DNA of 64,000 nucleotides, from positions 1 to 64,000 of IMG/VR virus record IMGVR_UViG_3300044648_000206; one strand, given 5' to 3'. This DNA is from a virus. Below are positions 1-64,000 of the stretch, in pieces. Under the pieces are notes generated by a model that saw nothing but the letters and a program-made list of their open reading frames with translations, was not told the DNA's origin and did no database searches. The position numbers were made by a program, and so were the translations under genes. Within the stretch, counting starts at the first letter, position 1. The number at the start of each line of letters is the position of its first letter.

Positions 1-36
1 GGTCGTCCTGGACTGCCTTGAGCAGCTTGGCCAGGC

Positions 37-150
37 TCACCAGATCTCCCCGATGAGCCAGACGCTCAGCTCGTAGACGCCGATGCCGACCGCGCCCCAG
101 AACGCCCCGAAGGCGAACTCACTCCACCACTTCTTGCTGGGCAGCCTCAT
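37..150 (-). CDS. small membrane protein
   Basis: My translation MRLPSKKWWSEFAFGAFWGAVGIGVYELSVWLIGEIW; one hydrophobic helix; start/stop overlaps with neighbours. Confidence 0.55.
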   Translation of the reverse strand: MRLPSKKWWSEFAFGAFWGAVGIGVYELSVWLIGEIW

Positions 151-410
151 CAGCACTCCACCTCGTAGCGCAGGACCAGCCGGGAGGGCTCCAGGCTGCG
201 ATCCGCCTTGACCGGGATGCCGACGACCTTGACCAAGATCAGGCCGTCGTACATGGCGTGGGCTCCGTTGACCTCGCGGGCCAGCGCCTGCAACGTCATC
301 GGGTGCGCGTGCAGCACCAGCTGGCTGGTCGACACCGCGTAGAGCTGGTCGGCCTCCCGCAGCCCGTTCTCCACCCGCTCGAGCAGGACCTTGTGCTGGA
401 AGCCGTTCAT
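150..410 (-). CDS. hypothetical protein
   Basis: ATG at 410 overlapping upstream stop, GGAGG RBS. Confidence 0.6.
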   Translation of the reverse strand: MNGFQHKVLLERVENGLREADQLYAVSTSQLVLHAHPMTLQALAREVNGAHAMYDGLILVKVVGIPVKADRSLEPSRLVLRYEVEC

Positions 411-781
411 GCGACCCTCCCGTAGGTCTGGAGCAGGTAGTCGTCCGGCCCGGTGTAGATCACCAGGCCAGTTCCATGGTCGACCGTGACGTAGCCGTCG
501 ATCAGGAGTCCTTGGTCCCGGCCCCCGGGGCCGTGTGCCGCTTGGTGGTGGCGCGGGCAGAGCCCGGCCAAGTGGTAGTCCTCGCCGGCCATGTCCAGCA
601 GGTCGCCGCCCCGCGCCCGGGTGAGCATGTGATGGACCTCGATCCCGCGCCGGAAGCAGCGGGCCCAGACCTCTTCGCCGGTCACGTCGGTCGAGACGTA
701 GACCTCGGCCTCGCACCGCTGGTCGGCCCGCGCGATCACCAGCAGCCGCTGCTTCTCACTGGTGGACTCCTGGCAGATCAT
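407..781 (-). CDS. HNH endonuclease
   Basis: RCE...EVHHMLTRARGG...LCPRHHQAAH HNH pattern. Confidence 0.75.
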   Translation of the reverse strand: MICQESTSEKQRLLVIARADQRCEAEVYVSTDVTGEEVWARCFRRGIEVHHMLTRARGGDLLDMAGEDYHLAGLCPRHHQAAHGPGGRDQGLLIDGYVTVDHGTGLVIYTGPDDYLLQTYGRVA

Positions 782-1029
782 GAGGCCTCGTCCATACGCG
801 GACGGCGGTCTCGGGAGCGGACCTGGGAGCGCGGCTTCTTGCCCAGCTGGACGACCTTGGGCAGGTGCCCGTAGTGCCACAGGTCGCCGCACTGGTAGAC
901 CGACATCTTCTCGCCGGGGTAGAGCCGGGCCGCGCCCTTCTTCGCCATCTTGCGGCTGACGTAGCCCTGCTTGCCGCAGGCCGGGCAGGTGCCGGTGCGC
1001 CCGTCCGCGTAGTAGGTGCCCGGGTTCAT
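778..1029 (-). CDS. small Zn-binding hypothetical protein
   Basis: CPACGK...YQCGDLWHYGH. Confidence 0.6.
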   Translation of the reverse strand: MNPGTYYADGRTGTCPACGKQGYVSRKMAKKGAARLYPGEKMSVYQCGDLWHYGHLPKVVQLGKKPRSQVRSRDRRPRMDEAS

Positions 1030-1292
1030 CGACGCGCCTCGATCTTGGCGAACTGCCGCTTGAGGTCGCGGATGTGCTTGATCTGGCCGTGCCGGCGGCG
1101 GCCGTACCTGGGGTTGCGAGCGTTCAGGTGCAGCCCGAACAGCTTGAGCTGGGCAGCGGCCAGCGCGGACGCCCGGCTGAACTCCCGCATGTTGACCTCG
1201 ACCACGTGGATGATCTCGCCGAAGGCGTTGGGGCCCGGACCGATCACGACCTCGTGGAACTCCAGGTCTTCGTACTTGCCGAGTTCTCTCAC
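1026..1292 (-). CDS. hypothetical protein
   Basis: GTGA overlap with dnaE stop. Confidence 0.55.
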   Translation of the reverse strand: MRELGKYEDLEFHEVVIGPGPNAFGEIIHVVEVNMREFSRASALAAAQLKLFGLHLNARNPRYGRRRHGQIKHIRDLKRQFAKIEARR

Positions 1293-4096
1293 CACGGGGG
1301 TAGCTCCGTGAAGCACTCCAGGGCTCCCTTCTTCCACAGGTTGTGGATCGTTCCGACTGTGTGGTCCTGGGACTCCAGGTACGGCTTGATCCCGGTGACG
1401 GCTCCGCCTTTGACGTAGACGTCCCGGCAGAGCTGCTCGAGGGTCTGCCACCCACCCTCCGGGCGCCGGCTCACCAGCTGCACGGCCTGTTTCTCGCCCA
1501 CACCGTCCAGGGCCAGCAGGCCCATCCGGACGCCGTTGCCCCGGGGGTCGGGCGCGTAGGTCACCCCGGAGAGGTTGATGTCGGCGCGCAGCAGCTTGAC
1601 CCCGCGCCGGCGAGCAGCCGCCTTGTAGGCGGGCTCCTTCTTCTTGTTGCCCGCGGCCACCGCCAGCAGACCGGCGTGGTAGGCCAGCGGCTCGTTGTTG
1701 ATCAGGTACGCGCACCGGTAGGCGGTCAGCCCGTAGGCCGAGGAGTGCGACTGGTTGAAGCCGTAGGTGACGAAGCCGAGGATTGCGGACCAGAGCCAAG
1801 CCACGTCGTCGTTGGACATGCCCCGGTCGTAGGCCATCTCCTGGACCAGCAGCCGGGCGTCGTCCATGACCTCCCGGGCCTTCTCCATCTCGTCCTTCTG
1901 GGAGGCCTTGATCGCCTTGAGGAAGTCGGTGAGCCGGTCCGCGCTCATCCCCAGGTCACGCAGGATGGTGACGACCTGGTCCTGGAAGAGCATGATCCCG
2001 TAGGTGCTCTTGGTGTGCTTCTCGATCAGCTCGTGCCGACGCGGGATCTGCTGTTCCTTGTTCTTGCGCTCGATGTAGGCCTTGGTCGCGCCGGACTCCA
2101 TGGTGGCCGGACGGAACAGGGCCATCGCGGCCACGATGTCGTCGATCTTGGTCGGCTTGAGCTCCTTGCAGCCCCGGCGAGCGGTGCCACCCTCGAGCTG
2201 GAACACCCCGTCCGTGTCGCCCCGGCTGATCGACTGGAAGGTCTTCTTGTCGGTCAGCGGCACCCAGTCCAAGCCGTCGAGCACGTCGCGGCCCATGAAG
2301 GTCATCGCCCGGTTGAGCACCGTCAGGGTGCGCAGCCCCAGCACGTCGAGCTTGACCGCGCCCAGGGCCTCGGTGTCGTGCATGTCGTACTGGCTGACCA
2401 TGGTGTCCGAGGAGGCCACCTTCTGCAGTGGGATCAGCCGGTCGATGTCGCGCTGGGTGGTGGTGACGATCAGCCCGGCCGCGTGCACTCCGTAGCTGGA
2501 CAGGGTGCCGGCCGCGTCCAGGGTGTAGAGGTCGCGCTTGTCCTGCTCGGGCACGTCCTTCCAGTCCGGGATGTTCTCCACGCCCGAGGCGCGCATCCGG
2601 GCGAAGTAGGCCACCCGCAGCGAGCCCTTGGCCTCGTCGTCCCAGTCCTCGACCTCCCACTCGGCGGTCTGGCGCTTGAGCGAGAACTTGGTGTGGGTGC
2701 CGATCTGCTGGACGGCGAACCGGGTGCGCAGCCAGGCGATCAGGTCCTTGCGCCGGTCGTGCTCCACGTCCAGGTCGATGTCCGGGGGCTTGGTCCGGTC
2801 CCGGCTGATGAACCGCTCGAAGGGCAGGTGCCACTTGATCGGGTCCAGCTGGGTGATGCCGCGCAGGTAGCAGATCATCGAGCCCGAGGCCGAGCCGCGG
2901 GCCTGGTAGAACACCCGGTTGGCCCGGCACCAGTCGGTGACCTCGCCGACCAGCTGGAGGTAGCCGGCCATCCCGGTGTCCCGGACGATCTCAAGCTCGT
3001 CGTTCAGCCGCTCGATGCACCGGTCGTAGTGCGCCTTGGCGATCTCCTTGCGGTCCAGCTTCTCCCGCAGCACCCGCTGGCAGTGCTCACTCAGCTCTCG
3101 GTCGGGGTCCGCGACGGTGAAGGGGATGTTGTAGGAGTAGGAGTCGAGCTCGGGGATCTTGAGGTCGTGGGAGGCAAGGAGATCTGCCAGCCCGGCGGCA
3201 CCAGCAGCAAGTCGCCGTCCTGAGTGATGACCCACGAACCAGGCATCATCGGCGAGGTGGAACCCGTCACCAGGGAAGACAGCGTCGTCGGCCTCGGGGC
3301 CGAAGGCGACGATTCGCTTGAGGATCTCGTGGGTCGGCTTGTCAGCCGGTTCGCAGTAGTGAGCGTCCTGTGTGAGGACCGCCGGGAGGCCCAGCTCGTC
3401 GGCCAGCGCCAGCAGCGTGTCAGCCACCCGGTTGTCATTCCAGCCCTCTTCCTCGTGGTCGATGTTGTGGTTCTGCAGCTCGACGTAGAACTTGGGGAAC
3501 CACTGCGCGTAGGCCCACAGCAGCGACCGGGCGCCGTCGATGTCGCCCCGGACGATGGCTTGGCTGGTCAGCCCGAAGTAGCAGCCCGACGTCGCAGCGA
3601 TGCCCTCGAGCAGGCCCTGGTCGCCCAGGGTGGCCAGGTCGTTGTGGTCGACGATCGGCTTGTTGAAGAAGTTGCGGTGGCTCAGCGTCGACAGCCCGAC
3701 CAGGTTCTCGTAGCCCTTGGAGGTGTAGGCGACCACGCACATGTGGTGGCGCTTGAGCTCGCGCGGCGTCTCGCCCTTGGCGCTCATCGCCTTGACGTGC
3801 GCCTCGCGGTCGGTGACCACGTAGAGCTCGGTGCCGGGGAAGGGCAGGATGTCGTTCTTGCGGCTGGCCTGGTACAGCTGGACCGCGCCGGCCATGTTGC
3901 CGTGGTCGGTGAGACCGAGCGCCGGTTGGCCGAGCTTGACGACGGTGTCCACCATCGCCTTGACCGAGGGCAGGGCGTCCTTGTGCGAGAAGCTGCTGTG
4001 GCTGTGCAGGTTCCACAGCTGGCCGGGAGGCACCACCGGCTCGCGCTTGATGCGCAGTACGGGAGCAGGTCGCTCCCGCACAATGGTCAGGTTCAC
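1289..4096 (-). CDS. dnaE: DnaE-like DNA polymerase III alpha subunit
   Basis: PHP domain (LHSHS, LTDHG, DAHY), RGSASGS, catalytic PPDIDLD, VKLDVLGL, YGFNQSHS. Confidence 0.97.
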   Translation of the reverse strand: MNLTIVRERPAPVLRIKREPVVPPGQLWNLHSHSSFSHKDALPSVKAMVDTVVKLGQPALGLTDHGNMAGAVQLYQASRKNDILPFPGTELYVVTDREAHVKAMSAKGETPRELKRHHMCVVAYTSKGYENLVGLSTLSHRNFFNKPIVDHNDLATLGDQGLLEGIAATSGCYFGLTSQAIVRGDIDGARSLLWAYAQWFPKFYVELQNHNIDHEEEGWNDNRVADTLLALADELGLPAVLTQDAHYCEPADKPTHEILKRIVAFGPEADDAVFPGDGFHLADDAWFVGHHSGRRLAAGAAGLADLLASHDLKIPELDSYSYNIPFTVADPDRELSEHCQRVLREKLDRKEIAKAHYDRCIERLNDELEIVRDTGMAGYLQLVGEVTDWCRANRVFYQARGSASGSMICYLRGITQLDPIKWHLPFERFISRDRTKPPDIDLDVEHDRRKDLIAWLRTRFAVQQIGTHTKFSLKRQTAEWEVEDWDDEAKGSLRVAYFARMRASGVENIPDWKDVPEQDKRDLYTLDAAGTLSSYGVHAAGLIVTTTQRDIDRLIPLQKVASSDTMVSQYDMHDTEALGAVKLDVLGLRTLTVLNRAMTFMGRDVLDGLDWVPLTDKKTFQSISRGDTDGVFQLEGGTARRGCKELKPTKIDDIVAAMALFRPATMESGATKAYIERKNKEQQIPRRHELIEKHTKSTYGIMLFQDQVVTILRDLGMSADRLTDFLKAIKASQKDEMEKAREVMDDARLLVQEMAYDRGMSNDDVAWLWSAILGFVTYGFNQSHSSAYGLTAYRCAYLINNEPLAYHAGLLAVAAGNKKKEPAYKAAARRRGVKLLRADINLSGVTYAPDPRGNGVRMGLLALDGVGEKQAVQLVSRRPEGGWQTLEQLCRDVYVKGGAVTGIKPYLESQDHTVGTIHNLWKKGALECFTELPPW

Positions 4097-4115
4097 TACG
4101 GGCTCCTTTCAGAAG

Positions 4116-4187
4116 CTCCCCGGCGAGGACTCGAACCTCGATCTCTGCGCCCAGAACGCAGCCGCTTGCCAGTTAGCGGACCAGGGA
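4116..4187 (-). tRNA. trnQ: tRNA-Gln(CTG), CCA not encoded
   Basis: Cloverleaf: TCCCTGG/CCGGGGA acceptor, CTGCG-TTCTGGG-CGCAG anticodon arm, GGTTCGAGTCC T arm. Confidence 0.93.
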
Positions 4188-4190
4188 AGG

Positions 4191-4269
4191 GGAGAGGGCG
4201 GGTGTTTCATGGGCGGACTGCGGCAACCGCTGTCCTGGGATCTCCCCAGGCACCATGCCCGCCCTCTCC
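4191..4269 (-). ncRNA. structured RNA motif A, copy 1
   Basis: 12-bp perfect closing stem, CATGG/CCATG helix, GAGAT-loop hairpin, AAACA bulge; homologous to 28979-29060. Confidence 0.7.
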
Positions 4270-4275
4270 TGCTGG

Positions 4276-4428
4276 TTACTGGATGGCGCGCCGGAGGTAC
4301 GAGAGGCGCTCGAGCACCTCGGTGGCGTTCTCATCCAGCCGGTCGACGTCCTCCTGGCTGGAGGCCTGCGGCTCCTGGAGGGTGTTGATCGCGAAGATCG
4401 CGTAGTCCAGGGCTTCCTTCGCGGTCAC
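4276..4428 (-). CDS. small hypothetical protein
   Basis: 50-aa ORF (MTAKEALDYAIFAINTLQ...) with GTGA overlap. Confidence 0.55.
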   Translation of the reverse strand: MTAKEALDYAIFAINTLQEPQASSQEDVDRLDENATEVLERLSYLRRAIQ

Positions 4429-4814
4429 GAGGTGCTCAGGTCGAAGTTCGGGATGATCGTCTCGGGTCGGAAGATCACCCGTGACCGGAACAGGTCGACG
4501 TGCACGCCGCCGATCTGGGTGACGATGATCGTCACGTTGTCCGACTTCGCCAGCGTGGTGCGCTCGATGGACCCGTCCGGCTGCTTGCAGATCGCCTGGT
4601 ACGAGCCGCCACCGATCTCGTAGGAGCAGAAGCCCTCGACCGAGAAGAGGACGCTGTCGGTGATGCCGTTGATGCCGACGATCCGGCGCGGGACCTCGAA
4701 GTTCTCGGCGGCCTTGGTCAGGTTCTCGTTGGCCCGGTCGGCGGCGCTGGGACCGGTGCAGCCGGCCACGAGCAGGGCGCCGGCGGCGAACACGGCAGCG
4801 GCGGCGCGCTTCAT
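4425..4814 (-). CDS. lipoprotein
   Basis: Signal peptide with lipobox LVAGC. Confidence 0.75.
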   Translation of the reverse strand: MKRAAAAVFAAGALLVAGCTGPSAADRANENLTKAAENFEVPRRIVGINGITDSVLFSVEGFCSYEIGGGSYQAICKQPDGSIERTTLAKSDNVTIIVTQIGGVHVDLFRSRVIFRPETIIPNFDLSTS

Positions 4815-5134
4815 ACCGTCACCTCCGCGCGCTCCTCGAGGTAGCGCGCCTCGGCTGCGTCTGCGACCACGACGTAGTGGGGGTCGTCGCCGGTCCCCTC
4901 GACGTCGGTGTAGTCGCTCAGGTGCAGCAGGTCCGAGAGCAGGTCCTGGACGACCGTCTCGATCGGCTCGCCCACGGCGCCGGTCTTGTAGGCGTACATC
5001 GCCAGCGGGACCAGCGTCCGCGACGCCCGGTACTCGTTGCTGCTGAGGTCGGGCTCGGTCGCATTCGCGTCGAGCACCGGCCGGAAGGCCTCGAGGGCCT
5101 CCCTCACGGTGCCCTGAGCTTGGATCTGGGTCAC
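4811..5134 (-). CDS. hypothetical protein
   Basis: Coupled ORF, DLLSDLLHL helical motif. Confidence 0.6.
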   Translation of the reverse strand: MTQIQAQGTVREALEAFRPVLDANATEPDLSSNEYRASRTLVPLAMYAYKTGAVGEPIETVVQDLLSDLLHLSDYTDVEGTGDDPHYVVVADAAEARYLEERAEVTV

Positions 5135-5244
5135 TTCTTCTTCTCCTTGGGTGGGGTGGTCTTCTTGGCCTTCTCGGCCTCGGCGAACTTGCGCTCGCGC
5201 TCCGCGCGCATGGCCTTCTCGCGCGGGCCGATCTCCTTAGCCAC
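5131..5244 (-). CDS. small basic protein
   Basis: GTG start, VAKEIGPREKAMRAERE... Confidence 0.45.
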   Translation of the reverse strand: MAKEIGPREKAMRAERERKFAEAEKAKKTTPPKEKKK

Positions 5245-5515
5245 GGGGCTTGACGTACGGCTCGTTGTCGGTCGGGCGCGACTCGGCGAACGAGTACCGG
5301 ATGCGGGCCGGCTTCGCCAGGGAGATCCGCCGGTACAGGCTCGGGTACTTGGGCCGGTAGATGCCCTGCCGCTTCTCACCGTCCGGGGTCACGACGAGGA
5401 CGTCGCCGCCCTGGCGCCGGGTCTGTCGGTTCGGACCCTTGGTCGAGACCAAGGGGATGACCTCGACCTTGGGCGCGTGCAGCACCGAGCGCGGGGTGCG
5501 GTTGTGGGAGGCCAT
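5237..5515 (-). CDS. hypothetical basic protein
   Basis: ORF with AAGGA RBS. Confidence 0.55.
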   Translation of the reverse strand: MASHNRTPRSVLHAPKVEVIPLVSTKGPNRQTRRQGGDVLVVTPDGEKRQGIYRPKYPSLYRRISLAKPARIRYSFAESRPTDNEPYVKPRG

Positions 5516-5516
5516 C

Positions 5517-5681
5517 TCAGTCCTTCGTCAGGAAGTCGAAGAACTTCTGAGCGGCCTTGACGATCTCGTCGGCGTCGCTGAACGAGTTGACGTCGACCGC
5601 CTTCTCCAGCGCGGCCAGCCGCAGCTGGCTGTCACTGAACAACGGCAGATGCACGTCGCGTGGGTTTGGCGCGTCGCTCAT
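5517..5681 (-). CDS. hypothetical protein
   Basis: GAGGAGG RBS; LRLAALEKAV...IVKAAQKFFDFL. Confidence 0.65.
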   Translation of the reverse strand: MSDAPNPRDVHLPLFSDSQLRLAALEKAVDVNSFSDADEIVKAAQKFFDFLTKD

Positions 5682-5704
5682 GGGTACCTCCTCAGGGGTG
5701 GGGA

Positions 5705-5748
5705 GCCGGGGGCCCGCGGTTCGCGGCAGGGTGTCGCGGGCCCCCGGC
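5705..5748 (-). terminator. GC-rich hairpin (terminator or processing site) after SSB
   Basis: 14-bp perfect stem GCCGGGGGCCCGCG/CGCGGGCCCCCGGC, no clear U-tract. Confidence 0.5.
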
Positions 5749-5751
5749 GAC

Positions 5752-6516
5752 TTACTCGGTGCCGAACTTGGCGATGAGCTTGTCGGCGAGCTCACCGGCG
5801 GTGTCGGTGGACGACCACTCGACGCCGGCCTTGTCGCAGAGCTCGCGCAGCTCGGGCCGGTCCATCGCCCGCACCTTGGCCTCGGTCAGCTCGACCGACT
5901 CCTCCGAAGCGGGAGCGGCCTGCTCACCCTTCGGCTCAGTAGGGGGGTTCTCGTCCCCCGGCACGTGCTCTGCGGCCGGAGCCTCACGCTGGGCCGGGAT
6001 GGCCGGGGTGTCGCCCCAGGCCTCCTTCCAGGACTCCTGCAGGCACTGCTGCACGGTCAGCTCGGCCTCGGAGAGCCGCTTGGCCGTGTCGACCTCGTAC
6101 TTGTCCTCCTGGTCGACGTCGTACTCGGTCTCCAGGCCCTCGCCGGTCTTCATCACCGAGTAGTCCCGGTTGAGGATGGTGCCGTTGTTCTTCTCCGCAC
6201 GAGCCGCGATCCGGTCGGCCAGCGAGCCGGGGATCTTGAACGGCAGCACCTTGTCCTTCTCCACCAGGAGGAGGTACGTTCCGTAGCGGCGCGAAGCCTT
6301 GCGCTGCTTGTCGATCTCGGAGGTGCAACCCGGGCAGGTCGTCTTGTCACCCGTGCAGGGGTAACCCTTGCCGGTAGCGGTGCGGTGCTCCCAGAACTCG
6401 ATCCAGTCGTCCTGCTCCTGCAGGAACCGGACCTTGGTCTCGCCCTTGGCGAAGCCGCGGAGGTAGACCCCGCTGCCGCGCTCTGGCGCGTCTGCCTTGC
6501 GTACGCCGAACTCCAT
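5752..6516 (-). CDS. ssDNA-binding protein (gp32-like) with C-terminal helix-extension-helix domain
   Basis: KVRFL...EH...CTGDKTTCPGC Zn motif; position in replication module. Confidence 0.7.
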   Translation of the reverse strand: MEFGVRKADAPERGSGVYLRGFAKGETKVRFLQEQDDWIEFWEHRTATGKGYPCTGDKTTCPGCTSEIDKQRKASRRYGTYLLLVEKDKVLPFKIPGSLADRIAARAEKNNGTILNRDYSVMKTGEGLETEYDVDQEDKYEVDTAKRLSEAELTVQQCLQESWKEAWGDTPAIPAQREAPAAEHVPGDENPPTEPKGEQAAPASEESVELTEAKVRAMDRPELRELCDKAGVEWSSTDTAGELADKLIAKFGTE

Positions 6517-6563
6517 CTGAACCCCTTGTTTCTGTGGCTGCGAAGAGCCGTTGGTGGTGGGTG

Positions 6564-6797
6564 TTACCGGTTGCGCTGAGCGGCGTTGGCGTCGGCCATG
6601 ACGCCGCCCTGCCGCTCGATCTCGCGAATGACGTTCTCGGCCACGGCCTTGCCGGTCCGAGTGGACGCCGCCTTGGCGTCCTCGCCGTCCTGGACAGCCG
6701 AGTTGAACTCGACCTTGATCCAGGCGTCCTTGCCGTCGATGCGGACCTGGTGGGTCACGCCGACCGTCACGCGGTCGCCAGGGGCAACGTCCGTCAT
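6564..6797 (-). CDS. hypothetical protein
   Basis: Coupled ORF MTDVAPGDRV... Confidence 0.6.
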   Translation of the reverse strand: MTDVAPGDRVTVGVTHQVRIDGKDAWIKVEFNSAVQDGEDAKAASTRTGKAVAENVIREIERQGGVMADANAAQRNR

Positions 6798-7279
6798 CAG
6801 TGCTCCATCTCTGCCAGCTGCTGCTGGGCAAGGGCGATCTGGGAGAGCGGGACCGAGGTGTCCTCGCCCTTGTCGGCCAGCTCCTGAGCTCGCTGACGGT
6901 GGTACGCGATCCGGCTGTAGAGCCGGTTGCGCTCCTTGCGCTGGTCCTTGGTCCACTTGCGCGGCCGGCCCGTCTTCTTCTCGATGACGTCCTGCAGCGG
7001 CACGACCTGCTTCTGCCGGTCGAGGTGGCCGCGGATCTTGTCGATGTCGGCCTGGGTGTAGAGGTAGACCTCGATCCGGCCGAACAGCGCCTTGAAGCTG
7101 GGCACCAGGCGGTCGGCCGGATCGGGCAGGTCCTTGGTGGCCACGATCAGGCGCCGCAGCGTGCGGTCGCTGGTGCCCAGCAGGGCAGCCGCCTCGCGGA
7201 CCATGAAGTAGTCGCCGTCCAGGGACCGCACGAAGCGGGTCACCGGGTCCAGCGGGCGGGCGAACACGGCGCTGCTCAT
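6797..7279 (-). CDS. MerR/excisionase-like HTH DNA-binding protein
   Basis: YFMVREAAALLGTSDRTLRRL...YLYTQADID. Confidence 0.75.
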   Translation of the reverse strand: MSSAVFARPLDPVTRFVRSLDGDYFMVREAAALLGTSDRTLRRLIVATKDLPDPADRLVPSFKALFGRIEVYLYTQADIDKIRGHLDRQKQVVPLQDVIEKKTGRPRKWTKDQRKERNRLYSRIAYHRQRAQELADKGEDTSVPLSQIALAQQQLAEMEH

Positions 7280-7737
7280 GGCTGCTCCGCGACGAACCGC
7301 AGCGAGGTGCTGGTCTTGACCTCGGACACGTCGGCAACGTCCTGGGGCGAGAGCCACCCACTTGCCACCGCCTCCGCGACCTTGGCGTTGACCAGCTTCC
7401 GCTCGGTCAGCCTGTTCCATGCCCGGGCGCCGATCTTCGCCTTGAGGGCCTGCGCGTCGATCCTCGCGTCATCCCTGGACACAACCGTGGCGCGCCAGGG
7501 CTGGCCGGTCAGGTCAGTGCCGACCGCCGTCCGCTCCCCGCGCAGAAGCAGGTGCTGGGTGAGGGTGTCGCGGACCTTGGTCCGCTGCTCCTGGGCCTCG
7601 GCCAGGGCCGCCTCAGCGTCCGCCACGGCGTCGATCAGAGCGGTCAGCTCCGGGTCGTCGTCGACGATCTCGGCGATCGTGTCGTCGTAGACGGTGCTGG
7701 GCTCAGGGGAACTTACATCGGTGTCATTCAGGGGCAC
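7276..7737 (-). CDS. hypothetical coiled-coil protein, probably leaderless
   Basis: GTG 7 nt downstream of a TAACTT -10 box. Confidence 0.55.
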   Translation of the reverse strand: MPLNDTDVSSPEPSTVYDDTIAEIVDDDPELTALIDAVADAEAALAEAQEQRTKVRDTLTQHLLLRGERTAVGTDLTGQPWRATVVSRDDARIDAQALKAKIGARAWNRLTERKLVNAKVAEAVASGWLSPQDVADVSEVKTSTSLRFVAEQP

Positions 7738-7741
7738 GAGC

Positions 7742-7773
7742 AGGAAGTTACACGGGTGTAGTTCACCTGGCAA
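7742..7773 (-). promoter_or_regulatory. sigma70-type promoter with palindromic operator (class B)
   Basis: TTGCCA-N17-TAACTT; 23-bp match to 11290-11312. Confidence 0.7.
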
Positions 7774-8632
7774 GAGACACGAGCAAGGTGGAGCGAAGTT
7801 GTCGAGGAGCCTCCTCGATGTCCTTCGCCTGCACCCCGGACCAATCGACCCGAGACACCGCAAACCCTTCATGCGTAAGGCGTTCGTCGAGCCCGACGAC
7901 TCGCTTGCCCTTGTCGGTGACCCAGCCCTCGACGGCGCGCTGACCGGCCAGGTCGTTGTCCATCACCAGCCCGACGTGGCGCACGCCGGCGCGATGCAGC
8001 AGCTGGACCTGCCGGTCGCTGATCTGGGCCCCGAACAGCGCCCAGGCCTCGTGCCCGACCTCCCAGCAGGCCATCGCGTCGGCCGCGCCCTCGACCAGCA
8101 GCACCGAGTCCCGGCCCTCGGTGGTGTAGCCGAAGAGCCGGTCGGAGACCTTGGAGTTGGGCGGGTAGACGTACTTGGGCTGGTGCTCCAGCTGGCGGTA
8201 GACCACGCCGTGGATGCGCCCGTACGGGTCACGCAGCGGGTAGCAGGGCGAGGGTCGGGGCACCCCGTTGACCGAGCGCAGGCCGTTGTAGCCCAGCCGG
8301 AAGTGGTCGATGGTCTTCTGCTCGAAGCGGTCGCGCCAGTACGGGGTGGCCACGCCTGGGCGGTGGAAGAGGTCCAGCCAGCTCTCGGGGTAGACCTTGA
8401 CTTCCTCCAGCTCGTCGAGCATCTCGAGGATGCCCTGACCGAAGTGGAAGTCGTCGCTCTCGACGATCGTCTTGGTGTCCCCGGTGGAGCCGCAGACGTA
8501 GCAGAACCAGACGCCCTTGATCACGTTGACCGAGGCGCTGGCGTGGCTGTCGCCGTGGACCGGGCAGCGGAAGGCCCGCTCTCGTCCTCTACCCCGGGTG
8601 AGAGCTTCCTCGAGACTTCTGTAGGTGGGCAC
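7763..8632 (-). CDS. dnaG: DNA primase (Zn finger + TOPRIM)
   Basis: CPVH...CYVC; LLVEGAADA; MDNDLAG. Confidence 0.9.
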   Translation of the reverse strand: MPTYRSLEEALTRGRGRERAFRCPVHGDSHASASVNVIKGVWFCYVCGSTGDTKTIVESDDFHFGQGILEMLDELEEVKVYPESWLDLFHRPGVATPYWRDRFEQKTIDHFRLGYNGLRSVNGVPRPSPCYPLRDPYGRIHGVVYRQLEHQPKYVYPPNSKVSDRLFGYTTEGRDSVLLVEGAADAMACWEVGHEAWALFGAQISDRQVQLLHRAGVRHVGLVMDNDLAGQRAVEGWVTDKGKRVVGLDERLTHEGFAVSRVDWSGVQAKDIEEAPRQLRSTLLVSLAR

Positions 8633-8792
8633 GGCCGGCTCCAGTCAGTCGCACCTCGTAGGTGCCCGGGACGGGGGTGACGTTGACCTTGATCAGGTCG
8701 GCGCAGAGCAGCGTGGCGAGGGCCAGCTGCTGGCCGCGGATCAGGGTCCAGCCCCGGTCAGGAAGGCTCTGCAGGAGCTCTACTGAGATCAC
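8589..8792 (-). CDS. hypothetical protein
   Basis: Short ORF within operon. Confidence 0.45.
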   Translation of the reverse strand: MISVELLQSLPDRGWTLIRGQQLALATLLCADLIKVNVTPVPGTYEVRLTGAGRAHLQKSRGSSHPG

Positions 8793-8946
8793 GCGGGTCA
8801 GCCTCCCAGACCAGGTCGACGGTCTCCCAGCAGCCCGGCTGCAGGCACTGGAGGCCGGAGTGCTCGCCGCACAGGTCGCAGCCCGAGACGTCGGTCTCCT
8901 CCCAGAGGTGACCGCTCGGGTGGGTGCAGGGCTCAGGTGTGTTCAT
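8758..8946 (-). CDS. small Cys-rich protein
   Basis: CTH...CDLC...CLQPGC. Confidence 0.5.
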   Translation of the reverse strand: MNTPEPCTHPSGHLWEETDVSGCDLCGEHSGLQCLQPGCWETVDLVWEADPRDLSRAPAEPS

Positions 8947-9149
8947 CAGGTCCTCTCCAGAGGGAGCTTGCTGCGGGGTATGTAACCCATCGGCGCTCGA
9001 CGGGCCTGCATCTCGTAGAAGGCCTCGCCGACCATGCACACCTGGCGTCCGAGCGCCCAGACGTGGTGCAGGTCCTTCTGCCGGTGCTCCTCGAGACCGC
9101 CGGAGCCGCGCGGGCACGACAGGTACTGGTAGAAGTCAGTCCCAGCCAT
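8946..9149 (-). CDS. hypothetical protein
   Basis: Coupled ORF. Confidence 0.45.
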   Translation of the reverse strand: MAGTDFYQYLSCPRGSGGLEEHRQKDLHHVWALGRQVCMVGEAFYEMQARRAPMGYIPRSKLPLERT

Positions 9150-9421
9150 CAGATCTCCACGTAGACGGTTCGGCAGCCCACCGCCATCACCACGCCGGCC
9201 GAGGGCTCACGGTCGAAGCGCATCTTCTTGCGGGCCCGGTTCCCCGTGGTCGGCCGGGTCGCGGTGGCCATGTAGATGGCCGTCAGATGCGCGTCGACCT
9301 CCCCGCGGTCGGTGGCGATCACGTGGTAGGTGGTCGCGTCCACACGGGGAGGTCGACGAAGAGCTACATCGACCTCGATGTAGAAGGTCGCTTGCTCGTG
9401 CTGCACGGGGCCCACGTCCAT
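9149..9421 (-). CDS. hypothetical protein
   Basis: Coupled ORF. Confidence 0.5.
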   Translation of the reverse strand: MDVGPVQHEQATFYIEVDVALRRPPRVDATTYHVIATDRGEVDAHLTAIYMATATRPTTGNRARKKMRFDREPSAGVVMAVGCRTVYVEI

Positions 9422-9517
9422 CCGAAGAGCTCGCTCCAGTACACCCGCTGCTTGATCCCGGAGTACCGGCCGACCATCTTCGCGCAGTCCACCGCACTGG
9501 CCCAGGTGATTCCAGTG

Positions 9518-9709
9518 TCAAACCGCACGGAGCTCACGCCGCACCTCCACCGCCGGCTCGGTGATGTGGCTGGCGCCCTGGGCCCGGGTGGCCGAGCAGC
9601 GAACGCACTTGCGGTACCAGGGGCTGCCGTCCTCAGGATGGACGGTCTCCATGTAGTGCTGTCCCTCGATGCAAACCTGTGCCAGAGCAGTTGAGTCTGT
9701 GAAACGCAT
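9518..9709 (-). CDS. small Zn-ribbon protein
   Basis: CIEGQH...RKCVRC. Confidence 0.5.
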   Translation of the reverse strand: MRFTDSTALAQVCIEGQHYMETVHPEDGSPWYRKCVRCSATRAQGASHITEPAVEVRRELRAV

Positions 9710-10983
9710 CAGTCCAGGTCCTCTCGGTCACGCAGGTCGTCGGCCACCTCGCGCGAGATCTCGTGCAGCTGGCCGTCGTTCGGCAGGAAACGATTGAAGT
9801 ACCGCGCGCCAGAGTCGCCATGTCGATGCTTCTCGATCGAGTTGACCTGGCTGGTCTTGCTGTACTGGGTCATCGTGGTGAGCAGGTCCCCGTCCCGGCC
9901 CATGGCGTCCGAGCCGGCGAGGTTGCTGGCCTTGGGCGGGTACTTGGCAGTCTCGCCCTCACGGTTGACCTGCACCAGCACCATCATCCGCGTGTCTTTG
10001 GCGATGGTGATCTTCTTGAGCTCGCCAGAGAGCATGGCCAGGATGCGCCAGTCCTCCATCATCGACTTGCCGCTGGTGCTGGTCATCAGGTCGATGTAGT
10101 CGATGACGTTGAGGTCCACGTCACCGGCCCGGGCTGCGACGGTGGCCGGTGTGCAGGCCCCGTCCGAGGGGTCGAACAGGAACAGCTCGCCCGGCACCTC
10201 GTCGCGGATCTTGTTGACCAGCTTGCGGTAGGCGACCATGTCGAAGGTCCGGGTCCGCATCGCCCGGTGGTCCACCGGCAGGCCCAGCTTGGCGCCCAGG
10301 AGGACGTGCAGCCGGGTCAGGACCTGCTCGTGGGGCATCTCCAGGGACCAGTAGTTGACCCGGCGACCCTCCAGCAGGGCCGTGGCGGTCACCTCGAGCG
10401 CGCCCCAGCTCTTGCCCTTGCCGAGGCGGGCGGCGTGGAACCAGAGGTAGCCCTTGCCCATGCCCCCGGTGACGTGCTGGAGGGTCTTCCAGGGCAGCGT
10501 GATCGTGTCCGGGCGCTCGGCGTACCGAGTCAGGAAGCTCAGGTCCCACAGGGCGTTGGAGGGCGGCTTGACGCCCGCCAGCGGGGTGTAGTTGGCCAGC
10601 GCAATGGCGGCCTCGGAGTACTCCCCCTCCTGGATGTAGATCGTCGCCTCGCGCACCGCGGAACGCAGGTTCCGCTGGTCGGCGATCTGACGCACCTCGT
10701 CGGCCGCGAAGGCCGCGTCGGTGGTGTCGGAGAAGGGGAACTCAGGGAACTTGGACAGCAGCGCGTCCTGAGCCGGGCATCGCCCGTAGGTGGCTGCGTA
10801 GGAGAGCACCCAGCGGTACTCCGTCTGGAACCCGACGAACATCTCGGGTTCGATGCCGTGCTGCTGGCCCAGGCCAGCGTCGTGGCTGTTGATCAACGCA
10901 CTGATCAGCAGCGCCTCTGCAGTCTGCCGCACTCGGTTGCAGGCCCCCTCAACTCGGCGTTCCGTGGTTGGTGGGTGAACCAT
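9709..10983 (-). CDS. dnaB: DnaB-like replicative helicase
   Basis: ARLGKGKS Walker A, SLEM, VIDYIDL, QVNR, KHRHG. Confidence 0.92.
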   Translation of the reverse strand: MVHPPTTERRVEGACNRVRQTAEALLISALINSHDAGLGQQHGIEPEMFVGFQTEYRWVLSYAATYGRCPAQDALLSKFPEFPFSDTTDAAFAADEVRQIADQRNLRSAVREATIYIQEGEYSEAAIALANYTPLAGVKPPSNALWDLSFLTRYAERPDTITLPWKTLQHVTGGMGKGYLWFHAARLGKGKSWGALEVTATALLEGRRVNYWSLEMPHEQVLTRLHVLLGAKLGLPVDHRAMRTRTFDMVAYRKLVNKIRDEVPGELFLFDPSDGACTPATVAARAGDVDLNVIDYIDLMTSTSGKSMMEDWRILAMLSGELKKITIAKDTRMMVLVQVNREGETAKYPPKASNLAGSDAMGRDGDLLTTMTQYSKTSQVNSIEKHRHGDSGARYFNRFLPNDGQLHEISREVADDLRDREDLD

Positions 10984-11228
10984 GTCGGAGCAACGTGACC
11001 GAGAGCAAGCACCGGACGTGACAATGGTCCGAAGTGACTACGGGTGGCGGGACTTTAGCCCTGAGTAGGCTCGGCCTGAACCGGGGCAACATGGGAAAGG
11101 CCCGGCCAGATGGGGTGCGCTGGACGCCTGAGGCGTCTCACCATCTGGCCGGGCCCAATGCCTGGCTCTCCAGGTACCAACCACGGGAGCCGAGCTGACA
11201 TCCCCGGCAGGGATGCGGTGAGTATGTA

Positions 11229-11262
11229 CCACCCACAGCCTGTGGACAACCCTTGTGGACGA
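11229..11262. promoter_or_regulatory. DnaA-box cluster, putative replication origin
   Basis: TGTGGACAA at 11241-11249 (reverse complement TTGTCCACA), TGTGGACGA at 11254-11262, degenerate inverted box at 11229-11237. Confidence 0.55.
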
Positions 11263-11280
11263 GATTCTTCCGCGTCGGTG

Positions 11281-11312
11281 CTTGCAGCCGAACTACACCG
11301 GTGTAACTTCCT
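11281..11312 (+). promoter_or_regulatory. promoter with palindromic operator (class B)
   Basis: CTTGCA-N17-TAACTT containing TACACCGGTGTA. Confidence 0.6.
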
Positions 11313-11656
11313 CCCCCAGAGGTGCCCGGGTGTGTCCCCCGGGTGAGCCCCGACCCAGCTCGTTACCGGACGGCCGGCGAGTGATCAGCCCCTGAGGTCG
11401 GGGAAGTGAGCCCGCCGTTCCCCGGAGGTAGCGCCCGGGGAGTCGATGTAGCTTCGGAGCATCGGCGCAGACGTCGCAGCCCCCTGGATTGGTCGTAGAT
11501 CATCTGGGTAGGGCCGACGTCTGCCCGCTACAACTTCATCTGCTTCGCAGACTCGTTGGACTCGTAGATCAAACCCCTGCGATCTACTCGTAGACACCAG
11601 ACGAGCGTGGGTACTTCTATGCCCGCCGGTCATCTGCTATGTTCCGGCCCGTGCGC

Positions 11657-11685
11657 TTGACCTTGGTCAACTTTTCGCCTACAAT
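11657..11685 (+). promoter_or_regulatory. strong sigma70-type promoter (class A)
   Basis: TTGACC-N17-TACAAT; repeated at 18176. Confidence 0.85.
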
Positions 11686-11794
11686 GGACTCACGCGGGCA
11701 GAGCTATGTCCGCACACAGGTTGAGGAGCGCCCTCTACACGTCTTTCGGGACGAGTAGGGGGCGTTTCTCATGTCTGCAGGAAGGGACCGATTC

Positions 11795-12655
11795 ATGTCA
11801 GGAAAGCTCCCCAAGCTCCCCCAACTCCCTGTCACCACCTGGGAGTGGATCAGCCCGGCAATCGCTGCCGAGATGCTGACTCACAACACGATGAACCGAC
11901 CGATCATCGACTCGGCCGTCGCAGAGTGGGTCAGAGAGATGGAGAGTGGTAACTGGGTGCCCACGCACCAGGGCATCGCCTTCGACGTCTCCGGTGTGCT
12001 TCTGGACGGTCAGCACCGTCTCGCTGCCATCGTCAGGTCCGGCAGAACCGTGCTGATGCAGGTGACCAGGGGACTGCCGCCGGAGGTCATGCCCACCATC
12101 GACTCGGGGCGCAAGCGCACCTCCGGGCAGATTCTGGCAATGGCCGGCGTCAAGGACAGCAACCTCATCGCCGGCATCGTCAAGGTGGTGCTCTGCTACC
12201 GGGAGACGGTGCTGACCGGTGGCGACGTGCAGAACTTCACGGCGCTACTGGGGCGTAGCCGGACAGCCCGGGAGATTCAAGACGCCGCGGGCAAGATGGA
12301 GGGCATCGAGATCATCTCCACGCCGGCGCGCCGAATGAGTCGGGCCGCTGCTCTGCAGAGCCCGGCCGCTGTCGGCGCTGCGCTGTACCAGTGCTTCCTG
12401 GCAAACGCACTGACCACCGAGCAGTTCGTCGAAGGCATCGTCGAAGGATCTGAGCTCAGGTCCGGCGATGCTCGTCTGACCATGCGCAACCGCGCTCTGA
12501 GCGGCAACCTCGGGCAGAAGCGCGGCGGTAGCGCGACCCAGGCCTACTCGTTCGGCTTGGTGATGGGTGCGTGGCGCGCCTTCCACAGTGGCAAGTCCTG
12601 GCACAAGGCGCAGGTGCCGACGAACCTGTTGCAGATCGGACCGATCAACGTGTAA
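11795..12655 (+). CDS. ParB-like N-terminal domain protein
   Basis: NRPI...QGIAFD..G.LLDGQHRLAAI; alternative start 11771. Confidence 0.8.
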   Translation: MSGKLPKLPQLPVTTWEWISPAIAAEMLTHNTMNRPIIDSAVAEWVREMESGNWVPTHQGIAFDVSGVLLDGQHRLAAIVRSGRTVLMQVTRGLPPEVMPTIDSGRKRTSGQILAMAGVKDSNLIAGIVKVVLCYRETVLTGGDVQNFTALLGRSRTAREIQDAAGKMEGIEIISTPARRMSRAAALQSPAAVGAALYQCFLANALTTEQFVEGIVEGSELRSGDARLTMRNRALSGNLGQKRGGSATQAYSFGLVMGAWRAFHSGKSWHKAQVPTNLLQIGPINV

Positions 12656-12677
12656 CCAACCAGAAAGAGGGACCGCT

Positions 12678-13205
12678 ATGCAGGAGCAACAGGCACTACC
12701 CCGGGACGCCGATGGCACGCTCATCACGAGCGCCATCTTCGGCGAGGACTGGGTCGTCGAAGTCGAGTACAACACCGATCACGACGGGCGCGTGATCAAC
12801 CCCGAGCTGGAGGACTACCCGCGCACCGTGCACGGGGGCTTCTACAGCAAGGAAGAGGCCGACGAGTGGGCTGAGGGGTTCTGCCCGGACGACACCGACA
12901 TCAACGAGGTGCGCGTCATCCCCCTCAACCTCGTCCGTCCGCGACCGAGCAAGGGGACTGACATGATCTACGTCCTGCTGACCGACACGAACGACGGCAG
13001 CGCGCTCATTGCCTGCCCCACTCCGGAAGCAGCCGACAGCGTCGGCGCGGCCGCCATCCTGAACGACGGCGGCGTCAGCGCCTGGCTGGTCCCGGAATCA
13101 GCGGTGATCGACCACGAGAAGGTCACCGAGATCCTCAAGCAGGGAGGCCGCATCGGAGACATCGCGGCTGCCCGCCTACCAGAACAGGGGACAGCCCGTG
13201 ACTGA
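12678..13205 (+). CDS. hypothetical protein (possible fusion; internal RBS and ATG at 12963)
   Basis: AGAGGGA RBS; second in-frame AAGGGGACTGAC-ATG. Confidence 0.6.
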   Translation: MQEQQALPRDADGTLITSAIFGEDWVVEVEYNTDHDGRVINPELEDYPRTVHGGFYSKEEADEWAEGFCPDDTDINEVRVIPLNLVRPRPSKGTDMIYVLLTDTNDGSALIACPTPEAADSVGAAAILNDGGVSAWLVPESAVIDHEKVTEILKQGGRIGDIAAARLPEQGTARD

Positions 13206-13644
13206 CGAAGGACCCGTCAACCCCCTGCTGGCGCTGGCGCTGACCAGCAGCCGCGAGCTCGACGCGATGGTTGAGCTGCACGGCAATGCCGGCGCAGCGG
13301 TGTTCGCCCAGCTGCGGATGCACCTCGGTCAGCAGTTCACCGATGACCAGATCTGGGACTTCTTGACCGACACCGCCGAGATCGCTCTCAAGAAGATCGT
13401 CGAGGTACCGGAGAACGCCCCTCTGGAAGCCGTCCAGTCAGCCTGGATGATCGCCCTGCGGGCCACCCTGGCCATGACCGTGGTGACCGGCGCCAAGGCC
13501 GCCAGGGCTGGTCTGGCGGCCTCTGACGAGGTCCTGGCGCACAACATCGCCGAGGCGCTCGAGCGCAACAGCCCGGTCGCCTTGGTGCTGGGGGAGGCCG
13601 AGCGCAAGGTCATCCGCGAAGCCATCGCGGAGGCCCGGCCATGA
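13198..13644 (+). CDS. hypothetical protein
   Basis: Coupled ORF. Confidence 0.6.
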   Translation: MTDEGPVNPLLALALTSSRELDAMVELHGNAGAAVFAQLRMHLGQQFTDDQIWDFLTDTAEIALKKIVEVPENAPLEAVQSAWMIALRATLAMTVVTGAKAARAGLAASDEVLAHNIAEALERNSPVALVLGEAERKVIREAIAEARP

Positions 13645-13940
13645 CGATCTTCAACATCTGTCTGCGGGCCACCACGCTGTCCGCAATCAGCCTGTTCGTG
13701 GTGCTGCTGCTCGGCGGCTGCTCCAGCGGTCCCTCCGAGGCTGAGTGCGCGGAGGCCAAGGCGATCGCCGCCGAGTACATCACCAACGTCACCTCGCTGA
13801 TCGGCGAGGAGGGCGTGGACATAGAGAAGGTGGCCGACCAGCAGTACGACCTGGCGGCCTTGACGGTGAAGGGCTGGCCGGACTGCTTCGACGCCAAGGA
13901 CCGGCGCTGGGCCAACCGACAGCTGAGAGGGAGATCATGA
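13641..13940 (+). CDS. lipoprotein
   Basis: Lipobox LLGGC. Confidence 0.65.
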   Translation: MTIFNICLRATTLSAISLFVVLLLGGCSSGPSEAECAEAKAIAAEYITNVTSLIGEEGVDIEKVADQQYDLAALTVKGWPDCFDAKDRRWANRQLRGRS

Positions 13941-14233
13941 CCAAGCCCGGGTTCATGCGTCGTTGGGAGCTCGACGCGATGATGATGACTCCCCGCCAAC
14001 TGCACCGGGGGCAGACGAAGACCCTCTTCTGGATGTTCTTCTCTGCTCTCGGTGCTTTCACGTGCGCGCTCTACATCCAGCACTACGCCTGGTGGCCGGT
14101 CTTCGGGGCCTCCAGCATGGCGACCGTCATGCTGAGCAACTTCGTCCGGTTCATCGTGCTCGACAACGAGATGGAGCGCCGCAACAGGGTCTCCCACGTC
14201 CAGGCTGACGCGCGTCGGCCTGACCGCTGGTAG
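13937..14233 (+). CDS. membrane protein
   Basis: Two hydrophobic segments. Confidence 0.6.
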   Translation: MTKPGFMRRWELDAMMMTPRQLHRGQTKTLFWMFFSALGAFTCALYIQHYAWWPVFGASSMATVMLSNFVRFIVLDNEMERRNRVSHVQADARRPDRW

Positions 14234-14267
14234 ACCAACCCAACCCCAACAAGAAGGGACCGCTCAG

Positions 14268-14654
14268 ATGGAGGTCGAGAAGACCGGGGCACCGGCTCCG
14301 GCAGAGAAGAAGTCGTGGTGGGCTCGAGGCGTGGACAAGGTCGACATCACGCCCCAGGTCATCCGCGACGACGTCATGTTCACCACCGTCCGCTTCCGCG
14401 AGGGCTACAACCAGTCCGAGGTGGACGACTTCCTTGACCGCTGCGCCGACAAGATGGAGGCGGTCATGAACGAGAACAACGCGATGAAGGTGATGCTGCA
14501 CCGCCTGGGCATCAACGTGGAGCAGGCGATGCTGGGACTATCCCAGCCCGAGTCGCTCGCCGACCCGGCCGAGCTGCGCACCCTGGGCCGGCACGCCGCA
14601 CCCAGCCCCGCCGCCGAGGTGCCCAAGCTCACCCTGCCTGGGGACCAGTCATGA
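14268..14654 (+). CDS. DivIVA-domain protein
   Basis: ITPQVIRDDVMFTTVRFREGYNQSEVDDFLDR followed by coiled coil. Confidence 0.85.
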   Translation: MEVEKTGAPAPAEKKSWWARGVDKVDITPQVIRDDVMFTTVRFREGYNQSEVDDFLDRCADKMEAVMNENNAMKVMLHRLGINVEQAMLGLSQPESLADPAELRTLGRHAAPSPAAEVPKLTLPGDQS

Positions 14655-14953
14655 AGGCCTCGCAGGCTATGACGGGCGTCGAGGTCCTCGACCGGGCCTC
14701 TCTCCGGGTGCGGAACTGGAAGGTGGCCCGCACCATCGTTGGCTGGGCGGTGCTGCTGGTGCCGGCCGGGAGTTACCTCCTGGTCTGGCTGACCACCGGC
14801 TACAAGATCAGTTGGTACAACGTCGCGCTGGCGTGGGTCATGCTCTACACGACCTACGTCCTCGTCGACCTGGGGCTGCAGCGGGCGATCAAGAAGCACC
14901 CGCTGTACTACCTGGTGGCGCTCCGCCGGGAGTTCGGCGTAACCGACCAATGA
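14651..14953 (+). CDS. membrane protein
   Basis: Two TM segments. Confidence 0.6.
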   Translation: MKASQAMTGVEVLDRASLRVRNWKVARTIVGWAVLLVPAGSYLLVWLTTGYKISWYNVALAWVMLYTTYVLVDLGLQRAIKKHPLYYLVALRREFGVTDQ

Positions 14954-15216
14954 GGAGCGTCCTGGTCAGCGCGGAGCTGGCGCTGGTCTGCCCGTACTGC
15001 TCGGCGCAGAACACCATCGCCGAGGTGGAGCGGGCGCACCGCTACAACACCGTGCACGAGGCCGATCGGCGCCCGGACGGCTCACTGGCTGTCCAGGTGT
15101 CGATCGGCACCGCGGACTACTTCCGCCACCTCGAGCACATCTGCACCAAGTGCGGAGCCAAGGTCGGCTGGCCGCCCAGGGGCGAGAAGAACATCGAGAT
15201 CAACTACACGGAATGA
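14950..15216 (+). CDS. Zn-ribbon protein
   Basis: CPYC...CTKCG. Confidence 0.6.
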   Translation: MRSVLVSAELALVCPYCSAQNTIAEVERAHRYNTVHEADRRPDGSLAVQVSIGTADYFRHLEHICTKCGAKVGWPPRGEKNIEINYTE

Positions 15217-15225
15217 GGGACTGAC

Positions 15226-15867
15226 GTGACCCAAGCACTGACCACCCGCGAGATCCTCGAGCAGACGCTGAGCTACTTCCAGCCGGTCCGCTCGAACGTG
15301 ATACTCGAGGCCGGCGAGCGTCCGATCGTCGACGTGCCGTGGACCAAGAACACCTGGTTCGACGGCCCGGAGAAGGACGACGACGACGACGGCACTTGGT
15401 ACCCGGGCAAGGCCGAGGAGATCACCCAGGCCTGCTCGATGGGCGCCATGATCCTGGCCGCCCACCTGGAGCTGTCCTGGGCGTCGAGCACCCAGGAGGA
15501 GTGGCTGCACCTGTTCAAGAACGACCCCAACTTCGCCCGGGCCGTGGTACTGCTCAGCCTGGCGATCCGCAAGATCAACCCGGAGTGGGCGCCGATGTAC
15601 GACGACCTCGACGTGCCGACGTGGCAGGAGTGGACCTACAGCCTCGCCTACGGCTACAGCACGGCGACGTTCGCCGGCAAGAGCGTCCGGCTCGACCCGG
15701 AGGTCTACACGGCGCTCTACCAGCGGGTGCTGCATGACCTGCCGGCCGCCGCGTTCGCCAAGGACCTGGTGATCCGGTGGAACGACGACGACGACCGGAC
15801 CTTCCCCGAGGTCCACGAGATGTTCACCCACGCCATCAAGATGGCCATCGACGAGGAGGCCGCATGA
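15226..15867 (+). CDS. hypothetical protein (DUF6197-like)
   Basis: W...CSMGAM...RWNDDDDRTFPEV motif. Confidence 0.6.
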   Translation: MTQALTTREILEQTLSYFQPVRSNVILEAGERPIVDVPWTKNTWFDGPEKDDDDDGTWYPGKAEEITQACSMGAMILAAHLELSWASSTQEEWLHLFKNDPNFARAVVLLSLAIRKINPEWAPMYDDLDVPTWQEWTYSLAYGYSTATFAGKSVRLDPEVYTALYQRVLHDLPAAAFAKDLVIRWNDDDDRTFPEVHEMFTHAIKMAIDEEAA

Positions 15868-16199
15868 GGTCCACCAAGGAGATCGAGCAGGAGATCCTCC
15901 GACTGCAGAAGGAGCTGGAGGAGGCGCGCAACGCCCGGCCGGTCGAGCCGGACGCTGACCCGGCGGTGATCTTCTTTCAGAAGACGTTCTCCAAGAACGG
16001 CAGCCGGGTGAAGCAGGTCTACAGCTACACGGCGGTCAAGGGCGGGGACATGTGGTCGATCACCGGCAACAGCCCCGGCCGCAACCCCAACCCGAAGACC
16101 TGGGACGACCTGGTGGACTTCATCTGCCAGGGCGAGAAGGACACCCCGCAGGTGTGGCTCGCCAGCGAGCTCACGCCGCTCGACTTCGAGAAAGGGTAG
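15864..16199 (+). CDS. hypothetical protein
   Basis: GAGGAGG RBS; F.K.F...YSYTAVK..D.W.ITG...TWDDL. Confidence 0.65.
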   Translation: MRSTKEIEQEILRLQKELEEARNARPVEPDADPAVIFFQKTFSKNGSRVKQVYSYTAVKGGDMWSITGNSPGRNPNPKTWDDLVDFICQGEKDTPQVWLASELTPLDFEKG

Positions 16200-16206
16200 A
16201 TCGCAC

Positions 16207-16617
16207 GTGCCTCCAGCCCGACGCAAGCAGAAGAGCGGTCGCTCCGGCATCCCCAACGGAGCGACCCGAGACCGACAGGTCTCCAAGCAGTACCGCGAGC
16301 GCAAGCACAACGAGAGGCGCGCTGAGCGGCTGGAGGAGGTCCGTGACCAGCAGCGGCGGCTTGACGCGCGCATCCGCGCCGAGCAGGCTGCCGCTGCTGT
16401 CACGGAGAAGACGGAGGCCGCGCCGGTCGCCGTCGAGAAGCCCGACCCGCACCAGGCCGAGCTGGCCGAGCTGCGGCAGAACATGGAGAAGCGCGCCTTG
16501 TGGTCCCTCGGCGAGGCGCGCAACTTGATCAGACAGGGCTACTCACTCGAGGGCACTGTGCGCCGAACAGGCTGGAGCCCCGAGGATCTGGCCGATGTGG
16601 AGGTTGGTGTGTGGTGA
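16207..16617 (+). CDS. hypothetical protein with C-terminal HTH-like segment
   Basis: ARNLIRQGYSLEGTVRRTGW. Confidence 0.6.
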   Translation: MPPARRKQKSGRSGIPNGATRDRQVSKQYRERKHNERRAERLEEVRDQQRRLDARIRAEQAAAAVTEKTEAAPVAVEKPDPHQAELAELRQNMEKRALWSLGEARNLIRQGYSLEGTVRRTGWSPEDLADVEVGVW

Positions 16618-17159
16618 CGGCGCAAGCTGCCGATGGACCGGGACAATTTCACTCCATCCCCCCGGAGCAGACCTTCGGGTGGTGGAACGGCGTCGAAGAC
16701 GCCATGGACAACTTCGGACTGACGCATGAGAACGTGCTGAGCATCGTCCATGGGCCTGAGTCGATCCGCTGGGCCGAGCGTCCACCTGGTCACGACGAGT
16801 GGCCGACCGAGAAGCGCCAGCGGGGTGACGTGCAGGTGGTCATCACCTGGCCGCCCGGGGAGCGCCCGATCATCTGGGCGGTCTACGTGCTGTCCAAGCT
16901 GGACCCCGGGCGCAGTCACGCGACCGGATCGGTGGGCGGTGCCACCGGGGCATCGCAGAACCCGACCTCGGTCCGGGAGATCAAGCGCCGACTGGTCGCC
17001 CGAGGCTTCACGATCGAGCCCGGCGGCAAGGGCGACCGGGTGATGTGGCAGGGAGACTTCTTCTGGCTCCTGCACACCACCCCGGGCGAGTACCGTTCGG
17101 TGCCCAACGTCTGGTCGGCGATCAAGCGGAAGGCCATGACCCGAGGAGTGGAGTTGTAA
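16614..17159 (+). CDS. two-domain protein, DUF4258-like plus HicA-like
   Basis: AMDNFGLTHENVLSIVHGPE...RGDVQVV; VREIKRRLVARGFTIEPGGKG...HTTPGEYRS. Confidence 0.5.
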   Translation: MTAQAADGPGQFHSIPPEQTFGWWNGVEDAMDNFGLTHENVLSIVHGPESIRWAERPPGHDEWPTEKRQRGDVQVVITWPPGERPIIWAVYVLSKLDPGRSHATGSVGGATGASQNPTSVREIKRRLVARGFTIEPGGKGDRVMWQGDFFWLLHTTPGEYRSVPNVWSAIKRKAMTRGVEL

Positions 17160-17459
17160 GTGATCAGTTTCCAGGCGAAGGTCGAGTCCTCGCCCAGTCC
17201 GTTCTCTCGGCACTGCCGGGTGCACATCTACTCGATGGCGACGACGGGGTCGGCCTACCTGGGGACACTGCTGATGCCGGACGCCGAGGCCGAGGCGTTC
17301 GTCGAGTTCATCAACCAAGCGACTCTGGAAAGGACTGACATTGGCCGGGAGCAGCTACTACGACCTGCCACACGTGACGCCCCAGCTGCCGCCGAAGAAC
17401 CTGAGCGAACAGGAGTTCCGGGCCTGGGAGCGCCGGAGCGCACAGATCACGCTGGCTGA
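17160..17459 (+). CDS. hypothetical protein
   Basis: GGAG RBS; overlaps next ORF. Confidence 0.5.
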   Translation: MISFQAKVESSPSPFSRHCRVHIYSMATTGSAYLGTLLMPDAEAEAFVEFINQATLERTDIGREQLLRPATRDAPAAAEEPERTGVPGLGAPERTDHAG

Positions 17460-17625
17460 GCTGGCCGGCAGTCCCGGTGAGGTGGACCGGGAGGCCCTGC
17501 TCGAGACGCTGGAGGCGCTGGGCTTCATCGACACCCCGCCACCGACGCTGCCGGCCCACTGGAAGAAGAAGACCGGCGGCATCGCCCCGGACGCGCCACG
17601 CACCGCTCGGCGCGACCGGCCATAG
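17341..17625 (+). CDS. hypothetical protein
   Basis: GAAAGGA RBS, TTG start. Confidence 0.55.
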   Translation: MAGSSYYDLPHVTPQLPPKNLSEQEFRAWERRSAQITLAELAGSPGEVDREALLETLEALGFIDTPPPTLPAHWKKKTGGIAPDAPRTARRDRP

Positions 17626-17627
17626 AC

Positions 17628-17682
17628 GCAGGAGCCCCCGGGGTGGTGCTTAGCGGTCCCTCCCCCGGGGGCTTCTGCTTGT
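17628..17682 (+). terminator. probable intrinsic terminator
   Basis: GCAGGAGCCCCCGGGG/CCCCGGGGGCTTCTGC followed by TTGT. Confidence 0.55.
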
Positions 17683-17702
17683 CCGCAGAGAGGAGGTGAG
17701 AG

Positions 17703-18179
17703 ATGTGGGGTGACTACGGACCCCAGTACGACGTCACCGACAACGAGTACCTGGCCGAGATCAGCACGGTCTCCCGGGACATCGCCGAGGACGTCATGCT
17801 CGAGGAGTACGCGAAGCAGAACGTGATGCGGCGGTGGCTCTTCGACGTCATCACCGCCTGCGCTTGGGGCTACGAGCTGCATGAGGAGTGCGGCGGTCCT
17901 GGGCAGCCTGAGTGCCCGTTCTGCGTGCACTGGACCGGGCCGGTGGTCAAGGTCCGGGCCACCGCCCGGGCGGCCAAGCGGATGATCGCCGAGATCGCCG
18001 AGAGCGAGGATCTCGATCCCTTCGACGTCATCAACAACGAGGACCCGGAGGTGTTCGCGCGCCACGTCCTTGTCTCCCAGGCCTTGGTCGAGGAGCTGTC
18101 GGGGGCGGCCGCGGACTACGCCAAGGAGATCCAGCACAAGCGCACACTGTGGGCGAAGGAGCTCGAGGGGCTCGATTGA
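17703..18179 (+). CDS. hypothetical protein
   Basis: AGGAGGTGA RBS; HEEC...CPFC. Confidence 0.7.
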   Translation: MWGDYGPQYDVTDNEYLAEISTVSRDIAEDVMLEEYAKQNVMRRWLFDVITACAWGYELHEECGGPGQPECPFCVHWTGPVVKVRATARAAKRMIAEIAESEDLDPFDVINNEDPEVFARHVLVSQALVEELSGAAADYAKEIQHKRTLWAKELEGLD

Positions 18180-18204
18180 CTCTCGACAACTTTTCGCTTA
18201 CAAT
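18176..18204 (+). promoter_or_regulatory. strong sigma70-type promoter (class A)
   Basis: TTGACT-N17-TACAAT with spacer shared with 11657. Confidence 0.85.
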
Positions 18205-18413
18205 GGAGGCACGCGGGTAGATCTATGCCCGTTGGTAGCCCGGTTGCAGGGCGTGGAACATGCTTCCACGAGGTGACTGGCCGGACTGCCTCCCCACTCT
18301 CCCGGTGTCGTCCGTCATCCCCCGTCAGGCGGCACCGGGGCTCTACGGCCCCTCAGCGCGGTCACCCCCGTTACTGCGCTGAGGGGCTCTTTCATGCCCG
18401 GAGGGAGGGCACC

Positions 18414-18611
18414 ATGAAGCAAGGACTGCACCACGTCACTGGCTACCTGGCCTTGTTCGTGGTGCTTCTGCTGTTCCTGGGGCCGATCTGGGCTTTCCTG
18501 ATCGGCTTCTTCGGCGTGCTGCTCGGTCCGATCTGGATCGGGCTCTTGCTCTGGTTCACCGGTCGGGCCATGCTGGTCGACCTATGGGGAGCCATCACAC
18601 GCCGCCTCTAG
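18414..18611 (+). CDS. small membrane protein
   Basis: Very hydrophobic; LGPIW occurs twice. Confidence 0.65.
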   Translation: MKQGLHHVTGYLALFVVLLLFLGPIWAFLIGFFGVLLGPIWIGLLLWFTGRAMLVDLWGAITRRL

Positions 18612-18768
18612 CTACGGGGGCTCACCGCGTCGGTTTCACCCCTGACGCCGGCACGGTGAGTTCCCGTTGGGCCCGTCCCAGCCGTCTCCCGGTCCGCCGG
18701 GTGAGATCCAGCGGCTGGGGCGGGCCTCCTGCTGTCATCAGTCAGGGGACCCACAGAAAGGACTGACA

Positions 18769-18978
18769 ATGGTCGGCTCGCTGACTGTGCTCAGGTCGGG
18801 TGAGGACACCCGCACCTGGGACACCGCTCAGCCGGACTCCGTCGAGGAGGTGCGCGCCAAGTTCGACGAGATCGTCGGCGCTGGTGGCACCGCTCTCGCC
18901 GGTGACGGCACCCGTCTCGACAAGTTCGACGAGACGCAGCCCGAGATCACCGTCCTCCCGCAGTACCAGGGCGGCTGA
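18769..18978 (+). CDS. small GG-terminated ubiquitin/MoaD/ThiS-like protein
   Basis: 69 aa ending EITVLPQYQGG-stop; AGAAAGGA RBS. Confidence 0.65.
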   Translation: MVGSLTVLRSGEDTRTWDTAQPDSVEEVRAKFDEIVGAGGTALAGDGTRLDKFDETQPEITVLPQYQGG

Positions 18979-19061
18979 TCGTTCCGTGTGACCAGTGCCG
19001 CCCCGGGGCCATCTGCCCCAGTCCAGGCCTCGGGGCGGCACGTCACGGAGAGGGGGTTGCA

Positions 19062-19499
19062 ATGTTCCGATCATCTGCGCGGGACAGCTGGACCGCGCTG
19101 GACGACGTGGTCATCCCGCAGCTACGGAAGCTGCTTGGTGACCGGTTCCCGCTCGAGGAAGAGATCATTCAGATCTCGTGGGACAACGACCGGATGGAGC
19201 GCACGCTCTACTCGGTGCCGGTGACGAGCCTGCAGTCCGGCACCGTCTGGCGGGTGCTCTGCCACGGCGGGATCAGCAACAACCTGCGGGTCGAGGCCCG
19301 GGGGAGATTCCGCGTGGCCAAGAAGGGCTCGCTCTGGCAGCTGAACGTGGGCGACCGGATGTGCTCGCAGCCAAGGGTCTGGCACGACGAGACCCCTCGG
19401 ACCGGCTTCCGCATGGAGGACCACCTGGCGCGGTTCTACGCCGCCCAGGTCTTCGGACTGTGGGCAGCCGAGGACAAGCTGCTGGCGGTGGGAGAGTGA
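19062..19499 (+). CDS. Cys-containing protein, paralogue 1 next to Ubl-like gene
   Basis: SLQSGTVW...N...GDRMC...YAAQVFGLWAAE. Confidence 0.65.
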   Translation: MFRSSARDSWTALDDVVIPQLRKLLGDRFPLEEEIIQISWDNDRMERTLYSVPVTSLQSGTVWRVLCHGGISNNLRVEARGRFRVAKKGSLWQLNVGDRMCSQPRVWHDETPRTGFRMEDHLARFYAAQVFGLWAAEDKLLAVGE

Positions 19500-19852
19500 A
19501 GCGCCTACTGGACTACCTCAGCCCAGAGGAGGCCGCGGGTGTCCTGCCGCCCAGACGCCACGCGACGTGGCCGTACGAGGGCCACATCCGGCTCGCGAGC
19601 GTGAGCACCGGCAACGTCTGGGACCTCAAGCTCGGCCCGTACTACGACGGCAACATCCAGGCCGTCGACATCAAGCAGCGAGTGCGGGCCCGGGACGGCT
19701 GGGTCGACGACGGGCACTGGGTCTGCGTCGGGGTGGTGACTGACCCGCAGTACCTGTTCAGTCGGCCGTCTGACTTCGAGCTGTCTTACATCGCCCAGTA
19801 CCTGGCCCTCAAGTTCGACGAGAAGAACTTCATCGGCAGGGGGTACCTGTGA
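19496..19852 (+). CDS. Cys-containing protein, paralogue 2
   Basis: SVSTGNVW...N...GHWVC...YIAQYLALKFDE; GTGA overlap. Confidence 0.65.
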   Translation: MKRLLDYLSPEEAAGVLPPRRHATWPYEGHIRLASVSTGNVWDLKLGPYYDGNIQAVDIKQRVRARDGWVDDGHWVCVGVVTDPQYLFSRPSDFELSYIAQYLALKFDEKNFIGRGYL

Positions 19853-20169
19853 CCGAGCACATCGACAGTGGGCCGAGCGAGGAGTTTCCCGACCGGCCCG
19901 ACCACCCGCACTTCCGGCTCCTGGCCAACCTGGCACAGGACTTGGACGGCGACACCGGGGCCCGAGCCCCTGGTCCGGAGGCCTTCTTCGAGGCCGAGAA
20001 GCTGGACGAGGCCTCGGTGTCCTACATGGCGGCCCAGCGCACCAACCGGGCCATCATGGCGGCCATCCAGCTGGGGATCTCGAGCCCCGAGGTCATCATC
20101 CAGGCGGCGGTGATCGACGGCTTCGCCCTGGGCTACCTGATGGCCCTGAACCGCCCGGACCTCCCGTGA
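19849..20169 (+). CDS. hypothetical protein
   Basis: Coupled ORF. Confidence 0.6.
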   Translation: MTEHIDSGPSEEFPDRPDHPHFRLLANLAQDLDGDTGARAPGPEAFFEAEKLDEASVSYMAAQRTNRAIMAAIQLGISSPEVIIQAAVIDGFALGYLMALNRPDLP

Positions 20170-20372
20170 CGTGGGGAGAGTCCTTGGAGGACGCCCGGAA
20201 GCGGCGCACACTCCAGGTACGACGCCTGACCCGCGAGCTACACATGGCCGAAGCCAGGCTCGCGCACGTCGAGTACATGATCCAGCAGCGCGACCGCCAG
20301 GCCCAGGAGGGCAAGCACCGGCGGCCGCAGCCTCAGCTGGTCACAGACACGGCTCCCCCAGGAAGGAGTTAG
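20166..20372 (+). CDS. small coiled-coil protein
   Basis: Coupled ORF. Confidence 0.5.
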   Translation: MTWGESLEDARKRRTLQVRRLTRELHMAEARLAHVEYMIQQRDRQAQEGKHRRPQPQLVTDTAPPGRS

Positions 20373-20459
20373 GGAGGAGTCGAGCCCAGCCAATCTGGGC
20401 AGCCGCCGCAGTAGAGGCGGCCACTTCGATGAGAACGCAACCAACAGGAGAGTGACATC

Positions 20460-21179
20460 ATGAGCGCAACCACTGCGCCCCCAGAGGACAAGGTCGCCGG
20501 CGCTGCAGCTGACGCCACCGAGTCCTTCATCAAGGTGATCGGCCGGAAGATCCGCGCCGGCGCCACCCGCACCAAGCTGTTCGCCATCCGCGTCTGGACC
20601 GGCGGTCGGCGCAACACTGCCCGGGGAGCCAAGGCTTCCTGGCACGGCATCAAGGTCGCAGCGAGGTGGGTCGCCTTCGGCGTCACCTGGGTGCTGATGG
20701 CCATCGGGCTGGCGGTCTACACGATCTTCCGCTGGCTCGGCATCGTGGTGATCAAGCTGCTGGACCTGCTCCTGCTGGTCATCGTCGCGGTGCTCACCGG
20801 CGTCGCGTTCGTGCTCGAGTACGCGGTCTACTTCGTGGTCCGGGTTGCCCTGTTCGTCGGGCTGCTGCTCGGATCGCTCTACTTCCTGCTCCGGGACGGC
20901 AAGACTGCGGTCAAGACCGACTGGGAGCTGTTCTGGGTCGGCCTCAAGCCGCGGAACTGGAAGTACATGACTCTGGGGACCATCGCCGAGATGGTGGTCA
21001 CCAGCAAGGCGGCTCCGCCACGGCGCACGGCGGAGTCCAACGGTCGGGGCTCTCGTCCTGCGGCGGCCACGCGCACGGCGCGGAACCAGGCGGGCAAGGG
21101 GAGGCCCACGCCGAGGCGGTCCACCCGGCGGAGCTCGAAGCTGCCTGGTGCCCGCGTCCGAGGCGCAGCAACTGCGTAG
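20460..21179 (+). CDS. multi-pass membrane protein with basic tail
   Basis: About 80-aa hydrophobic core; AGGAG RBS. Confidence 0.7.
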   Translation: MSATTAPPEDKVAGAAADATESFIKVIGRKIRAGATRTKLFAIRVWTGGRRNTARGAKASWHGIKVAARWVAFGVTWVLMAIGLAVYTIFRWLGIVVIKLLDLLLLVIVAVLTGVAFVLEYAVYFVVRVALFVGLLLGSLYFLLRDGKTAVKTDWELFWVGLKPRNWKYMTLGTIAEMVVTSKAAPPRRTAESNGRGSRPAAATRTARNQAGKGRPTPRRSTRRSSKLPGARVRGAATA

Positions 21180-21283
21180 GCCCGACCGTTGATGACGGCC
21201 CAGCCCCCGGTAACCCGTCAGTCCGCCGGGGGCTGGGTCTCATCGCGATTGGTGCGCCCACCATGACAGGAAGGAAGGACTCC

Positions 21284-21565
21284 TTGCCTGACAGTGCAGC
21301 GACCACTTCATCGAGACAGTTCGTTCGACTGTGGTCCAACAGCGTCCTGCTCCAGGCTCACGCCTCGCGGGACTCCAAGTTTCTGATAGTCCCGGTGCTC
21401 CGCAACAAGTCGATTGCGGGGTGGCGGGTCTACGAAACCTCGACCGGCCAACTCCTGGTTCCTGAGACTTCCGTGACCGGCGTACCCGAGGGGTACGCCG
21501 ATGGAGTCTGGGAACAGCTCTACCAGGCCAGGGATTGGATCACCACTCTCTACGGGAGGACGTGA
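21284..21565 (+). CDS. hypothetical protein
   Basis: GGAAGGA RBS, TTG start (alternative ATG 21263). Confidence 0.5.
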   Translation: MPDSAATTSSRQFVRLWSNSVLLQAHASRDSKFLIVPVLRNKSIAGWRVYETSTGQLLVPETSVTGVPEGYADGVWEQLYQARDWITTLYGRT

Positions 21566-21903
21566 TGGCGCGCGTAGCGTTCGACGTCTCCCTGACCGAT
21601 CCCTCGGTGGAGTTTGAGGGGTGCACGGTCCGCAAGATCGAGTACGAGCACACCGCGACGACCAAGCGGGTGTGCATCGAGCTCGACACCCGAGAGGTGC
21701 CTGAGGGGCCGGACATCATCCTCCCCGAGGGCACCTGGACGGTGGTCGATCGGCAGGACGACGCACGAGCCGGTGCCGTCCTGCCGATCGTCGGCGAGTT
21801 CGCCACCAAGAGCGAGGCCGAGGCCGCGATCGTCGGCCTGGAGTACCTGGTGCCGACCGCGGTCAAGGAGGGCCGCTTCGGCATCGACAGCCCGGAGGAG
21901 TAG
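21565..21903 (+). CDS. hypothetical protein
   Basis: GGAGG RBS. Confidence 0.6.
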   Translation: MARVAFDVSLTDPSVEFEGCTVRKIEYEHTATTKRVCIELDTREVPEGPDIILPEGTWTVVDRQDDARAGAVLPIVGEFATKSEAEAAIVGLEYLVPTAVKEGRFGIDSPEE

Positions 21904-21908
21904 ACATT

Positions 21909-21960
21909 GGCCCGGGTGGATCTCTTCGCGGAGGTTCACCCGGGCCGCTCTGCTTTCTGC
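21909..21960 (+). terminator. intrinsic terminator
   Basis: GGCCCGGGTGGATCTC/GAGGTTCACCCGGGCC followed by T-rich tract. Confidence 0.6.
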
Positions 21961-21998
21961 TTAGATTCTGCTGTCACCTCTGGAAAGGACCATGGACC

Positions 21999-22406
21999 GT
22001 GCCGATTGACGTACAAGCCGTCTTCGCTGATGCCTCCGACATGATCGACGGAGGCAGCCTCGGTGAAGACGTGGACTTCGACCATCGAGACCTGCTGCGC
22101 GAGGTCGCCGAGCTGATCTCGGAGGCGCTGGGCAACCTGCACGGCATCGGCGACGACCCGATGCAGAACGACGAGCTGCTCCGCACGGCCGTGACCGGGG
22201 TGGCGCTCAAGAGCTTCCTGGCCGGGAACCTGGCCGGGCTCGCCAGCTCCGGTGCCCCCGGCGGTGGCGAGAGCGGTGTGGTGGTCCGCTGCAGCCCCGG
22301 CGAGCTCGAGCAGATCGGGCTCGCTGCGATCCGGGACGGCGTGCTCACCTTCCACCTGGTCTCTGACATCGAGCCGCCCTCCGAGGACGACTCGGCAACT
22401 GACTGA
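21999..22406 (+). CDS. hypothetical protein
   Basis: ORF with GAAAGGA RBS. Confidence 0.55.
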   Translation: MPIDVQAVFADASDMIDGGSLGEDVDFDHRDLLREVAELISEALGNLHGIGDDPMQNDELLRTAVTGVALKSFLAGNLAGLASSGAPGGGESGVVVRCSPGELEQIGLAAIRDGVLTFHLVSDIEPPSEDDSATD

Positions 22407-22494
22407 CCCCTGCCCCTCCAGACGGGGGTGGCGGTCGGGCGGGTGCGAGGACCCCGACCGTCACTCCCAACCACCCCTGAACGGAGGAAGATCC

Positions 22495-22782
22495 TTGCGT
22501 GCGCTGATCCAACGGTTCGCTGCGGTCGTCATCGCCAAGCTGCGCCGCTTCGTCCAGTACTACACGGACGCCCATCGAGAGAGGGCTATGGAGCCGTGGG
22601 AGGAGAGCATCGCTCGAGCGTCATTGCTCTGGCTACTCGAACAGGTGACCAGCAGGTTCCATCGGTTCCCCTGGCTCAACCCGATGACAAGGGCGCACGT
22701 CCAGGAGGAGTTCGAGAAGATAGTCGTGATCCTGCGCTCGGACTGGGTGGCCGACATCCACCAGGACGGGGCCAGCGCGTGA
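22495..22782 (+). CDS. hypothetical protein
   Basis: GGAGG RBS, TTG start. Confidence 0.5.
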   Translation: MRALIQRFAAVVIAKLRRFVQYYTDAHRERAMEPWEESIARASLLWLLEQVTSRFHRFPWLNPMTRAHVQEEFEKIVVILRSDWVADIHQDGASA

Positions 22783-23012
22783 GCAGTAAGGAACCCCGGC
22801 CGGTGAGGTTTCACGACCTGCCGGCCGACTACTACCCCTTCGTGATCGAGTTCGTCGACGAGACCGAGGGCAAGGTGGTCCACACCGTCGAGGTGCCCGA
22901 CGCCAGCGCAGTCGCGATCCCGCGCCTGAGCAAGGAGCTGGGCGTGCCGATCGGCGTCCGGGTCACCTACGCCAACGGCAAGGTCATCTACGAGGGGGCT
23001 GCGTCGCCGTGA
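22779..23012 (+). CDS. hypothetical protein
   Basis: GTGA overlap. Confidence 0.55.
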   Translation: MSSKEPRPVRFHDLPADYYPFVIEFVDETEGKVVHTVEVPDASAVAIPRLSKELGVPIGVRVTYANGKVIYEGAASP

Positions 23013-23494
23013 TCAAGATGTGCCAGACATGCTTCCGAGCTCTGTTCGAGCTTCGGGACGCTGCGACCGGCCAGATCATCGGCTACGCGCACCACTCGGC
23101 TGACGAGACCATCTTCGCGAGAGAGGGGATGGCTCACCAGCCGATCGCCGTCGATCCTGACCGGCGCTTTCTGTTCCGGCGTTGCGACCTCTGCAACGTC
23201 CCGCTCAACCCGCAGATCCCAGTGATCAAGCTGCCGTGCCAGAGCTACCTGCGCCCAGACGGCCTGCTCTCGGACGGCGACTACGAGCTGTGCCAGACCG
23301 ACGCCGAGCTGGTGGCGGTCGGTCGCTGGGGCTTGCTGGGGGAGCGGGTGCACGCCAGCTGGCGCATGTTCCGTGACCCGCTGGACCACCCACCCACGTT
23401 CGACGAGGTGCTGACCTGGATGGGTGCGCTGCGCAACGCCGTGCTGGGTCCGCCTTACGAGGAGGAGCCATGGACCGCTACATCCCCAAGATGA
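23009..23494 (+). CDS. Cys-rich hypothetical protein
   Basis: CQTC, CDLC, LCQTD. Confidence 0.6.
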   Translation: MIKMCQTCFRALFELRDAATGQIIGYAHHSADETIFAREGMAHQPIAVDPDRRFLFRRCDLCNVPLNPQIPVIKLPCQSYLRPDGLLSDGDYELCQTDAELVAVGRWGLLGERVHASWRMFRDPLDHPPTFDEVLTWMGALRNAVLGPPYEEEPWTATSPR

Positions 23495-23652
23495 TGACCG
23501 GAGGACTCAAGCGTTGGGGCCTCTGGGACACGCAGGAAGGAGCCTGGTGGGAAGGCGAGTTTCCCACTGCCCAGTACGCCGCGGGCGTGCCCTACTGGAA
23601 GACCTCCAGGGCCGTCGTCGAGGCAGCTGTGGCGATCAACCGAGAGGACTGA
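23470..23652 (+). CDS. hypothetical protein
   Basis: GAGGAG RBS. Confidence 0.5.
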   Translation: MDRYIPKMMTGGLKRWGLWDTQEGAWWEGEFPTAQYAAGVPYWKTSRAVVEAAVAINRED

Positions 23653-23656
23653 CACC

Positions 23657-24829
23657 ATGGAGAAGATCAACGACAAGCTGCTGAACTGGGCCTCGATCCT
23701 CGAGGACAACACCCGCCGGCAGGCCGAGGCCACCTCGCGCCTGCCGTTCGTGTTCCCGCACGTAGCCCTGATGCCCGACGCCCACCTTGGCAAGGGCGCC
23801 ACGGTCGGCTCGGTCATCCCCACCGAGCGGGCCATCATCCCGGCGGCGGTCGGGGTGGACATCGGCTGCGGCATGATCGCGGTCCGCAGCCAGTGGACCT
23901 GGACCGAGTGGCAGATCGTGACAGGGCCGAACCAGGCGCCGCTGCGGGAGGCCATCGAGCGGGCCATCCCGCTCTCGGCCGGTCGCTACAACGAGCGCCT
24001 GATCAACTCGGCCGATGCCAAGGCCCGCGAGCTGGACCGCACCGAGGGCATCGAGACGGCCGAGAAGATCGCCCCGTCCTGGCCCCGCCAGCTGGGCACC
24101 CTGGGCTCGGGCAACCACTTCATCGAGATCACCGTCGATGAGGCGGACCGGGTGTGGCTGTTCCTGCACTCCGGCTCCCGGGGCGTGGGCAACAAGATGG
24201 CCCAGAAGCACATCAAGACCGCCCAGGAGCTGTGCAAGCGGTGGCACATCCGGCTCGAGGACCCCGACCTGGCCTACCTGGTCGAGGGCACCGACGAGTT
24301 CTGGGCCTACATCCGCGACCTGCGGTGGGCCCAGAAGTTCGCCCTGCTCAACCGCGAGGAGATGATGGACCGCCTCGTGAAGTGCGTGGAGGAGTTCACC
24401 CAGGTCCCGGTCATCCGGGAGCAGACGATCAACTGCCACCACAACTACACCGAGCAGGAGAAGCACTTCGGTCGGCCGGTGTGGCTCTCGCGCAAGGGAG
24501 CCATCGACGCCTCCGAGGGCACCTGGGGGCTGATCCCGGGCTCCATGGGCGCGGCCTCCTACGTGGTGCAGGGCAAGGGCAACCGGGTGGCCCTGAACAG
24601 CTCCCCGCACGGAGCTGGCCGGGTGTTCTCCCGGGGCGTGGCCAAGCGGACCTTCACCCTGGAGGACCTGGCCGACCGGATGAAGGGCATCGAGTGGCGC
24701 GAGTCCAAGGCCTTCCTGGACGAGCACCCGGACGCCTACAAGAACATCGACGTCGTGATGGCTGACGCCGCCGATCTGGTCGAGGTGAAGCACGAGCTGC
24801 ACCAGGTGCTCAACGTGAAGGGGGACTGA
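23657..24829 (+). CDS. rtcB: RtcB RNA ligase
   Basis: MPDAHLGKG, VGVDIGCG, LGTLGSGNHF, HSGSRG, HHNY, PGSMG, HGAGR, DEHPDAYK. Confidence 0.97.
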   Translation: MEKINDKLLNWASILEDNTRRQAEATSRLPFVFPHVALMPDAHLGKGATVGSVIPTERAIIPAAVGVDIGCGMIAVRSQWTWTEWQIVTGPNQAPLREAIERAIPLSAGRYNERLINSADAKARELDRTEGIETAEKIAPSWPRQLGTLGSGNHFIEITVDEADRVWLFLHSGSRGVGNKMAQKHIKTAQELCKRWHIRLEDPDLAYLVEGTDEFWAYIRDLRWAQKFALLNREEMMDRLVKCVEEFTQVPVIREQTINCHHNYTEQEKHFGRPVWLSRKGAIDASEGTWGLIPGSMGAASYVVQGKGNRVALNSSPHGAGRVFSRGVAKRTFTLEDLADRMKGIEWRESKAFLDEHPDAYKNIDVVMADAADLVEVKHELHQVLNVKGD

Positions 24830-25089
24830 TGAAGGGCCCCGAGGGCTACGGCCGGTACAACGACGACCCGGACTTCGTGGGGTGCCCGCGTGCGAAGTCC
24901 GACATGACGCCCTGTGTGGCCCGTGACGGCTCGATGGCCGTCGTGGACACCGGGGAGTGCGTCGGCTGCGGTCGACGCCCTGGCGGCCTGCTGGACGAGC
25001 TCCTGCAGGCAACTGGGGAGCAGCACCCCGGCGGGCAGGACGCGGACGCCCTCCGTGACCTGGTGCTGGTCGTTACGGAGCCGTCATGA
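24829..25089 (+). CDS. small Cys-containing protein
   Basis: CPRA...PCVARDG...CVGC. Confidence 0.55.
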   Translation: MKGPEGYGRYNDDPDFVGCPRAKSDMTPCVARDGSMAVVDTGECVGCGRRPGGLLDELLQATGEQHPGGQDADALRDLVLVVTEPS

Positions 25090-25216
25090 CCGTCTGCTAC
25101 CACTCACCGGACCGTCAGCACAGGTGGGAGCCGTTGAGGCGTGGCGACGATCCGCCCCGCAAGGTCTGCTCCGCTTGCGGTGAGGTCGCTGCCCAGCCCA
25201 CGAAGGGAGGGAGCTA

Positions 25217-25405
25217 ATGCCGGTCTCGATCATGGACGTCGAGTTCGTCAAGGTAGGGGAGACCAAGCACAACTACGTCTTCCGGCAGCCGAAGCACATC
25301 AAGACCAACCTGCACACGACCATCCTCTACATCAACAAGGCCCAGTTCCCAGACGGGCCTCCCGACCGGATCACCGCGGTGATCGAAGCTCGAACGAAGG
25401 GCTGA
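25217..25405 (+). CDS. hypothetical protein
   Basis: GGAGGGAG RBS; ETKHNYVF...LYINK. Confidence 0.6.
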   Translation: MPVSIMDVEFVKVGETKHNYVFRQPKHIKTNLHTTILYINKAQFPDGPPDRITAVIEARTKG

Positions 25406-25531
25406 TACCAGCAACAGAAACCTGGCTCCACCGGCCGCCTGACCCTCCGTGGGTTGGGCGGCCGTTGTCGTTTCGCGTCCGATCAGGGCGCCACTTAGAC
25501 CGAACCACACATCTCTCATGGAGGACCGAAC

Positions 25532-26965
25532 ATGAAGCTGGAGTTCGTCGAACGACGAGCCGAGTACAGCGTCTACCGGGACCGGCGCGGGAAGCTGGTC
25601 TACCTCAAGGACGCCCCCGAGCTCAACGTCACCAACCCGCCGCTCTACCAGATCGAGACGCGCACCCTGTTCCCGCCGCGCAGCAGCGACAACTCGAACC
25701 TCTACAACCACTGGATCAAGGCCCAGCGCAAGGGCATGACCCGCAAGACGTGGGTCGCGTTCCTGCAGGCGGTGCTCACCGACCCGGAGCCGGCCGAGGG
25801 GCTCACCTGGTGCAACCGCTGCGACGTCCCCACCGCGGAGGCGCTCGGCTCCAGGAGGTACGGCAGGGAGGACAGCGAGGTGGCCTGCGCCTCCTGCGCG
25901 ACCTTCCTGCGGGAGTGCGACATGTGCCACACCCGCGTGGCGAATCGCGAGACGATCGGAAACCAGCGGGTCTGCCTCGAGTGCCGGAACGAGAACTTTC
26001 GGGCCTGCCGAGCCTGCGGTATCTACATCTCGAACGACGAGTACGAGCTTCACCACAAGCACGGGGTGGGTTGTTGCGAGTCCCCTGCCCTGGACTTCCA
26101 ACTCCGGTGGCTCGACAACCCTCCGCTGGTGAGCGACACCAAGACGGTGATCACCATGGGTGCCGGCCAGGTCGACCCGGCCGGCTACGACCGGCTCGAG
26201 GCGTGGCTGAACCAGAACGGCTTCTTCCACGAGTCGGCGGTGCTTCGCAGGATCGAACCGACCTGGCAGAAGAAGGAGGGCAACTTCCCCAAGCGGCTGA
26301 GCAAGGAGGTCTGGAAGACCTACGGCCGCAAGGTGCCCGAGCCGGCGATGGCCATGATCGGCACCATCGGTGCCGAGCACTCGGCCAAGCACGCCGAGCT
26401 GACGGTGATGGTCAGCCGGCGGCTCAACGAGTCGGCGTCCTTCTGGTACCACGAGGGCTCCTGCTGGTGGAGCAGCGCCTACGCCAGCCGCTGCGCGCTC
26501 AAGACCAACGGCGGGTTCGGGATCGTGACCTACTCGAGCCCGCGGCACTCCAAGCCCAACGGCCGGTGCTGGGTGCTGCCGGTGAAGAGGGGTGAGCGCG
26601 GCTACCTCAAGCCGACCTTCGACACCATGGACCCGGACGGCTTCATCGTGTTCAACGGCTACGGCGCGCTGGTGGACTACTCCGGCGCCCGGGTCATGGC
26701 GGCGTTGGCTGGGATGAGCTACACCAAGATCCAGTTCGCGCCGAAGAACCCGCTCTACGTCAACTCCGGCGGCTACCTGGTCGGCAGTGAGGAGTTCGTC
26801 TCCCAGTTCACGGACGGGGTGGTCTACATGCACACCATGGAGGCGCACGCCAAGCTGTTCGAGCAGGAGCAGAAGGAGGCCGAGCAGGTGGCCCTCGGCG
26901 AGGAGCTCCCCAAGCTCCCTGCGAAGAAGCGTGCGGTCAAGAGGCAGTTCGATGTCGTCGCCTGA
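25532..26965 (+). CDS. multi-Zn-finger protein with uncharacterised C-terminal domain
   Basis: CNRC, CASC, CDMC, CLEC, CRAC; GSCWW...GRCWV...FNGYG. Confidence 0.75.
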   Translation: MKLEFVERRAEYSVYRDRRGKLVYLKDAPELNVTNPPLYQIETRTLFPPRSSDNSNLYNHWIKAQRKGMTRKTWVAFLQAVLTDPEPAEGLTWCNRCDVPTAEALGSRRYGREDSEVACASCATFLRECDMCHTRVANRETIGNQRVCLECRNENFRACRACGIYISNDEYELHHKHGVGCCESPALDFQLRWLDNPPLVSDTKTVITMGAGQVDPAGYDRLEAWLNQNGFFHESAVLRRIEPTWQKKEGNFPKRLSKEVWKTYGRKVPEPAMAMIGTIGAEHSAKHAELTVMVSRRLNESASFWYHEGSCWWSSAYASRCALKTNGGFGIVTYSSPRHSKPNGRCWVLPVKRGERGYLKPTFDTMDPDGFIVFNGYGALVDYSGARVMAALAGMSYTKIQFAPKNPLYVNSGGYLVGSEEFVSQFTDGVVYMHTMEAHAKLFEQEQKEAEQVALGEELPKLPAKKRAVKRQFDVVA

Positions 26966-28178
26966 GGTGCGAGAAGAGGTCCGGGAGCCGGAGACCATCC
27001 GGGGCCGGATCATGGCGGCCTTCGACCGCGACGAGCTGAGCCGGATCTGCACGCTGCCGGAACGGCGGTTCGCCAAGGCTTACGGGCTGCGGCGGTACAA
27101 GGTCGAGCAGCCCCAGCCGTACCGGTCGGGGACCGGGGTGCTGGTCGCCCCTGCCGCGCCCCCGTCGTACCGGTACACCTGCCCGGACGACTTCTTCGCC
27201 TACCGGGACAACGGGTCGAACATCCTGGCGGTGGCCCACCTGGACACCGTCGTGATGCCGATCGACCGGATGTGCGACTTCGCCGAGACCGCCGATGGCA
27301 CGGTGGTGCACTCTGGTGCCCTGGACGACAGGCTCGGCGCTTACGTGATCCTCGACATGCTCCCGAAGCTGGGGATCAACGTGGACGTGCTGCTCACCAC
27401 CGGTGAGGAGTCCGGCAAGTCCACGGCCAAGTTCTTCCAGCCGCCCAAGGGGAAGGACTACCACTGGATGATCGAGTTCGACCGCGGTGGCACTGACGTC
27501 GTGATGTACCAGTACGACTCCAGGGACATGGATGAGATCGTCCGCTACTCGGGTGCCAAGACCGGCAACGGCGCGTTCTCGGACATCTGCTACCTCGAGC
27601 ATCTGCTGATCAAGGGCTTCAACTGGGGCGTCGGGTACCAGGACTACCACGGGGTGCGCGGCTACGCCTACCTCGAGGACCTGTTCCAGATGCTCACCTA
27701 CTTCGTGCGGTTCCACGACATGTGGGCCGACACGAAGCTCGACCACGACCCCAAGGACAAGAAGTCCGGTCGGGGCTGGTGGCGTGGTGGCGGCGGTGGT
27801 CACCACCACGGTAGGCATGACCACAGGAGAGGAGGACCTGGAGGGCTCTGGGGCGCCCAGAGCGGCAGTGGGGGTTGGTGGGACGACCCGCCACCCACGG
27901 TCAAGGACAAGAAGGACAAGGACGACGGAGAGGACAAGAAGCGAATGAGCAGTGCTGCAAGCGTGCTCGACGACATCGAAGGGCCGGGGCCGATGGTCTT
28001 GGCCGGAGACACCCAGGGCGAGATCGAGGTGATCTCGCTGGACGAGGTCCTGGAGGCGGTGGGCAGCGACGGGCTGGACAAGCTCGTCGACGACCCGCGC
28101 CTGGCGGGCTCGCCGAAGTGGGGCGACAGCCTCGCGACGTCGGACCCGACCGACCCTGAGTTTGTGAGCCCGGCATGA
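26952..28178 (+). CDS. M20/M28-like Zn metallopeptidase with low-complexity tail
   Basis: AHLDTV, GALDDRLG, GEESG, EFDRGG, FSDI, GYQDYH. Confidence 0.85.
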   Translation: MSSPEVREEVREPETIRGRIMAAFDRDELSRICTLPERRFAKAYGLRRYKVEQPQPYRSGTGVLVAPAAPPSYRYTCPDDFFAYRDNGSNILAVAHLDTVVMPIDRMCDFAETADGTVVHSGALDDRLGAYVILDMLPKLGINVDVLLTTGEESGKSTAKFFQPPKGKDYHWMIEFDRGGTDVVMYQYDSRDMDEIVRYSGAKTGNGAFSDICYLEHLLIKGFNWGVGYQDYHGVRGYAYLEDLFQMLTYFVRFHDMWADTKLDHDPKDKKSGRGWWRGGGGGHHHGRHDHRRGGPGGLWGAQSGSGGWWDDPPPTVKDKKDKDDGEDKKRMSSAASVLDDIEGPGPMVLAGDTQGEIEVISLDEVLEAVGSDGLDKLVDDPRLAGSPKWGDSLATSDPTDPEFVSPA

Positions 28179-28933
28179 GTGCCCCGGGGACGAAGCTGAC
28201 GTTCGACGTCAGCGGGACGCTGCGCGGCGACGGCCGGGTCACCATCGGCTGCCAGCCGTTCACCATGGCCGAGCTGACCAACTCGGCCGAGGAGGTGACG
28301 GCGGCCCGCAACACGGTCACCGTCCGGCGTGCCGTGGGCACCGTGGGCGAGGGCGACAGGGTCTCGTTCGCCGGGACCGGCGGCCGGACCTTCGCGGAGC
28401 GACAGGTCCGTGGGGTCGCCCGCAACCTGCAGGTCGAGGAGCCCCAGGCGGCTCGGATCGCGGCCACCTCGGTCGACGACCCGGCCCCTGGCAGCGTCCT
28501 GCAGGCCACGAAGGGCAACAAGCGCCACCTGTTCGTTCTCGTCGAGGAGGACGGCGAGCTGGTGGCCTACCGGAACCGCCGGAACCCGGACTACATCGAG
28601 GAGTGGCAGGACAAGTACTCCTCGGAGAAGGGCTGGGTCTGGTCGGTGCTCGGCAGCGAGTCGGCCGAGGCGGGTGCCCAGGCGGTCAACGCCCAGGCGA
28701 ACCCCAACCCGGCCACCCTGCGCTGGCAGGAGGGTGACCAGGTCGAGTGGATCGACGGCCGGGTCCCGAGCACCGGTCCGCGGACTCGGGACTCCCAGGG
28801 CCGGTGGTGGCGGCAGAACGGCCACCGCCGCACGGCCGGTCGGCGCTGGAACTGGACCGACGACCGCTACGACCGCATGATCGCGGCGGGCAAGGTCCGC
28901 ATCATCACGAAGGGCGGTGTGCACTTCACCTGA
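28175..28933 (+). CDS. hypothetical protein
   Basis: Coupled ORF, last gene of rightward operon. Confidence 0.65.
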   Translation: MSAPGTKLTFDVSGTLRGDGRVTIGCQPFTMAELTNSAEEVTAARNTVTVRRAVGTVGEGDRVSFAGTGGRTFAERQVRGVARNLQVEEPQAARIAATSVDDPAPGSVLQATKGNKRHLFVLVEEDGELVAYRNRRNPDYIEEWQDKYSSEKGWVWSVLGSESAEAGAQAVNAQANPNPATLRWQEGDQVEWIDGRVPSTGPRTRDSQGRWWRQNGHRRTAGRRWNWTDDRYDRMIAAGKVRIITKGGVHFT

Positions 28934-28978
28934 GCCCCGGTCAGGGCACGGAACCCTCCCCCAGGGGTCCTGGCCGGC

Positions 28979-29060
28979 GTCCGTAGGCGGGCATGGTGTC
29001 GGAGGAGATCTCCGAACGGGTCCGTTCGCCAGAAGCCCTGTGAAACACCCGCCTGCGGGC
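28979..29060 (+). ncRNA. structured RNA motif A, copy 2
   Basis: GGCGGGCATGGTG...GAGAT...TGAAACACCCGCC shared with 4191-4269, compensatory stem changes. Confidence 0.7.
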
Positions 29061-29090
29061 ACTACCCTTGAGTACGTCCTTCCAGAGGAC

Positions 29091-29128
29091 AGAGGCCCCG
29101 GTCCCCTTCGGGGGGCCGGGGCTTCTTC
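29091..29128. terminator. terminator between convergent operons
   Basis: GAGGCCCCGGTCCCC-TTCG-GGGGGCCGGGGCTTC followed by TT. Confidence 0.75.
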
Positions 29129-29138
29129 ATGCCCAGAT

Positions 29139-32100
29139 TCAGCTTCCGGTGCCCCGACCCCGGGTCAGCTTGCGGAACCGGGCCTCCTCGTTCATCTTCT
29201 TGGTGAAGGCCTGCGGGTCGTCGGCCACCACGTGCAGGTTGCCGATCGAGAACTGGGTCCGAGCGTCGACGTGCATCCCGCCGGCACCCCCGCCGTTGCG
29301 CACGGTGGACGGGATGGTCCGCATGTTGGCCACCGCGTTGCGGGTGACCTGCTCGAGCAGGCCGGACATGAAGGCCACGCCCCGGCTGTTGAGCGGGATG
29401 ATGGCCTCGGGGCCCTCCTCGGCCACCAGACCCAGGCGTGGGGTCACCGCGATGCCGCCCAGGGCGTTGCGCTTGACCCGACCCTCCGTGGCCCGCGCGG
29501 ACGGCGGGCTGTAGGTGCCCACGTTCGGGTCGGTGGAGCTGTAGAGGTCCTTGAACAGCTCGGGGAACTTGGACTTGAGCTTCTCCAGCTCGCTGACGAC
29601 CTTGTCGCCCATCTTGCCCAGGTTGGCCGTGATCAGGTCGCTGGCCGCCACCAGGACGTCGGCGAACTCTCCGCTGACCTCCTCGCTCATGCGGACCAGG
29701 TCCTCCTTGGCCCGGCGGGTCTGCTTCTCGTAGGCCTCGGCCTGGCGAGCCAGCACGCGCTCGTGCGCCGAGACCGCCCGCTTCGTCATGATCTCGTAGT
29801 TCTCGGCCATGTCGGCCAGGGTGCGGGCGTTGGCCTCCCGAGCCCGCTGCTGGGCGCGCTCGAAGTCCTCTGAGGCCCGCTCCATGCCCCGGCGGTAGTC
29901 CGCCATCATCCGGCGGTAGTCCCGGCTCAGGTCGGACTGGGTGAGGTCCTCGGTGACCTCCTGGCGCCGGGCAGCCCGCTTGTTGAGCTTGTTGACCAGG
30001 TTCGGGTTCGCCTTGGCGTCCTCGGCGATCCGAGCGGCCTGCTGGGCGTTGGCCGGGTCGGCCAGCTTGAGCATGTCGATGGTCTTCTGGCTCAGCCCGA
30101 GACCCTCGAGCTTGCGCAGGTTCTCCACCTGGTCGTCGATCATCCGGTTCTGGTTCTTCATGTTCTCGATGACCGAGGCGGCGCTCATGGTGAACTCGCT
30201 GCGCCGGCGCGCGAACGGGTCCGCGATCGAGGAGGCGGTGTCCTCAGCCTGCCGCTTGAGCGACCGGTTGAAGTCCTCCTGGTTGCGGGCCATCGAGAGG
30301 TTGAAGTCCGCGGTCTGCTGCGACATCGAGATGTTGAAGTCGCGCTGGCTGCGGGCCCGGGACCGGTAGTAGTCGTCCTCGCTGTGCTCCATCGAGCGCC
30401 AGAAGTCCTGGTTGGCGTACTCGATCGAGAGCCGCATGTCCTCGTCGGACCGGCGCATCTGCACGGCGAAGTTCTTCTGCGCCTGCACGATCTGGACCAT
30501 GTAGTCGTAGTAGGACTTCTTCTGGCCCTCGAGCTCCTGGCGGGCCGCGTTGAGCCGCTCCTGGTGGTCGGGCGCGTCGGCGCTCTCGGCCGACACCGAC
30601 CGGAAGTTGGCCACCGAGGAGTCCAGCCGGCCGACCCGGCCCTGGTAGCCCATGGCCGCCTGGCGCTGCTGAGCGTTGAGCTGCTGGGCGGACTGGGCCA
30701 GCTGGTACAGCGGGTCGCTGGTGTCCTTGATCGTCGCCTTGAGCTTCTGCAGCTCGGCGTCGGTGGCCGCGAACGTGTCGCCCATGGTCTTGGACTTGAC
30801 GCTGGCCTCGCTGAGCTCCGAGAGCCCGGTGGGCGGGCCCTGGACAGCGGTCTTGCCGGTCTCCTTGGCCTTGTCCAGCAGGGTGAGGATGCCCTGGTAC
30901 TGCTTGTTGACGTCGCCCGGGTTCTTGATGGCCTCCTGCACCGTGGGGTTGAGCAGCCCGACTCGGCCGATCGCGCCCTGGGACATCAGGCCGGACCGGT
31001 AGGCCGAGGGGTCGGTGTTGCGCAGCTGCAGCAGCTCAGGTGTGCTGGCGCCGCCGAAGTCGACGCCCTCCTTGCGCAGCTCCTTGACGGCCTTGGCGAC
31101 CTTCTTGTTGTCGTTCTTGGCCAGGAACTCGTTGAAGAAGTAGTCCGCGACCTCGGACTCGGTCATGCCCTTGGTCTTGTTGGCGAAGCTGGCCGACTGG
31201 AAGCCAGTCTTCTCACCGTCGAGGAAGGACTTCTCGAAGCCCTGCACCGTCTGGTAGGCGGTGCGGCCGCCGCGGGTCTTCGGGCCCAGCGGCGAGGACT
31301 CCACGTCGAGGTTCTTACCCAGGGCCTTGCCCACCAGCTCGCGGGTCTCGTTGACCTGCAGCTGGGTGGCGTACTTGTCGTTGTACTGCTTGGCGTTCGC
31401 GCCGTACTGGCCCTCGAGCGCGCCGTAGACCGCCTCCAGCATCTTGGCCGCAGTCGGGTTCGAGGCCCCGAAGAAGCCCTTGATGCCCTGGCCCTGCTCG
31501 GAGTCGATGTCCTTGACCAGCGCCCCGTAGTTGACACCCTTCTCGGCGTCCAGGCGCTTGAAGTAGGTGTCGGTGGCGTCCTGGGCCTTGCCCCGGCCCT
31601 GAGCCTGGGTGATGTCGGCCTGCACCAGCTGCATCTGGCGGGGGTCCTCCATCCCCATCAGCTGCATCAGGGCGGCGCGCGACCCAGTGGTCTTGAGGTT
31701 CTCGAAGATGTCGTTGGTGAGCTTGCGCTCAGGCATCCGGGCCAGCGACGCGACGTCGTCCGAGACCTCCCGGGTGGCGTCCATGCTCTTGGGCACCGGA
31801 AGCGCCTTGGTGGCGCTGATCACCGCGTCGGTGAACCGGCCAAGCTCGGAGGTGGACAGCCCCAGGGCGGCGTTGTAGGCGTCGATCGGCGAGGACTCCG
31901 GTGCCTCGACCTGGCCCTGCTTCTGGATGTCCCGGACAGCGAACGCACCGGCAGCGGCCAGACCCACGCCCGCCACCCACGGGTTGGCGCCCATGAGGCC
32001 GTACAGCGCGCCTCCAGCGCCCTTGGCCACCCCGCCGGCGGCCTGCATGGTCAGCGAGGCAGCGGCCCGCACACCGGCCGCCTGGAGCTTCATGAAGGTG

Positions 32101-33950
32101 ACGGCGGTGGCACCGGCCTGGGTGGCCAGCACCCGGCCCGCGCTGGCGTTGGCCAGCTGCGCCGTGGTGGCCATCGCGGTCGCCCGGTTCATCTCCTTGA
32201 CCCGACGACCGAAGTCCTCCGGGTCGCGCATCGCCCCGGCCAGGTCCTTGGTCGAGGCCGGAGCGCCGGAGCGGATGCCCTGGATGAAGGCGCCCCAGTT
32301 CTGCGGCATGGCAGCTCGAGCGATGTTGCCGACGTTGCCCATCACCGGGGCCGGTCGCGAGAAGCCGTCTGTGCGGGACTGCCGGTAGAAGTCCCGCTGC
32401 ATGTTCATCACGAAGCGCGAGGCCTGGAACGGGGCTGCGATGGCGCGGTTCATCAGCCGGCCGGGCTGGTTGCCGCCCATCGCCTGGCCGAAGCCCTGAG
32501 CTGCCAGGTAGCCCGGGCGCTCCCACCAGCGCATCTCCCGGGCGGTGGAGCGAGCCAGGGCAGCCGCACCCATGGTGCCGGCGGCCGGAGTGGTGCCCAT
32601 CGCCTGGGCCTGGCCGACCTGGTAACCGCCCCGGATGCCCTGCATGGTCTGGGACTTGGCCACCATGCCGACACCGGCGATGGTCGCCTTGAGCCCACCA
32701 GCCGCCATCGCGCCACCCATGAGCAGCGCGCCGGCCGAGCCGAAGGCGCCGATGGCGGTGGCTGCCGCGCCCATGTACCCCGCGATCGGGGCCACCGACG
32801 CGGCCATGTCGTTGAAGCCCGAGGTGGCCATCGTGAGGAACTTGAGCATCGGCTGGCCGGCCTCGGTGGTCACCTCCTGCATCATGTTCTTGGTGCGCTG
32901 GAGCTCGTCGTAGAGCCCGTCCATGGCCGCCGCCGAGCCGGAGTCCAGGGCCGAGGTGGTGCTGTAGGCGCCGGTCGCCTCGGCGATGGCCTTGCGCAGA
33001 CCGCCGGACTGGGAGACGGCCTGGATCGAGCGCAGCGCCCGGACGCCGTCGTAGCCCAGTCGGTCGAGGGTCTTGATCGAGTTCGGACCCTCCTTGTTGA
33101 TCTGCTCGAAGACGGCGGCCAGGGCCTCGCCCTTGTCCATCCGCTTGAACTGCTCGGAGGTGACCCCGATGAGGTTCGCGTACTTGGCGATCTCCGGGGA
33201 GCCGGTGGCGATCTGACGGGTGATGTCCGTCAGCATCGTGTTGAAGGTGTTGGCCGCGGCGAAGCCGTCAGCCCCGGCCTTGGTGAACGCGGTGGAGACG
33301 CCCAGCACGGACGCCTGGCTCATCTCGGCGGTGCGCGCGGCCGGTGCGATGGCCGCAGCGAAGGAGAGCACCCCGGAGGCGCTGACGCCGGCGTTCTTGG
33401 AGACCTGCAGCAGGCTGTTGGCGAAGACGTCCATCGTCCCCGCGTTGATGGTGCCCATCTGCTTCTGCAGCTCGACCATCTGCTGGGTAAGGCCGGGCAG
33501 GCTCTCTCCGGTGGCCGCACTGAGCTTGACCATCGACTCGGAGACCAGGCGCAGGTTCTTGCCGCCGGTCTGGCCGAGCTTGTCCATGACGTTGACCAGC
33601 TGGACGGCCTCGTCGCGGGCGATCGGGAAGTCACGGGTGATGGACTTCACCTGGTCGCGCATCTTGCCGAACGACTTGTCGGTGATGACCGCCGTGGCGT
33701 TGAGCGTCGACAGCTGCCGCTCGAAGCGGCCGGCCTCGACTCCGAGCGCGGTGACTCCAGCGGCGCCACCGGCGCCGAAGAGCATGAGCTTCTTACCGGC
33801 TCGCTTGCTGAGCCCGTCCAGCTTCTGCACGAGGCGGTCGACGGAGGCCGCCAGCTTGTCCGTCTCCTGGACCGCTGCGCCCATCTCCCGCTTGTACGGG
33901 TCGACTTCCGCGCCGAGCCGCACTGTCGCGTCGCGCGTTGCGTCGCTCAC
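29139..33950 (-). CDS. tape measure protein
   Basis: 1603 aa Ala/Gly-rich helical protein; C-terminal ALGGI...VAEEGPEAIIPL; follows tail chaperones. Confidence 0.92.
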   Translation of the reverse strand: MSDATRDATVRLGAEVDPYKREMGAAVQETDKLAASVDRLVQKLDGLSKRAGKKLMLFGAGGAAGVTALGVEAGRFERQLSTLNATAVITDKSFGKMRDQVKSITRDFPIARDEAVQLVNVMDKLGQTGGKNLRLVSESMVKLSAATGESLPGLTQQMVELQKQMGTINAGTMDVFANSLLQVSKNAGVSASGVLSFAAAIAPAARTAEMSQASVLGVSTAFTKAGADGFAAANTFNTMLTDITRQIATGSPEIAKYANLIGVTSEQFKRMDKGEALAAVFEQINKEGPNSIKTLDRLGYDGVRALRSIQAVSQSGGLRKAIAEATGAYSTTSALDSGSAAAMDGLYDELQRTKNMMQEVTTEAGQPMLKFLTMATSGFNDMAASVAPIAGYMGAAATAIGAFGSAGALLMGGAMAAGGLKATIAGVGMVAKSQTMQGIRGGYQVGQAQAMGTTPAAGTMGAAALARSTAREMRWWERPGYLAAQGFGQAMGGNQPGRLMNRAIAAPFQASRFVMNMQRDFYRQSRTDGFSRPAPVMGNVGNIARAAMPQNWGAFIQGIRSGAPASTKDLAGAMRDPEDFGRRVKEMNRATAMATTAQLANASAGRVLATQAGATAVTFMKLQAAGVRAAASLTMQAAGGVAKGAGGALYGLMGANPWVAGVGLAAAGAFAVRDIQKQGQVEAPESSPIDAYNAALGLSTSELGRFTDAVISATKALPVPKSMDATREVSDDVASLARMPERKLTNDIFENLKTTGSRAALMQLMGMEDPRQMQLVQADITQAQGRGKAQDATDTYFKRLDAEKGVNYGALVKDIDSEQGQGIKGFFGASNPTAAKMLEAVYGALEGQYGANAKQYNDKYATQLQVNETRELVGKALGKNLDVESSPLGPKTRGGRTAYQTVQGFEKSFLDGEKTGFQSASFANKTKGMTESEVADYFFNEFLAKNDNKKVAKAVKELRKEGVDFGGASTPELLQLRNTDPSAYRSGLMSQGAIGRVGLLNPTVQEAIKNPGDVNKQYQGILTLLDKAKETGKTAVQGPPTGLSELSEASVKSKTMGDTFAATDAELQKLKATIKDTSDPLYQLAQSAQQLNAQQRQAAMGYQGRVGRLDSSVANFRSVSAESADAPDHQERLNAARQELEGQKKSYYDYMVQIVQAQKNFAVQMRRSDEDMRLSIEYANQDFWRSMEHSEDDYYRSRARSQRDFNISMSQQTADFNLSMARNQEDFNRSLKRQAEDTASSIADPFARRRSEFTMSAASVIENMKNQNRMIDDQVENLRKLEGLGLSQKTIDMLKLADPANAQQAARIAEDAKANPNLVNKLNKRAARRQEVTEDLTQSDLSRDYRRMMADYRRGMERASEDFERAQQRAREANARTLADMAENYEIMTKRAVSAHERVLARQAEAYEKQTRRAKEDLVRMSEEVSGEFADVLVAASDLITANLGKMGDKVVSELEKLKSKFPELFKDLYSSTDPNVGTYSPPSARATEGRVKRNALGGIAVTPRLGLVAEEGPEAIIPLNSRGVAFMSGLLEQVTRNAVANMRTIPSTVRNGGGAGGMHVDARTQFSIGNLHVVADDPQAFTKKMNEEARFRKLTRGRGTGS

Positions 33951-34308
33951 GGGCCGCCTCTCGTCGCTGTCGGACGATCCGTCGAGCGTCTTCGACGGAC
34001 CCGGAGGAGATCAGGCGGACCGTGGTGCCCGGCGAGCTTCCTGCCTCCTCCTGGACGGCTTCCTTGAGGTAGCAGCCCATGCAGAAGTGCTCGACCGGGG
34101 AGTAGGCACGCTTGTTCTCCTCCCACTCCCAGCCTGCGGTTCCGCACAAGCCACACCGCTCGCTCTCCTCGAGCAGCAGGGCGAGGATCTGGGCCTGGCT
34201 GTCCGCCGACCGGTCGAGGAAGTCCTCGGGGTCGATGCCCTGGTCGGCGCAGTACTTCGTCCGAAGGTAGAACGCGGAGTCGTACCTCAGACGGTCGCGG
34301 TAGGGCCC
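33793..34308 (-). CDS. tail assembly chaperone, frameshifted C-terminal part
   Basis: -1 frame entered at G GGC CCT; CGLCGT...CMGC. Confidence 0.7.
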   Translation of the reverse strand, partial: GPYRDRLRYDSAFYLRTKYCADQGIDPEDFLDRSADSQAQILALLLEESERCGLCGTAGWEWEENKRAYSPVEHFCMGCYLKEAVQEEAGSSPGTTVRLISSGSVEDARRIVRQRREAARERRNARRDSAARRGSRPVQAGDGRSGPGDGQAGGLRRPPRAEAGRAQQASR

Positions 34309-34721
34309 AGGCGCAGCCCCGTGGAGCAGATCTCCATGCACTCGGCGAACAGCGACATGAGCTCACCGCGGTTCCAGTCCGGCGAGGTCCACAGGTCGCC
34401 CCACTCCTCGGTGGACATCGCGGGCTCGACGATGACCCGGGAGAGCAGGGCCGGCGCGAAGGTGTTGATGTTGAACGTCGACCCAGCGGCCCGCTGCTCG
34501 ATGTTGGGCGGGCAGTCGGTGACCAGCCGGTCGTAGTCCTTGGCCGAGATCGACCGGAAGAGGAAGCTCATCTCCTCGTCGTTGATGACGAAGGGAAGCT
34601 CGCGCTCCTGGCGCGGCTTCTTGCGGAGCTTGTCCAGCGTGGCGCGAGGCACCGGCGCCTGACGAGTCGTCTTGGGCGCCGGCGCCTCAGCGTCGGTCGT
34701 CTTCTCAGCAACAGCGGCCAT
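34287..34721 (-). CDS. tail assembly chaperone
   Basis: Between major tail and TMP genes; FRSISAKDYDRLVTDCPP. Confidence 0.8.
   Translation of the reverse strand: MAAVAEKTTDAEAPAPKTTRQAPVPRATLDKLRKKPRQERELPFVINDEEMSFLFRSISAKDYDRLVTDCPPNIEQRAAGSTFNINTFAPALLSRVIVEPAMSTEEWGDLWTSPDWNRGELMSLFAECMEICSTGLRLGPTATV
34302..34308 (-). other. programmed -1 frameshift slippery site GGGCCCT
   Basis: X XXY YYZ in frame (CTG GGC CCT) near chaperone stop; -1 frame reads GPYRDRLRYD. Confidence 0.65.
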
Positions 34722-34759
34722 CGTGGTACTCCAGGGGTGTCAGGGGTGGGTAGAGCGGA

Positions 34760-35236
34760 TCAGGCGACGATCGCGGCCTCGTTCGGCTCGATGTTGATCG
34801 AGCAGGTGACCGTGAAGGTCTGGACCGTGTTGTTGGCCATGTTCGCGGCGGTACGCGACACGACCGTGACCGGCCAGACCTCGACCGTGTCGCCGGCGAT
34901 CGGCAGCTGGTCGGTGCCCGAGCCGCCGAACCGGGACACGATGAAGAAGCCCTGGGTGCCACGCTCGAGCGTCTCCCAGGCGTCGTCCGACACGTCGTCG
35001 CGGTAGAAGTCGGCCGAGAAGGTCGCCTGCGACGTGCCGACGATGCTCGTCTCGAAGAGCGAGTCGAAGGACGGCGTGGGGACCGTGTTGCCCTGGCTGG
35101 AGGCGTTGAGCCCCATCAGGAGGCCAGTCAGGTCGACCGCCGCAGCGACCTCGGCGGCGGTGGGCTCGAGGTCGGCAGCCGCAACAACAGTCGCGAAGCC
35201 GACCCAGGTCTGCTCGTTGGGGATTACGCGGCTCAT
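34760..35236 (-). CDS. major tail protein
   Basis: PTAAEVAAAVDLT...GDTVEVWPVTV actinophage tail tube pattern. Confidence 0.85.
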   Translation of the reverse strand: MSRVIPNEQTWVGFATVVAAADLEPTAAEVAAAVDLTGLLMGLNASSQGNTVPTPSFDSLFETSIVGTSQATFSADFYRDDVSDDAWETLERGTQGFFIVSRFGGSGTDQLPIAGDTVEVWPVTVVSRTAANMANNTVQTFTVTCSINIEPNEAAIVA

Positions 35237-35547
35237 GCCAGCTCCTCGTCAGCGTCGGCCACGGTGGCCTCGTCTACTTCCGATGCTCCGGAGTCCGTCC
35301 ACTCAGGAACCGGCACTTCTGCTGAGGCCTCACCGTCAGCCGGCACCAGCTCGCCGAAGGACAGAACGAACTGCGGCTCGGGCGGCTCCGGCTCGGCCAG
35401 GTAGGCCTCGCTGGTCTCGGCGACCGTGAGCGACTCGTCGACCGGGAGCCAGCCGAACTTCGCCCAGGCCCGCAGCGAACTGCGGTGGACCTCCGAGACG
35501 GCACCCAGCCCGGGGTGGTGGACGTGCACGAACGTGCTGCGGGACAT
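35233..35547 (-). CDS. hypothetical tail-region protein
   Basis: MSRSTFVHVHHPGLG...WAKFGW; AAGGAG RBS. Confidence 0.6.
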   Translation of the reverse strand: MSRSTFVHVHHPGLGAVSEVHRSSLRAWAKFGWLPVDESLTVAETSEAYLAEPEPPEPQFVLSFGELVPADGEASAEVPVPEWTDSGASEVDEATVADADEELA

Positions 35548-35561
35548 GACCTCTCCTTGAG

Positions 35562-36038
35562 TTACTGGCTGAGCCAGACCGTGATGGTGTCGACCTCGCC
35601 GAAGGTGGAGGCGACCTGAGTGCCATCGACACGGCCGACGCCGCCGATGGCCGGGTACCAGATCTGCTGCACCCGGAAGAGCGCCCCGTCGAGGGTCACG
35701 TCGGTCCGGGTCAGGGAGCGCAGGCTCTTGCGGGCCTCGTGCGCCAGGGCCTCGGTCATCTTGCGGCTGATGCCGAAGGTGGACAGGCCGTAGGGCAGCT
35801 GCCAGCCGTCCTGCGGGTCCGAGAAGCTGCCGCTGGACAGGGTGGCCGTCTGTGGGGTCAGGACGTTGTAGGGCGTGAAGGTGGAGCCCTCCTCGCCCGG
35901 GTTGCCGGTCCAGCCGGCGTCCTTGAGCCCCTCGACCCGCTTGGGAGCCTCGGCGTCCCCGCACCGGAAGCCGGTCGCGGTCTCGATGGTGGCGATGAGC
36001 AGGTCGGTCAGTGCTCCGCGGTGGATCAGGGTCTTCAC
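35562..36038 (-). CDS. tail terminator protein
   Basis: Size and synteny. Confidence 0.65.
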   Translation of the reverse strand: MKTLIHRGALTDLLIATIETATGFRCGDAEAPKRVEGLKDAGWTGNPGEEGSTFTPYNVLTPQTATLSSGSFSDPQDGWQLPYGLSTFGISRKMTEALAHEARKSLRSLTRTDVTLDGALFRVQQIWYPAIGGVGRVDGTQVASTFGEVDTITVWLSQ

Positions 36039-36517
36039 AGCGCGCTCCTGGGGCCTTTGGTGATGAGCAGCTGGCCGCGCTCGGCGAGCTCACCGGCGTA
36101 GGGGTCCAGGGCCTGGATGGCGGCCGGCCGCATGAAGGGCTGGGCGTGCACACCGGGGTGGCGCACGACCTTGGCGTAGACGGTCTTGCCGCCCACCTGG
36201 AAGACCAGGTAGGGCTTGTCCTTGGGCCGGATCTCGATCATCTTCCCGGGGAACTCGCCTCGGGTTCCGGTGCCGAACTCCTGGTAGGCGCCGTAGGGCA
36301 CGGTGGGGCTGATCTCGGCCACCAGCCGGTCCACCCAGGTGATCTGGATCGAGGCGGCCAGCTTCCCGGTGTCCACCGGAGCCGCGGCGGCCGCGAGGGT
36401 CTGCACCTTGACGGCCGTCTCCTGGATGAGCTGCAGGGCGACCTTGTCGATCCCCTCCCCGCTGGCGTAGGCCAGGTCTGCTGAGAGCTGGCGCAGGTCG
36501 GCCGAGGCCGCCGTCAC
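36035..36517 (-). CDS. HK97 gp10-like neck protein
   Basis: APVDTGKLAASI...YGAYQEFGT...HPGVHAQPFMRPA. Confidence 0.85.
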   Translation of the reverse strand: MTAASADLRQLSADLAYASGEGIDKVALQLIQETAVKVQTLAAAAAPVDTGKLAASIQITWVDRLVAEISPTVPYGAYQEFGTGTRGEFPGKMIEIRPKDKPYLVFQVGGKTVYAKVVRHPGVHAQPFMRPAAIQALDPYAGELAERGQLLITKGPRSAL

Positions 36518-36945
36518 GCTTCCCACCAGCGGTTGGCCCGGTAGGCCTTGACCGAGAGCTGGCGGGTGGCCCGCATCAGGCCGCCGCCGCCGACATCGGT
36601 GATCGAGAACACGTCGTCCTCGAGGTCGGTGTCGGCCCCGAACGAGTCCACGATCACGATGTCGTCGACCTTGGGCACCGCCGCGTTGTAGGGCAGCGAG
36701 ATGATGGTGGCGCCGGTCTGGATGACCGCCTCGCCGGTGAAGATGGCCGCGCTGGCCTGCTCGGTGTAGATCCGGGCCCGGCCGCTGTAGAGCACCGTGG
36801 CCACCCCGCCAGTAGCCACCAGGGTGTTCTCGTCGTAGACCGGCGGGACGACGTGCAGCACCCGCACCTGGCCGAGCATGTTGGCCAGGGCGCGCTGCCG
36901 GACGTACCGGAGCGTTCGGGTGCTGTACGGCGGCCGCGCGGGCAT
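36514..36945 (-). CDS. head-to-tail stopper
   Basis: YDENT...VLYSGRARI; synteny. Confidence 0.7.
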   Translation of the reverse strand: MPARPPYSTRTLRYVRQRALANMLGQVRVLHVVPPVYDENTLVATGGVATVLYSGRARIYTEQASAAIFTGEAVIQTGATIISLPYNAAVPKVDDIVIVDSFGADTDLEDDVFSITDVGGGGLMRATRQLSVKAYRANRWWEA

Positions 36946-37430
36946 CAGAGCGCGTCCTCCGGGTAGCCGTTGTCCCAGCCGGACTGCTTACCCTTGCCGG
37001 CGTAGTCCTGGCTGCCCGCCCGCAGGTTGTCGTGCATCCCCTTGCCGAAGGACAGCGGCTTGATCGTGGGGTCGAACTCCTCGCCGAAGATGGTGCCGCC
37101 GGCGGTCGGAGCACCCCCGGTGCCGACGAAGTCCTTGTACTCCTGGCGCAGCCGCATGGCCAGCTGCTCGTACTTGGTCTGCAGGCTCTCCACCCCGACC
37201 GAGACGCCGTCGCCGGAGACCGAGACCTCGCGGGCGAACTTGGCCGCCAGCCGGTCGGCACAGACCGCAGCCGCGTAGACCAGCGAGCCGGTGACCGGCT
37301 CCCACTGGTCGATGACGAACTGGATCTCCTCGTCCGGCAGGAGCTGGTCCGACTCGTCGGTGTCCTGCAGGTGGAAGCGGACCGTGTCCAGGTCGGACGC
37401 GGACGGGTCACCGGAGTAGGACCAGGTCAC
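36945..37430 (-). CDS. head-to-tail adaptor
   Basis: TWSYSGDPSASDLDTVRFHLQDTD...LPDEEI. Confidence 0.8.
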   Translation of the reverse strand: MTWSYSGDPSASDLDTVRFHLQDTDESDQLLPDEEIQFVIDQWEPVTGSLVYAAAVCADRLAAKFAREVSVSGDGVSVGVESLQTKYEQLAMRLRQEYKDFVGTGGAPTAGGTIFGEEFDPTIKPLSFGKGMHDNLRAGSQDYAGKGKQSGWDNGYPEDAL

Positions 37431-37434
37431 GGGG

Positions 37435-37977
37435 TCACCCCTCGGTCAGGTGCGCGATGATGTCGGCCTTCTTGGCGGTCTGGTCCAGGCCGGCGTTCAT
37501 GCCCAGGGCACGCAGCTCCGGCCAGGGCATCTCGGCGAGCTCGGCCGCCGTGCGCTTCACCGGAGGGACCACCTCGGTGGTCTCGGAGATCAGCGGCTCC
37601 GGCTCCTCGAGGTACTCCGGCTCCTCGACGACCTCGGGCTCCTCCGGCTCCGGCACGGGCTCCGAGGCGCCCGGACCTACCGCGACCCGCACCTTGGGCT
37701 TGGTGGTCTTCCGCTTGGCCTCGGCCTCCCGGGCAGCCTGGGCGGCGTCGTGGTCGGCCTCGGTGAAGCCGTGCAGCTCCCAGATCTCGGGCTCGCAGTA
37801 GGACAGCGCGGCCTCCAGCTCCCCCTCGAGCACGGCGGTGCGCTCGATGAAGAAGGTGTGCTCCAGGCGGGCCAGCACGTGGCCCTTCCACTGGAGGGCC
37901 TCGGGGACCAGATCCCCGGGCTCACGCTTGTCGACGCCGACCTTGATCGGCTTCCGGACTCGGTGGCAAGTAGGCAT
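37435..37977 (-). CDS. head-region protein with C-terminal Rho-N/HeH-like domain
   Basis: ELAEMPWPELRALGMNAGL...KKADIIAHL. Confidence 0.65.
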   Translation of the reverse strand: MPTCHRVRKPIKVGVDKREPGDLVPEALQWKGHVLARLEHTFFIERTAVLEGELEAALSYCEPEIWELHGFTEADHDAAQAAREAEAKRKTTKPKVRVAVGPGASEPVPEPEEPEVVEEPEYLEEPEPLISETTEVVPPVKRTAAELAEMPWPELRALGMNAGLDQTAKKADIIAHLTEG

Positions 37978-38006
37978 GTCTTCACCCTCCTGGGCCTTTC
38001 AAGCCA

Positions 38007-38047
38007 GAAGGGGGAGCAGCACACCCCTGAGGCGCTGCTCCCCCTTC
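38007..38047 (-). terminator. hairpin after major capsid gene
   Basis: GAAGGGGGAGCAGC/GCTGCTCCCCCTTC. Confidence 0.6.
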
Positions 38048-38067
38048 CGGGGCGTTACGAAGGTGGA

Positions 38068-39093
38068 TCAGACGACGACGGTGTTGAGGAACACACCGCA
38101 GTCACCGCTGACCAGCTTCATGTCGTAGGTCATGGAGGCCTCGATGCGGTCGACCTCCGTACGCTCCAGGCGGAACTGCTTGACCCGGATGCCGGCCTTG
38201 TTGCCGACCGAGTAGCCGTTCCACGTGAAGGTGTAGCCGGCGCTCGGGGTGTTGATCCCGGGCGAGTCCGGCGCGTAGAAGAGCGCCGCCGACTTCTTGC
38301 CGTAGACCCGCGTGTAGGTCGCCGCAGCGTCCTGGGCAGCAGCGTCGTTCATCTCGCCGACCCCGGTCTTGCGGGCGCGAGCGACGACCAGCTTGCCGAT
38401 GCCGAAGAACTCCGCGACCAGGTCCTCGGTCACGACACCCTTCTGGGTGTACTTGATCCGGTCGAGGATCTGCGGGTGGTTCTTGAGCGCCTTCCAGACG
38501 TCCACGCCGATGACCATCTTGTTCGGCATGAACCCGGTCAGCTCGTCGAAGGCCTCGAACCAGTCCGTGGTGTCACCCAGCGGGTCGGACGCGGCCTGGT
38601 CCCACTGCATGAAGTTCGCGGTGGCAGGCGAGAGACCGGCGGCCGTGGTGCCCGTGCCGGCAGCGGTGCCGGTGTACTCGTAGGCCCACTTGCCCGAGGC
38701 GAAGAAGTCCGCGGCCCAGTCGATGTCCCGCTTGAGCAGGAGCTGGCCCGTGATCAGCTTCGTGGCGTCCGAGTCCAGCTTGAAGTTGCTGTCCGCGTTG
38801 GCCCGGGTCTGGTCGTCGATGTCCTTGTGCACGGCGTACACGTCGCAGTAGTACTGGTCGGACGTGACGCGGTACCCGGTGCCGGCCGACTCCGTGGCCG
38901 GGGCGCGCTTCGCGGCCTCGGTGCGGAGCCAGTCCGACTTCGAGTACTTCCAGAAGATGTCCGACCGGTGCTCGACCGGGACGCTCGGGAAGATCTTCGT
39001 GGCGAGGTAGCGGTCCGCCTGCTGGGCGTACCGCACCGAGACGCTGGAGAGCGGCCCGTTGATGTGGAGGTCGCTGGCGTACGGGTTAGGCAT
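38068..39093 (-). CDS. major capsid protein
   Basis: 341 aa, LSSVSVRY...IFPSVPV...PNKMVIG...WKALKNHP...PSAGYTF. Confidence 0.88.
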   Translation of the reverse strand: MPNPYASDLHINGPLSSVSVRYAQQADRYLATKIFPSVPVEHRSDIFWKYSKSDWLRTEAAKRAPATESAGTGYRVTSDQYYCDVYAVHKDIDDQTRANADSNFKLDSDATKLITGQLLLKRDIDWAADFFASGKWAYEYTGTAAGTGTTAAGLSPATANFMQWDQAASDPLGDTTDWFEAFDELTGFMPNKMVIGVDVWKALKNHPQILDRIKYTQKGVVTEDLVAEFFGIGKLVVARARKTGVGEMNDAAAQDAAATYTRVYGKKSAALFYAPDSPGINTPSAGYTFTWNGYSVGNKAGIRVKQFRLERTEVDRIEASMTYDMKLVSGDCGVFLNTVVV

Positions 39094-39110
39094 GGCTTCT
39101 CAGTCCCTTC

Positions 39111-39533
39111 TCAGTTCCGTCGCAGGAGCACGGACATGAGCTCCCCCGAGACGCCGGCGGTGAGGGCGATGCCCGTGCAGAGGCCCTCGTCGTCCGTACC
39201 GGCGACCCAGGCGACAGCCAGGCCGCTCGCGTTGACCTTGACTCCGGAGCCCGCGGTGATCGCACCGCCGGCCAGGACCTTGCTGACACCGTCGACCGCG
39301 ACCGTGGCCGCCTCGCCGGTGTTCTGGGGCTTGTTCTGCAGCACGCCGATGACGCGCTCGTTCGCGGCGGCGACCGCGAGGCCCGCAGTGCGGGCGCCCG
39401 TCACCTTGACGAACTTGTACTGGTGGCCACCGTTCGGGTTGGCCGAGCCGGTGACTCCGGGCGGGCCGGTGTAGACGGCGATGCTCGAGTCAGCCTCGAG
39501 CGTGATCTCGCGAAGAAGCTCTTCGTAGGCCAT
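39111..39533 (-). CDS. capsid decoration/cement protein
   Basis: IGVLQNKP...GEAATV...AGGAITAG...GIAL pattern upstream of capsid gene. Confidence 0.8.
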   Translation of the reverse strand: MAYEELLREITLEADSSIAVYTGPPGVTGSANPNGGHQYKFVKVTGARTAGLAVAAANERVIGVLQNKPQNTGEAATVAVDGVSKVLAGGAITAGSGVKVNASGLAVAWVAGTDDEGLCTGIALTAGVSGELMSVLLRRN

Positions 39534-39557
39534 GGCTGTGTTCCCTCCTCAGCTCTC

Positions 39558-40346
39558 TCAGCGGCTCTGGCGCTCGGCCAGGTAGCGGTCGTACGCCGCC
39601 GGGTCGGCCTCGAAGGCCTTCTCGATCAGCTCGTGCGAGTCGGAACCGCGGGTCGACAGCGCCTTGGACAGCTCGCTGTCGGGCTCCGGCGAGAGCAGCT
39701 CCTCGACGACCGAGAAGGCGTCGTGGTTGCTGCCGGTGCCCGAGGTGCCCAGCTCGGCGAACGCGGCGCCGGCCGACTCCAGGGCCTTGTTGAGGACCAC
39801 GCAGTCGTCGTGCGACAGCGTCTCGGCGGCCCGCATCAGGACCGGGCCCAACGCCTGCGGGGTGACCCCGGGGACGCCGTAGGACTCGGCCTTGCTGACG
39901 TACTCGCGGGTCAGGCGCAGGTCGCGCTCGGCCTTGGCGATGGCCTGAGCCTCGCGGGCCTCGGCCTGGGCCTTGCTGACCTCGCCCAGGGCCTTGGTGA
40001 TCACGTCGTCGCGCTCGACGTCGCCCAGCGCCTTGGAGAGGTCCTCGCGGACCTGCTCGGCGAAGGACTTGCCGACCGGCTCGAGCTCCTGCTCGACCTC
40101 GGCCTCGGCGCCCTCGGTCTCGTCGGCCGCCTCGATGGCGAACGCCCGGCCGTCCTCGGAGAAGACGACGGTGCCGACCTCGAGCTCGTCGATGTCCTCG
40201 ATGAGCTCGTTGTTCTCGTTGAAGTACTGCACGGTCTCCTCCGGAGCTCGCTTTGCCAGGGCGACTCGTGCGTGCTGGTTCGCCGGCCGGTCGACGAGGG
40301 AGACCTCGTCCACCTCGATGTCGTGTAGCCAGTTCGCAGTCGTCAC
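39558..40346 (-). CDS. scaffold protein with N-terminal protease fragment
   Basis: AAGGAGG RBS and GTG; EVSLVDRPAN; acidic helical repeats. Confidence 0.75.
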   Translation of the reverse strand: MTTANWLHDIEVDEVSLVDRPANQHARVALAKRAPEETVQYFNENNELIEDIDELEVGTVVFSEDGRAFAIEAADETEGAEAEVEQELEPVGKSFAEQVREDLSKALGDVERDDVITKALGEVSKAQAEAREAQAIAKAERDLRLTREYVSKAESYGVPGVTPQALGPVLMRAAETLSHDDCVVLNKALESAGAAFAELGTSGTGSNHDAFSVVEELLSPEPDSELSKALSTRGSDSHELIEKAFEADPAAYDRYLAERQSR

Positions 40347-40580
40347 GCAGATCGCCTCCTTGACTCCACGGTCTGAGGCGCGTCCCACCGGTCCTGATGG
40401 CAGAGTTGTGCTGAGGCACTTGCGTTTCGCTCAGAGGAGTGCGTAGGGTCGTCTCGAGGCGGCGAGAAGAGTCAGCTCGACACTGGTTCTCAGCCGCCGT
40501 GCTGCCGCTACTACCTCCGAGAGAGGGAACGGGCAGCAGAGAGCCCCAGCCATCTCATGCGTGGCTGGGGCTCTCCCTTG

Positions 40581-41951
40581 TCAGTCGCCCTTGACGGGGG
40601 ACCACTTCTGGCCGGCGTTGGCCCGCTCGATGACTCGAGCGACCTTCTTCTGCTTGCGTGCCGCGACCGGGACGACCTTCTTCTCGCCGCGGGTCTTGGC
40701 CCGCATGTAGAGGTTGGTGGCTCGGATGCGAGTGTCCTGCTGCTTGCCGTTGAAGGCCAGGTTCAGCGTGCGGGCCAGGTTCCGGTCGCTCAGCGCCTTG
40801 GCCACCTTGGTCTTGGGCTCGACCTTCTTGGCCTCGGCCCGCTGGATCGCCGCGAAGTTGTAGCCGCCGACGCCACCGACACCACCGGCGCCGATCGACA
40901 GCTGCTGAGCAGCCCGGTCCAGGTGCCGGGCGTAGGCCTGCCCGCGCGGGGTCTTGCCCAGCTTGGTCGCCTTGGGCAGCAGCTTGGCCCCGCCCAGCGT
41001 GCCCAGGGCTGCGAGGCCCAGGGTGGACCCAGCGATGGTGGTGGCCGACTGGACCTTCTTGCGGTGGGCCAGCTCGCGGTTGCCCATCGTGGCCGACTTG
41101 GCCAGCTCGAGGTCCGCCTGGTGCGCCAGCCGGCCGGGCTCCTGTGCCTTGGACATCTCCTCGAGCCTCCGGGCGCGCTTGTTGGCGATCTTCTTGCTCC
41201 GGGTGCCCGTCGCCGCAACCACAGAGCCGGCCGCCACGGTACCCATGGTCTTGAGGCCAGGCTTGCCGTGCATGACCGCCTCGGCAGCCTTGCGGCCGAC
41301 CTTGGTCGGGACGTCCATGGAGCGCAGCTGCATCTTCTGCTTGAAGCCCGGGTAGTCGTTGAAGGCCGCGTCCCGCAGGGCGGCACCACCCAGGGCACCA
41401 CCAGCTGCACCGGCCACGCCCTGCCCGGTGTTCTCCACCCGGTTGGCCCGGGCCTCCCGGCGCTCCCACTTCTGCTGAGCCACCGTGTAGTCCCGCTTGG
41501 CCAGGGTCGCCTTCTTGCGCTTGGGCTTCTGGGTCGCAGCTGCGCCCAGGGAGGCGCCGGCGGCCGCCGTAGCACCGAAGCCGGTCACCAGGGCTGCCTT
41601 GGGCTTGGCCAGGTGAGCCACGACCTTGGTCGTCCGGTAGCCCTTGATCGACCGGCGGGCCGCCTTCTGCTCGCCCTCGGCCTTGGCCTTGAGCTTGTCG
41701 GCCATGCCCCGAGCGGCAGCGCCCTCACCCTCGGTGCCAGCGCGGTCAGCCAGGTTCTTGACCTTCTCGTACTTGCGCCAGGTCGGGGCAGCGTCGCGCA
41801 GCTTGGTCTCGTTGGCGGCCGCCCGTCGCGTGGCCCTGATCCCGGCCTGCTGCGCTCCGACCGCGGCCGGGGCACCCAGGAAGTAGGCGCCGGCCAGCCC
41901 ACCAGCGGCCGCGTTGGCGCGCTTGCGTCGCTTGTAGTCGGAGGTCGGCAT
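40581..41951 (-). CDS. basic Gly/Ala-rich head-region polyprotein
   Basis: Repeated glycine-zipper segments separated by LAKR/MSKA/LAKS/VAKA. Confidence 0.7.
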   Translation of the reverse strand: MPTSDYKRRKRANAAAGGLAGAYFLGAPAAVGAQQAGIRATRRAAANETKLRDAAPTWRKYEKVKNLADRAGTEGEGAAARGMADKLKAKAEGEQKAARRSIKGYRTTKVVAHLAKPKAALVTGFGATAAAGASLGAAATQKPKRKKATLAKRDYTVAQQKWERREARANRVENTGQGVAGAAGGALGGAALRDAAFNDYPGFKQKMQLRSMDVPTKVGRKAAEAVMHGKPGLKTMGTVAAGSVVAATGTRSKKIANKRARRLEEMSKAQEPGRLAHQADLELAKSATMGNRELAHRKKVQSATTIAGSTLGLAALGTLGGAKLLPKATKLGKTPRGQAYARHLDRAAQQLSIGAGGVGGVGGYNFAAIQRAEAKKVEPKTKVAKALSDRNLARTLNLAFNGKQQDTRIRATNLYMRAKTRGEKKVVPVAARKQKKVARVIERANAGQKWSPVKGD

Positions 41952-41953
41952 GA

Positions 41954-42484
41954 TCAGCCGCGACCCTTGAGGTAGCCCTTACGCTGGTTGCGGTTGTTGC
42001 CCGCGATGGCCCCGCCGACCGAGCCGACCGCGCTACCAAGGGCGGCACCGCCCGCGCGGCCACCGGAGAGCACCCCGCCGGCCACCGAGCCGCCGAGCGA
42101 ACCCAGCACCGCGCCGCCGTACTCGTTGCCGGCGGCCCGAGCGCGCTTGCCCTTCTTGGCAGCGGCGATGCCGTGGATGCCAGGCGCGAGCGCAGCGGTG
42201 GCCTTGCGGCCGGTGGTGGACTCCTGCGGCTTGGCCTTGGACAGCTCGAACGGGTCAGCGTCGGCCGACTTCTTGAAGGGGAGCAGGTCGCTCATCCGGT
42301 TGTGCGACCGCGCGCCGGGGCCGGGGCCCTTGCCCGCCTTGCCGCTGTCCCAGGCGCGGAGCACCTTCTTGGCCGTCTTCGGTGCCTTGGGCACGCCCGA
42401 CACCGGCGACTTGCCCGAGGCCAGGATCAGGCCGCGAGTGACGCTCTGCTTGGAGACGTTGAACGGGTCGGACTCGATGCTCAT
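41954..42484 (-). CDS. basic glycine-zipper head-region protein
   Basis: DPFNVSK/DPFELSK repeat; C-terminal GxxxG array. Confidence 0.7.
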   Translation of the reverse strand: MSIESDPFNVSKQSVTRGLILASGKSPVSGVPKAPKTAKKVLRAWDSGKAGKGPGPGARSHNRMSDLLPFKKSADADPFELSKAKPQESTTGRKATAALAPGIHGIAAAKKGKRARAAGNEYGGAVLGSLGGSVAGGVLSGGRAGGAALGSAVGSVGGAIAGNNRNQRKGYLKGRG

Positions 42485-43782
42485 GACGCTGCCCCCTCCA
42501 GGGCCTTCTGCACACGGGAGCCCTTCCCGTGGATGCTGAAACCTGCACGCTCGCCGGTCTTGACCTGGTTCCAGGTGGCGTCGTCGTTGACGTGGTAGCC
42601 GACCCACCAGCCGGTGGGCATTCCCTTGGCGATGTCAGCCGGCACGCCCAGCTGCTCGAGCTTCTCCGGAGTGGCCACGAAGGACTCGACCATGTCCGAG
42701 ACGTGCAGCGCCCGCTCGCCCTGGCGCTCGTGCTGGTTGCCGCCGACCCGGGACTTCACCACGTAGGCGTAGGCGCTCTTCTCGATCTCGTCGATCGGCG
42801 CGTAGTCACCCTGCAGGTCGACCACCGGCTTGCCGTCGACCGTGGAGAGGTTGCACCAGCCGAAGACGAGGCGCTTGTCCTCGTCCATCTTGGAGATCTC
42901 ACCGGTGTAGACGTAGTCCACCTGCTCGGCCTTCTCGACTCCTCCGACCCGGTGCTTGCCCTTCGGGGCAGGCCCGGTCTCCGGGAGCCGGATGGGAGCC
43001 AGCTTGCGCTGGGCGGCCTTCTTGCCGGCCCGGCGCCCGACCGCGTAGCCGGTACCGGCACCGACCGCAGCCGTGGTGACCAGCGCGGCCTTGGCCGCCT
43101 TGGGCGCGGTCTTGAGGGCGTCCTCGGCCATCTCCGCACGGGCGGTCAGCTTGGCCCGGCTCATCCGGTGCTTGGGCTCGGACTTCTCGATCAGGTTCTC
43201 AGCCAGCTCGATCGCAGTGGCTGTGCTGATCTGGCCCTGGCGGCGCGCCTCGACGATGTCGTCCAGGGCCTTCTTGACGTCCTTCTTGGACTCCCGGGCC
43301 AGCACGCGATTGGCCACCAGGTCGCCGCCGGTGTTGGCCGTCTGCAGGCCGAGAGCGCCCAGCGCCACCGCAGCACCGGCGCGGCCGGTACGCGGGCTGA
43401 TCTTGGGCAGCTTGTCCGCCGCGGCGTGCATCTTCCGGGCCACCTTGCCGCCGCCGAGCAGTCGCTCGTCGCGAGCAGCTGCGCCGAGCGCGGTAGCGCC
43501 GGCGGCCAGGCCGACCACGTTGGAGGCCAGGCCTACCTTGGCCTGCAGCTTCTCCCGCTCGGCCTTGGTGCGCTCGCGCTTGTCGACGCACTTGCACTTG
43601 TCCTTGGAGCACTTGCAGGTCTTGCAACGGGCAACCTTGAGACCGCCGTTGACGTGCACCTCGGAGGCGTCCATCTTGGACACGTCGTAGGCCTCACGGG
43701 GGTCCACCGCGTCACCGAACAGGAGGTCTACGACCTCGCGGAACACGGGGTCGACCTCGTGGAGCTTCGAGATCATGTCCAT
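42481..43782 (-). CDS. XkdF-like capsid maturation protease with N-terminal extension
   Basis: ISKMDEDKRLVFGW...VDLQGD...IEKSAY...NQH...VESF...GWWVG...GFSIHG. Confidence 0.85.
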   Translation of the reverse strand: MDMISKLHEVDPVFREVVDLLFGDAVDPREAYDVSKMDASEVHVNGGLKVARCKTCKCSKDKCKCVDKRERTKAEREKLQAKVGLASNVVGLAAGATALGAAARDERLLGGGKVARKMHAAADKLPKISPRTGRAGAAVALGALGLQTANTGGDLVANRVLARESKKDVKKALDDIVEARRQGQISTATAIELAENLIEKSEPKHRMSRAKLTARAEMAEDALKTAPKAAKAALVTTAAVGAGTGYAVGRRAGKKAAQRKLAPIRLPETGPAPKGKHRVGGVEKAEQVDYVYTGEISKMDEDKRLVFGWCNLSTVDGKPVVDLQGDYAPIDEIEKSAYAYVVKSRVGGNQHERQGERALHVSDMVESFVATPEKLEQLGVPADIAKGMPTGWWVGYHVNDDATWNQVKTGERAGFSIHGKGSRVQKALEGAAS

Positions 43783-43808
43783 GGCTCTACCTTCCGGTTC
43801 CTGTCACG

Positions 43809-45998
43809 TCACGGGTGGTTGTGACCGTCGATGCGCGGGATGTCTTTCCAGCTGGGGTCGTCGTCCGTGACGCGCTCGAGGATGACTTCCTTCCACGCCC
43901 GGATGCGCGGGTTCTCCCGCCGCACGTCGTCGTCGAGGCGGTGCATCCGCACCTCGGCCACCCGGTAGCGCCCCATGATCATCGGGTTGACCGCTCCGTC
44001 CACGTCCGGGATGAAGCCGTCGAACCGGTTCTCCTTGAAGGTGAAGACCTGCGGCACTCGCATGAAGTCGGGCCGAGACTCGTGGACCGCCTCCAGGGCG
44101 GCCTGCACGTCCTCGTTCTCACTGATCAGGTGGAAGAGCAGCGACTCCTCGAGCGAGGCCTTGTCCTGGAAGGTGTACCCGTCGACCAGCTCGTCCTCGT
44201 CCTCGATCATGTTGAAGAGGTCCTGCCGGAGCTGGGTGTAGTCGCCTCGGTGGTAGGCGGTGCGGGTCTTGGCCCGCAGCCCGGCCTCCCGGAAGACCTT
44301 GACGATCTCGCCGTCCTCCATGTTGTTGACGATGTCGGCGAGGTTGTCCTTCATGTCCTCGTAGACGACGTTCTCCTGGTCCCAGACGTCCTGCATCAGG
44401 GTCTGGTCCTCGGCCACCAGGTCGTCGGTGTAGTGGTAGAAGTCGTCCAGTCGCCGGATCATGTCGACCGGGGAGCGCCCCTGGTGGGCCTGGATCGGCA
44501 TCGGCACCGACCGGTCCACCTTGTGCTTCTCGTAGGCAGCCTCGGCGGCCATCTCGTCGAAGTCCAGCACCACGCCGGTCCGCAGCTCGGGCACCCCGAC
44601 CGCAGGCTCCCCCGCCCGCTCCGGCTTGTACTCGTTCTTCTGGGCGAAGTAGGCGTCGGCCGGCAGGAAGACCCAGTGGTCGTCGTCGGGCGCGACCTCC
44701 TCGGCGTCGACCTCCTGCAGCTGGCCGTTGACGATGATGTAGATCCGGCGCCGGCGGCCGGTGGTCTTCATCTTGGAGCCCTGCGGGGCGAAGATGTCGC
44801 CGGGCGCGAACAGGTCAGGCGCGCCGAACAGGGTGGGCGGCGGGGCGAACAGGGTGGGGGCCTGGGCCCCGAACAGGTCCGGCGGCGACGACTGGGTGCC
44901 GAACAGGTCCGGGACCTTGGTGCCGAACAGGTCAGGCACCTCCTCGACCTGCTCCTGGCGGGCCCGCTCGAACATGGCGGCCGCCTCGTTGGTGTCGCGC
45001 TCCTTGACCGGCATCGGCCGGGCCACCCGCTTGACCCGCGACTCCTTGCGCGCGAACTGGCCCTGGCTGTCCCGGTCGTACGGGTCGTCGCCCAGGGCCT
45101 TCTCGACGTTGATCTCCGGGTAGACCAGGGCGAGCTCGCACCGGCAGTTCGGGTGGACCCCGGGCGCCCACAGCCGCTGGCCGTTGGGCAGGGTGAATTG
45201 CTCGGAGAGCCGGACCTCGCGCTTGTGCAGCGGGCCGCAGACCTTGCAGACCAGCTCGTCGTCGGCGGTGATCCACCGCTTCCGGGTGCCGTAGGGCATC
45301 TGCCCGGCCTGCTCCTCGTAGAGCCAGACGATGCTCTTGGCCACCTCGCGGGCGTGCCAGGCCTCGGTCTGGCCCAGGACGTCGGCCCGGGCCAGCATGG
45401 CCCGCTCGAGCGCCCGGCGTGCCCCCGGCCGGATCAGGTCGCTGATCGGACCCTCCTGGACGGCCTGCTGAGCCACCCAGGACCGCAGCCGGCGCTCGTC
45501 CAGCCCGTAGCCCTCCATGGCCCGCAGCCAGCTCAGGGTGGGGCTCACGCCCCGCCGCAGCTGCTCCCGGTACCCGGCGACCACTGCGTTGGCGCTGGTG
45601 GCGTGGACCTGCTGGCCGAGCCGGGCCGCGTAGTCGGCTGCCACCGCAGTCAGCTCGGGGCCGGTCAGCCCCTGGGAGGCCATCACCTGGGCGATGGCCG
45701 GCTGGGTCACCCGCATCCACATCGGGGCGTGCCGGGTGAAGAACAGGTGCAGCGCGCCCTCGGGGTCCGGCGGCGGGCCGGGCATCTCCCGGCGGGCCTT
45801 GGCGATGGCGTACAGCCGCCAGGCCATGTAGGAGCCCGCGATGATCACCACGGCCTTGAGGAAGTCGCTCTCCTCGGCCGTGTCGTCCTCGGACGGCGGC
45901 GGAGTGAAGGGCAGGTTGTCCCGCAGGAAGGCCTCAGGGTCGCCGGAGGCGAGGAAGGCCGCCCCCGGGTCCTGCAGCTCCAGCGGGGCTTGGGTCAC
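43809..45998 (-). CDS. MuF-like minor capsid protein with long C-terminal extension
   Basis: KRWITADDELVCKVCGPLH...PGVHPNCRC. Confidence 0.85.
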   Translation of the reverse strand: MTQAPLELQDPGAAFLASGDPEAFLRDNLPFTPPPSEDDTAEESDFLKAVVIIAGSYMAWRLYAIAKARREMPGPPPDPEGALHLFFTRHAPMWMRVTQPAIAQVMASQGLTGPELTAVAADYAARLGQQVHATSANAVVAGYREQLRRGVSPTLSWLRAMEGYGLDERRLRSWVAQQAVQEGPISDLIRPGARRALERAMLARADVLGQTEAWHAREVAKSIVWLYEEQAGQMPYGTRKRWITADDELVCKVCGPLHKREVRLSEQFTLPNGQRLWAPGVHPNCRCELALVYPEINVEKALGDDPYDRDSQGQFARKESRVKRVARPMPVKERDTNEAAAMFERARQEQVEEVPDLFGTKVPDLFGTQSSPPDLFGAQAPTLFAPPPTLFGAPDLFAPGDIFAPQGSKMKTTGRRRRIYIIVNGQLQEVDAEEVAPDDDHWVFLPADAYFAQKNEYKPERAGEPAVGVPELRTGVVLDFDEMAAEAAYEKHKVDRSVPMPIQAHQGRSPVDMIRRLDDFYHYTDDLVAEDQTLMQDVWDQENVVYEDMKDNLADIVNNMEDGEIVKVFREAGLRAKTRTAYHRGDYTQLRQDLFNMIEDEDELVDGYTFQDKASLEESLLFHLISENEDVQAALEAVHESRPDFMRVPQVFTFKENRFDGFIPDVDGAVNPMIMGRYRVAEVRMHRLDDDVRRENPRIRAWKEVILERVTDDDPSWKDIPRIDGHNHP

Positions 45999-48900
45999 CG
46001 CTGGTCGTCCTCACGGCGCTCCGCTGACCCGTCGATGACCCGGGGGTCCTGGCCGCTGGCGATGTGCCGGGCGGTCGACGGGTCGTTGGTCTGGATCACG
46101 ATGTCCCGGTCCCGCATGGCCGCCTCGCGCTCCCGCCGCTCGAGGTCGGCCTGGTCGGCCAGGTGCTTCTCGGCCTCGTCCTTGCGACGCAGCGCCTGCT
46201 TGTAGATCATCGCGTTGCGGATGTTCTGCTCGTAGCGCGGGGCGTGCGAGGGCCGCAGCCGGCCCTCACTGCCCAGGGCCGCCTGGTAGAACCGGTACTG
46301 CTCGCGGATGTAGTCGTCGATGTCCTGCTTCTCGCCGACGTGGATCTTGGCCTTCTTGCTCTCGGCCACCCGCTGGTACTGCGCCGGCGTCCGGCCCGGG
46401 CCAACCTCGTCGCCGAAGTCGTAGGTCACGTCCATCGCGTTGCCGAGCATCATCTCGACCAGGTCCCACTCCCGGCCCTTCTTGGCCTGCTCAGGACGCT
46501 CCAGCCGGTCGACCGAGTCCTGCGGGACGCTGCCGAAGCCCTTGTCCATGAAGGTCCGCACGTCCTCGAGTAGGCCCTTCTTGGCGGCCGCCGGGTTGCG
46601 GCGGGCCTCCTCCAGGAAGGTCCGGTCGTCCATGGCGTACAGCCAGCGCATGTTGTCGTCGAGCTGGTTGCGCACCGGGCCGATCGCCGTCGCCCGGCCG
46701 GTGTTCGGGTCGGTGATGGAGGTACGGCCACGCAGCTCCCGACGCAGGGCGACCATCGCCTCGAGGTCCTGGTCCGGCCGGCCACCCGCAGCAGGAGCCT
46801 CGGTAGCCTGAGCCTTCTCCTCGACCTTCGCGGGAGTCTTGTCCCGGGACGGCAGAGCGGTGACCAGGCGGTTCTGGTGGCGCACCGTGTCGGCGGTGAG
46901 CTTGCCGGTCGCGCCGTGCGGTCCCGGCAGCCCAGGGATGCCCTCGATCGAGGTGTCGTAGTAGCCGACCAGTGCGCCTTCGGGCCGGTTGAACCGGGGC
47001 TTCACGTAGCCGTAGTCGAAGCCCTTGGGGTCCCGGTTCCGCCAGTCGACGTTGGTGATGTAGTAGGGGAACTGCTGCTGCAGCGCCTCCATGGACTTGT
47101 GGTAGCCCATGCCGTTGAGCTCGAGCGGGGACCGCTTGGCGCGCTCCTCGGACTCGGCCCGGGACAGGACCTCCTCGAACTCGTCGTTCCAGCCCTTGGA
47201 GCCGATGACCGCCTCCGGGGTGGCAAAGCCGGCCGCCACGTACTGGCGGGCCTCCTCCTCGACGAACTGCGGGGCGGTCAGCGGCGCGCTGAGGTGACCG
47301 TAGAGCGCGTTGTGCTGGGCCCGGCGGGAGGCGACCTCACGGCCGATCTCCTCCTGGGCCAGCGCCGTCCAGTCCGCGGCGTAGCCGTCCTGGGTCTTCA
47401 TGTGGGACGCCTTGGCGTTGACGAAGTCCTCGGCCAGCTTCCGCTTCTGAGCCTCGGAGAGCTGCGGGTCGCGCTTCTCCTCCTCGATCAGCTCGGAGAG
47501 GCGCTCGTCGTACTCCTTGCGGTCGGTGCGGTCCCGGGGGTTGAGCCCCTCGGCCGCCACCATCGCGTGCAGGTCGCGCATCCGCTCGGCCGGGATCTCG
47601 GCCAGCCGGACGTCCTGGGACTTCACCGCGTCAAGCAGGTGGCCGTACCGCTTGACCATCCGGCCGGCCTTGTCCGAGTAGCGCCGGGTGCCCCGGAAGG
47701 ACTCGTCGAACTCGATGGTGAAGACACCGTTGTGGCTGACCACGGTGACCGAGCGGGCGCCGCTCATCAGGCCGGTGTAGATGTCCTCGGTGGTCGGGCC
47801 GCCGAAGGTACGAGTCCGGATGTAGTCCCCACCCCGCAGCTTGCTCAGGGTCTTGAGGTTGAAGGGCAGGTACCAGTCGTCGCCGTAGCCGACAGCCTGG
47901 GTGACGACCTTGCCCTTCTTGTCGATGATGACGCCCTCGGAGGGCGGGATCGTGCCGGACTTGCGCTGCAGGTGCATCAGCTCGGCGTCGGGCAGCCGGT
48001 TCTGGAAGTAGGAGACCAGCTTGGACTCCTGGTGCACCGCAGGGCCGTGCCCGTGGCGCTCCCACTTGCCGTAGATCACCTGGTCGCGGCTGCTCGAGGA
48101 GACCACCGACTGCAGGCCGGGGTCGGGGCGCTTCTCCACGCCCCGGTAGCGGTAAGCCGCCCGGTCGGCGTGTGGGCCGATGACCTTCTGGGCCTCCGGA
48201 CCGTACTGGCCGGCGATCTCGGCCGTCCGCAGCGCCATCTGGGCCTGGTAGGGCAGGGTGGGGCCGGCCAGGTCGCTGAGCAGCTTGGAGCCGGCCCGCA
48301 TCCGGCGGAAGACCCGGCTGGACGGGTTGCGGACGTCCTCGGCGTCGAGGGTGTCCCAGTCCTCGGCGAAGGTCTTGAAGTTCTCCAGGCCGGGAGCCTT
48401 GCCCGTCTCCGGGTCGAGCGTCATGGCACGAGCCGCCCGACCGCCCGCAGCCGGGGAGCCGGTGAGCCCACCGACCAGGTTGAAGGCCGCGCCCTCCACG
48501 TTGAGCCCGCCGTCGACGATGACCGAGGCCTCGACCAGCTTCTTCTCCGCCGGGCCCTTGAACTTGGAGGCGTCCAGGTAGTCGTCTGGCTTCTGGCCCG
48601 GCACGTAGGGAACCGAGACCCGCTCGAGACCACCGAGCGGGCCCTTGCGGTAGAGCAGGCTGACGGTGGCCGTCCCGGCCGGCACCTCGGTGAACTCGTC
48701 AAGCATCCCGGCCAGCTGCAGGTAGGCCTGGTGGTACTGGGCCCGGTCCCGGCGGCTGAGGTGCTTGGCCTTGTCCTCCTGCATCCCGATCGAGCCGGCG
48801 AACCGGCCGCTCATCGGCTTGGCCCGGTCGTTGTACCGGATGATCTTCGTCTTGGACTTGAACTGGCCGGTGCGCGGGTCGTGGCCCTGCAGCTGGGCGA

Positions 48901-49222
48901 AGCGCCGGCGCTCCTCGGTGGTCAGCGAGCCGAAGCCGGCCTTGGAGACCACCTCGGCCACCCGGTGCAGGTGGTCCACGTCGTCACCGCTGGCGCGCTT
49001 GGAGACGTAGGTGCGGACCACACCCTCCTTGAGGTAGGCAGCCCGCTTGGAGACGATGGTGTCGATCCGGTGCTGGAGGACGTCCTGGTGGACCTCCATG
49101 TCGTGCTGGAGGGCGCCCCAGACGACCATCCGGGCGTACTCGGCCGCAGCCTCGGGCTCGAGCGACATGATGTCGTCGTAGACCCGCTTCGCGATGCCGG
49201 TCAGCGGCCGCAGCGTCGTCAC
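45995..49222 (-). CDS. large head-region (internal virion?) protein with degenerate JAB-like segment
   Basis: 1075 aa; GTG start after AAGGAG; located between portal and MuF. Confidence 0.7.
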   Translation of the reverse strand: MTTLRPLTGIAKRVYDDIMSLEPEAAAEYARMVVWGALQHDMEVHQDVLQHRIDTIVSKRAAYLKEGVVRTYVSKRASGDDVDHLHRVAEVVSKAGFGSLTTEERRRFAQLQGHDPRTGQFKSKTKIIRYNDRAKPMSGRFAGSIGMQEDKAKHLSRRDRAQYHQAYLQLAGMLDEFTEVPAGTATVSLLYRKGPLGGLERVSVPYVPGQKPDDYLDASKFKGPAEKKLVEASVIVDGGLNVEGAAFNLVGGLTGSPAAGGRAARAMTLDPETGKAPGLENFKTFAEDWDTLDAEDVRNPSSRVFRRMRAGSKLLSDLAGPTLPYQAQMALRTAEIAGQYGPEAQKVIGPHADRAAYRYRGVEKRPDPGLQSVVSSSSRDQVIYGKWERHGHGPAVHQESKLVSYFQNRLPDAELMHLQRKSGTIPPSEGVIIDKKGKVVTQAVGYGDDWYLPFNLKTLSKLRGGDYIRTRTFGGPTTEDIYTGLMSGARSVTVVSHNGVFTIEFDESFRGTRRYSDKAGRMVKRYGHLLDAVKSQDVRLAEIPAERMRDLHAMVAAEGLNPRDRTDRKEYDERLSELIEEEKRDPQLSEAQKRKLAEDFVNAKASHMKTQDGYAADWTALAQEEIGREVASRRAQHNALYGHLSAPLTAPQFVEEEARQYVAAGFATPEAVIGSKGWNDEFEEVLSRAESEERAKRSPLELNGMGYHKSMEALQQQFPYYITNVDWRNRDPKGFDYGYVKPRFNRPEGALVGYYDTSIEGIPGLPGPHGATGKLTADTVRHQNRLVTALPSRDKTPAKVEEKAQATEAPAAGGRPDQDLEAMVALRRELRGRTSITDPNTGRATAIGPVRNQLDDNMRWLYAMDDRTFLEEARRNPAAAKKGLLEDVRTFMDKGFGSVPQDSVDRLERPEQAKKGREWDLVEMMLGNAMDVTYDFGDEVGPGRTPAQYQRVAESKKAKIHVGEKQDIDDYIREQYRFYQAALGSEGRLRPSHAPRYEQNIRNAMIYKQALRRKDEAEKHLADQADLERREREAAMRDRDIVIQTNDPSTARHIASGQDPRVIDGSAERREDDQR

Positions 49223-50316
49223 TTCTTCTCCTTCGTTCGGCGAGCGGCCGCGACGGCTGCTGCACTTGCCCCGAGGGTGACTGCGGTCCCCAGGGCGGTT
49301 CCCGACTTGCCCCGGTGCGTCCACCCGAGGGCCCTGTGGGTCTTGGCCCCCGGCATGTCCTTGGGGTAGTTCCGGTACATGCCTGCGGTGAAGGCACCGT
49401 GCATCGCCTTCACGTTCTTGAGCTTCTTGTCGGTCTTCGACCGGGACATCCCGGACGCCTCGTGCTTGCGTGCTGCTGAGTGCTTGGCCTGGTAACCGGC
49501 CAGCTGGTACCCAGCCTGTCCTGCCCCGCCACCCAGGACGGCGGCGACCGCGGTCTTCTTGGCCTTCTTCTCGTCCTTGGAGGCGACCCGCTCGGCACCG
49601 TAGGAGGCTCCGCCACCTGCCGCAGAAGCCGCAGAAACACCGGCGCCCCAGCGTGCGGCGTCCATGGCCGGGCCGCGACCGTAGGCCTTGGTGATGTCCT
49701 GGCCGGCCGCGATGGCGTCGAAAGCCTTGTTGATCCGGGCCTGCTGCTCGCTCTTGGTGGGCAGCAGTCGCTCCCGCTCACCGCTGGAGAACTCCCGACC
49801 CTCCTCGTAGCGGGTAGGTCCGGTCGTCGGGGGAGTCGGGGTCTTCTTGGTGGCCACCTGGCGCAGCTTGCGCCGGTTGCGGGCACCCGCGCGGAACCGC
49901 ACCACGGTGTCCTTCGGGGTCAGCTCGTCGTCGTCGAAGCGGAACCGCTTCTTGGGCAGGCCAGACTCGAGCTTGGCCCGGTGGGTGCGGTTCTTGTCCC
50001 GGATGGCGACGTAGGCGTCCTTGGTGTCGTTGATGAGCCGCCGGTCGCCCTGGTCCGAGGCGAAGGTGCGCATCCCGGACCGGTTGAGCGCGACCACGGT
50101 CCGCTTCATCTTCCGGTCGACGTTGTAGGTGTTGCCGTTCGGGGCGTCGAAGGTGGTCTGCTTGTGCCGGGGCTCGACCGAGTCGACCTCCGAGCGCCGC
50201 TTGTACGGCTCCTTCGGCGCCTTGGGCGGCTTGCCGAACCGGTTGGCGTGGATGTACCCACCAGCGCCGGCGACCGCGGCGCCAGCCCCGATCGCCACCG
50301 CCTTGCGCCGGCTCAC
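49219..50316 (-). CDS. basic Gly/Ala-rich head-region protein
   Basis: Glycine-zipper segments; INKA/ITKA motifs. Confidence 0.65.
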   Translation of the reverse strand: MSRRKAVAIGAGAAVAGAGGYIHANRFGKPPKAPKEPYKRRSEVDSVEPRHKQTTFDAPNGNTYNVDRKMKRTVVALNRSGMRTFASDQGDRRLINDTKDAYVAIRDKNRTHRAKLESGLPKKRFRFDDDELTPKDTVVRFRAGARNRRKLRQVATKKTPTPPTTGPTRYEEGREFSSGERERLLPTKSEQQARINKAFDAIAAGQDITKAYGRGPAMDAARWGAGVSAASAAGGGASYGAERVASKDEKKAKKTAVAAVLGGGAGQAGYQLAGYQAKHSAARKHEASGMSRSKTDKKLKNVKAMHGAFTAGMYRNYPKDMPGAKTHRALGWTHRGKSGTALGTAVTLGASAAAVAAARRTKEKK

Positions 50317-52121
50317 TTCTTGCCCTTGGGCGGGGCCTTCTTCGGCGTGGCCTTCTTGGCAGGCTTCTTGGCAGCCGACTGCTGCTGGGCCTTCTGGCGC
50401 TCGAGCAGCAGCCGCTGGCGCTGCGACATCCGGGAGTAGGTCAGCTCCTGCTTGCCCTTGTCACGCTCGAACCGCAGGGACTGCTTGTTCCGCTCGGACT
50501 CGGTCTTGAGCCCGGTCTTGTGCCGCTCCTGCTCGATCTGCAGCTTGGTCTTGTGCGCCTCGTCCTTGTGGCGCATGTCCTGCTCGGCCATCTGCCGCTT
50601 GATCTCGATGTCGGTGTCCTGGACCGCTGAGGGGTCCGGCTGGGGCTGCTCCATCTGCATCTGCTGCTGCTGCAGACCGAGAGCGCCCTGCTGGGCCTCC
50701 ATCTGCATCCCGAGCATCTCCATGCGCTGCTGGGCGACCCGCATGACGTCGGCCTGCCGGCTCTCCAGCTCGAGGGCAGCCTCGGCCTCCTCGGACAGCT
50801 GGGGCAGCCGGGCGGCGTCCCGGACGAACTTCTCGAGCTCGGCGTCCGGGAACCAGACCACGCCAGCCTGAGCCATCTGGCCCATGAACTGGCCGAGCTG
50901 GGTGAGGTCGGGCGGGTCGACGTCGTTGGGCACGATCTTCGGCAGCTTCTCCGGGGTCCATGCGTTGATCTTGAACAGACGCGGGATGGCGTTCCGGTTG
51001 AAGACGTCGGCGATGGCCCGGGCGATGGAGTTGATCGCCGTGCGGAACAGGCCGGACTTGTCGGTGTGCATGGCGTAGGAGCCGACCGACTCGTGACCGA
51101 CCAGGATGAAGTCGGCCAGAACGGTCATCAGCATCCGCTGCTCGTACCGCTGGATGATGGCCGAGGTGTCGAAGGCCCGGGTGCCGCCGGAGCTGAGCAG
51201 CTCGAAGTCGAACAGCGGCTGCTTGGTTTCCTGGTCGTACAGGGTGGGCAGGACGATGCCCTCCTGCTCGTCCCGGCGCACCGAGCGGACCATGCGCTTG
51301 TAGGCCTCGACCATCTTGGCCTTGTCGGTGCCCGGCTGGGCGTTGAGGTAGTCGGCCGGCACCCGCCCGACCGGCATACCGGCCAGGTCGCGCTCGGCGC
51401 CGATGGCCTCGATCTCCTCGAGGCGCTTCTTCATGTACCAGGGCCGGTAGGCGTTGCGCAGGATCGAGCGGCCCTCGGGGTTGTTCTTCACCGAGTTCGG
51501 CCGGAAGAGCAGGCACTTCTCGATCGGCAGCGGCACCGGGCGGTAGCTCGGCGGCGCCATCTGGATCATGCCCTTGAGCGAGCCGTTGTCGTCGAAGACC
51601 CACCGCAGCAGGGTCTCCTGCGCACGCAGCGGCATCTTGCGCCAGCCGATCTTGCCGTCCGTGTACTGGCTCTTCTTGAGCGGGTCCTCCTCCCAGGGGC
51701 CGACCCGGCGCTTGTAGCAGATCTCGTTCATGGCCCAGCCGTAGGGCAGCATGGTGAGGATCTCGGAGATCAGGTCGTCCCAGGTGTGGGACATGTCCTC
51801 CATGCACTGCTCGACGAACTCGGCAGCTTCCTTGTCCTCCGGGGCGTCCCCGGCGGCCTCCACCCGCCACTCGACCTGGCGCAGCAGCCGGTCGATGGCG
51901 AAGAGCAGCGCACCCACGATGGGGTCGTTGGTCTCCATCTCCCGGAAGATCTGGACGGCCTTGCGGCCGCGCAGCTGCGGGAGGAACTCCTCGTCGATGT
52001 ACCCGCCCGTACGGCGCAGGCCGGTCTGCCCCAGCTCGACGTGCGTCGGCACGTTCGTGGGCATCTCGTCGAGGGCCTCGAGGCTCTCGTCCTCGTACCC
52101 GAGGTGGGGGCTGACGGTCAT
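50313..52121 (-). CDS. portal protein
   Basis: Follows terminase; NNPEGRSILRNAYRPW...ERDLAGMP; Gln/Lys-rich tail. Confidence 0.9.
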   Translation of the reverse strand: MTVSPHLGYEDESLEALDEMPTNVPTHVELGQTGLRRTGGYIDEEFLPQLRGRKAVQIFREMETNDPIVGALLFAIDRLLRQVEWRVEAAGDAPEDKEAAEFVEQCMEDMSHTWDDLISEILTMLPYGWAMNEICYKRRVGPWEEDPLKKSQYTDGKIGWRKMPLRAQETLLRWVFDDNGSLKGMIQMAPPSYRPVPLPIEKCLLFRPNSVKNNPEGRSILRNAYRPWYMKKRLEEIEAIGAERDLAGMPVGRVPADYLNAQPGTDKAKMVEAYKRMVRSVRRDEQEGIVLPTLYDQETKQPLFDFELLSSGGTRAFDTSAIIQRYEQRMLMTVLADFILVGHESVGSYAMHTDKSGLFRTAINSIARAIADVFNRNAIPRLFKINAWTPEKLPKIVPNDVDPPDLTQLGQFMGQMAQAGVVWFPDAELEKFVRDAARLPQLSEEAEAALELESRQADVMRVAQQRMEMLGMQMEAQQGALGLQQQQMQMEQPQPDPSAVQDTDIEIKRQMAEQDMRHKDEAHKTKLQIEQERHKTGLKTESERNKQSLRFERDKGKQELTYSRMSQRQRLLLERQKAQQQSAAKKPAKKATPKKAPPKGKK

Positions 52122-52155
52122 GAAGTCATCGTCTCCGTGCTGTCTTGTCGCTCGG

Positions 52156-53727
52156 TCAAGCCATCAGGGACAGCTCATTGCCCCGCTTACGCTTCTCCGG
52201 CATGTGCACCTGGCCCTCGATGGGCTCGGCGGTCGGGTCGTGCTCGTTGCGGTTGTCGACCTCGAAGTGCCTGGCGTACCTGTTGGTGTCCTTGCCCTTG
52301 CCCATGACCAGGGGGATGGCCGGCGCCCCGCCCTTGGAGAAGCGGTAGTAGGCCAGGGCCAGCGCACAGACCTCGTCGGGCAGGTGGAAGCCTTGTGCCT
52401 TGGCATTGGAGTAGAGGTCGCCCACCTGGGCGTACTTGTGCGAAACGTAAGCGGTAGGGATGCGCGGGACCTTGAACATGTCCCGCTCCACCGCGTTGAC
52501 GTACTCAGAGAGCATCGAGGCGCGCTTGTCGCCGGTCATCATGAAGCCGTGCGCCCGGTCGTCGATGTAGTCGGCCACCACGTTGCCCAGACCGGTCCGG
52601 TCGTACTCGCCCTGGGCGCCGTACCGCTGCATGGCGTCGTTGAACATCTTGACCATGAAGGGGTAGGGCCGGCGGTTGAGCCGGGCCCAGTAGACGAGCT
52701 CGAGGCCCTGGGTGTCCACCCGGTCGGTGCGGATCACCGTGATGACGGTGTAGTCCTGCTCCTTGGCCCAGTCCGCCCCGATGATGTAGGTGCCCGGGTG
52801 CTCGGGGTCGGCGAAGACGTACTCCTCGTAGTCCTTGGCCTCCTTCTTGCGCAGGGGCTCCATGGGCAGGGAGAACATCCGCTCGACGGCCTCGGAGTCG
52901 AAGGCACGGTTGCCGATCGAGGGCTCACCCAGTTCGTACTCCACGCGCCACATCTCGGCCGGGATCGAGGCCTTCTTCTCCTCGATGGCCTTCTCGGTCA
53001 GCCAGCCGTCCTCGGGGTTGGCCGTGTCCTTGTAGCACCAGGTGTACTTGGGGATGTTCTTCTCGTCGGCCCGCTTGTAGATCTCGGTGAAGGTGCCCTC
53101 GGCGTTCTGCCAGGTCGAGCACATCACGGTGTAGGGCTCGACCCATTCGCCCAGGTAGTTCTTCTGCCGCATGGGCTGGCCCAGGGCCGCGTCCAGGATG
53201 GCCAGCTCCATCTCGTCGATCTCGTCGAGGAGCAGGAACGGCGGGTGAGGACCACGGACGGTCCGCTGGGAGGCGGTCAGCGGTCGGATGCGGGCCCGGT
53301 TGGTCAGCTTCATGACCTGGGCGCCCTCGTCCTTGAGCATGTACCGCGGGGCGTTCTTGAACTCGAGCGCGGCCCGCATGTGCTCGTGGATGTTGGCCGA
53401 CTGGGCGAAGGAGCCACCCAGCAGGTTGACGTCGCAGCCCATCATGAAGGCCTTGGTCAGGCCCAGGATCGAGAGCATGAAGCTCTTGCCCGACAGACCA
53501 CGAGAGCCGTGCCACAGCGCGATGCTGGTGACCGAGCTCTCGGGGTCGATCGAGTTGCGCCCGAAGTAGGCGTCGGCGAAGGCCTGGAACGGCGAGCAGT
53601 GCTCCGGGCAGACCTTGCCCCGGGGGATGGTGACGCCCCAGAGCGCCTTGACCATCCAGTACAGCTCGTCGTCCGTCGTCGGAGGGCGGCCGAGGACGAA
53701 CCCCGGTCCTTGCGACTCGATGGCCAT
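52156..53727 (-). CDS. terL: terminase large subunit
   Basis: GSRGLSGKS Walker A, LLLDEIDE Walker B, IGADWAKEQDYTV nuclease, DEVCALALA. Confidence 0.93.
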   Translation of the reverse strand: MAIESQGPGFVLGRPPTTDDELYWMVKALWGVTIPRGKVCPEHCSPFQAFADAYFGRNSIDPESSVTSIALWHGSRGLSGKSFMLSILGLTKAFMMGCDVNLLGGSFAQSANIHEHMRAALEFKNAPRYMLKDEGAQVMKLTNRARIRPLTASQRTVRGPHPPFLLLDEIDEMELAILDAALGQPMRQKNYLGEWVEPYTVMCSTWQNAEGTFTEIYKRADEKNIPKYTWCYKDTANPEDGWLTEKAIEEKKASIPAEMWRVEYELGEPSIGNRAFDSEAVERMFSLPMEPLRKKEAKDYEEYVFADPEHPGTYIIGADWAKEQDYTVITVIRTDRVDTQGLELVYWARLNRRPYPFMVKMFNDAMQRYGAQGEYDRTGLGNVVADYIDDRAHGFMMTGDKRASMLSEYVNAVERDMFKVPRIPTAYVSHKYAQVGDLYSNAKAQGFHLPDEVCALALAYYRFSKGGAPAIPLVMGKGKDTNRYARHFEVDNRNEHDPTAEPIEGQVHMPEKRKRGNELSLMA

Positions 53728-54140
53728 CAGCTTGGTTCGGAGGGGTGCGGGACGTCGCCGTCCGAGAGCCCCCGGATCTCCTCCACCCGAGTGATGTGCC
53801 GCTCGAGCGCCACACGGAGCTGCAGCAGGTCGGCATGGGTGGCCTTCTCAGCCACCTGGTCGGCCAGCTGGCGGAACTCCAGACGGTCGATCTTCTCGAT
53901 CTCCAGGTCGGTCAGTCGCGCCATGACGCCCTTCCGGCCAGGAACACCGTCTCGGTCCGGCACGCCGAACCAGTCGTCGAGAAACTCGTTGGTCCGACCC
54001 ATCAACGTGAAGATCGGTGAGCCGAACGCCCTCCACAGCACTGTTACGCCGCCGCTGACGACGATCACCGCTCCGAAGAACCAGAGCATCCCCGGGACGG
54101 TGATCGTCCAGCCTGCGGGCTCCGCTGCCCCCGCGAACAC
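53727..54140 (-). CDS. lysis-associated membrane protein
   Basis: One TM; FLDDWFGVPDRDGVPGRKGVMARL motif typical of actinophage lysis cassettes. Confidence 0.7.
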   Translation of the reverse strand: MFAGAAEPAGWTITVPGMLWFFGAVIVVSGGVTVLWRAFGSPIFTLMGRTNEFLDDWFGVPDRDGVPGRKGVMARLTDLEIEKIDRLEFRQLADQVAEKATHADLLQLRVALERHITRVEEIRGLSDGDVPHPSEPS

Positions 54141-54142
54141 GC

Positions 54143-54379
54143 TCAGGCCTCGGCGGGCTTGTTCTTCGCCTTGAAGACCATGTAGGCAGCTACCGCAGCC
54201 GTGACGATGCGGTAGACGTCACCCGAGGTGAGTGAGCCGTCCTCCGCCCCGTTCTGCACTGCCTGGACCACCTCGGCCCCGACGAAGAGGACGGCGGGGG
54301 CCGTAGCTGCTACAGCCTTCCAGTACTTGGGGAGCTCGTCGCGGAGCCAGCCCGCGACGTTGCCCGTAAGCTCGAACAT
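54143..54379 (-). CDS. holin
   Basis: 78 aa, YWKAVAA, two TM segments, after endolysin. Confidence 0.7.
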   Translation of the reverse strand: MFELTGNVAGWLRDELPKYWKAVAATAPAVLFVGAEVVQAVQNGAEDGSLTSGDVYRIVTAAVAAYMVFKAKNKPAEA

Positions 54380-54395
54380 CTCAGCCTTCCCTTGC

Positions 54396-55067
54396 TCAGC
54401 GGACCCGGAGCTTCTCGCCGGGCTTCAAGAGCTCTCGGTTGAGCTGCCAGAGCCGCAGCGGCGTGATGCCGTACTTCCGGCTGACCGAGAGAATGGAGTC
54501 GCCCGAGACCACCGTGTGGTACTCGTGGCGCTGCTCGTCCATCCAGGGGACGAGCTTGTTGTTGAACCAGCGCACCCGGTTCAGGCCCGGGCAGGGCTTG
54601 CCCTGGGCGTTCCAGAGGTCGAACAGCTTGTGGTAGCCCACCCCACCCTGGGAGACGTCACCAGGGCGGCTCATCTTGACCTTGCGCAGCGGGTAGCCGA
54701 ACTCCTTCGAGCTCCAGCTCAGGAAGTCCTTGATCGCTGCCTTCTGCTCCTTGGTCCACCAGCCCGGGCCCAGGCCCTGGGTCTCGACCGAGATGAAGCC
54801 GTAGCGCCGGCCGTCCCGGCCGATCCAGCTGTTGCCCCCGCCGTTGGCGTCGGCCTCCCGGCCGAAGACGCGGTACTGCTCGACCGAGCCGTCCTTGCGG
54901 ATGTGCAGGTGGCTCTCGATGCCACCGCTGGGACCGTTGAACCAGTTGAACAGCGACCAGGCGCTGCCCGCGTCGACGTGCAGGATGGCCCCGACCGGGA
55001 TGATCTCCGGGTCGTTGCTGCCAGCCGGGATCAGGCGGGCGTCCGCCTTCGGGTACAGCTGCTGCAT
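54396..55067 (-). CDS. endolysin: N-acetylmuramoyl-L-alanine amidase with LysM
   Basis: ILHVDAG...SHLHI..DG.VEQY...SVETQG...GYH...KPCPG; YHTVVSGDSILSVSRKYG. Confidence 0.9.
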   Translation of the reverse strand: MQQLYPKADARLIPAGSNDPEIIPVGAILHVDAGSAWSLFNWFNGPSGGIESHLHIRKDGSVEQYRVFGREADANGGGNSWIGRDGRRYGFISVETQGLGPGWWTKEQKAAIKDFLSWSSKEFGYPLRKVKMSRPGDVSQGGVGYHKLFDLWNAQGKPCPGLNRVRWFNNKLVPWMDEQRHEYHTVVSGDSILSVSRKYGITPLRLWQLNRELLKPGEKLRVR

Positions 55068-55152
55068 GACGAACTCCTCACCGAGGAGCTCTGGGCTGCT
55101 CCCCTCCTTCTCAGGCTGGGAGCGTTGTCCAGTCAACCCGTAGCATCAGCCC

Positions 55153-55359
55153 ATGAGCGAACTGCCCGAGGGCTGGGACAGGTGCCGGGTCGTCACCACG
55201 CTGCGCAACCAGCGCACGGCCAAGGGCGTGCGGTCGCTCACCCGCTGCACCAGCTGCGGGTTCACCACCGAGGACGAGCAGGAGCGTCGCGAGCACTACC
55301 CGCGCTACCTGCTGGGGCTGATCACTCACCCACCTGCTCGAGGCACTCCGAGCACTTGA
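55153..55359 (+). CDS. possible lone forward-strand small Zn-finger protein
   Basis: RCTSCGF...EH; codon usage plausible; no clear RBS. Confidence 0.35.
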   Translation: MSELPEGWDRCRVVTTLRNQRTAKGVRSLTRCTSCGFTTEDEQERREHYPRYLLGLITHPPARGTPST

Positions 55360-55513
55360 GGTAGCCCTCGCAGACGTTGTCGTTGCCGCACTCGTTGCAG
55401 ATCAGGTCTTGCAGCTCGTCGTAGATCACGAACTGCACCCGGGCGCCACGGACGGCGCGGGCCTCCTTGCGGCTGTCCCGGTGGAAGCCAGCCCCGGTCT
55501 GGTTGATCGGCAT
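55322..55513 (-). CDS. small Cys-rich protein
   Basis: CNECG...CSEC. Confidence 0.45.
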   Translation of the reverse strand: MPINQTGAGFHRDSRKEARAVRGARVQFVIYDELQDLICNECGNDNVCEGYLKCSECLEQVGE

Positions 55514-55619
55514 GGACCAAAAGTCTGGACCAAGTTGCCCCGTGTGCGTGGGAAGACGGGGCCAGCCTCCCTCCAACCAACCTTTGTTATGGCGAGGCCA
55601 TAGCTAAGGTTGTGACGCG

Positions 55620-55690
55620 CGAGGGTGCCCGGAATCGAACCGAGTCCAGCGGGTTTGGAAGCCGCGATGCTGCCGGTACACCACACCCCC
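55620..55690 (-). tRNA. trnW: tRNA-Trp(CCA), CCA end not encoded
   Basis: GGGGGTG/CACCCTC acceptor, loop TTCCAAA, GGTTCGATTCC; C31:C39 mismatch. Confidence 0.85.
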
Positions 55691-55739
55691 TCTGAGGAGG
55701 GGTGATCACCATCGGCGCATGGGAGGCACCGTAGCAGGG

Positions 55740-55811
55740 TGCCCTCGGCCGGAGTCGAACCGACGCGCCCGGAGTTTCAGGCCGGAGCTCTACCACCTGA
55801 GCTACGAGGAC
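55740..55811 (-). tRNA. trnF: tRNA-Phe(GAA), CCA end not encoded
   Basis: GTCCTCG/CGAGGGC acceptor, GCTCAGGTGGTAGAGC D arm, loop CTGAAAC; C31:U39 mismatch. Confidence 0.88.
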
Positions 55812-55816
55812 CAAGG

Positions 55817-55915
55817 GCGAGGCCCCGGGCCGTGTCTCCGACACTCAGGGGTCACAGGGCGAATCGAGTGCCCAGCCCGAGCACCGTTAGGCCGGTCGGC
55901 CACCCGGGGCCTCGC
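55817..55915 (-). ncRNA. structured RNA element upstream of tRNA-Phe
   Basis: 13-bp closing stem, CCGAC/GTCGG helix with 3' AGACA bulge. Confidence 0.45.
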
Positions 55916-55924
55916 GGGGTCAGC

Positions 55925-56080
55925 CTACTGTCCCGCCAGCAGGATGGTTAGTGCGGCCTTCACACGCTCCGGGTCAGGGTCCGGGACGTGGTCACAATCG
56001 TGGCCATCGGGCAGAGTGCAGAGGCCGTAGACGCCAACCTCGTTGGTCTCGACGATGCCACCGCAGGGGATCTCGGTCAT
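55925..56080 (-). CDS. small hypothetical protein
   Basis: MTEIPCGG...CTLPDGHDCDH. Confidence 0.5.
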   Translation of the reverse strand: MTEIPCGGIVETNEVGVYGLCTLPDGHDCDHVPDPDPERVKAALTILLAGQ

Positions 56081-56090
56081 GCCCCTGAGG

Positions 56091-56456
56091 TTACAACCAG
56101 AGCTTCTTGTCCCCGTTGCGAGCGTCGGTCTGGCTGCCTCGAGCGGTGACCCGGCCGGGGCTGGTGTCCGAGTCCTGCGGGGCGTAGTGCGCCTGGGGGT
56201 GCCGCGGCCGCATGAACTCGATCATGGCGAAGTTGGCCACGTCCATCAGCCACTCGGTGTTGCCGTCCTCCTCGTAGCGGGCCAGGCGGACCTTGAGGCT
56301 GGCGATGGCGTCCAGGTCGTGCGGGTAGGCCGCCTTGAGCGGGCCGTACTTGTAGAACGAGACCCCCATCCGGTCGAGCATCCCCTTGAGGAAGGCGAGG
56401 TCGAACTCGCTGCGCGGAGCACCGGTCTGCAGCTCGACGTGCTGAGGCATGGTCAT
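56091..56456 (-). CDS. all-alpha NTP pyrophosphohydrolase-like protein
   Basis: KYG...NTEWLMDVANFAMIE. Confidence 0.5.
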   Translation of the reverse strand: MTMPQHVELQTGAPRSEFDLAFLKGMLDRMGVSFYKYGPLKAAYPHDLDAIASLKVRLARYEEDGNTEWLMDVANFAMIEFMRPRHPQAHYAPQDSDTSPGRVTARGSQTDARNGDKKLWL

Positions 56457-56459
56457 CTC

Positions 56460-57671
56460 CTACAGGAGTTCGAGGTTCTCGAAAGGGTAGCCATCCTGGC
56501 CCCGGGTGAGGGTGAAGACCACCAGGCCCGGGTCGGAGTCGTCCCCGCTGATCTGGCGGTACCAGTCCGAGCCGTTGTCCATGGTCGGGCACTGCAGCCA
56601 CCACTTGGACCGGTCGGTCCAGGGGTTGCGCCCCGAGGGCTGGACCCGCAGGTGGTGGTAGTGCCCGGTGATCAGGATGTCCGCGTGCGCGATGGGCTGG
56701 CCGCCGTGGACCTGCTTGGCCCACCACAGCGGGATGCCCTCGGGCCGAGGCGCCTGGTGACCATGGGCCAGCCCGATGATCCGGCCGGCCACCTCGAGCG
56801 AGAGCGTCTCCTCGAACGTCTCGGGCCACTGGACGTCCACGTGCCCGAAGCTGGCCCCGTCCATGGCCAGGGCGCGCCGCAGCTGCTTGAGCATGAAGAT
56901 GCCCCAGTCGTCCCCGGGCGTGCCCAGCTGGTCCTTGCCCTTGCGCCACCGGCAGTGGTTGGAGCCGATCCCCCGCACGCCTACCCGCAGGGTCCGCTTG
57001 GCCAGCAGGTTGACCATCTGGAACAGCACGGTGGAGGCCACGTCCACCTGGTCCATGATCGACAGGTCGTTGGTCGACATCTGGTTGCCGGTGTTCTCGA
57101 AGCCCTCGATGGCATCCCCGACGTCGAAGAGCATGGCCGCCTCGGGCTTGACCCGGCCCAGGTAGTCGTCCAGCCGCTCGAGGGACTGGCCCATCCGGGC
57201 GATGAGCTCAGGGGTGCCGCCTCGGCGGGCCACCTTGCCGGTCTGCGGGTCGGCGTAGCCCACGATGGTCACGCGCTCGGGCTGGGCTGAGTCGGGCTTG
57301 GGCAACCTCTTGACCCTCCGGGCCTCGGCGAAGAGCAGGGGCAGCTCGCGGATGTAGGCCGAGCGCCGGCGGACCTTGATCTTGTAGCGGTGCATCCGGA
57401 CGGTGACGTTGTCGCCCTCCTTGGTCCGGTGTGTGGCGTCCCAGCCGGTCGACTCCACCGGCTCGATGACCTCGACCTCCTCGGGGTCCAGGCCCGAGTC
57501 GCGCACGAAGACGTCCCAGGTGGTGGGTCGCTCGGTCAGCGCCGGGGTCTCGATCAGCCCCTGGTTGCCGTCCCAGGACCACTGGAGCCCGTCTGGGGCG
57601 GGCTTACGCGCGGGTTGGGCCTCACCACCACTCCGGTCCAGCGCGGCCCGGAGATCGTCTTCCAGGCTCAC
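56460..57671 (-). CDS. calcineurin-like metallophosphoesterase
   Basis: ADPQTGK, GDAIEG, SNH, HGHQ, GHYHH. Confidence 0.88.
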   Translation of the reverse strand: MSLEDDLRAALDRSGGEAQPARKPAPDGLQWSWDGNQGLIETPALTERPTTWDVFVRDSGLDPEEVEVIEPVESTGWDATHRTKEGDNVTVRMHRYKIKVRRRSAYIRELPLLFAEARRVKRLPKPDSAQPERVTIVGYADPQTGKVARRGGTPELIARMGQSLERLDDYLGRVKPEAAMLFDVGDAIEGFENTGNQMSTNDLSIMDQVDVASTVLFQMVNLLAKRTLRVGVRGIGSNHCRWRKGKDQLGTPGDDWGIFMLKQLRRALAMDGASFGHVDVQWPETFEETLSLEVAGRIIGLAHGHQAPRPEGIPLWWAKQVHGGQPIAHADILITGHYHHLRVQPSGRNPWTDRSKWWLQCPTMDNGSDWYRQISGDDSDPGLVVFTLTRGQDGYPFENLELL

Positions 57672-57904
57672 TCGTCGTCCATGCCTGGGGCCTGATGGGT
57701 GCGGTGGTCGTAGTACTGCTTCTCCCCGATGAAGTGGCCGTTCCTCTCCATCGCGGCCCGCACCTTCTTGATCGCCACCAGGCGGACTGCCTCGTCGAGG
57801 AGTGCTGCTTCCTCAGCCGGCAGGGTCTTGAGCAGGGCGCAGATCTTGCAGACCCGCACCTCAAAGGCCCCGTAGAGGCCACGTAGATCGTCGGCAAGAG
57901 CCAT
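57668..57904 (-). CDS. small Zn/HTH-like protein
   Basis: CKIC...DHRTH; GGGGAG RBS. Confidence 0.6.
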   Translation of the reverse strand: MALADDLRGLYGAFEVRVCKICALLKTLPAEEAALLDEAVRLVAIKKVRAAMERNGHFIGEKQYYDHRTHQAPGMDDE

Positions 57905-57993
57905 GCGCTCCCCTTGACTTAGCAAGGTCCAGCGATAGACCTTGCCTCTATCGCCAGTGGAGCCTGGGAGTCAAGTCGCCCCTGGTCAGAGGC

Positions 57994-60900
57994 TCAGCGG
58001 TAGCCCTTGCCGTTGCGGGTCTGCAGCCGCGGGTACTGCGACCGCTGCTCCGAGCTGGCCCGCTGCGGGTTGCCCGGGTTGAGCAGCCGAGGGGTCTGGC
58101 TACCGTCCGTGCGCAGCCCGTTGTCGTCGTCGCGCTGGATCATGCGCAGCGGGGGCTCCACCCCGGTGACCGGCGGGGGCTCGAGCGGCGGGCAGTCGTC
58201 GTTGACCAGGGTCGCGGTGCCGATCTCGACGTTGTCCAGGTAGGTGGTGTTGCCGTGCGCGCCCCAGAGCACCCGGTCGATCAGGCCGTCCGTACCACCG
58301 TTGCGGGTGTCGCCGACGTTGAGCTGGGAGTGCAGCACGTCGTCCCGGTAGACCCGGATGAAGCCACTGGTCCCGTCCCCGATCTTGACCTGGACCTTGT
58401 AGCGGTGGCTGCCGGCCTGCACCAGCCCGGTCGAGGTGAGGACGGTGGCGGCGCCGACCTGCCAGGTCACCGTGCCGGTCAGGTTGGCCAGGTTGCCGTA
58501 GATGTGGCGGGTGGTCGACCCGCCCTCGTAGAAGCTGACGAACTCCCCGCCACCGATGCCCGAGAGGTCGGCCGGCGGCTCGAAGTCGAACTCGACCTGG
58601 ATGGTGTCGCCCTCGGCCGCGCCCAGGTCCTGGTAGGCGTCCTGGGGCGAGGTGACGAACTGGAACCGGCCGCTGACGATGGCGAACGGGTCAGCGTGGG
58701 TCCAGGCCGCCGTGCTCGAGCAGTCGTCGGTGAAGATGATCGTGCCCAGGTCGTACTGCTGGCCGGTGTACATGAAGGCGTAGCAGGGCTTGCGCAGCAC
58801 GATCTCGAACTCGAGGTCCTGGCCCTCGATGTGCCGGGTGAACGACCAGGTCGGGGTGCCGCCCTGGTAGCCCATCGTCGCGTCGTCGAGCACGAAGTCG
58901 ACCCCGAAGCCCGCGTAGTACTCGTCGGCGTTGGTCCAGGTGTCGGTGTCGGCGGTGATCACGTACTGCCACTCCGGTGGCTCGCGCCAGGCCGTGGTGA
59001 TGGCCGTCCGGACCCCGCTGGTGAAGGTGACCTCACCGATCTTGAGCGTGCCGGCCATCGTCCGCATGTCGCCCGGGAGCCCGATCGGCCAGCCCCCCGG
59101 CGGGGTGTTGGTCCGGCAGACCAGCAGACCGCTGGCGTTGCGGTAGAGCCCCCACTCGGGCGCGGCCGGGCTGTTGTTGGGCAGCTCCCACCACTCACCG
59201 GTGATGACCGTGCCGAAGGTCCCCGAGGCCGGGTGCGCCGAGGAGCCCTGGGCGGCCGGACGGACCTTGAAGCTGACGATGTCGGCGCAGTTCTTGGAGT
59301 ACACCGCCTCGGACGCGCCAGAGGGCAGCGAGCCGGTGTAGGACCAGATCTCCGAGGCGTAGGCCAGCGCCAGCGGGTTGAAGACCGAGAAGCCCCAGTA
59401 GGTCGACCAGTTGCACAGCGCCCCGGCACCGAGCCCGGGCGGCAGGATGCTGGCGAAGCCGCCCGAGGACAGGTCAGCGCCGTTGGCTCCTGAACCGTCA
59501 CCCACCCCGCTGTACTGGTTCGAGCCGCCCATGTCCCAGATCTGGGAGCCGTTGAGCCGGTAGGCGCCGGGCAGCCAGGTGTTGGGCGGGTCCCAGCCGA
59601 TCTCGGTGTTGTTGCCGGTCTCGTCGATGCTCTGGTCGCCACAGTGGCAGCGCAGGCTGGCCAGCCAGTAGGCGTCCGGGTCGTCGTGCGGGGACGGGTA
59701 GCCGGCGAAGCCCCAGATCGAGGTGTAGCCGTGGTACTGCTTGGTCTGGTGGAACGGGTTGGACCCGGTCTGGCCCGGCACGTCCCCGTTGCCGTAGTTG
59801 GCGAGGCCCGGCAGGTCGGTGTTGTCGAAGACCACGTCGGCCGGCTGAACCCAGGGCCCGCGGTAGAGCATCGACCAGTTCAGCCGCATCAGCCCGTGCC
59901 GCAGGTTGTTGAACGAGCCGCCCGGCGGGGTGGCTGTGGGTGACTCGTCGCTCTCGGCACCACGAGTCTGGCAGCACAGCTGGATGAAGTAGGTCTCCCC
60001 CGGCGTGAGTGTGTCGAGGATGATCTTCGCGTTCGAGCCCTCGCTGCTGAACGGGTAGTAGCTGCCCGAGTCGTCGTTCTCGGCCACCTCGACCAGGGTC
60101 GCGTGCACCGGGGCCAGCGGGGTCGGGCTGGTGTAGATCCGCAGCCGGGTGTCCAGGCGCACGAACTGGCCGGTCTCGCCATCGGTGACGCTGGTGGTCA
60201 GGGTGCCGAAGCAGTCGAACTGGACCTTCTCCGGCCCACCCACCGTGGGGCAGGTCCACTTCCACCACAGCGAGCCGTTGGCATCCAGCCCCAGGCCGCC
60301 GTAGACCTTGTTGTAGACCACGCCGTCGCCAGCTGGCCCGTTCTTGACCTCGCCCACCTCGTAAGAGGAGAAGAAGTTCGAGGCACTGACCTGACCCGAG
60401 GGCGCCGAGCCGATGTCGGTGGCATTGGCCAGGTTGTCGTTGGCCGGCGCCACCTCGCTGTTCGGCCTGATCCGCAGGCTGAGCACGCTGATGCCGTTGC
60501 CGGTGCGCAGGTTGACCGTGCGCGCGGTCGAGGTGCCGTCCGGGAAGTGCCAGACCGCGTCGACGTAGAGGATGTTGTCCGCGTCGAAGGGCCCGCTGAT
60601 CCCCATCGTGCCGGTCATCACCGCGTTGCGGCTCTGCTGGAAGGACGTCGTCCCGTCGAAGATCGAGCCGATCTTGATGTAGGTGCCGGTGGAGATCGTG
60701 TACTTGTAGACCCGCAGGTAGACGTCGGCGTCGATCGCCCCGGAGAAGGTCTCGAAGTCGATGGTGCCGGTGGTGGCCGCGTCGTTGTAGGCCCGGAAGC
60801 CATCCAGCACGCTGGTGTCGTGCAGGAACCAACCCTTGCCGTCCGGCGGGGGCTCGGTAGCGCCGTGGAAGGTGCTGGCGCCGCCTCGGGTGTTCCAGGG

Positions 60901-61047
60901 CGTCGAGTAGCCGACCACGCCGCCGGGGTCCGGGATGGACAGCGAGACGGTGCCGCTGGTCTCTGAGCCGGGGACCTCGATCCGGGAGCCAGCCCCGTAG
61001 GTCGAGTCCTCCCGGGTGAAGCGCAGGTCGATGTTGGAGGCGGGCAA
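57994..61047 (-). CDS. minor tail / receptor-binding protein
   Basis: 1017 aa Gly/Thr/Ser-rich beta protein; PANDNLANA pre-peptidase-like module; lectin-like C-terminus. Confidence 0.7.
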   Translation of the reverse strand: MPASNIDLRFTREDSTYGAGSRIEVPGSETSGTVSLSIPDPGGVVGYSTPWNTRGGASTFHGATEPPPDGKGWFLHDTSVLDGFRAYNDAATTGTIDFETFSGAIDADVYLRVYKYTISTGTYIKIGSIFDGTTSFQQSRNAVMTGTMGISGPFDADNILYVDAVWHFPDGTSTARTVNLRTGNGISVLSLRIRPNSEVAPANDNLANATDIGSAPSGQVSASNFFSSYEVGEVKNGPAGDGVVYNKVYGGLGLDANGSLWWKWTCPTVGGPEKVQFDCFGTLTTSVTDGETGQFVRLDTRLRIYTSPTPLAPVHATLVEVAENDDSGSYYPFSSEGSNAKIILDTLTPGETYFIQLCCQTRGAESDESPTATPPGGSFNNLRHGLMRLNWSMLYRGPWVQPADVVFDNTDLPGLANYGNGDVPGQTGSNPFHQTKQYHGYTSIWGFAGYPSPHDDPDAYWLASLRCHCGDQSIDETGNNTEIGWDPPNTWLPGAYRLNGSQIWDMGGSNQYSGVGDGSGANGADLSSGGFASILPPGLGAGALCNWSTYWGFSVFNPLALAYASEIWSYTGSLPSGASEAVYSKNCADIVSFKVRPAAQGSSAHPASGTFGTVITGEWWELPNNSPAAPEWGLYRNASGLLVCRTNTPPGGWPIGLPGDMRTMAGTLKIGEVTFTSGVRTAITTAWREPPEWQYVITADTDTWTNADEYYAGFGVDFVLDDATMGYQGGTPTWSFTRHIEGQDLEFEIVLRKPCYAFMYTGQQYDLGTIIFTDDCSSTAAWTHADPFAIVSGRFQFVTSPQDAYQDLGAAEGDTIQVEFDFEPPADLSGIGGGEFVSFYEGGSTTRHIYGNLANLTGTVTWQVGAATVLTSTGLVQAGSHRYKVQVKIGDGTSGFIRVYRDDVLHSQLNVGDTRNGGTDGLIDRVLWGAHGNTTYLDNVEIGTATLVNDDCPPLEPPPVTGVEPPLRMIQRDDDNGLRTDGSQTPRLLNPGNPQRASSEQRSQYPRLQTRNGKGYR

Positions 61048-61050
61048 GGG

Positions 61051-63378
61051 TTAGCTCCCGGTCTGCGGCTGGTTGTAGACCCGGCCGAGGAAGTACACGT
61101 CGGAGGTGTGCTCGGCGTAGAAGGCGCACCACAGGGTGATCGCCTCGGCGGGCTGGGGCTCGCCTGCGTCAGCTGCGGGCTCGTCCCAGAGCGGGTTCTC
61201 CGGGGTCGAGTTGTCGTGACCCCAGCTGGTCTCGTCGATGAGCAGGCCAGTGGCGGGGAAGCCCGCTGAGCTCAGCCCAGGGCTGTGCCCGGCCTTCTGG
61301 TCGAAGTTGCCCCAGCCGATCACCAGGGAGGCGTCCGGAGCGTCGTTCGGGGTGGCCACGCCGGTCTCGTCGTAGGACTGGAAGGCGCCCTCGCGGAAGG
61401 GGCTGTAGTCCGTGCCCTCGTGCGGCATGAAGTCGGCCACCGGACTGGGCCGGGTGTAGTAGATCGACACGTGGAAGGGGATCTCCAGCACGTTGCCGTT
61501 GACGTCGTAGGCCGCCACCTCGATCCGCCGGCTGGTGAACTTCTGGGCCGTGAGCATGGGCACCAGGGACCAGCGGTTGCGCGAGGCCGAGGCGTTGGCG
61601 TCCACCCGCACGAACGGGCCACGGGAGAACCCGTCCTCCCGGATCGAGTAGCCCGAGGGCGGGTGGTTGCGGGTCCAGCTCTCCCAGGGAAAGCGGTTGG
61701 TGTAGGCCATCCCCGCGAAGTAGTTGTACCGGCTGTTGAAGCCCTCGCGGCGGTTCTTGCCGTGCCGGGCGTACCGAGGGATGTAGCCCGAGCCCGCGTA
61801 GTAGTCCCAGGGCGCCAGGATGTCCTCGATGGTGGCGCTCTTCTTGTTGACCTGGAGGAGCTTGCTCGGGGTCAGCGGGTCGATGTTGCGGGCCCGGGCC
61901 TCCTCCAGGGTGAGCAGGTCGCGGTACTTGGTGTCGATCTTGCACTCGACCGAGTTGGACTGCGGGCGGGACACCACCTCGGCGATGTGGAAGCGCACGC
62001 CCGTGGTGCCCGAGCCCTTGATCCCCTTGATCAGGACGGTCATCCCCGCCTTGATCTGCCACTTGGTCATGTTGGAGGGGTCGCAGCGCAGGCTCAGGGT
62101 GCCCATCAGGCCCGCGTCCTGCACCCGCTCCAGCCGCTTGGAGGCGCTGGTCTCGGCCTGCTCGAGGTCCACACCAGGCGGGTACTGCGTCTTGGACTCG
62201 TGGACCATGACGTTGGCGTCGTAGGAGGCATTGGGCACGCCATCGACCGGCGGCGGGAAGACCTCGGCCTTGGCGGCCAGGGGCTCGTACTCGGTGCGGT
62301 TCCACGCGCCCGTGACGTAGGCGTTGCGCCAGGTCACTCCGTCGACGCCGGTGCCCTCGCCGTAGAGCTCGTTCTCGATCTGGGTGTAGTCCTCGCTGAC
62401 CTGGATGCGCACCCCAGGCGTGCCGGCCCACAGCTCGAAGTCAGGAGTCCGGTTGCGGTCACGCACCTCGAGCACCGGCTGACGGTTGGGCTCCATGCGC
62501 AGCGCCCACTGGTTGCCCGGGGTCACGCCGCAGTCGTCCGTGGTGAACATGATCGCCAGGATGTCCTGGAAGTAGCCGGTGAGCGTGGCGTCCCAGTTGC
62601 CGGTGTTGCGGGTCGAGTAGCCCGTCTCCAGGCGGTTGGGGAAGCCCACCGGCGTGTAGAGGTTGGGCTCGCCCTCGCCTCGGGGAGGAGTGATCTTCGT
62701 CCAGCCCGTAGGGAACCGCTTGAGCAGGGGCAGCGTGCGCAGGGAGGGCTTGCCCATCCAGTGGCCCTGGTTGCCCGGGCCGTAGTCCGGGTGGGAGATC
62801 TCGAAGAGCAGGTTCTCCAGGCGGAAGGGGCGGCGCGGGTAGAACGGCTTCTGCTTGAAGTAGTCCAGCTGGAACAGCGCCCCCTGGCACTGGATCTGCA
62901 GGCCGCCGGCACTCTCGTCCCCGTTGAGGTCCCGGGAGGCCACGAAGCCCTCCCAGATCCTGGTGCCCGCCCCGTAGGTCAGGCTGACCGCGTCGGTGAC
63001 CGGGTTGCGGAAGTCGGTGCCCGCAGCTGCCTCGTACCACCAGATGTCGACGTTGGCCGGGTTGTCCTCGGTGCCCAGCCACCCGAAGGCGTCCAGGTCG
63101 TCGAAGATCGTGATCTGCGGGAAGTTGATGGTGGCCGCACCTGGGCCGAAGGGGTCCAGGAAGGAGTAGTTCTCCAGCATGGTCGGCACGCCGCGGAAGT
63201 AGGTGACGTCGGTCATCGAGCCACCCTGCGGGCCCATGGCGATGACGAAGAAGCCGGCTGCCGTGGTGTCCACACTGGTGGGCTGCCAGTTCTGGGGCTG
63301 CCCGTCGACCAGGGTCGGCGTGGGCATGTTCACCACGGTCTTGGTGATGGCCCGGATCTGGCTCGCGAGGACGCCCAT
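61051..63378 (-). CDS. minor tail (baseplate hub-like) protein
   Basis: DVTYFRGVPT...DPFG...IWEGFV...GALFQLD; IKAGMTV. Confidence 0.75.
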   Translation of the reverse strand: MGVLASQIRAITKTVVNMPTPTLVDGQPQNWQPTSVDTTAAGFFVIAMGPQGGSMTDVTYFRGVPTMLENYSFLDPFGPGAATINFPQITIFDDLDAFGWLGTEDNPANVDIWWYEAAAGTDFRNPVTDAVSLTYGAGTRIWEGFVASRDLNGDESAGGLQIQCQGALFQLDYFKQKPFYPRRPFRLENLLFEISHPDYGPGNQGHWMGKPSLRTLPLLKRFPTGWTKITPPRGEGEPNLYTPVGFPNRLETGYSTRNTGNWDATLTGYFQDILAIMFTTDDCGVTPGNQWALRMEPNRQPVLEVRDRNRTPDFELWAGTPGVRIQVSEDYTQIENELYGEGTGVDGVTWRNAYVTGAWNRTEYEPLAAKAEVFPPPVDGVPNASYDANVMVHESKTQYPPGVDLEQAETSASKRLERVQDAGLMGTLSLRCDPSNMTKWQIKAGMTVLIKGIKGSGTTGVRFHIAEVVSRPQSNSVECKIDTKYRDLLTLEEARARNIDPLTPSKLLQVNKKSATIEDILAPWDYYAGSGYIPRYARHGKNRREGFNSRYNYFAGMAYTNRFPWESWTRNHPPSGYSIREDGFSRGPFVRVDANASASRNRWSLVPMLTAQKFTSRRIEVAAYDVNGNVLEIPFHVSIYYTRPSPVADFMPHEGTDYSPFREGAFQSYDETGVATPNDAPDASLVIGWGNFDQKAGHSPGLSSAGFPATGLLIDETSWGHDNSTPENPLWDEPAADAGEPQPAEAITLWCAFYAEHTSDVYFLGRVYNQPQTGS

Positions 63379-63644
63379 CAGACCCAGACCTCCTCAGCGC
63401 GGGCCTTCTTGCAGACCCAGCAGATGCGGATGGGGAAGGCGTCCCCGTTGCGGAAGGGGCCGTCCGTGAGGAGCAGCCCACCGCAGCTGGCACAGCCCGG
63501 CCCCTTGCCGTTGATGATCACCAGGGGAGTGCAGCAGGAGGCGCCACACACGGCGGCCGCACTGGGCACGCGCGCCGGAGGGGCCTTGAGGCTGGCGAGG
63601 TACTCGTCTCGCTTCTCTTTGGACGTGAACTTGAGCCCAGCCAT
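63378..63644 (-). CDS. small Cys-rich protein
   Basis: CGASCC, CASC, CWVC. Confidence 0.55.
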   Translation of the reverse strand: MAGLKFTSKEKRDEYLASLKAPPARVPSAAAVCGASCCTPLVIINGKGPGCASCGGLLLTDGPFRNGDAFPIRICWVCKKARAEEVWV

Positions 63645-63805
63645 CAGGTCACCTCTCCAGTCCAGCTACCGCAACCACGCTCGATCGCGCACGCGCAGGT
63701 GTAGGTCCGCTCCACGGTCTCGGTGGGCGTGATCCAGTTGCGCACTACCGTCCGGACGCACTGGTGGCCGTAGAAGCCCTGGACGATGCAGCCCTCGCAG
63801 ATCAT
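63644..63805 (-). CDS. small Cys-rich protein
   Basis: MICEGC...HQC...CAC. Confidence 0.5.
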   Translation of the reverse strand: MICEGCIVQGFYGHQCVRTVVRNWITPTETVERTYTCACAIERGCGSWTGEVT

Positions 63806-64000
63806 GCGGCCCGCACCTCCACGTCCTGGTAGCTGGCCCAGCCGGTCAGCTCGTCCTGCATCATGATCAGGGCCTCGTCGTAGGGCTCCATGCCGACACT
63901 CAGGGCGCCATCGAACGTATGTGCGGCCAGGCAGGTGTTCTTCTTCCCGCAGCGGCACTCGTTGGGGCAGGAGAGCGCCTGGTGCCGGCCCTTCTGGTCG
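63802..64000 (-). CDS. hypothetical protein (5' end outside window)
   Basis: Open frame ...CPNECRC...YQDVEVRAA-stop overlapping next ATG. Confidence 0.5.
   Translation of the reverse strand, partial: DQKGRHQALSCPNECRCGKKNTCLAAHTFDGALSVGMEPYDEALIMMQDELTGWASYQDVEVRAA

Follow-up and report, generated by a model that had tools for sequence, protein, structure and literature searches.

Small RNA folds that combine a near-invariant core with covarying stems have nearly always proved to be ribozymes, riboswitches or RNAs that bind proteins or the ribosome. The small ribozymes of the hammerhead, twister-sister, pistol and hatchet classes resemble the motif described here in several respects: their size is similar, covarying stems built on junctions or internal loops surround a small invariant core and, in the small ribozyme classes as in the motif, a loop-to-helix tertiary contact is probable. 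Like the motif, these four classes are scattered through phage-like DNA in sense orientation and lack a fixed partner gene (stated in part in PMC5737381). However, none of their covariance models matches the motif, and the motif differs from the known ribozyme classes in that it persists in a translated essential gene.

A second point of comparison is provided by the orphan motifs DUF3800-I, drum, FuFi-1 as well as skipping-rope of Weinberg et al. 2017, which are sophisticated bacterial folds of unknown function (PMC5737381). As with the motif, they are highly conserved, riboswitch- or ribozyme-like and located outside 5' UTRs (PMC5737381); they are followed by terminators, and several have a single associated protein domain, whereas the motif has neither. 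All of these orphans are in Rfam, in contrast to the motif. More recently, Fremin et al. 2023 reported 8,495 unnamed csRNAs from IMG/VR with a median length of 65 nt (PMC10690425). Their data source (IMG/VR intergenic regions) and the covariation evidence are the same as for the motif; the main-text passages hold no description of it, and the csRNA catalogue may list it among its anonymous candidates (PMC10690425). Our literature search, whose coverage stopped short of the supplementary lists of PMC10690425, found no description of the motif. Finally, flavivirus-type xrRNAs have only the three-way-junction topology in common with it.

The window analysed here is the whole stretch of 64,000 nt that forms positions 1 to 64,000 of the virus record IMGVR_UViG_3300044648_000206. 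A gathering scan of the whole window with Rfam 15 (4227 models) returned two tRNAs only, and local scans at E<=10, run on each of the two copies and on a variant member, gave chance miRNA and sRNA matches well under threshold. An earlier note on this DNA had not recognised the motif as a known riboswitch or ribozyme, and the Rfam check that it proposed agrees with this, since no Rfam 15 family matches. The motif is a previously uncatalogued class of small structured RNA, without a match in Rfam 15.

Two copies of the motif in a phage genome

The earlier note had described a repeated motif of about 80 nt with two copies, and this description was confirmed. The 79-nt copy 1 lies at 4191-4269 on the minus strand, where a sequence check found the sequence that the note had quoted. 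The 13-mers GGCGGGCATGGTG and TGAAACACCCGCC occur twice each in the window, with 0 mismatches and in copies 1 and 2 only; a spaced pattern run over the whole 72,264-b record found the same two copies and no other, and its reversed control gave 0. Copies 1 and 2 are also the sole members recovered by our covariance model, R1, in the window and in the whole record. R1 matches copy 1 at 4189-4271 with 76.4 bits and copy 2 at 28978-29061 with 67.2 bits, scores that lend these copies no independent support because both are in the training alignment. A weak third R1 match at 51736-51820 (13.4 bits, E 0.3), without GAAA, was classed as a non-member. The elements of both copies, as read from the sequence, and their neighbours are as follows.

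4191-4269, minus strand: motif copy 1, from P1 to P1 (79 nt)
4258-4269, minus strand: copy 1, 5' strand of P1 (GGAGAGGGCGGG), pairing with 4191-4202; P1 covaries family-wide
4251-4257, minus strand: copy 1, CAUG-GUG, in which CAUG pairs with 4208-4211 (P1a) and GUG is a junction strand
4234-4250, minus strand: copy 1, P2 hairpin (CCUGGG, GAGAU loop, CCCAGG)
4212-4233, minus strand: copy 1, AC junction (4232-4233) and variable P3 hairpin (4212-4231)
4203-4211, minus strand: copy 1, CAUG (3' strand of P1a) and AAACA bulge, the bulge being present in the MFE fold
4191-4202, minus strand: copy 1, 3' strand of P1 (CCCGCCCUCUCC), also from the MFE fold
28981-29058, plus strand: motif copy 2, from P1 to P1
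28981-28991 with 29048-29058, plus strand: copy 2, P1
28992-28998, plus strand: copy 2, CAUGGUG
28999-29015, plus strand: copy 2, P2, with the GAGAU loop at 29005-29009
29016-29017, 29018-29038 and 29041-29047, plus strand: copy 2, AC, P3 and UG-AAACA, respectively
4115-4187, minus strand: tRNA-Gln(CTG), a neighbour outside the motif (ARAGORN; Rfam tRNA, 46.8 bits in a local scan)
4276-4428, minus strand: 50-aa ORF with its TAA stop 7 nt upstream of copy 1 (GC3 0.94)
4425-4814: RDF-like gene (phrog_478) upstream of the 50-aa ORF
28175-28933, plus strand: 252-aa ORF with its stop 47 nt upstream of copy 2 (GC3 0.94)
29093-29123, no strand assigned: G+C-rich, terminator-like hairpin about 35 nt past copy 2, read from the sequence, with weak matches to terminator-type sRNA models
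29139-33950, minus strand: tape-measure gene, convergent to the operon of copy 2

The two copies have just the core in common and their stems differ. Copy 1 has CCUGGG/CCCAGG as its P2, where copy 2 has UCGGAG/CUCCGA, and the differences are compensated. The predicted fold of copy 1 (MFE -51.4 kcal/mol, z -5.3) reproduces P1 and the AAACA bulge; that of copy 2 (MFE -44.1 kcal/mol, z -3.6) keeps P1, with an interior unlike the consensus. Each copy is in sense to the GC3 0.94 ORF beside it, in agreement with the note's placement of both in the transcribed sense. The observation needs one correction, namely that copy 2 is on the plus strand. The 252-aa ORF at 28175-28933 had no match when Pfam and PHROG were searched. 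Copy 1 ends 3 nt before tRNA-Gln(CTG), and the hairpin at 29093-29123 separates the plus-strand operon of copy 2 from the convergent tape-measure gene. A megablast of window positions 3000-6000 against cultured phages gave no match, and the 15 sequencing runs listed for window positions 1-10000 are all soil-metagenome DNA contigs; over 3600-4900, the contigs from 4 DNA runs were fragmentary and showed no joints.

Members, covariation and fold of the family

The covariance-model search for homologues proposed in the note, together with pattern scans, yielded further members in viral contigs, bacterial genomes and archaeal MAGs. A scan of 2.9 million viral contigs with the pattern GGCATGGTG-N30-60-TGAAACACC returned at least 118 loci, and the contigs of motif carriers range from 35 to 71% G+C. 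Among the 119 matches listed (120 loci: 118 viral ones plus window copies 1 and 2), 110 have the P2/GAGA architecture, defined as a 6-nt arm, a GAGA loop and a complementary arm. By our own estimate, some tens of matches to a pattern of 18 fixed bases are expected by chance in such a collection; the nine non-conforming matches are consistent with this estimate, and the 110 conforming ones are not explicable by chance. When one member was compared by blastn with 50,697 phage records, chance matches of 23-35 nt were all that appeared.

The compensatory stem changes that the note had read as selection on RNA structure extend to the whole family. In an alignment of 101 distinct sequences, 16 of the 18 predicted pairs show compensatory changes, and 90.3% of cells form standard pairs (56.9% in shuffled alignments). 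The covariation score of 0.804, vs 0.197 in shuffled alignments, was attained in none of 500 shuffles, and it falls to <=0.18 when the partner columns are slid by 1-3. G-U wobbles occur often, reaching 20% at one P3 pair, and A-C, their counterpart had the opposite strand folded, is seldom found except at the outermost predicted pair; this indicates that the strand given here is the folded one. Copies 1 and 2 are thus confirmed as members of a real, strongly conserved class of structured RNA of about 75-90 nt, and their likeness goes beyond chance because the family shares an architecture and a covariation far above the controls.

The P1 pair adjoining the core also covaries. Since the first patterns imposed GG...CC beside the core, this position was addressed by a second scan in which C after AAACA was forbidden, and which gave at least 120 further stretches, two of them in loci already found. 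Across 77 new or variant instances the core-adjacent pair is C:G in 30, A:U in 5 and U:A in 4, with a G...AAACAAA variant in 34, which shows that the position is either an ordinary covarying P1 pair or this variant, as do second copies recovered by the model alone. R1 matches all 100 second-scan loci tested, out of about 118 new ones, and with both viral scans combined at least 214 distinct instances were parsed under the relaxed pattern. Most of the 'invariant' core positions are fixed by the search patterns, CAUGGUG being required in every one, so that the true variability of the core is undersampled and natural variants are visible only in a few second copies found by the model. Directly adjacent tandem copies are present in at least five independent loci (L117, L166, L123, L233 and L183/L255).

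The note had drawn conserved loops and a three-way junction bearing an AAACA bulge, and this architecture is that of the 110 conforming matches. The junction is closed by P1, which bears the AAACA bulge; CAUG-GUG comes next, followed by a hairpin of 6 bp whose loop is GAGAN, by AC and by a second hairpin, which is variable. The closing stem P1, which can be of any sequence, adjoins P1a across the AAACA bulge on its 3' side. P1a is CA(UG)/(CA)UG. GUG and AC, the junction strands, are both conserved; covariation is free in the stems, and the unpaired core hardly changes. The two bases preceding UGAAACA are CA in 79 of 149 members, which defines P1a as CA/UG, lengthened to CAUG/CAUG in about half. 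P2 has 6+5+6 nt in 149 of the 160 parsed matches and is fully paired in 133 of the 149 distinct members, with the loop GAGAU in 82, GAGAG in 31, GAGAA in 25 and GAGAC in 11. The P2-P3 linker (J2/3) is AC in 135 of the 149. P3 is mostly of 3-6 bp with a variable loop, and long insertions are possible in it. Eight of the 11 failures of P2 parsing were judged to be non-members. An alternative GGUG/CACC pairing was rejected, as variants with GGC...GCC or CG...CG atop P1 keep P1 contiguous. No conserved sequence upstream of P1 and no conserved boxA-like element was found in the flanks of the motif.

The fixed length of P2, its GNRA-like pentaloop and an A-rich bulge at a matching distance down P1 together suggest a loop-receptor clamp, in which the P2 loop would contact the AAACA bulge region. 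P2, in which a G-C or C-G pair closes GAGA and one variable base on a stem of fixed length, presumably resembles GNRA tetraloops and boxB-type pentaloops; as in loop-receptor clamps, the A-rich bulge has G:C flanks and sits at the matching P1 distance. The sequence and polarity of the bulge (G-AAACA-CC) differ from those of the classical 11-nt receptor. In a mutual-information screen for tertiary covariation, signals were confounded by phylogeny and sampling and nothing clean emerged.

Other known elements were considered and set aside. The hammerhead core CUGANGA/GAAA/UH is absent by inspection and no Rfam hammerhead model matches; the junction strands of the motif are (CAUG)GUG, AC and a linker of 0-2 nt, and AAACA is a bulge. 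Judged by inspection against their consensus sequences, K-turn or box C/D elements, an HDV-like double pseudoknot, hairpin-ribozyme loop B, the 11-nt tetraloop receptor and 5S rRNA loop B/E look-alikes are each unfit in sequence or strand order, and none has an Rfam match.

Genomic placement in phages, bacteria and archaea

In clean high-G+C cases with genes called under a GC3 filter, the strands of the flanking genes relative to the motif are (+,+) in 39, (+,-) in 13, (-,+) in 12 and (-,-) in 3. The distance from the upstream stop codon to the core is <=28 nt in 34 of 63 clean cases. On account of these strands and this spacing, we read the motif as transcribed in sense, apparently packed between operon genes and often placed just past a stop codon. 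The genes on either side bear no relation to one another (endolysin, portal, protease, helicase, capsid, polymerase and others, among 42 upstream and 40 downstream proteins). The commonest downstream family, a helicase of related phages, accounts for 4 of 40 and the remainder are diverse; in the flanks examined, the motif has no co-occurring protein family. A riboswitch or other cis-regulatory leader of one gene class is not supported, as the upstream, downstream and prophage flanks are all diverse.

The link to the 5' end of tRNA-Gln, drawn in the note from copy 1, does not hold as a general feature: a same-strand tRNA lies <=25 nt downstream in only 2 of the 110 members of the first scan (the window and L113). 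A tRNA, or a tRNA leader processed with tRNA-Gln, was also rejected on the grounds that ARAGORN and Rfam call the neighbouring tRNA-Gln only. At a few loci, tRNAs or a tmRNA were seen within about 2 kb. As regards the conserved AUG, core lengths modulo 3 are uniform (58/50/47), and the median open frame from it is 24 codons, vs 20 and 17 in the other frames. A micro-ORF starting there was rejected, since frames are unconserved and lengths are not in multiples of three. Shine-Dalgarno-like words precede the AUG in 23 of 147 cases vs 16 in the control window, which is no enrichment; with frames unconserved as well, a start codon whose Shine-Dalgarno sequence is hidden by P1 was likewise rejected.

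A scan with 24 fixed bases of one genome from each of 185,579 species gave 55 loci, in Acidobacteriota, Actinomycetota (including Streptomyces and Nocardia), Verrucomicrobiota, Myxococcota and Planctomycetota, and also in Nitrospira, Gemmatimonadota, Bacteroidota, Saccharibacteria and Thaumarchaeota MAGs. The bacterial loci have prophage-like neighbours (terminase, capsid, protease, RecT, integrase, HNH), and R1 found 1-3 copies in each of three bacterial whole genomes. With R1 applied to whole archaeal genomes, a 1.4-Mb Thaumarchaeota MAG yielded 8 copies and a 1.9-Mb Nitrosopumilales MAG yielded 16. There the neighbours are cellular (an MFS transporter, rhodanese/metallo-beta-lactamase, methyltransferases and a vapB-vapC pair), and the 17 archaeal copies compared are set apart by compensated changes in P1, P2 and P3. 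In 14 of 19 copies, the AUGGU anchor is preceded at 40-47 nt by a TATA-like hexamer, which places the hexamer about 25-30 nt before the start of P1; in 11 of 19, half-sites of a TTCGTCAAT...ACGAA-type palindrome are found at about 70-84 nt upstream. The same palindrome and TATA precede paralogous PQQ-like beta-propeller genes, as seen in four aligned loci. Judged from sequence motifs only, the archaeal copies look like a multi-copy set of small-RNA genes of about 85 nt that have promoters of their own and belong to one regulon; contigs are possibly misassigned in MAG binning.

Candidate roles of the RNA

The placements show an apparent independence of location, with no fixed partner gene and with tandem or in-gene copies. 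The reading that we prefer, plausible and held tentatively, is that of an autonomous RNA module that binds a factor or a ligand and serves as a stable small RNA, a decoy or a sponge. With P2 fixed at 6 bp, its GNRA-like loop would be able to bend back and contact the AAACA bulge and the uppermost P1 pairs. Docked in this way, it would clamp the junction rigid and present the conserved GUG/AC core, which may then bind a partner conserved in both bacteria and archaea, be it a cellular machine that binds RNA or a small ligand. Such an RNA would work wherever it is transcribed, from its own promoter or carried within a message, and its role would exclude those of a tRNA-Gln leader, a terminator or a regulator of the neighbouring gene.

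It is possible, if rather doubtful, that the motif is a new functional RNA with an intrinsic activity, either a self-cleaving or allosteric ribozyme or a natural aptamer acting as a molecular sponge. As part of the same doubtful reading, this activity would be common to tailed phages of many bacterial phyla and to Thaumarchaeota chromosomes, where the motif would form regulated multi-copy small-RNA genes.

In one lineage, the motif is located within the large-terminase (terL) ORF, in the linker between the ATPase and nuclease domains, in frame and with its AUG as a codon. It is present in 15 of 55 related terminase genes, and the frame is open in 15/15; about 40 relatives (68-77% identity) are without 20-25 residues of the acidic linker, and one relative (84%) has a decayed remnant. 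In this clade P2 takes the forms UCUGGG/CCCAGA, UCCGAG/CUCGGA and CCAGAG/CUCUGG, in which all changes are compensated, and the peptides encoded are SGEIPE, SEEISE and PEEISG, respectively. A compensated P2 with an altered peptide indicates that selection acts on RNA pairing and not on the peptide, and that ribosomes read through the element. The terminase case therefore argues against efficient self-cleavage, nuclease processing and attenuation, and for a location-independent function. Ribosomes would also unfold the translated terL copy, which weakens an RNA-level role at that site.

We regard as unlikely a new self-cleaving or otherwise catalytic small ribozyme, scattered like hammerhead, twister, pistol or hatchet in phage operons to cut polycistronic RNA. 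About 17 unpaired core nucleotides in a three-way junction, the likely loop-helix tertiary contact and the covarying stems are what such a ribozyme would be expected to have. The absence of a fixed gene context, the sense orientation in phage and prophage operons, the presence in both bacteria-associated and archaeal DNA, the tandem copies and the two tRNA-adjacent cases fit it as well. However, efficient cleavage would destroy the message of an essential gene whose open frame keeps the motif, with compensatory changes, in 15 relatives; the defining cores of the known classes are absent, with no relevant Rfam match at E<=10; and the archaeal transcript seems to begin at P1, leaving nothing upstream to remove. 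The earlier note had offered a processing element, a ribozyme or a protein-binding decoy RNA. Its first two options are disfavoured by the in-frame translated terminase copies, which would make a binding or decoy-type role more likely than cleavage or processing; sequence does not decide among the three.

A purely mechanical role also appears improbable. A nuclease-resistant fold, whether an mRNA stabiliser, an xrRNA-like block or a stable decay fragment, would account for the frequent position directly past a stop codon (34/63 within 28 nt), for copies at the ends of convergent units such as copy 2, and for a very stable, compact fold that tolerates any location, an ORF included; hosts from many phyla would fit it too. 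Yet a simple G+C-rich hairpin suffices against 3' exonucleases, so that the near-invariant junction, bulge and loop would be left unexplained, and the separately promoted archaeal copies have no obvious message to protect. Nor does the motif sit before a terminator or U-tract: a run of at least four T within 12 nt past P1 occurs in 10 of 147 cases, and 9 of 185 have a hairpin plus a T-rich site in the next 130 nt, vs 3, 11 and 5 in control windows. For the same reasons, namely a rare U-tract after P1 and downstream sites at control level, an intrinsic (Rho-independent) terminator was rejected.

That the motif is a riboswitch-type aptamer, sensing a small molecule and controlling expression in cis, is very unlikely. 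A conserved junction with variable peripheral stems and tandem arrangements recalls aptamers such as that for glycine, and in archaea the motif follows a promoter and has a PQQ-like beta-propeller gene 190-370 nt downstream in 5 of 19 copies. But these archaeal genes carry a palindrome and TATA element of their own, located between motif and start codon, and in phages and prophages there is no consistent downstream family. An expression platform is absent, with no terminator and Shine-Dalgarno-like words at 23/147 vs 16 in the control, and the motif occurs within an ORF.

The distribution of the motif is patchy. Among 19 relatives of the phage, identified through an RDF-like gene of 41-81% identity, none has the motif or the tRNA within 2.5 kb of that gene, and synteny with them breaks immediately past it. 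This pattern, the motif's presence as an insert of about 20-25 codons in a single clade of terminases, the multiple copies in two archaeal MAGs, the tandems and the tRNA-adjacent cases would suit a selfish or mobile small element, or a single-stranded-DNA signal for priming or recombination, which is nevertheless highly improbable: copies within a genome differ in all stems by compensated changes, as expected of old paralogues and not of recent transposition, the flanks are without terminal repeats, target duplications or an associated transposase, and the strong sense bias (52 vs 3 clean cases) is more simply explained by RNA. A MITE- or REP-like DNA repeat was rejected on similar grounds, the window copies sharing the core only and the 17 archaeal copies differing by compensated changes.

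The terminase case constitutes an unusually clean natural instance of selection on RNA structure overriding protein sequence. The RNA class is abundant, with at least 200 distinct instances in hosts of 35-71% G+C, in addition to archaeal genomes, and a model of it would aid the annotation of a recurrent and unexplained intergenic phage element. Its partner or activity could expose a new phage action on a universal host process, an RNA catalyst or an aptamer.

Terminase genes of the motif-bearing clade

In one lineage, the RNA motif lies in frame inside the large-terminase ORF, in the linker between the ATPase and nuclease domains. L324, a close relative (84% identity), retains the linker insertion with a decayed motif (columns ~310-380 of alignment A5, the related large-terminase proteins), and the covariance model search gave no match in its terminase linker. 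L324 is a natural loss of the motif inside this clade. Another member carries more than the motif:

L362 (the contig of L039), 301-3078, terminase ORF with the RNA motif and a further insertion (alignment A5 columns ~507-766)

This additional insertion of ~260 residues follows NFWALQ. In alignment A5, it starts with C and ends with HN, followed by C; from these ends it looks like a putative intein.

Other RNAs and a weak match in viral sequences

Two viral loci encode other RNAs near motif copies:

L117:2454-2662, minus strand, group I intron (89.8 bits)
L106:4052-4411, plus strand, phage-borne tmRNA (107.9 bits)

The intron is ~230 nt away from tandem motif copies, and the tmRNA and at least two tRNAs (Rfam count; three by ARAGORN) lie upstream of the motif copy in L106. 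In the window, ARAGORN called the tRNA-Gln at 4115-4187, and a local scan with the Rfam models gave this gene a score of 46.8 bits. It was absent from the gathering-score listing of the whole-window Rfam scan, an omission that looks like a filter effect rather than the sign of a doubtful tRNA.

The model also matched window positions 51736-51820 (plus strand) weakly (13.4 bits, E 0.3). GCAUGGUG and the GAGAU loop are present there and GAAACA is absent; we judged this match to be chance or a decayed relic.

Surroundings of the archaeal copies

One archaeal copy is followed ~300 nt downstream by two ORFs:

L176:836-1412, AbrB-type antitoxin-like ORF (69 aa) and PIN-domain ORF (124 aa)

Upstream of motif copies in the Thaumarchaeota MAG loci L370-L385, L176 and L169, a palindrome of the TTCGTCAAT..ACGAA type recurs, followed by a TATA-like box. 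The alignment of four loci placed both elements also 5' of paralogous PQQ-like beta-propeller genes. Their recurrence before motif copies and PQQ-like genes suggests, at the sequence level, an uncharacterised archaeal regulon.
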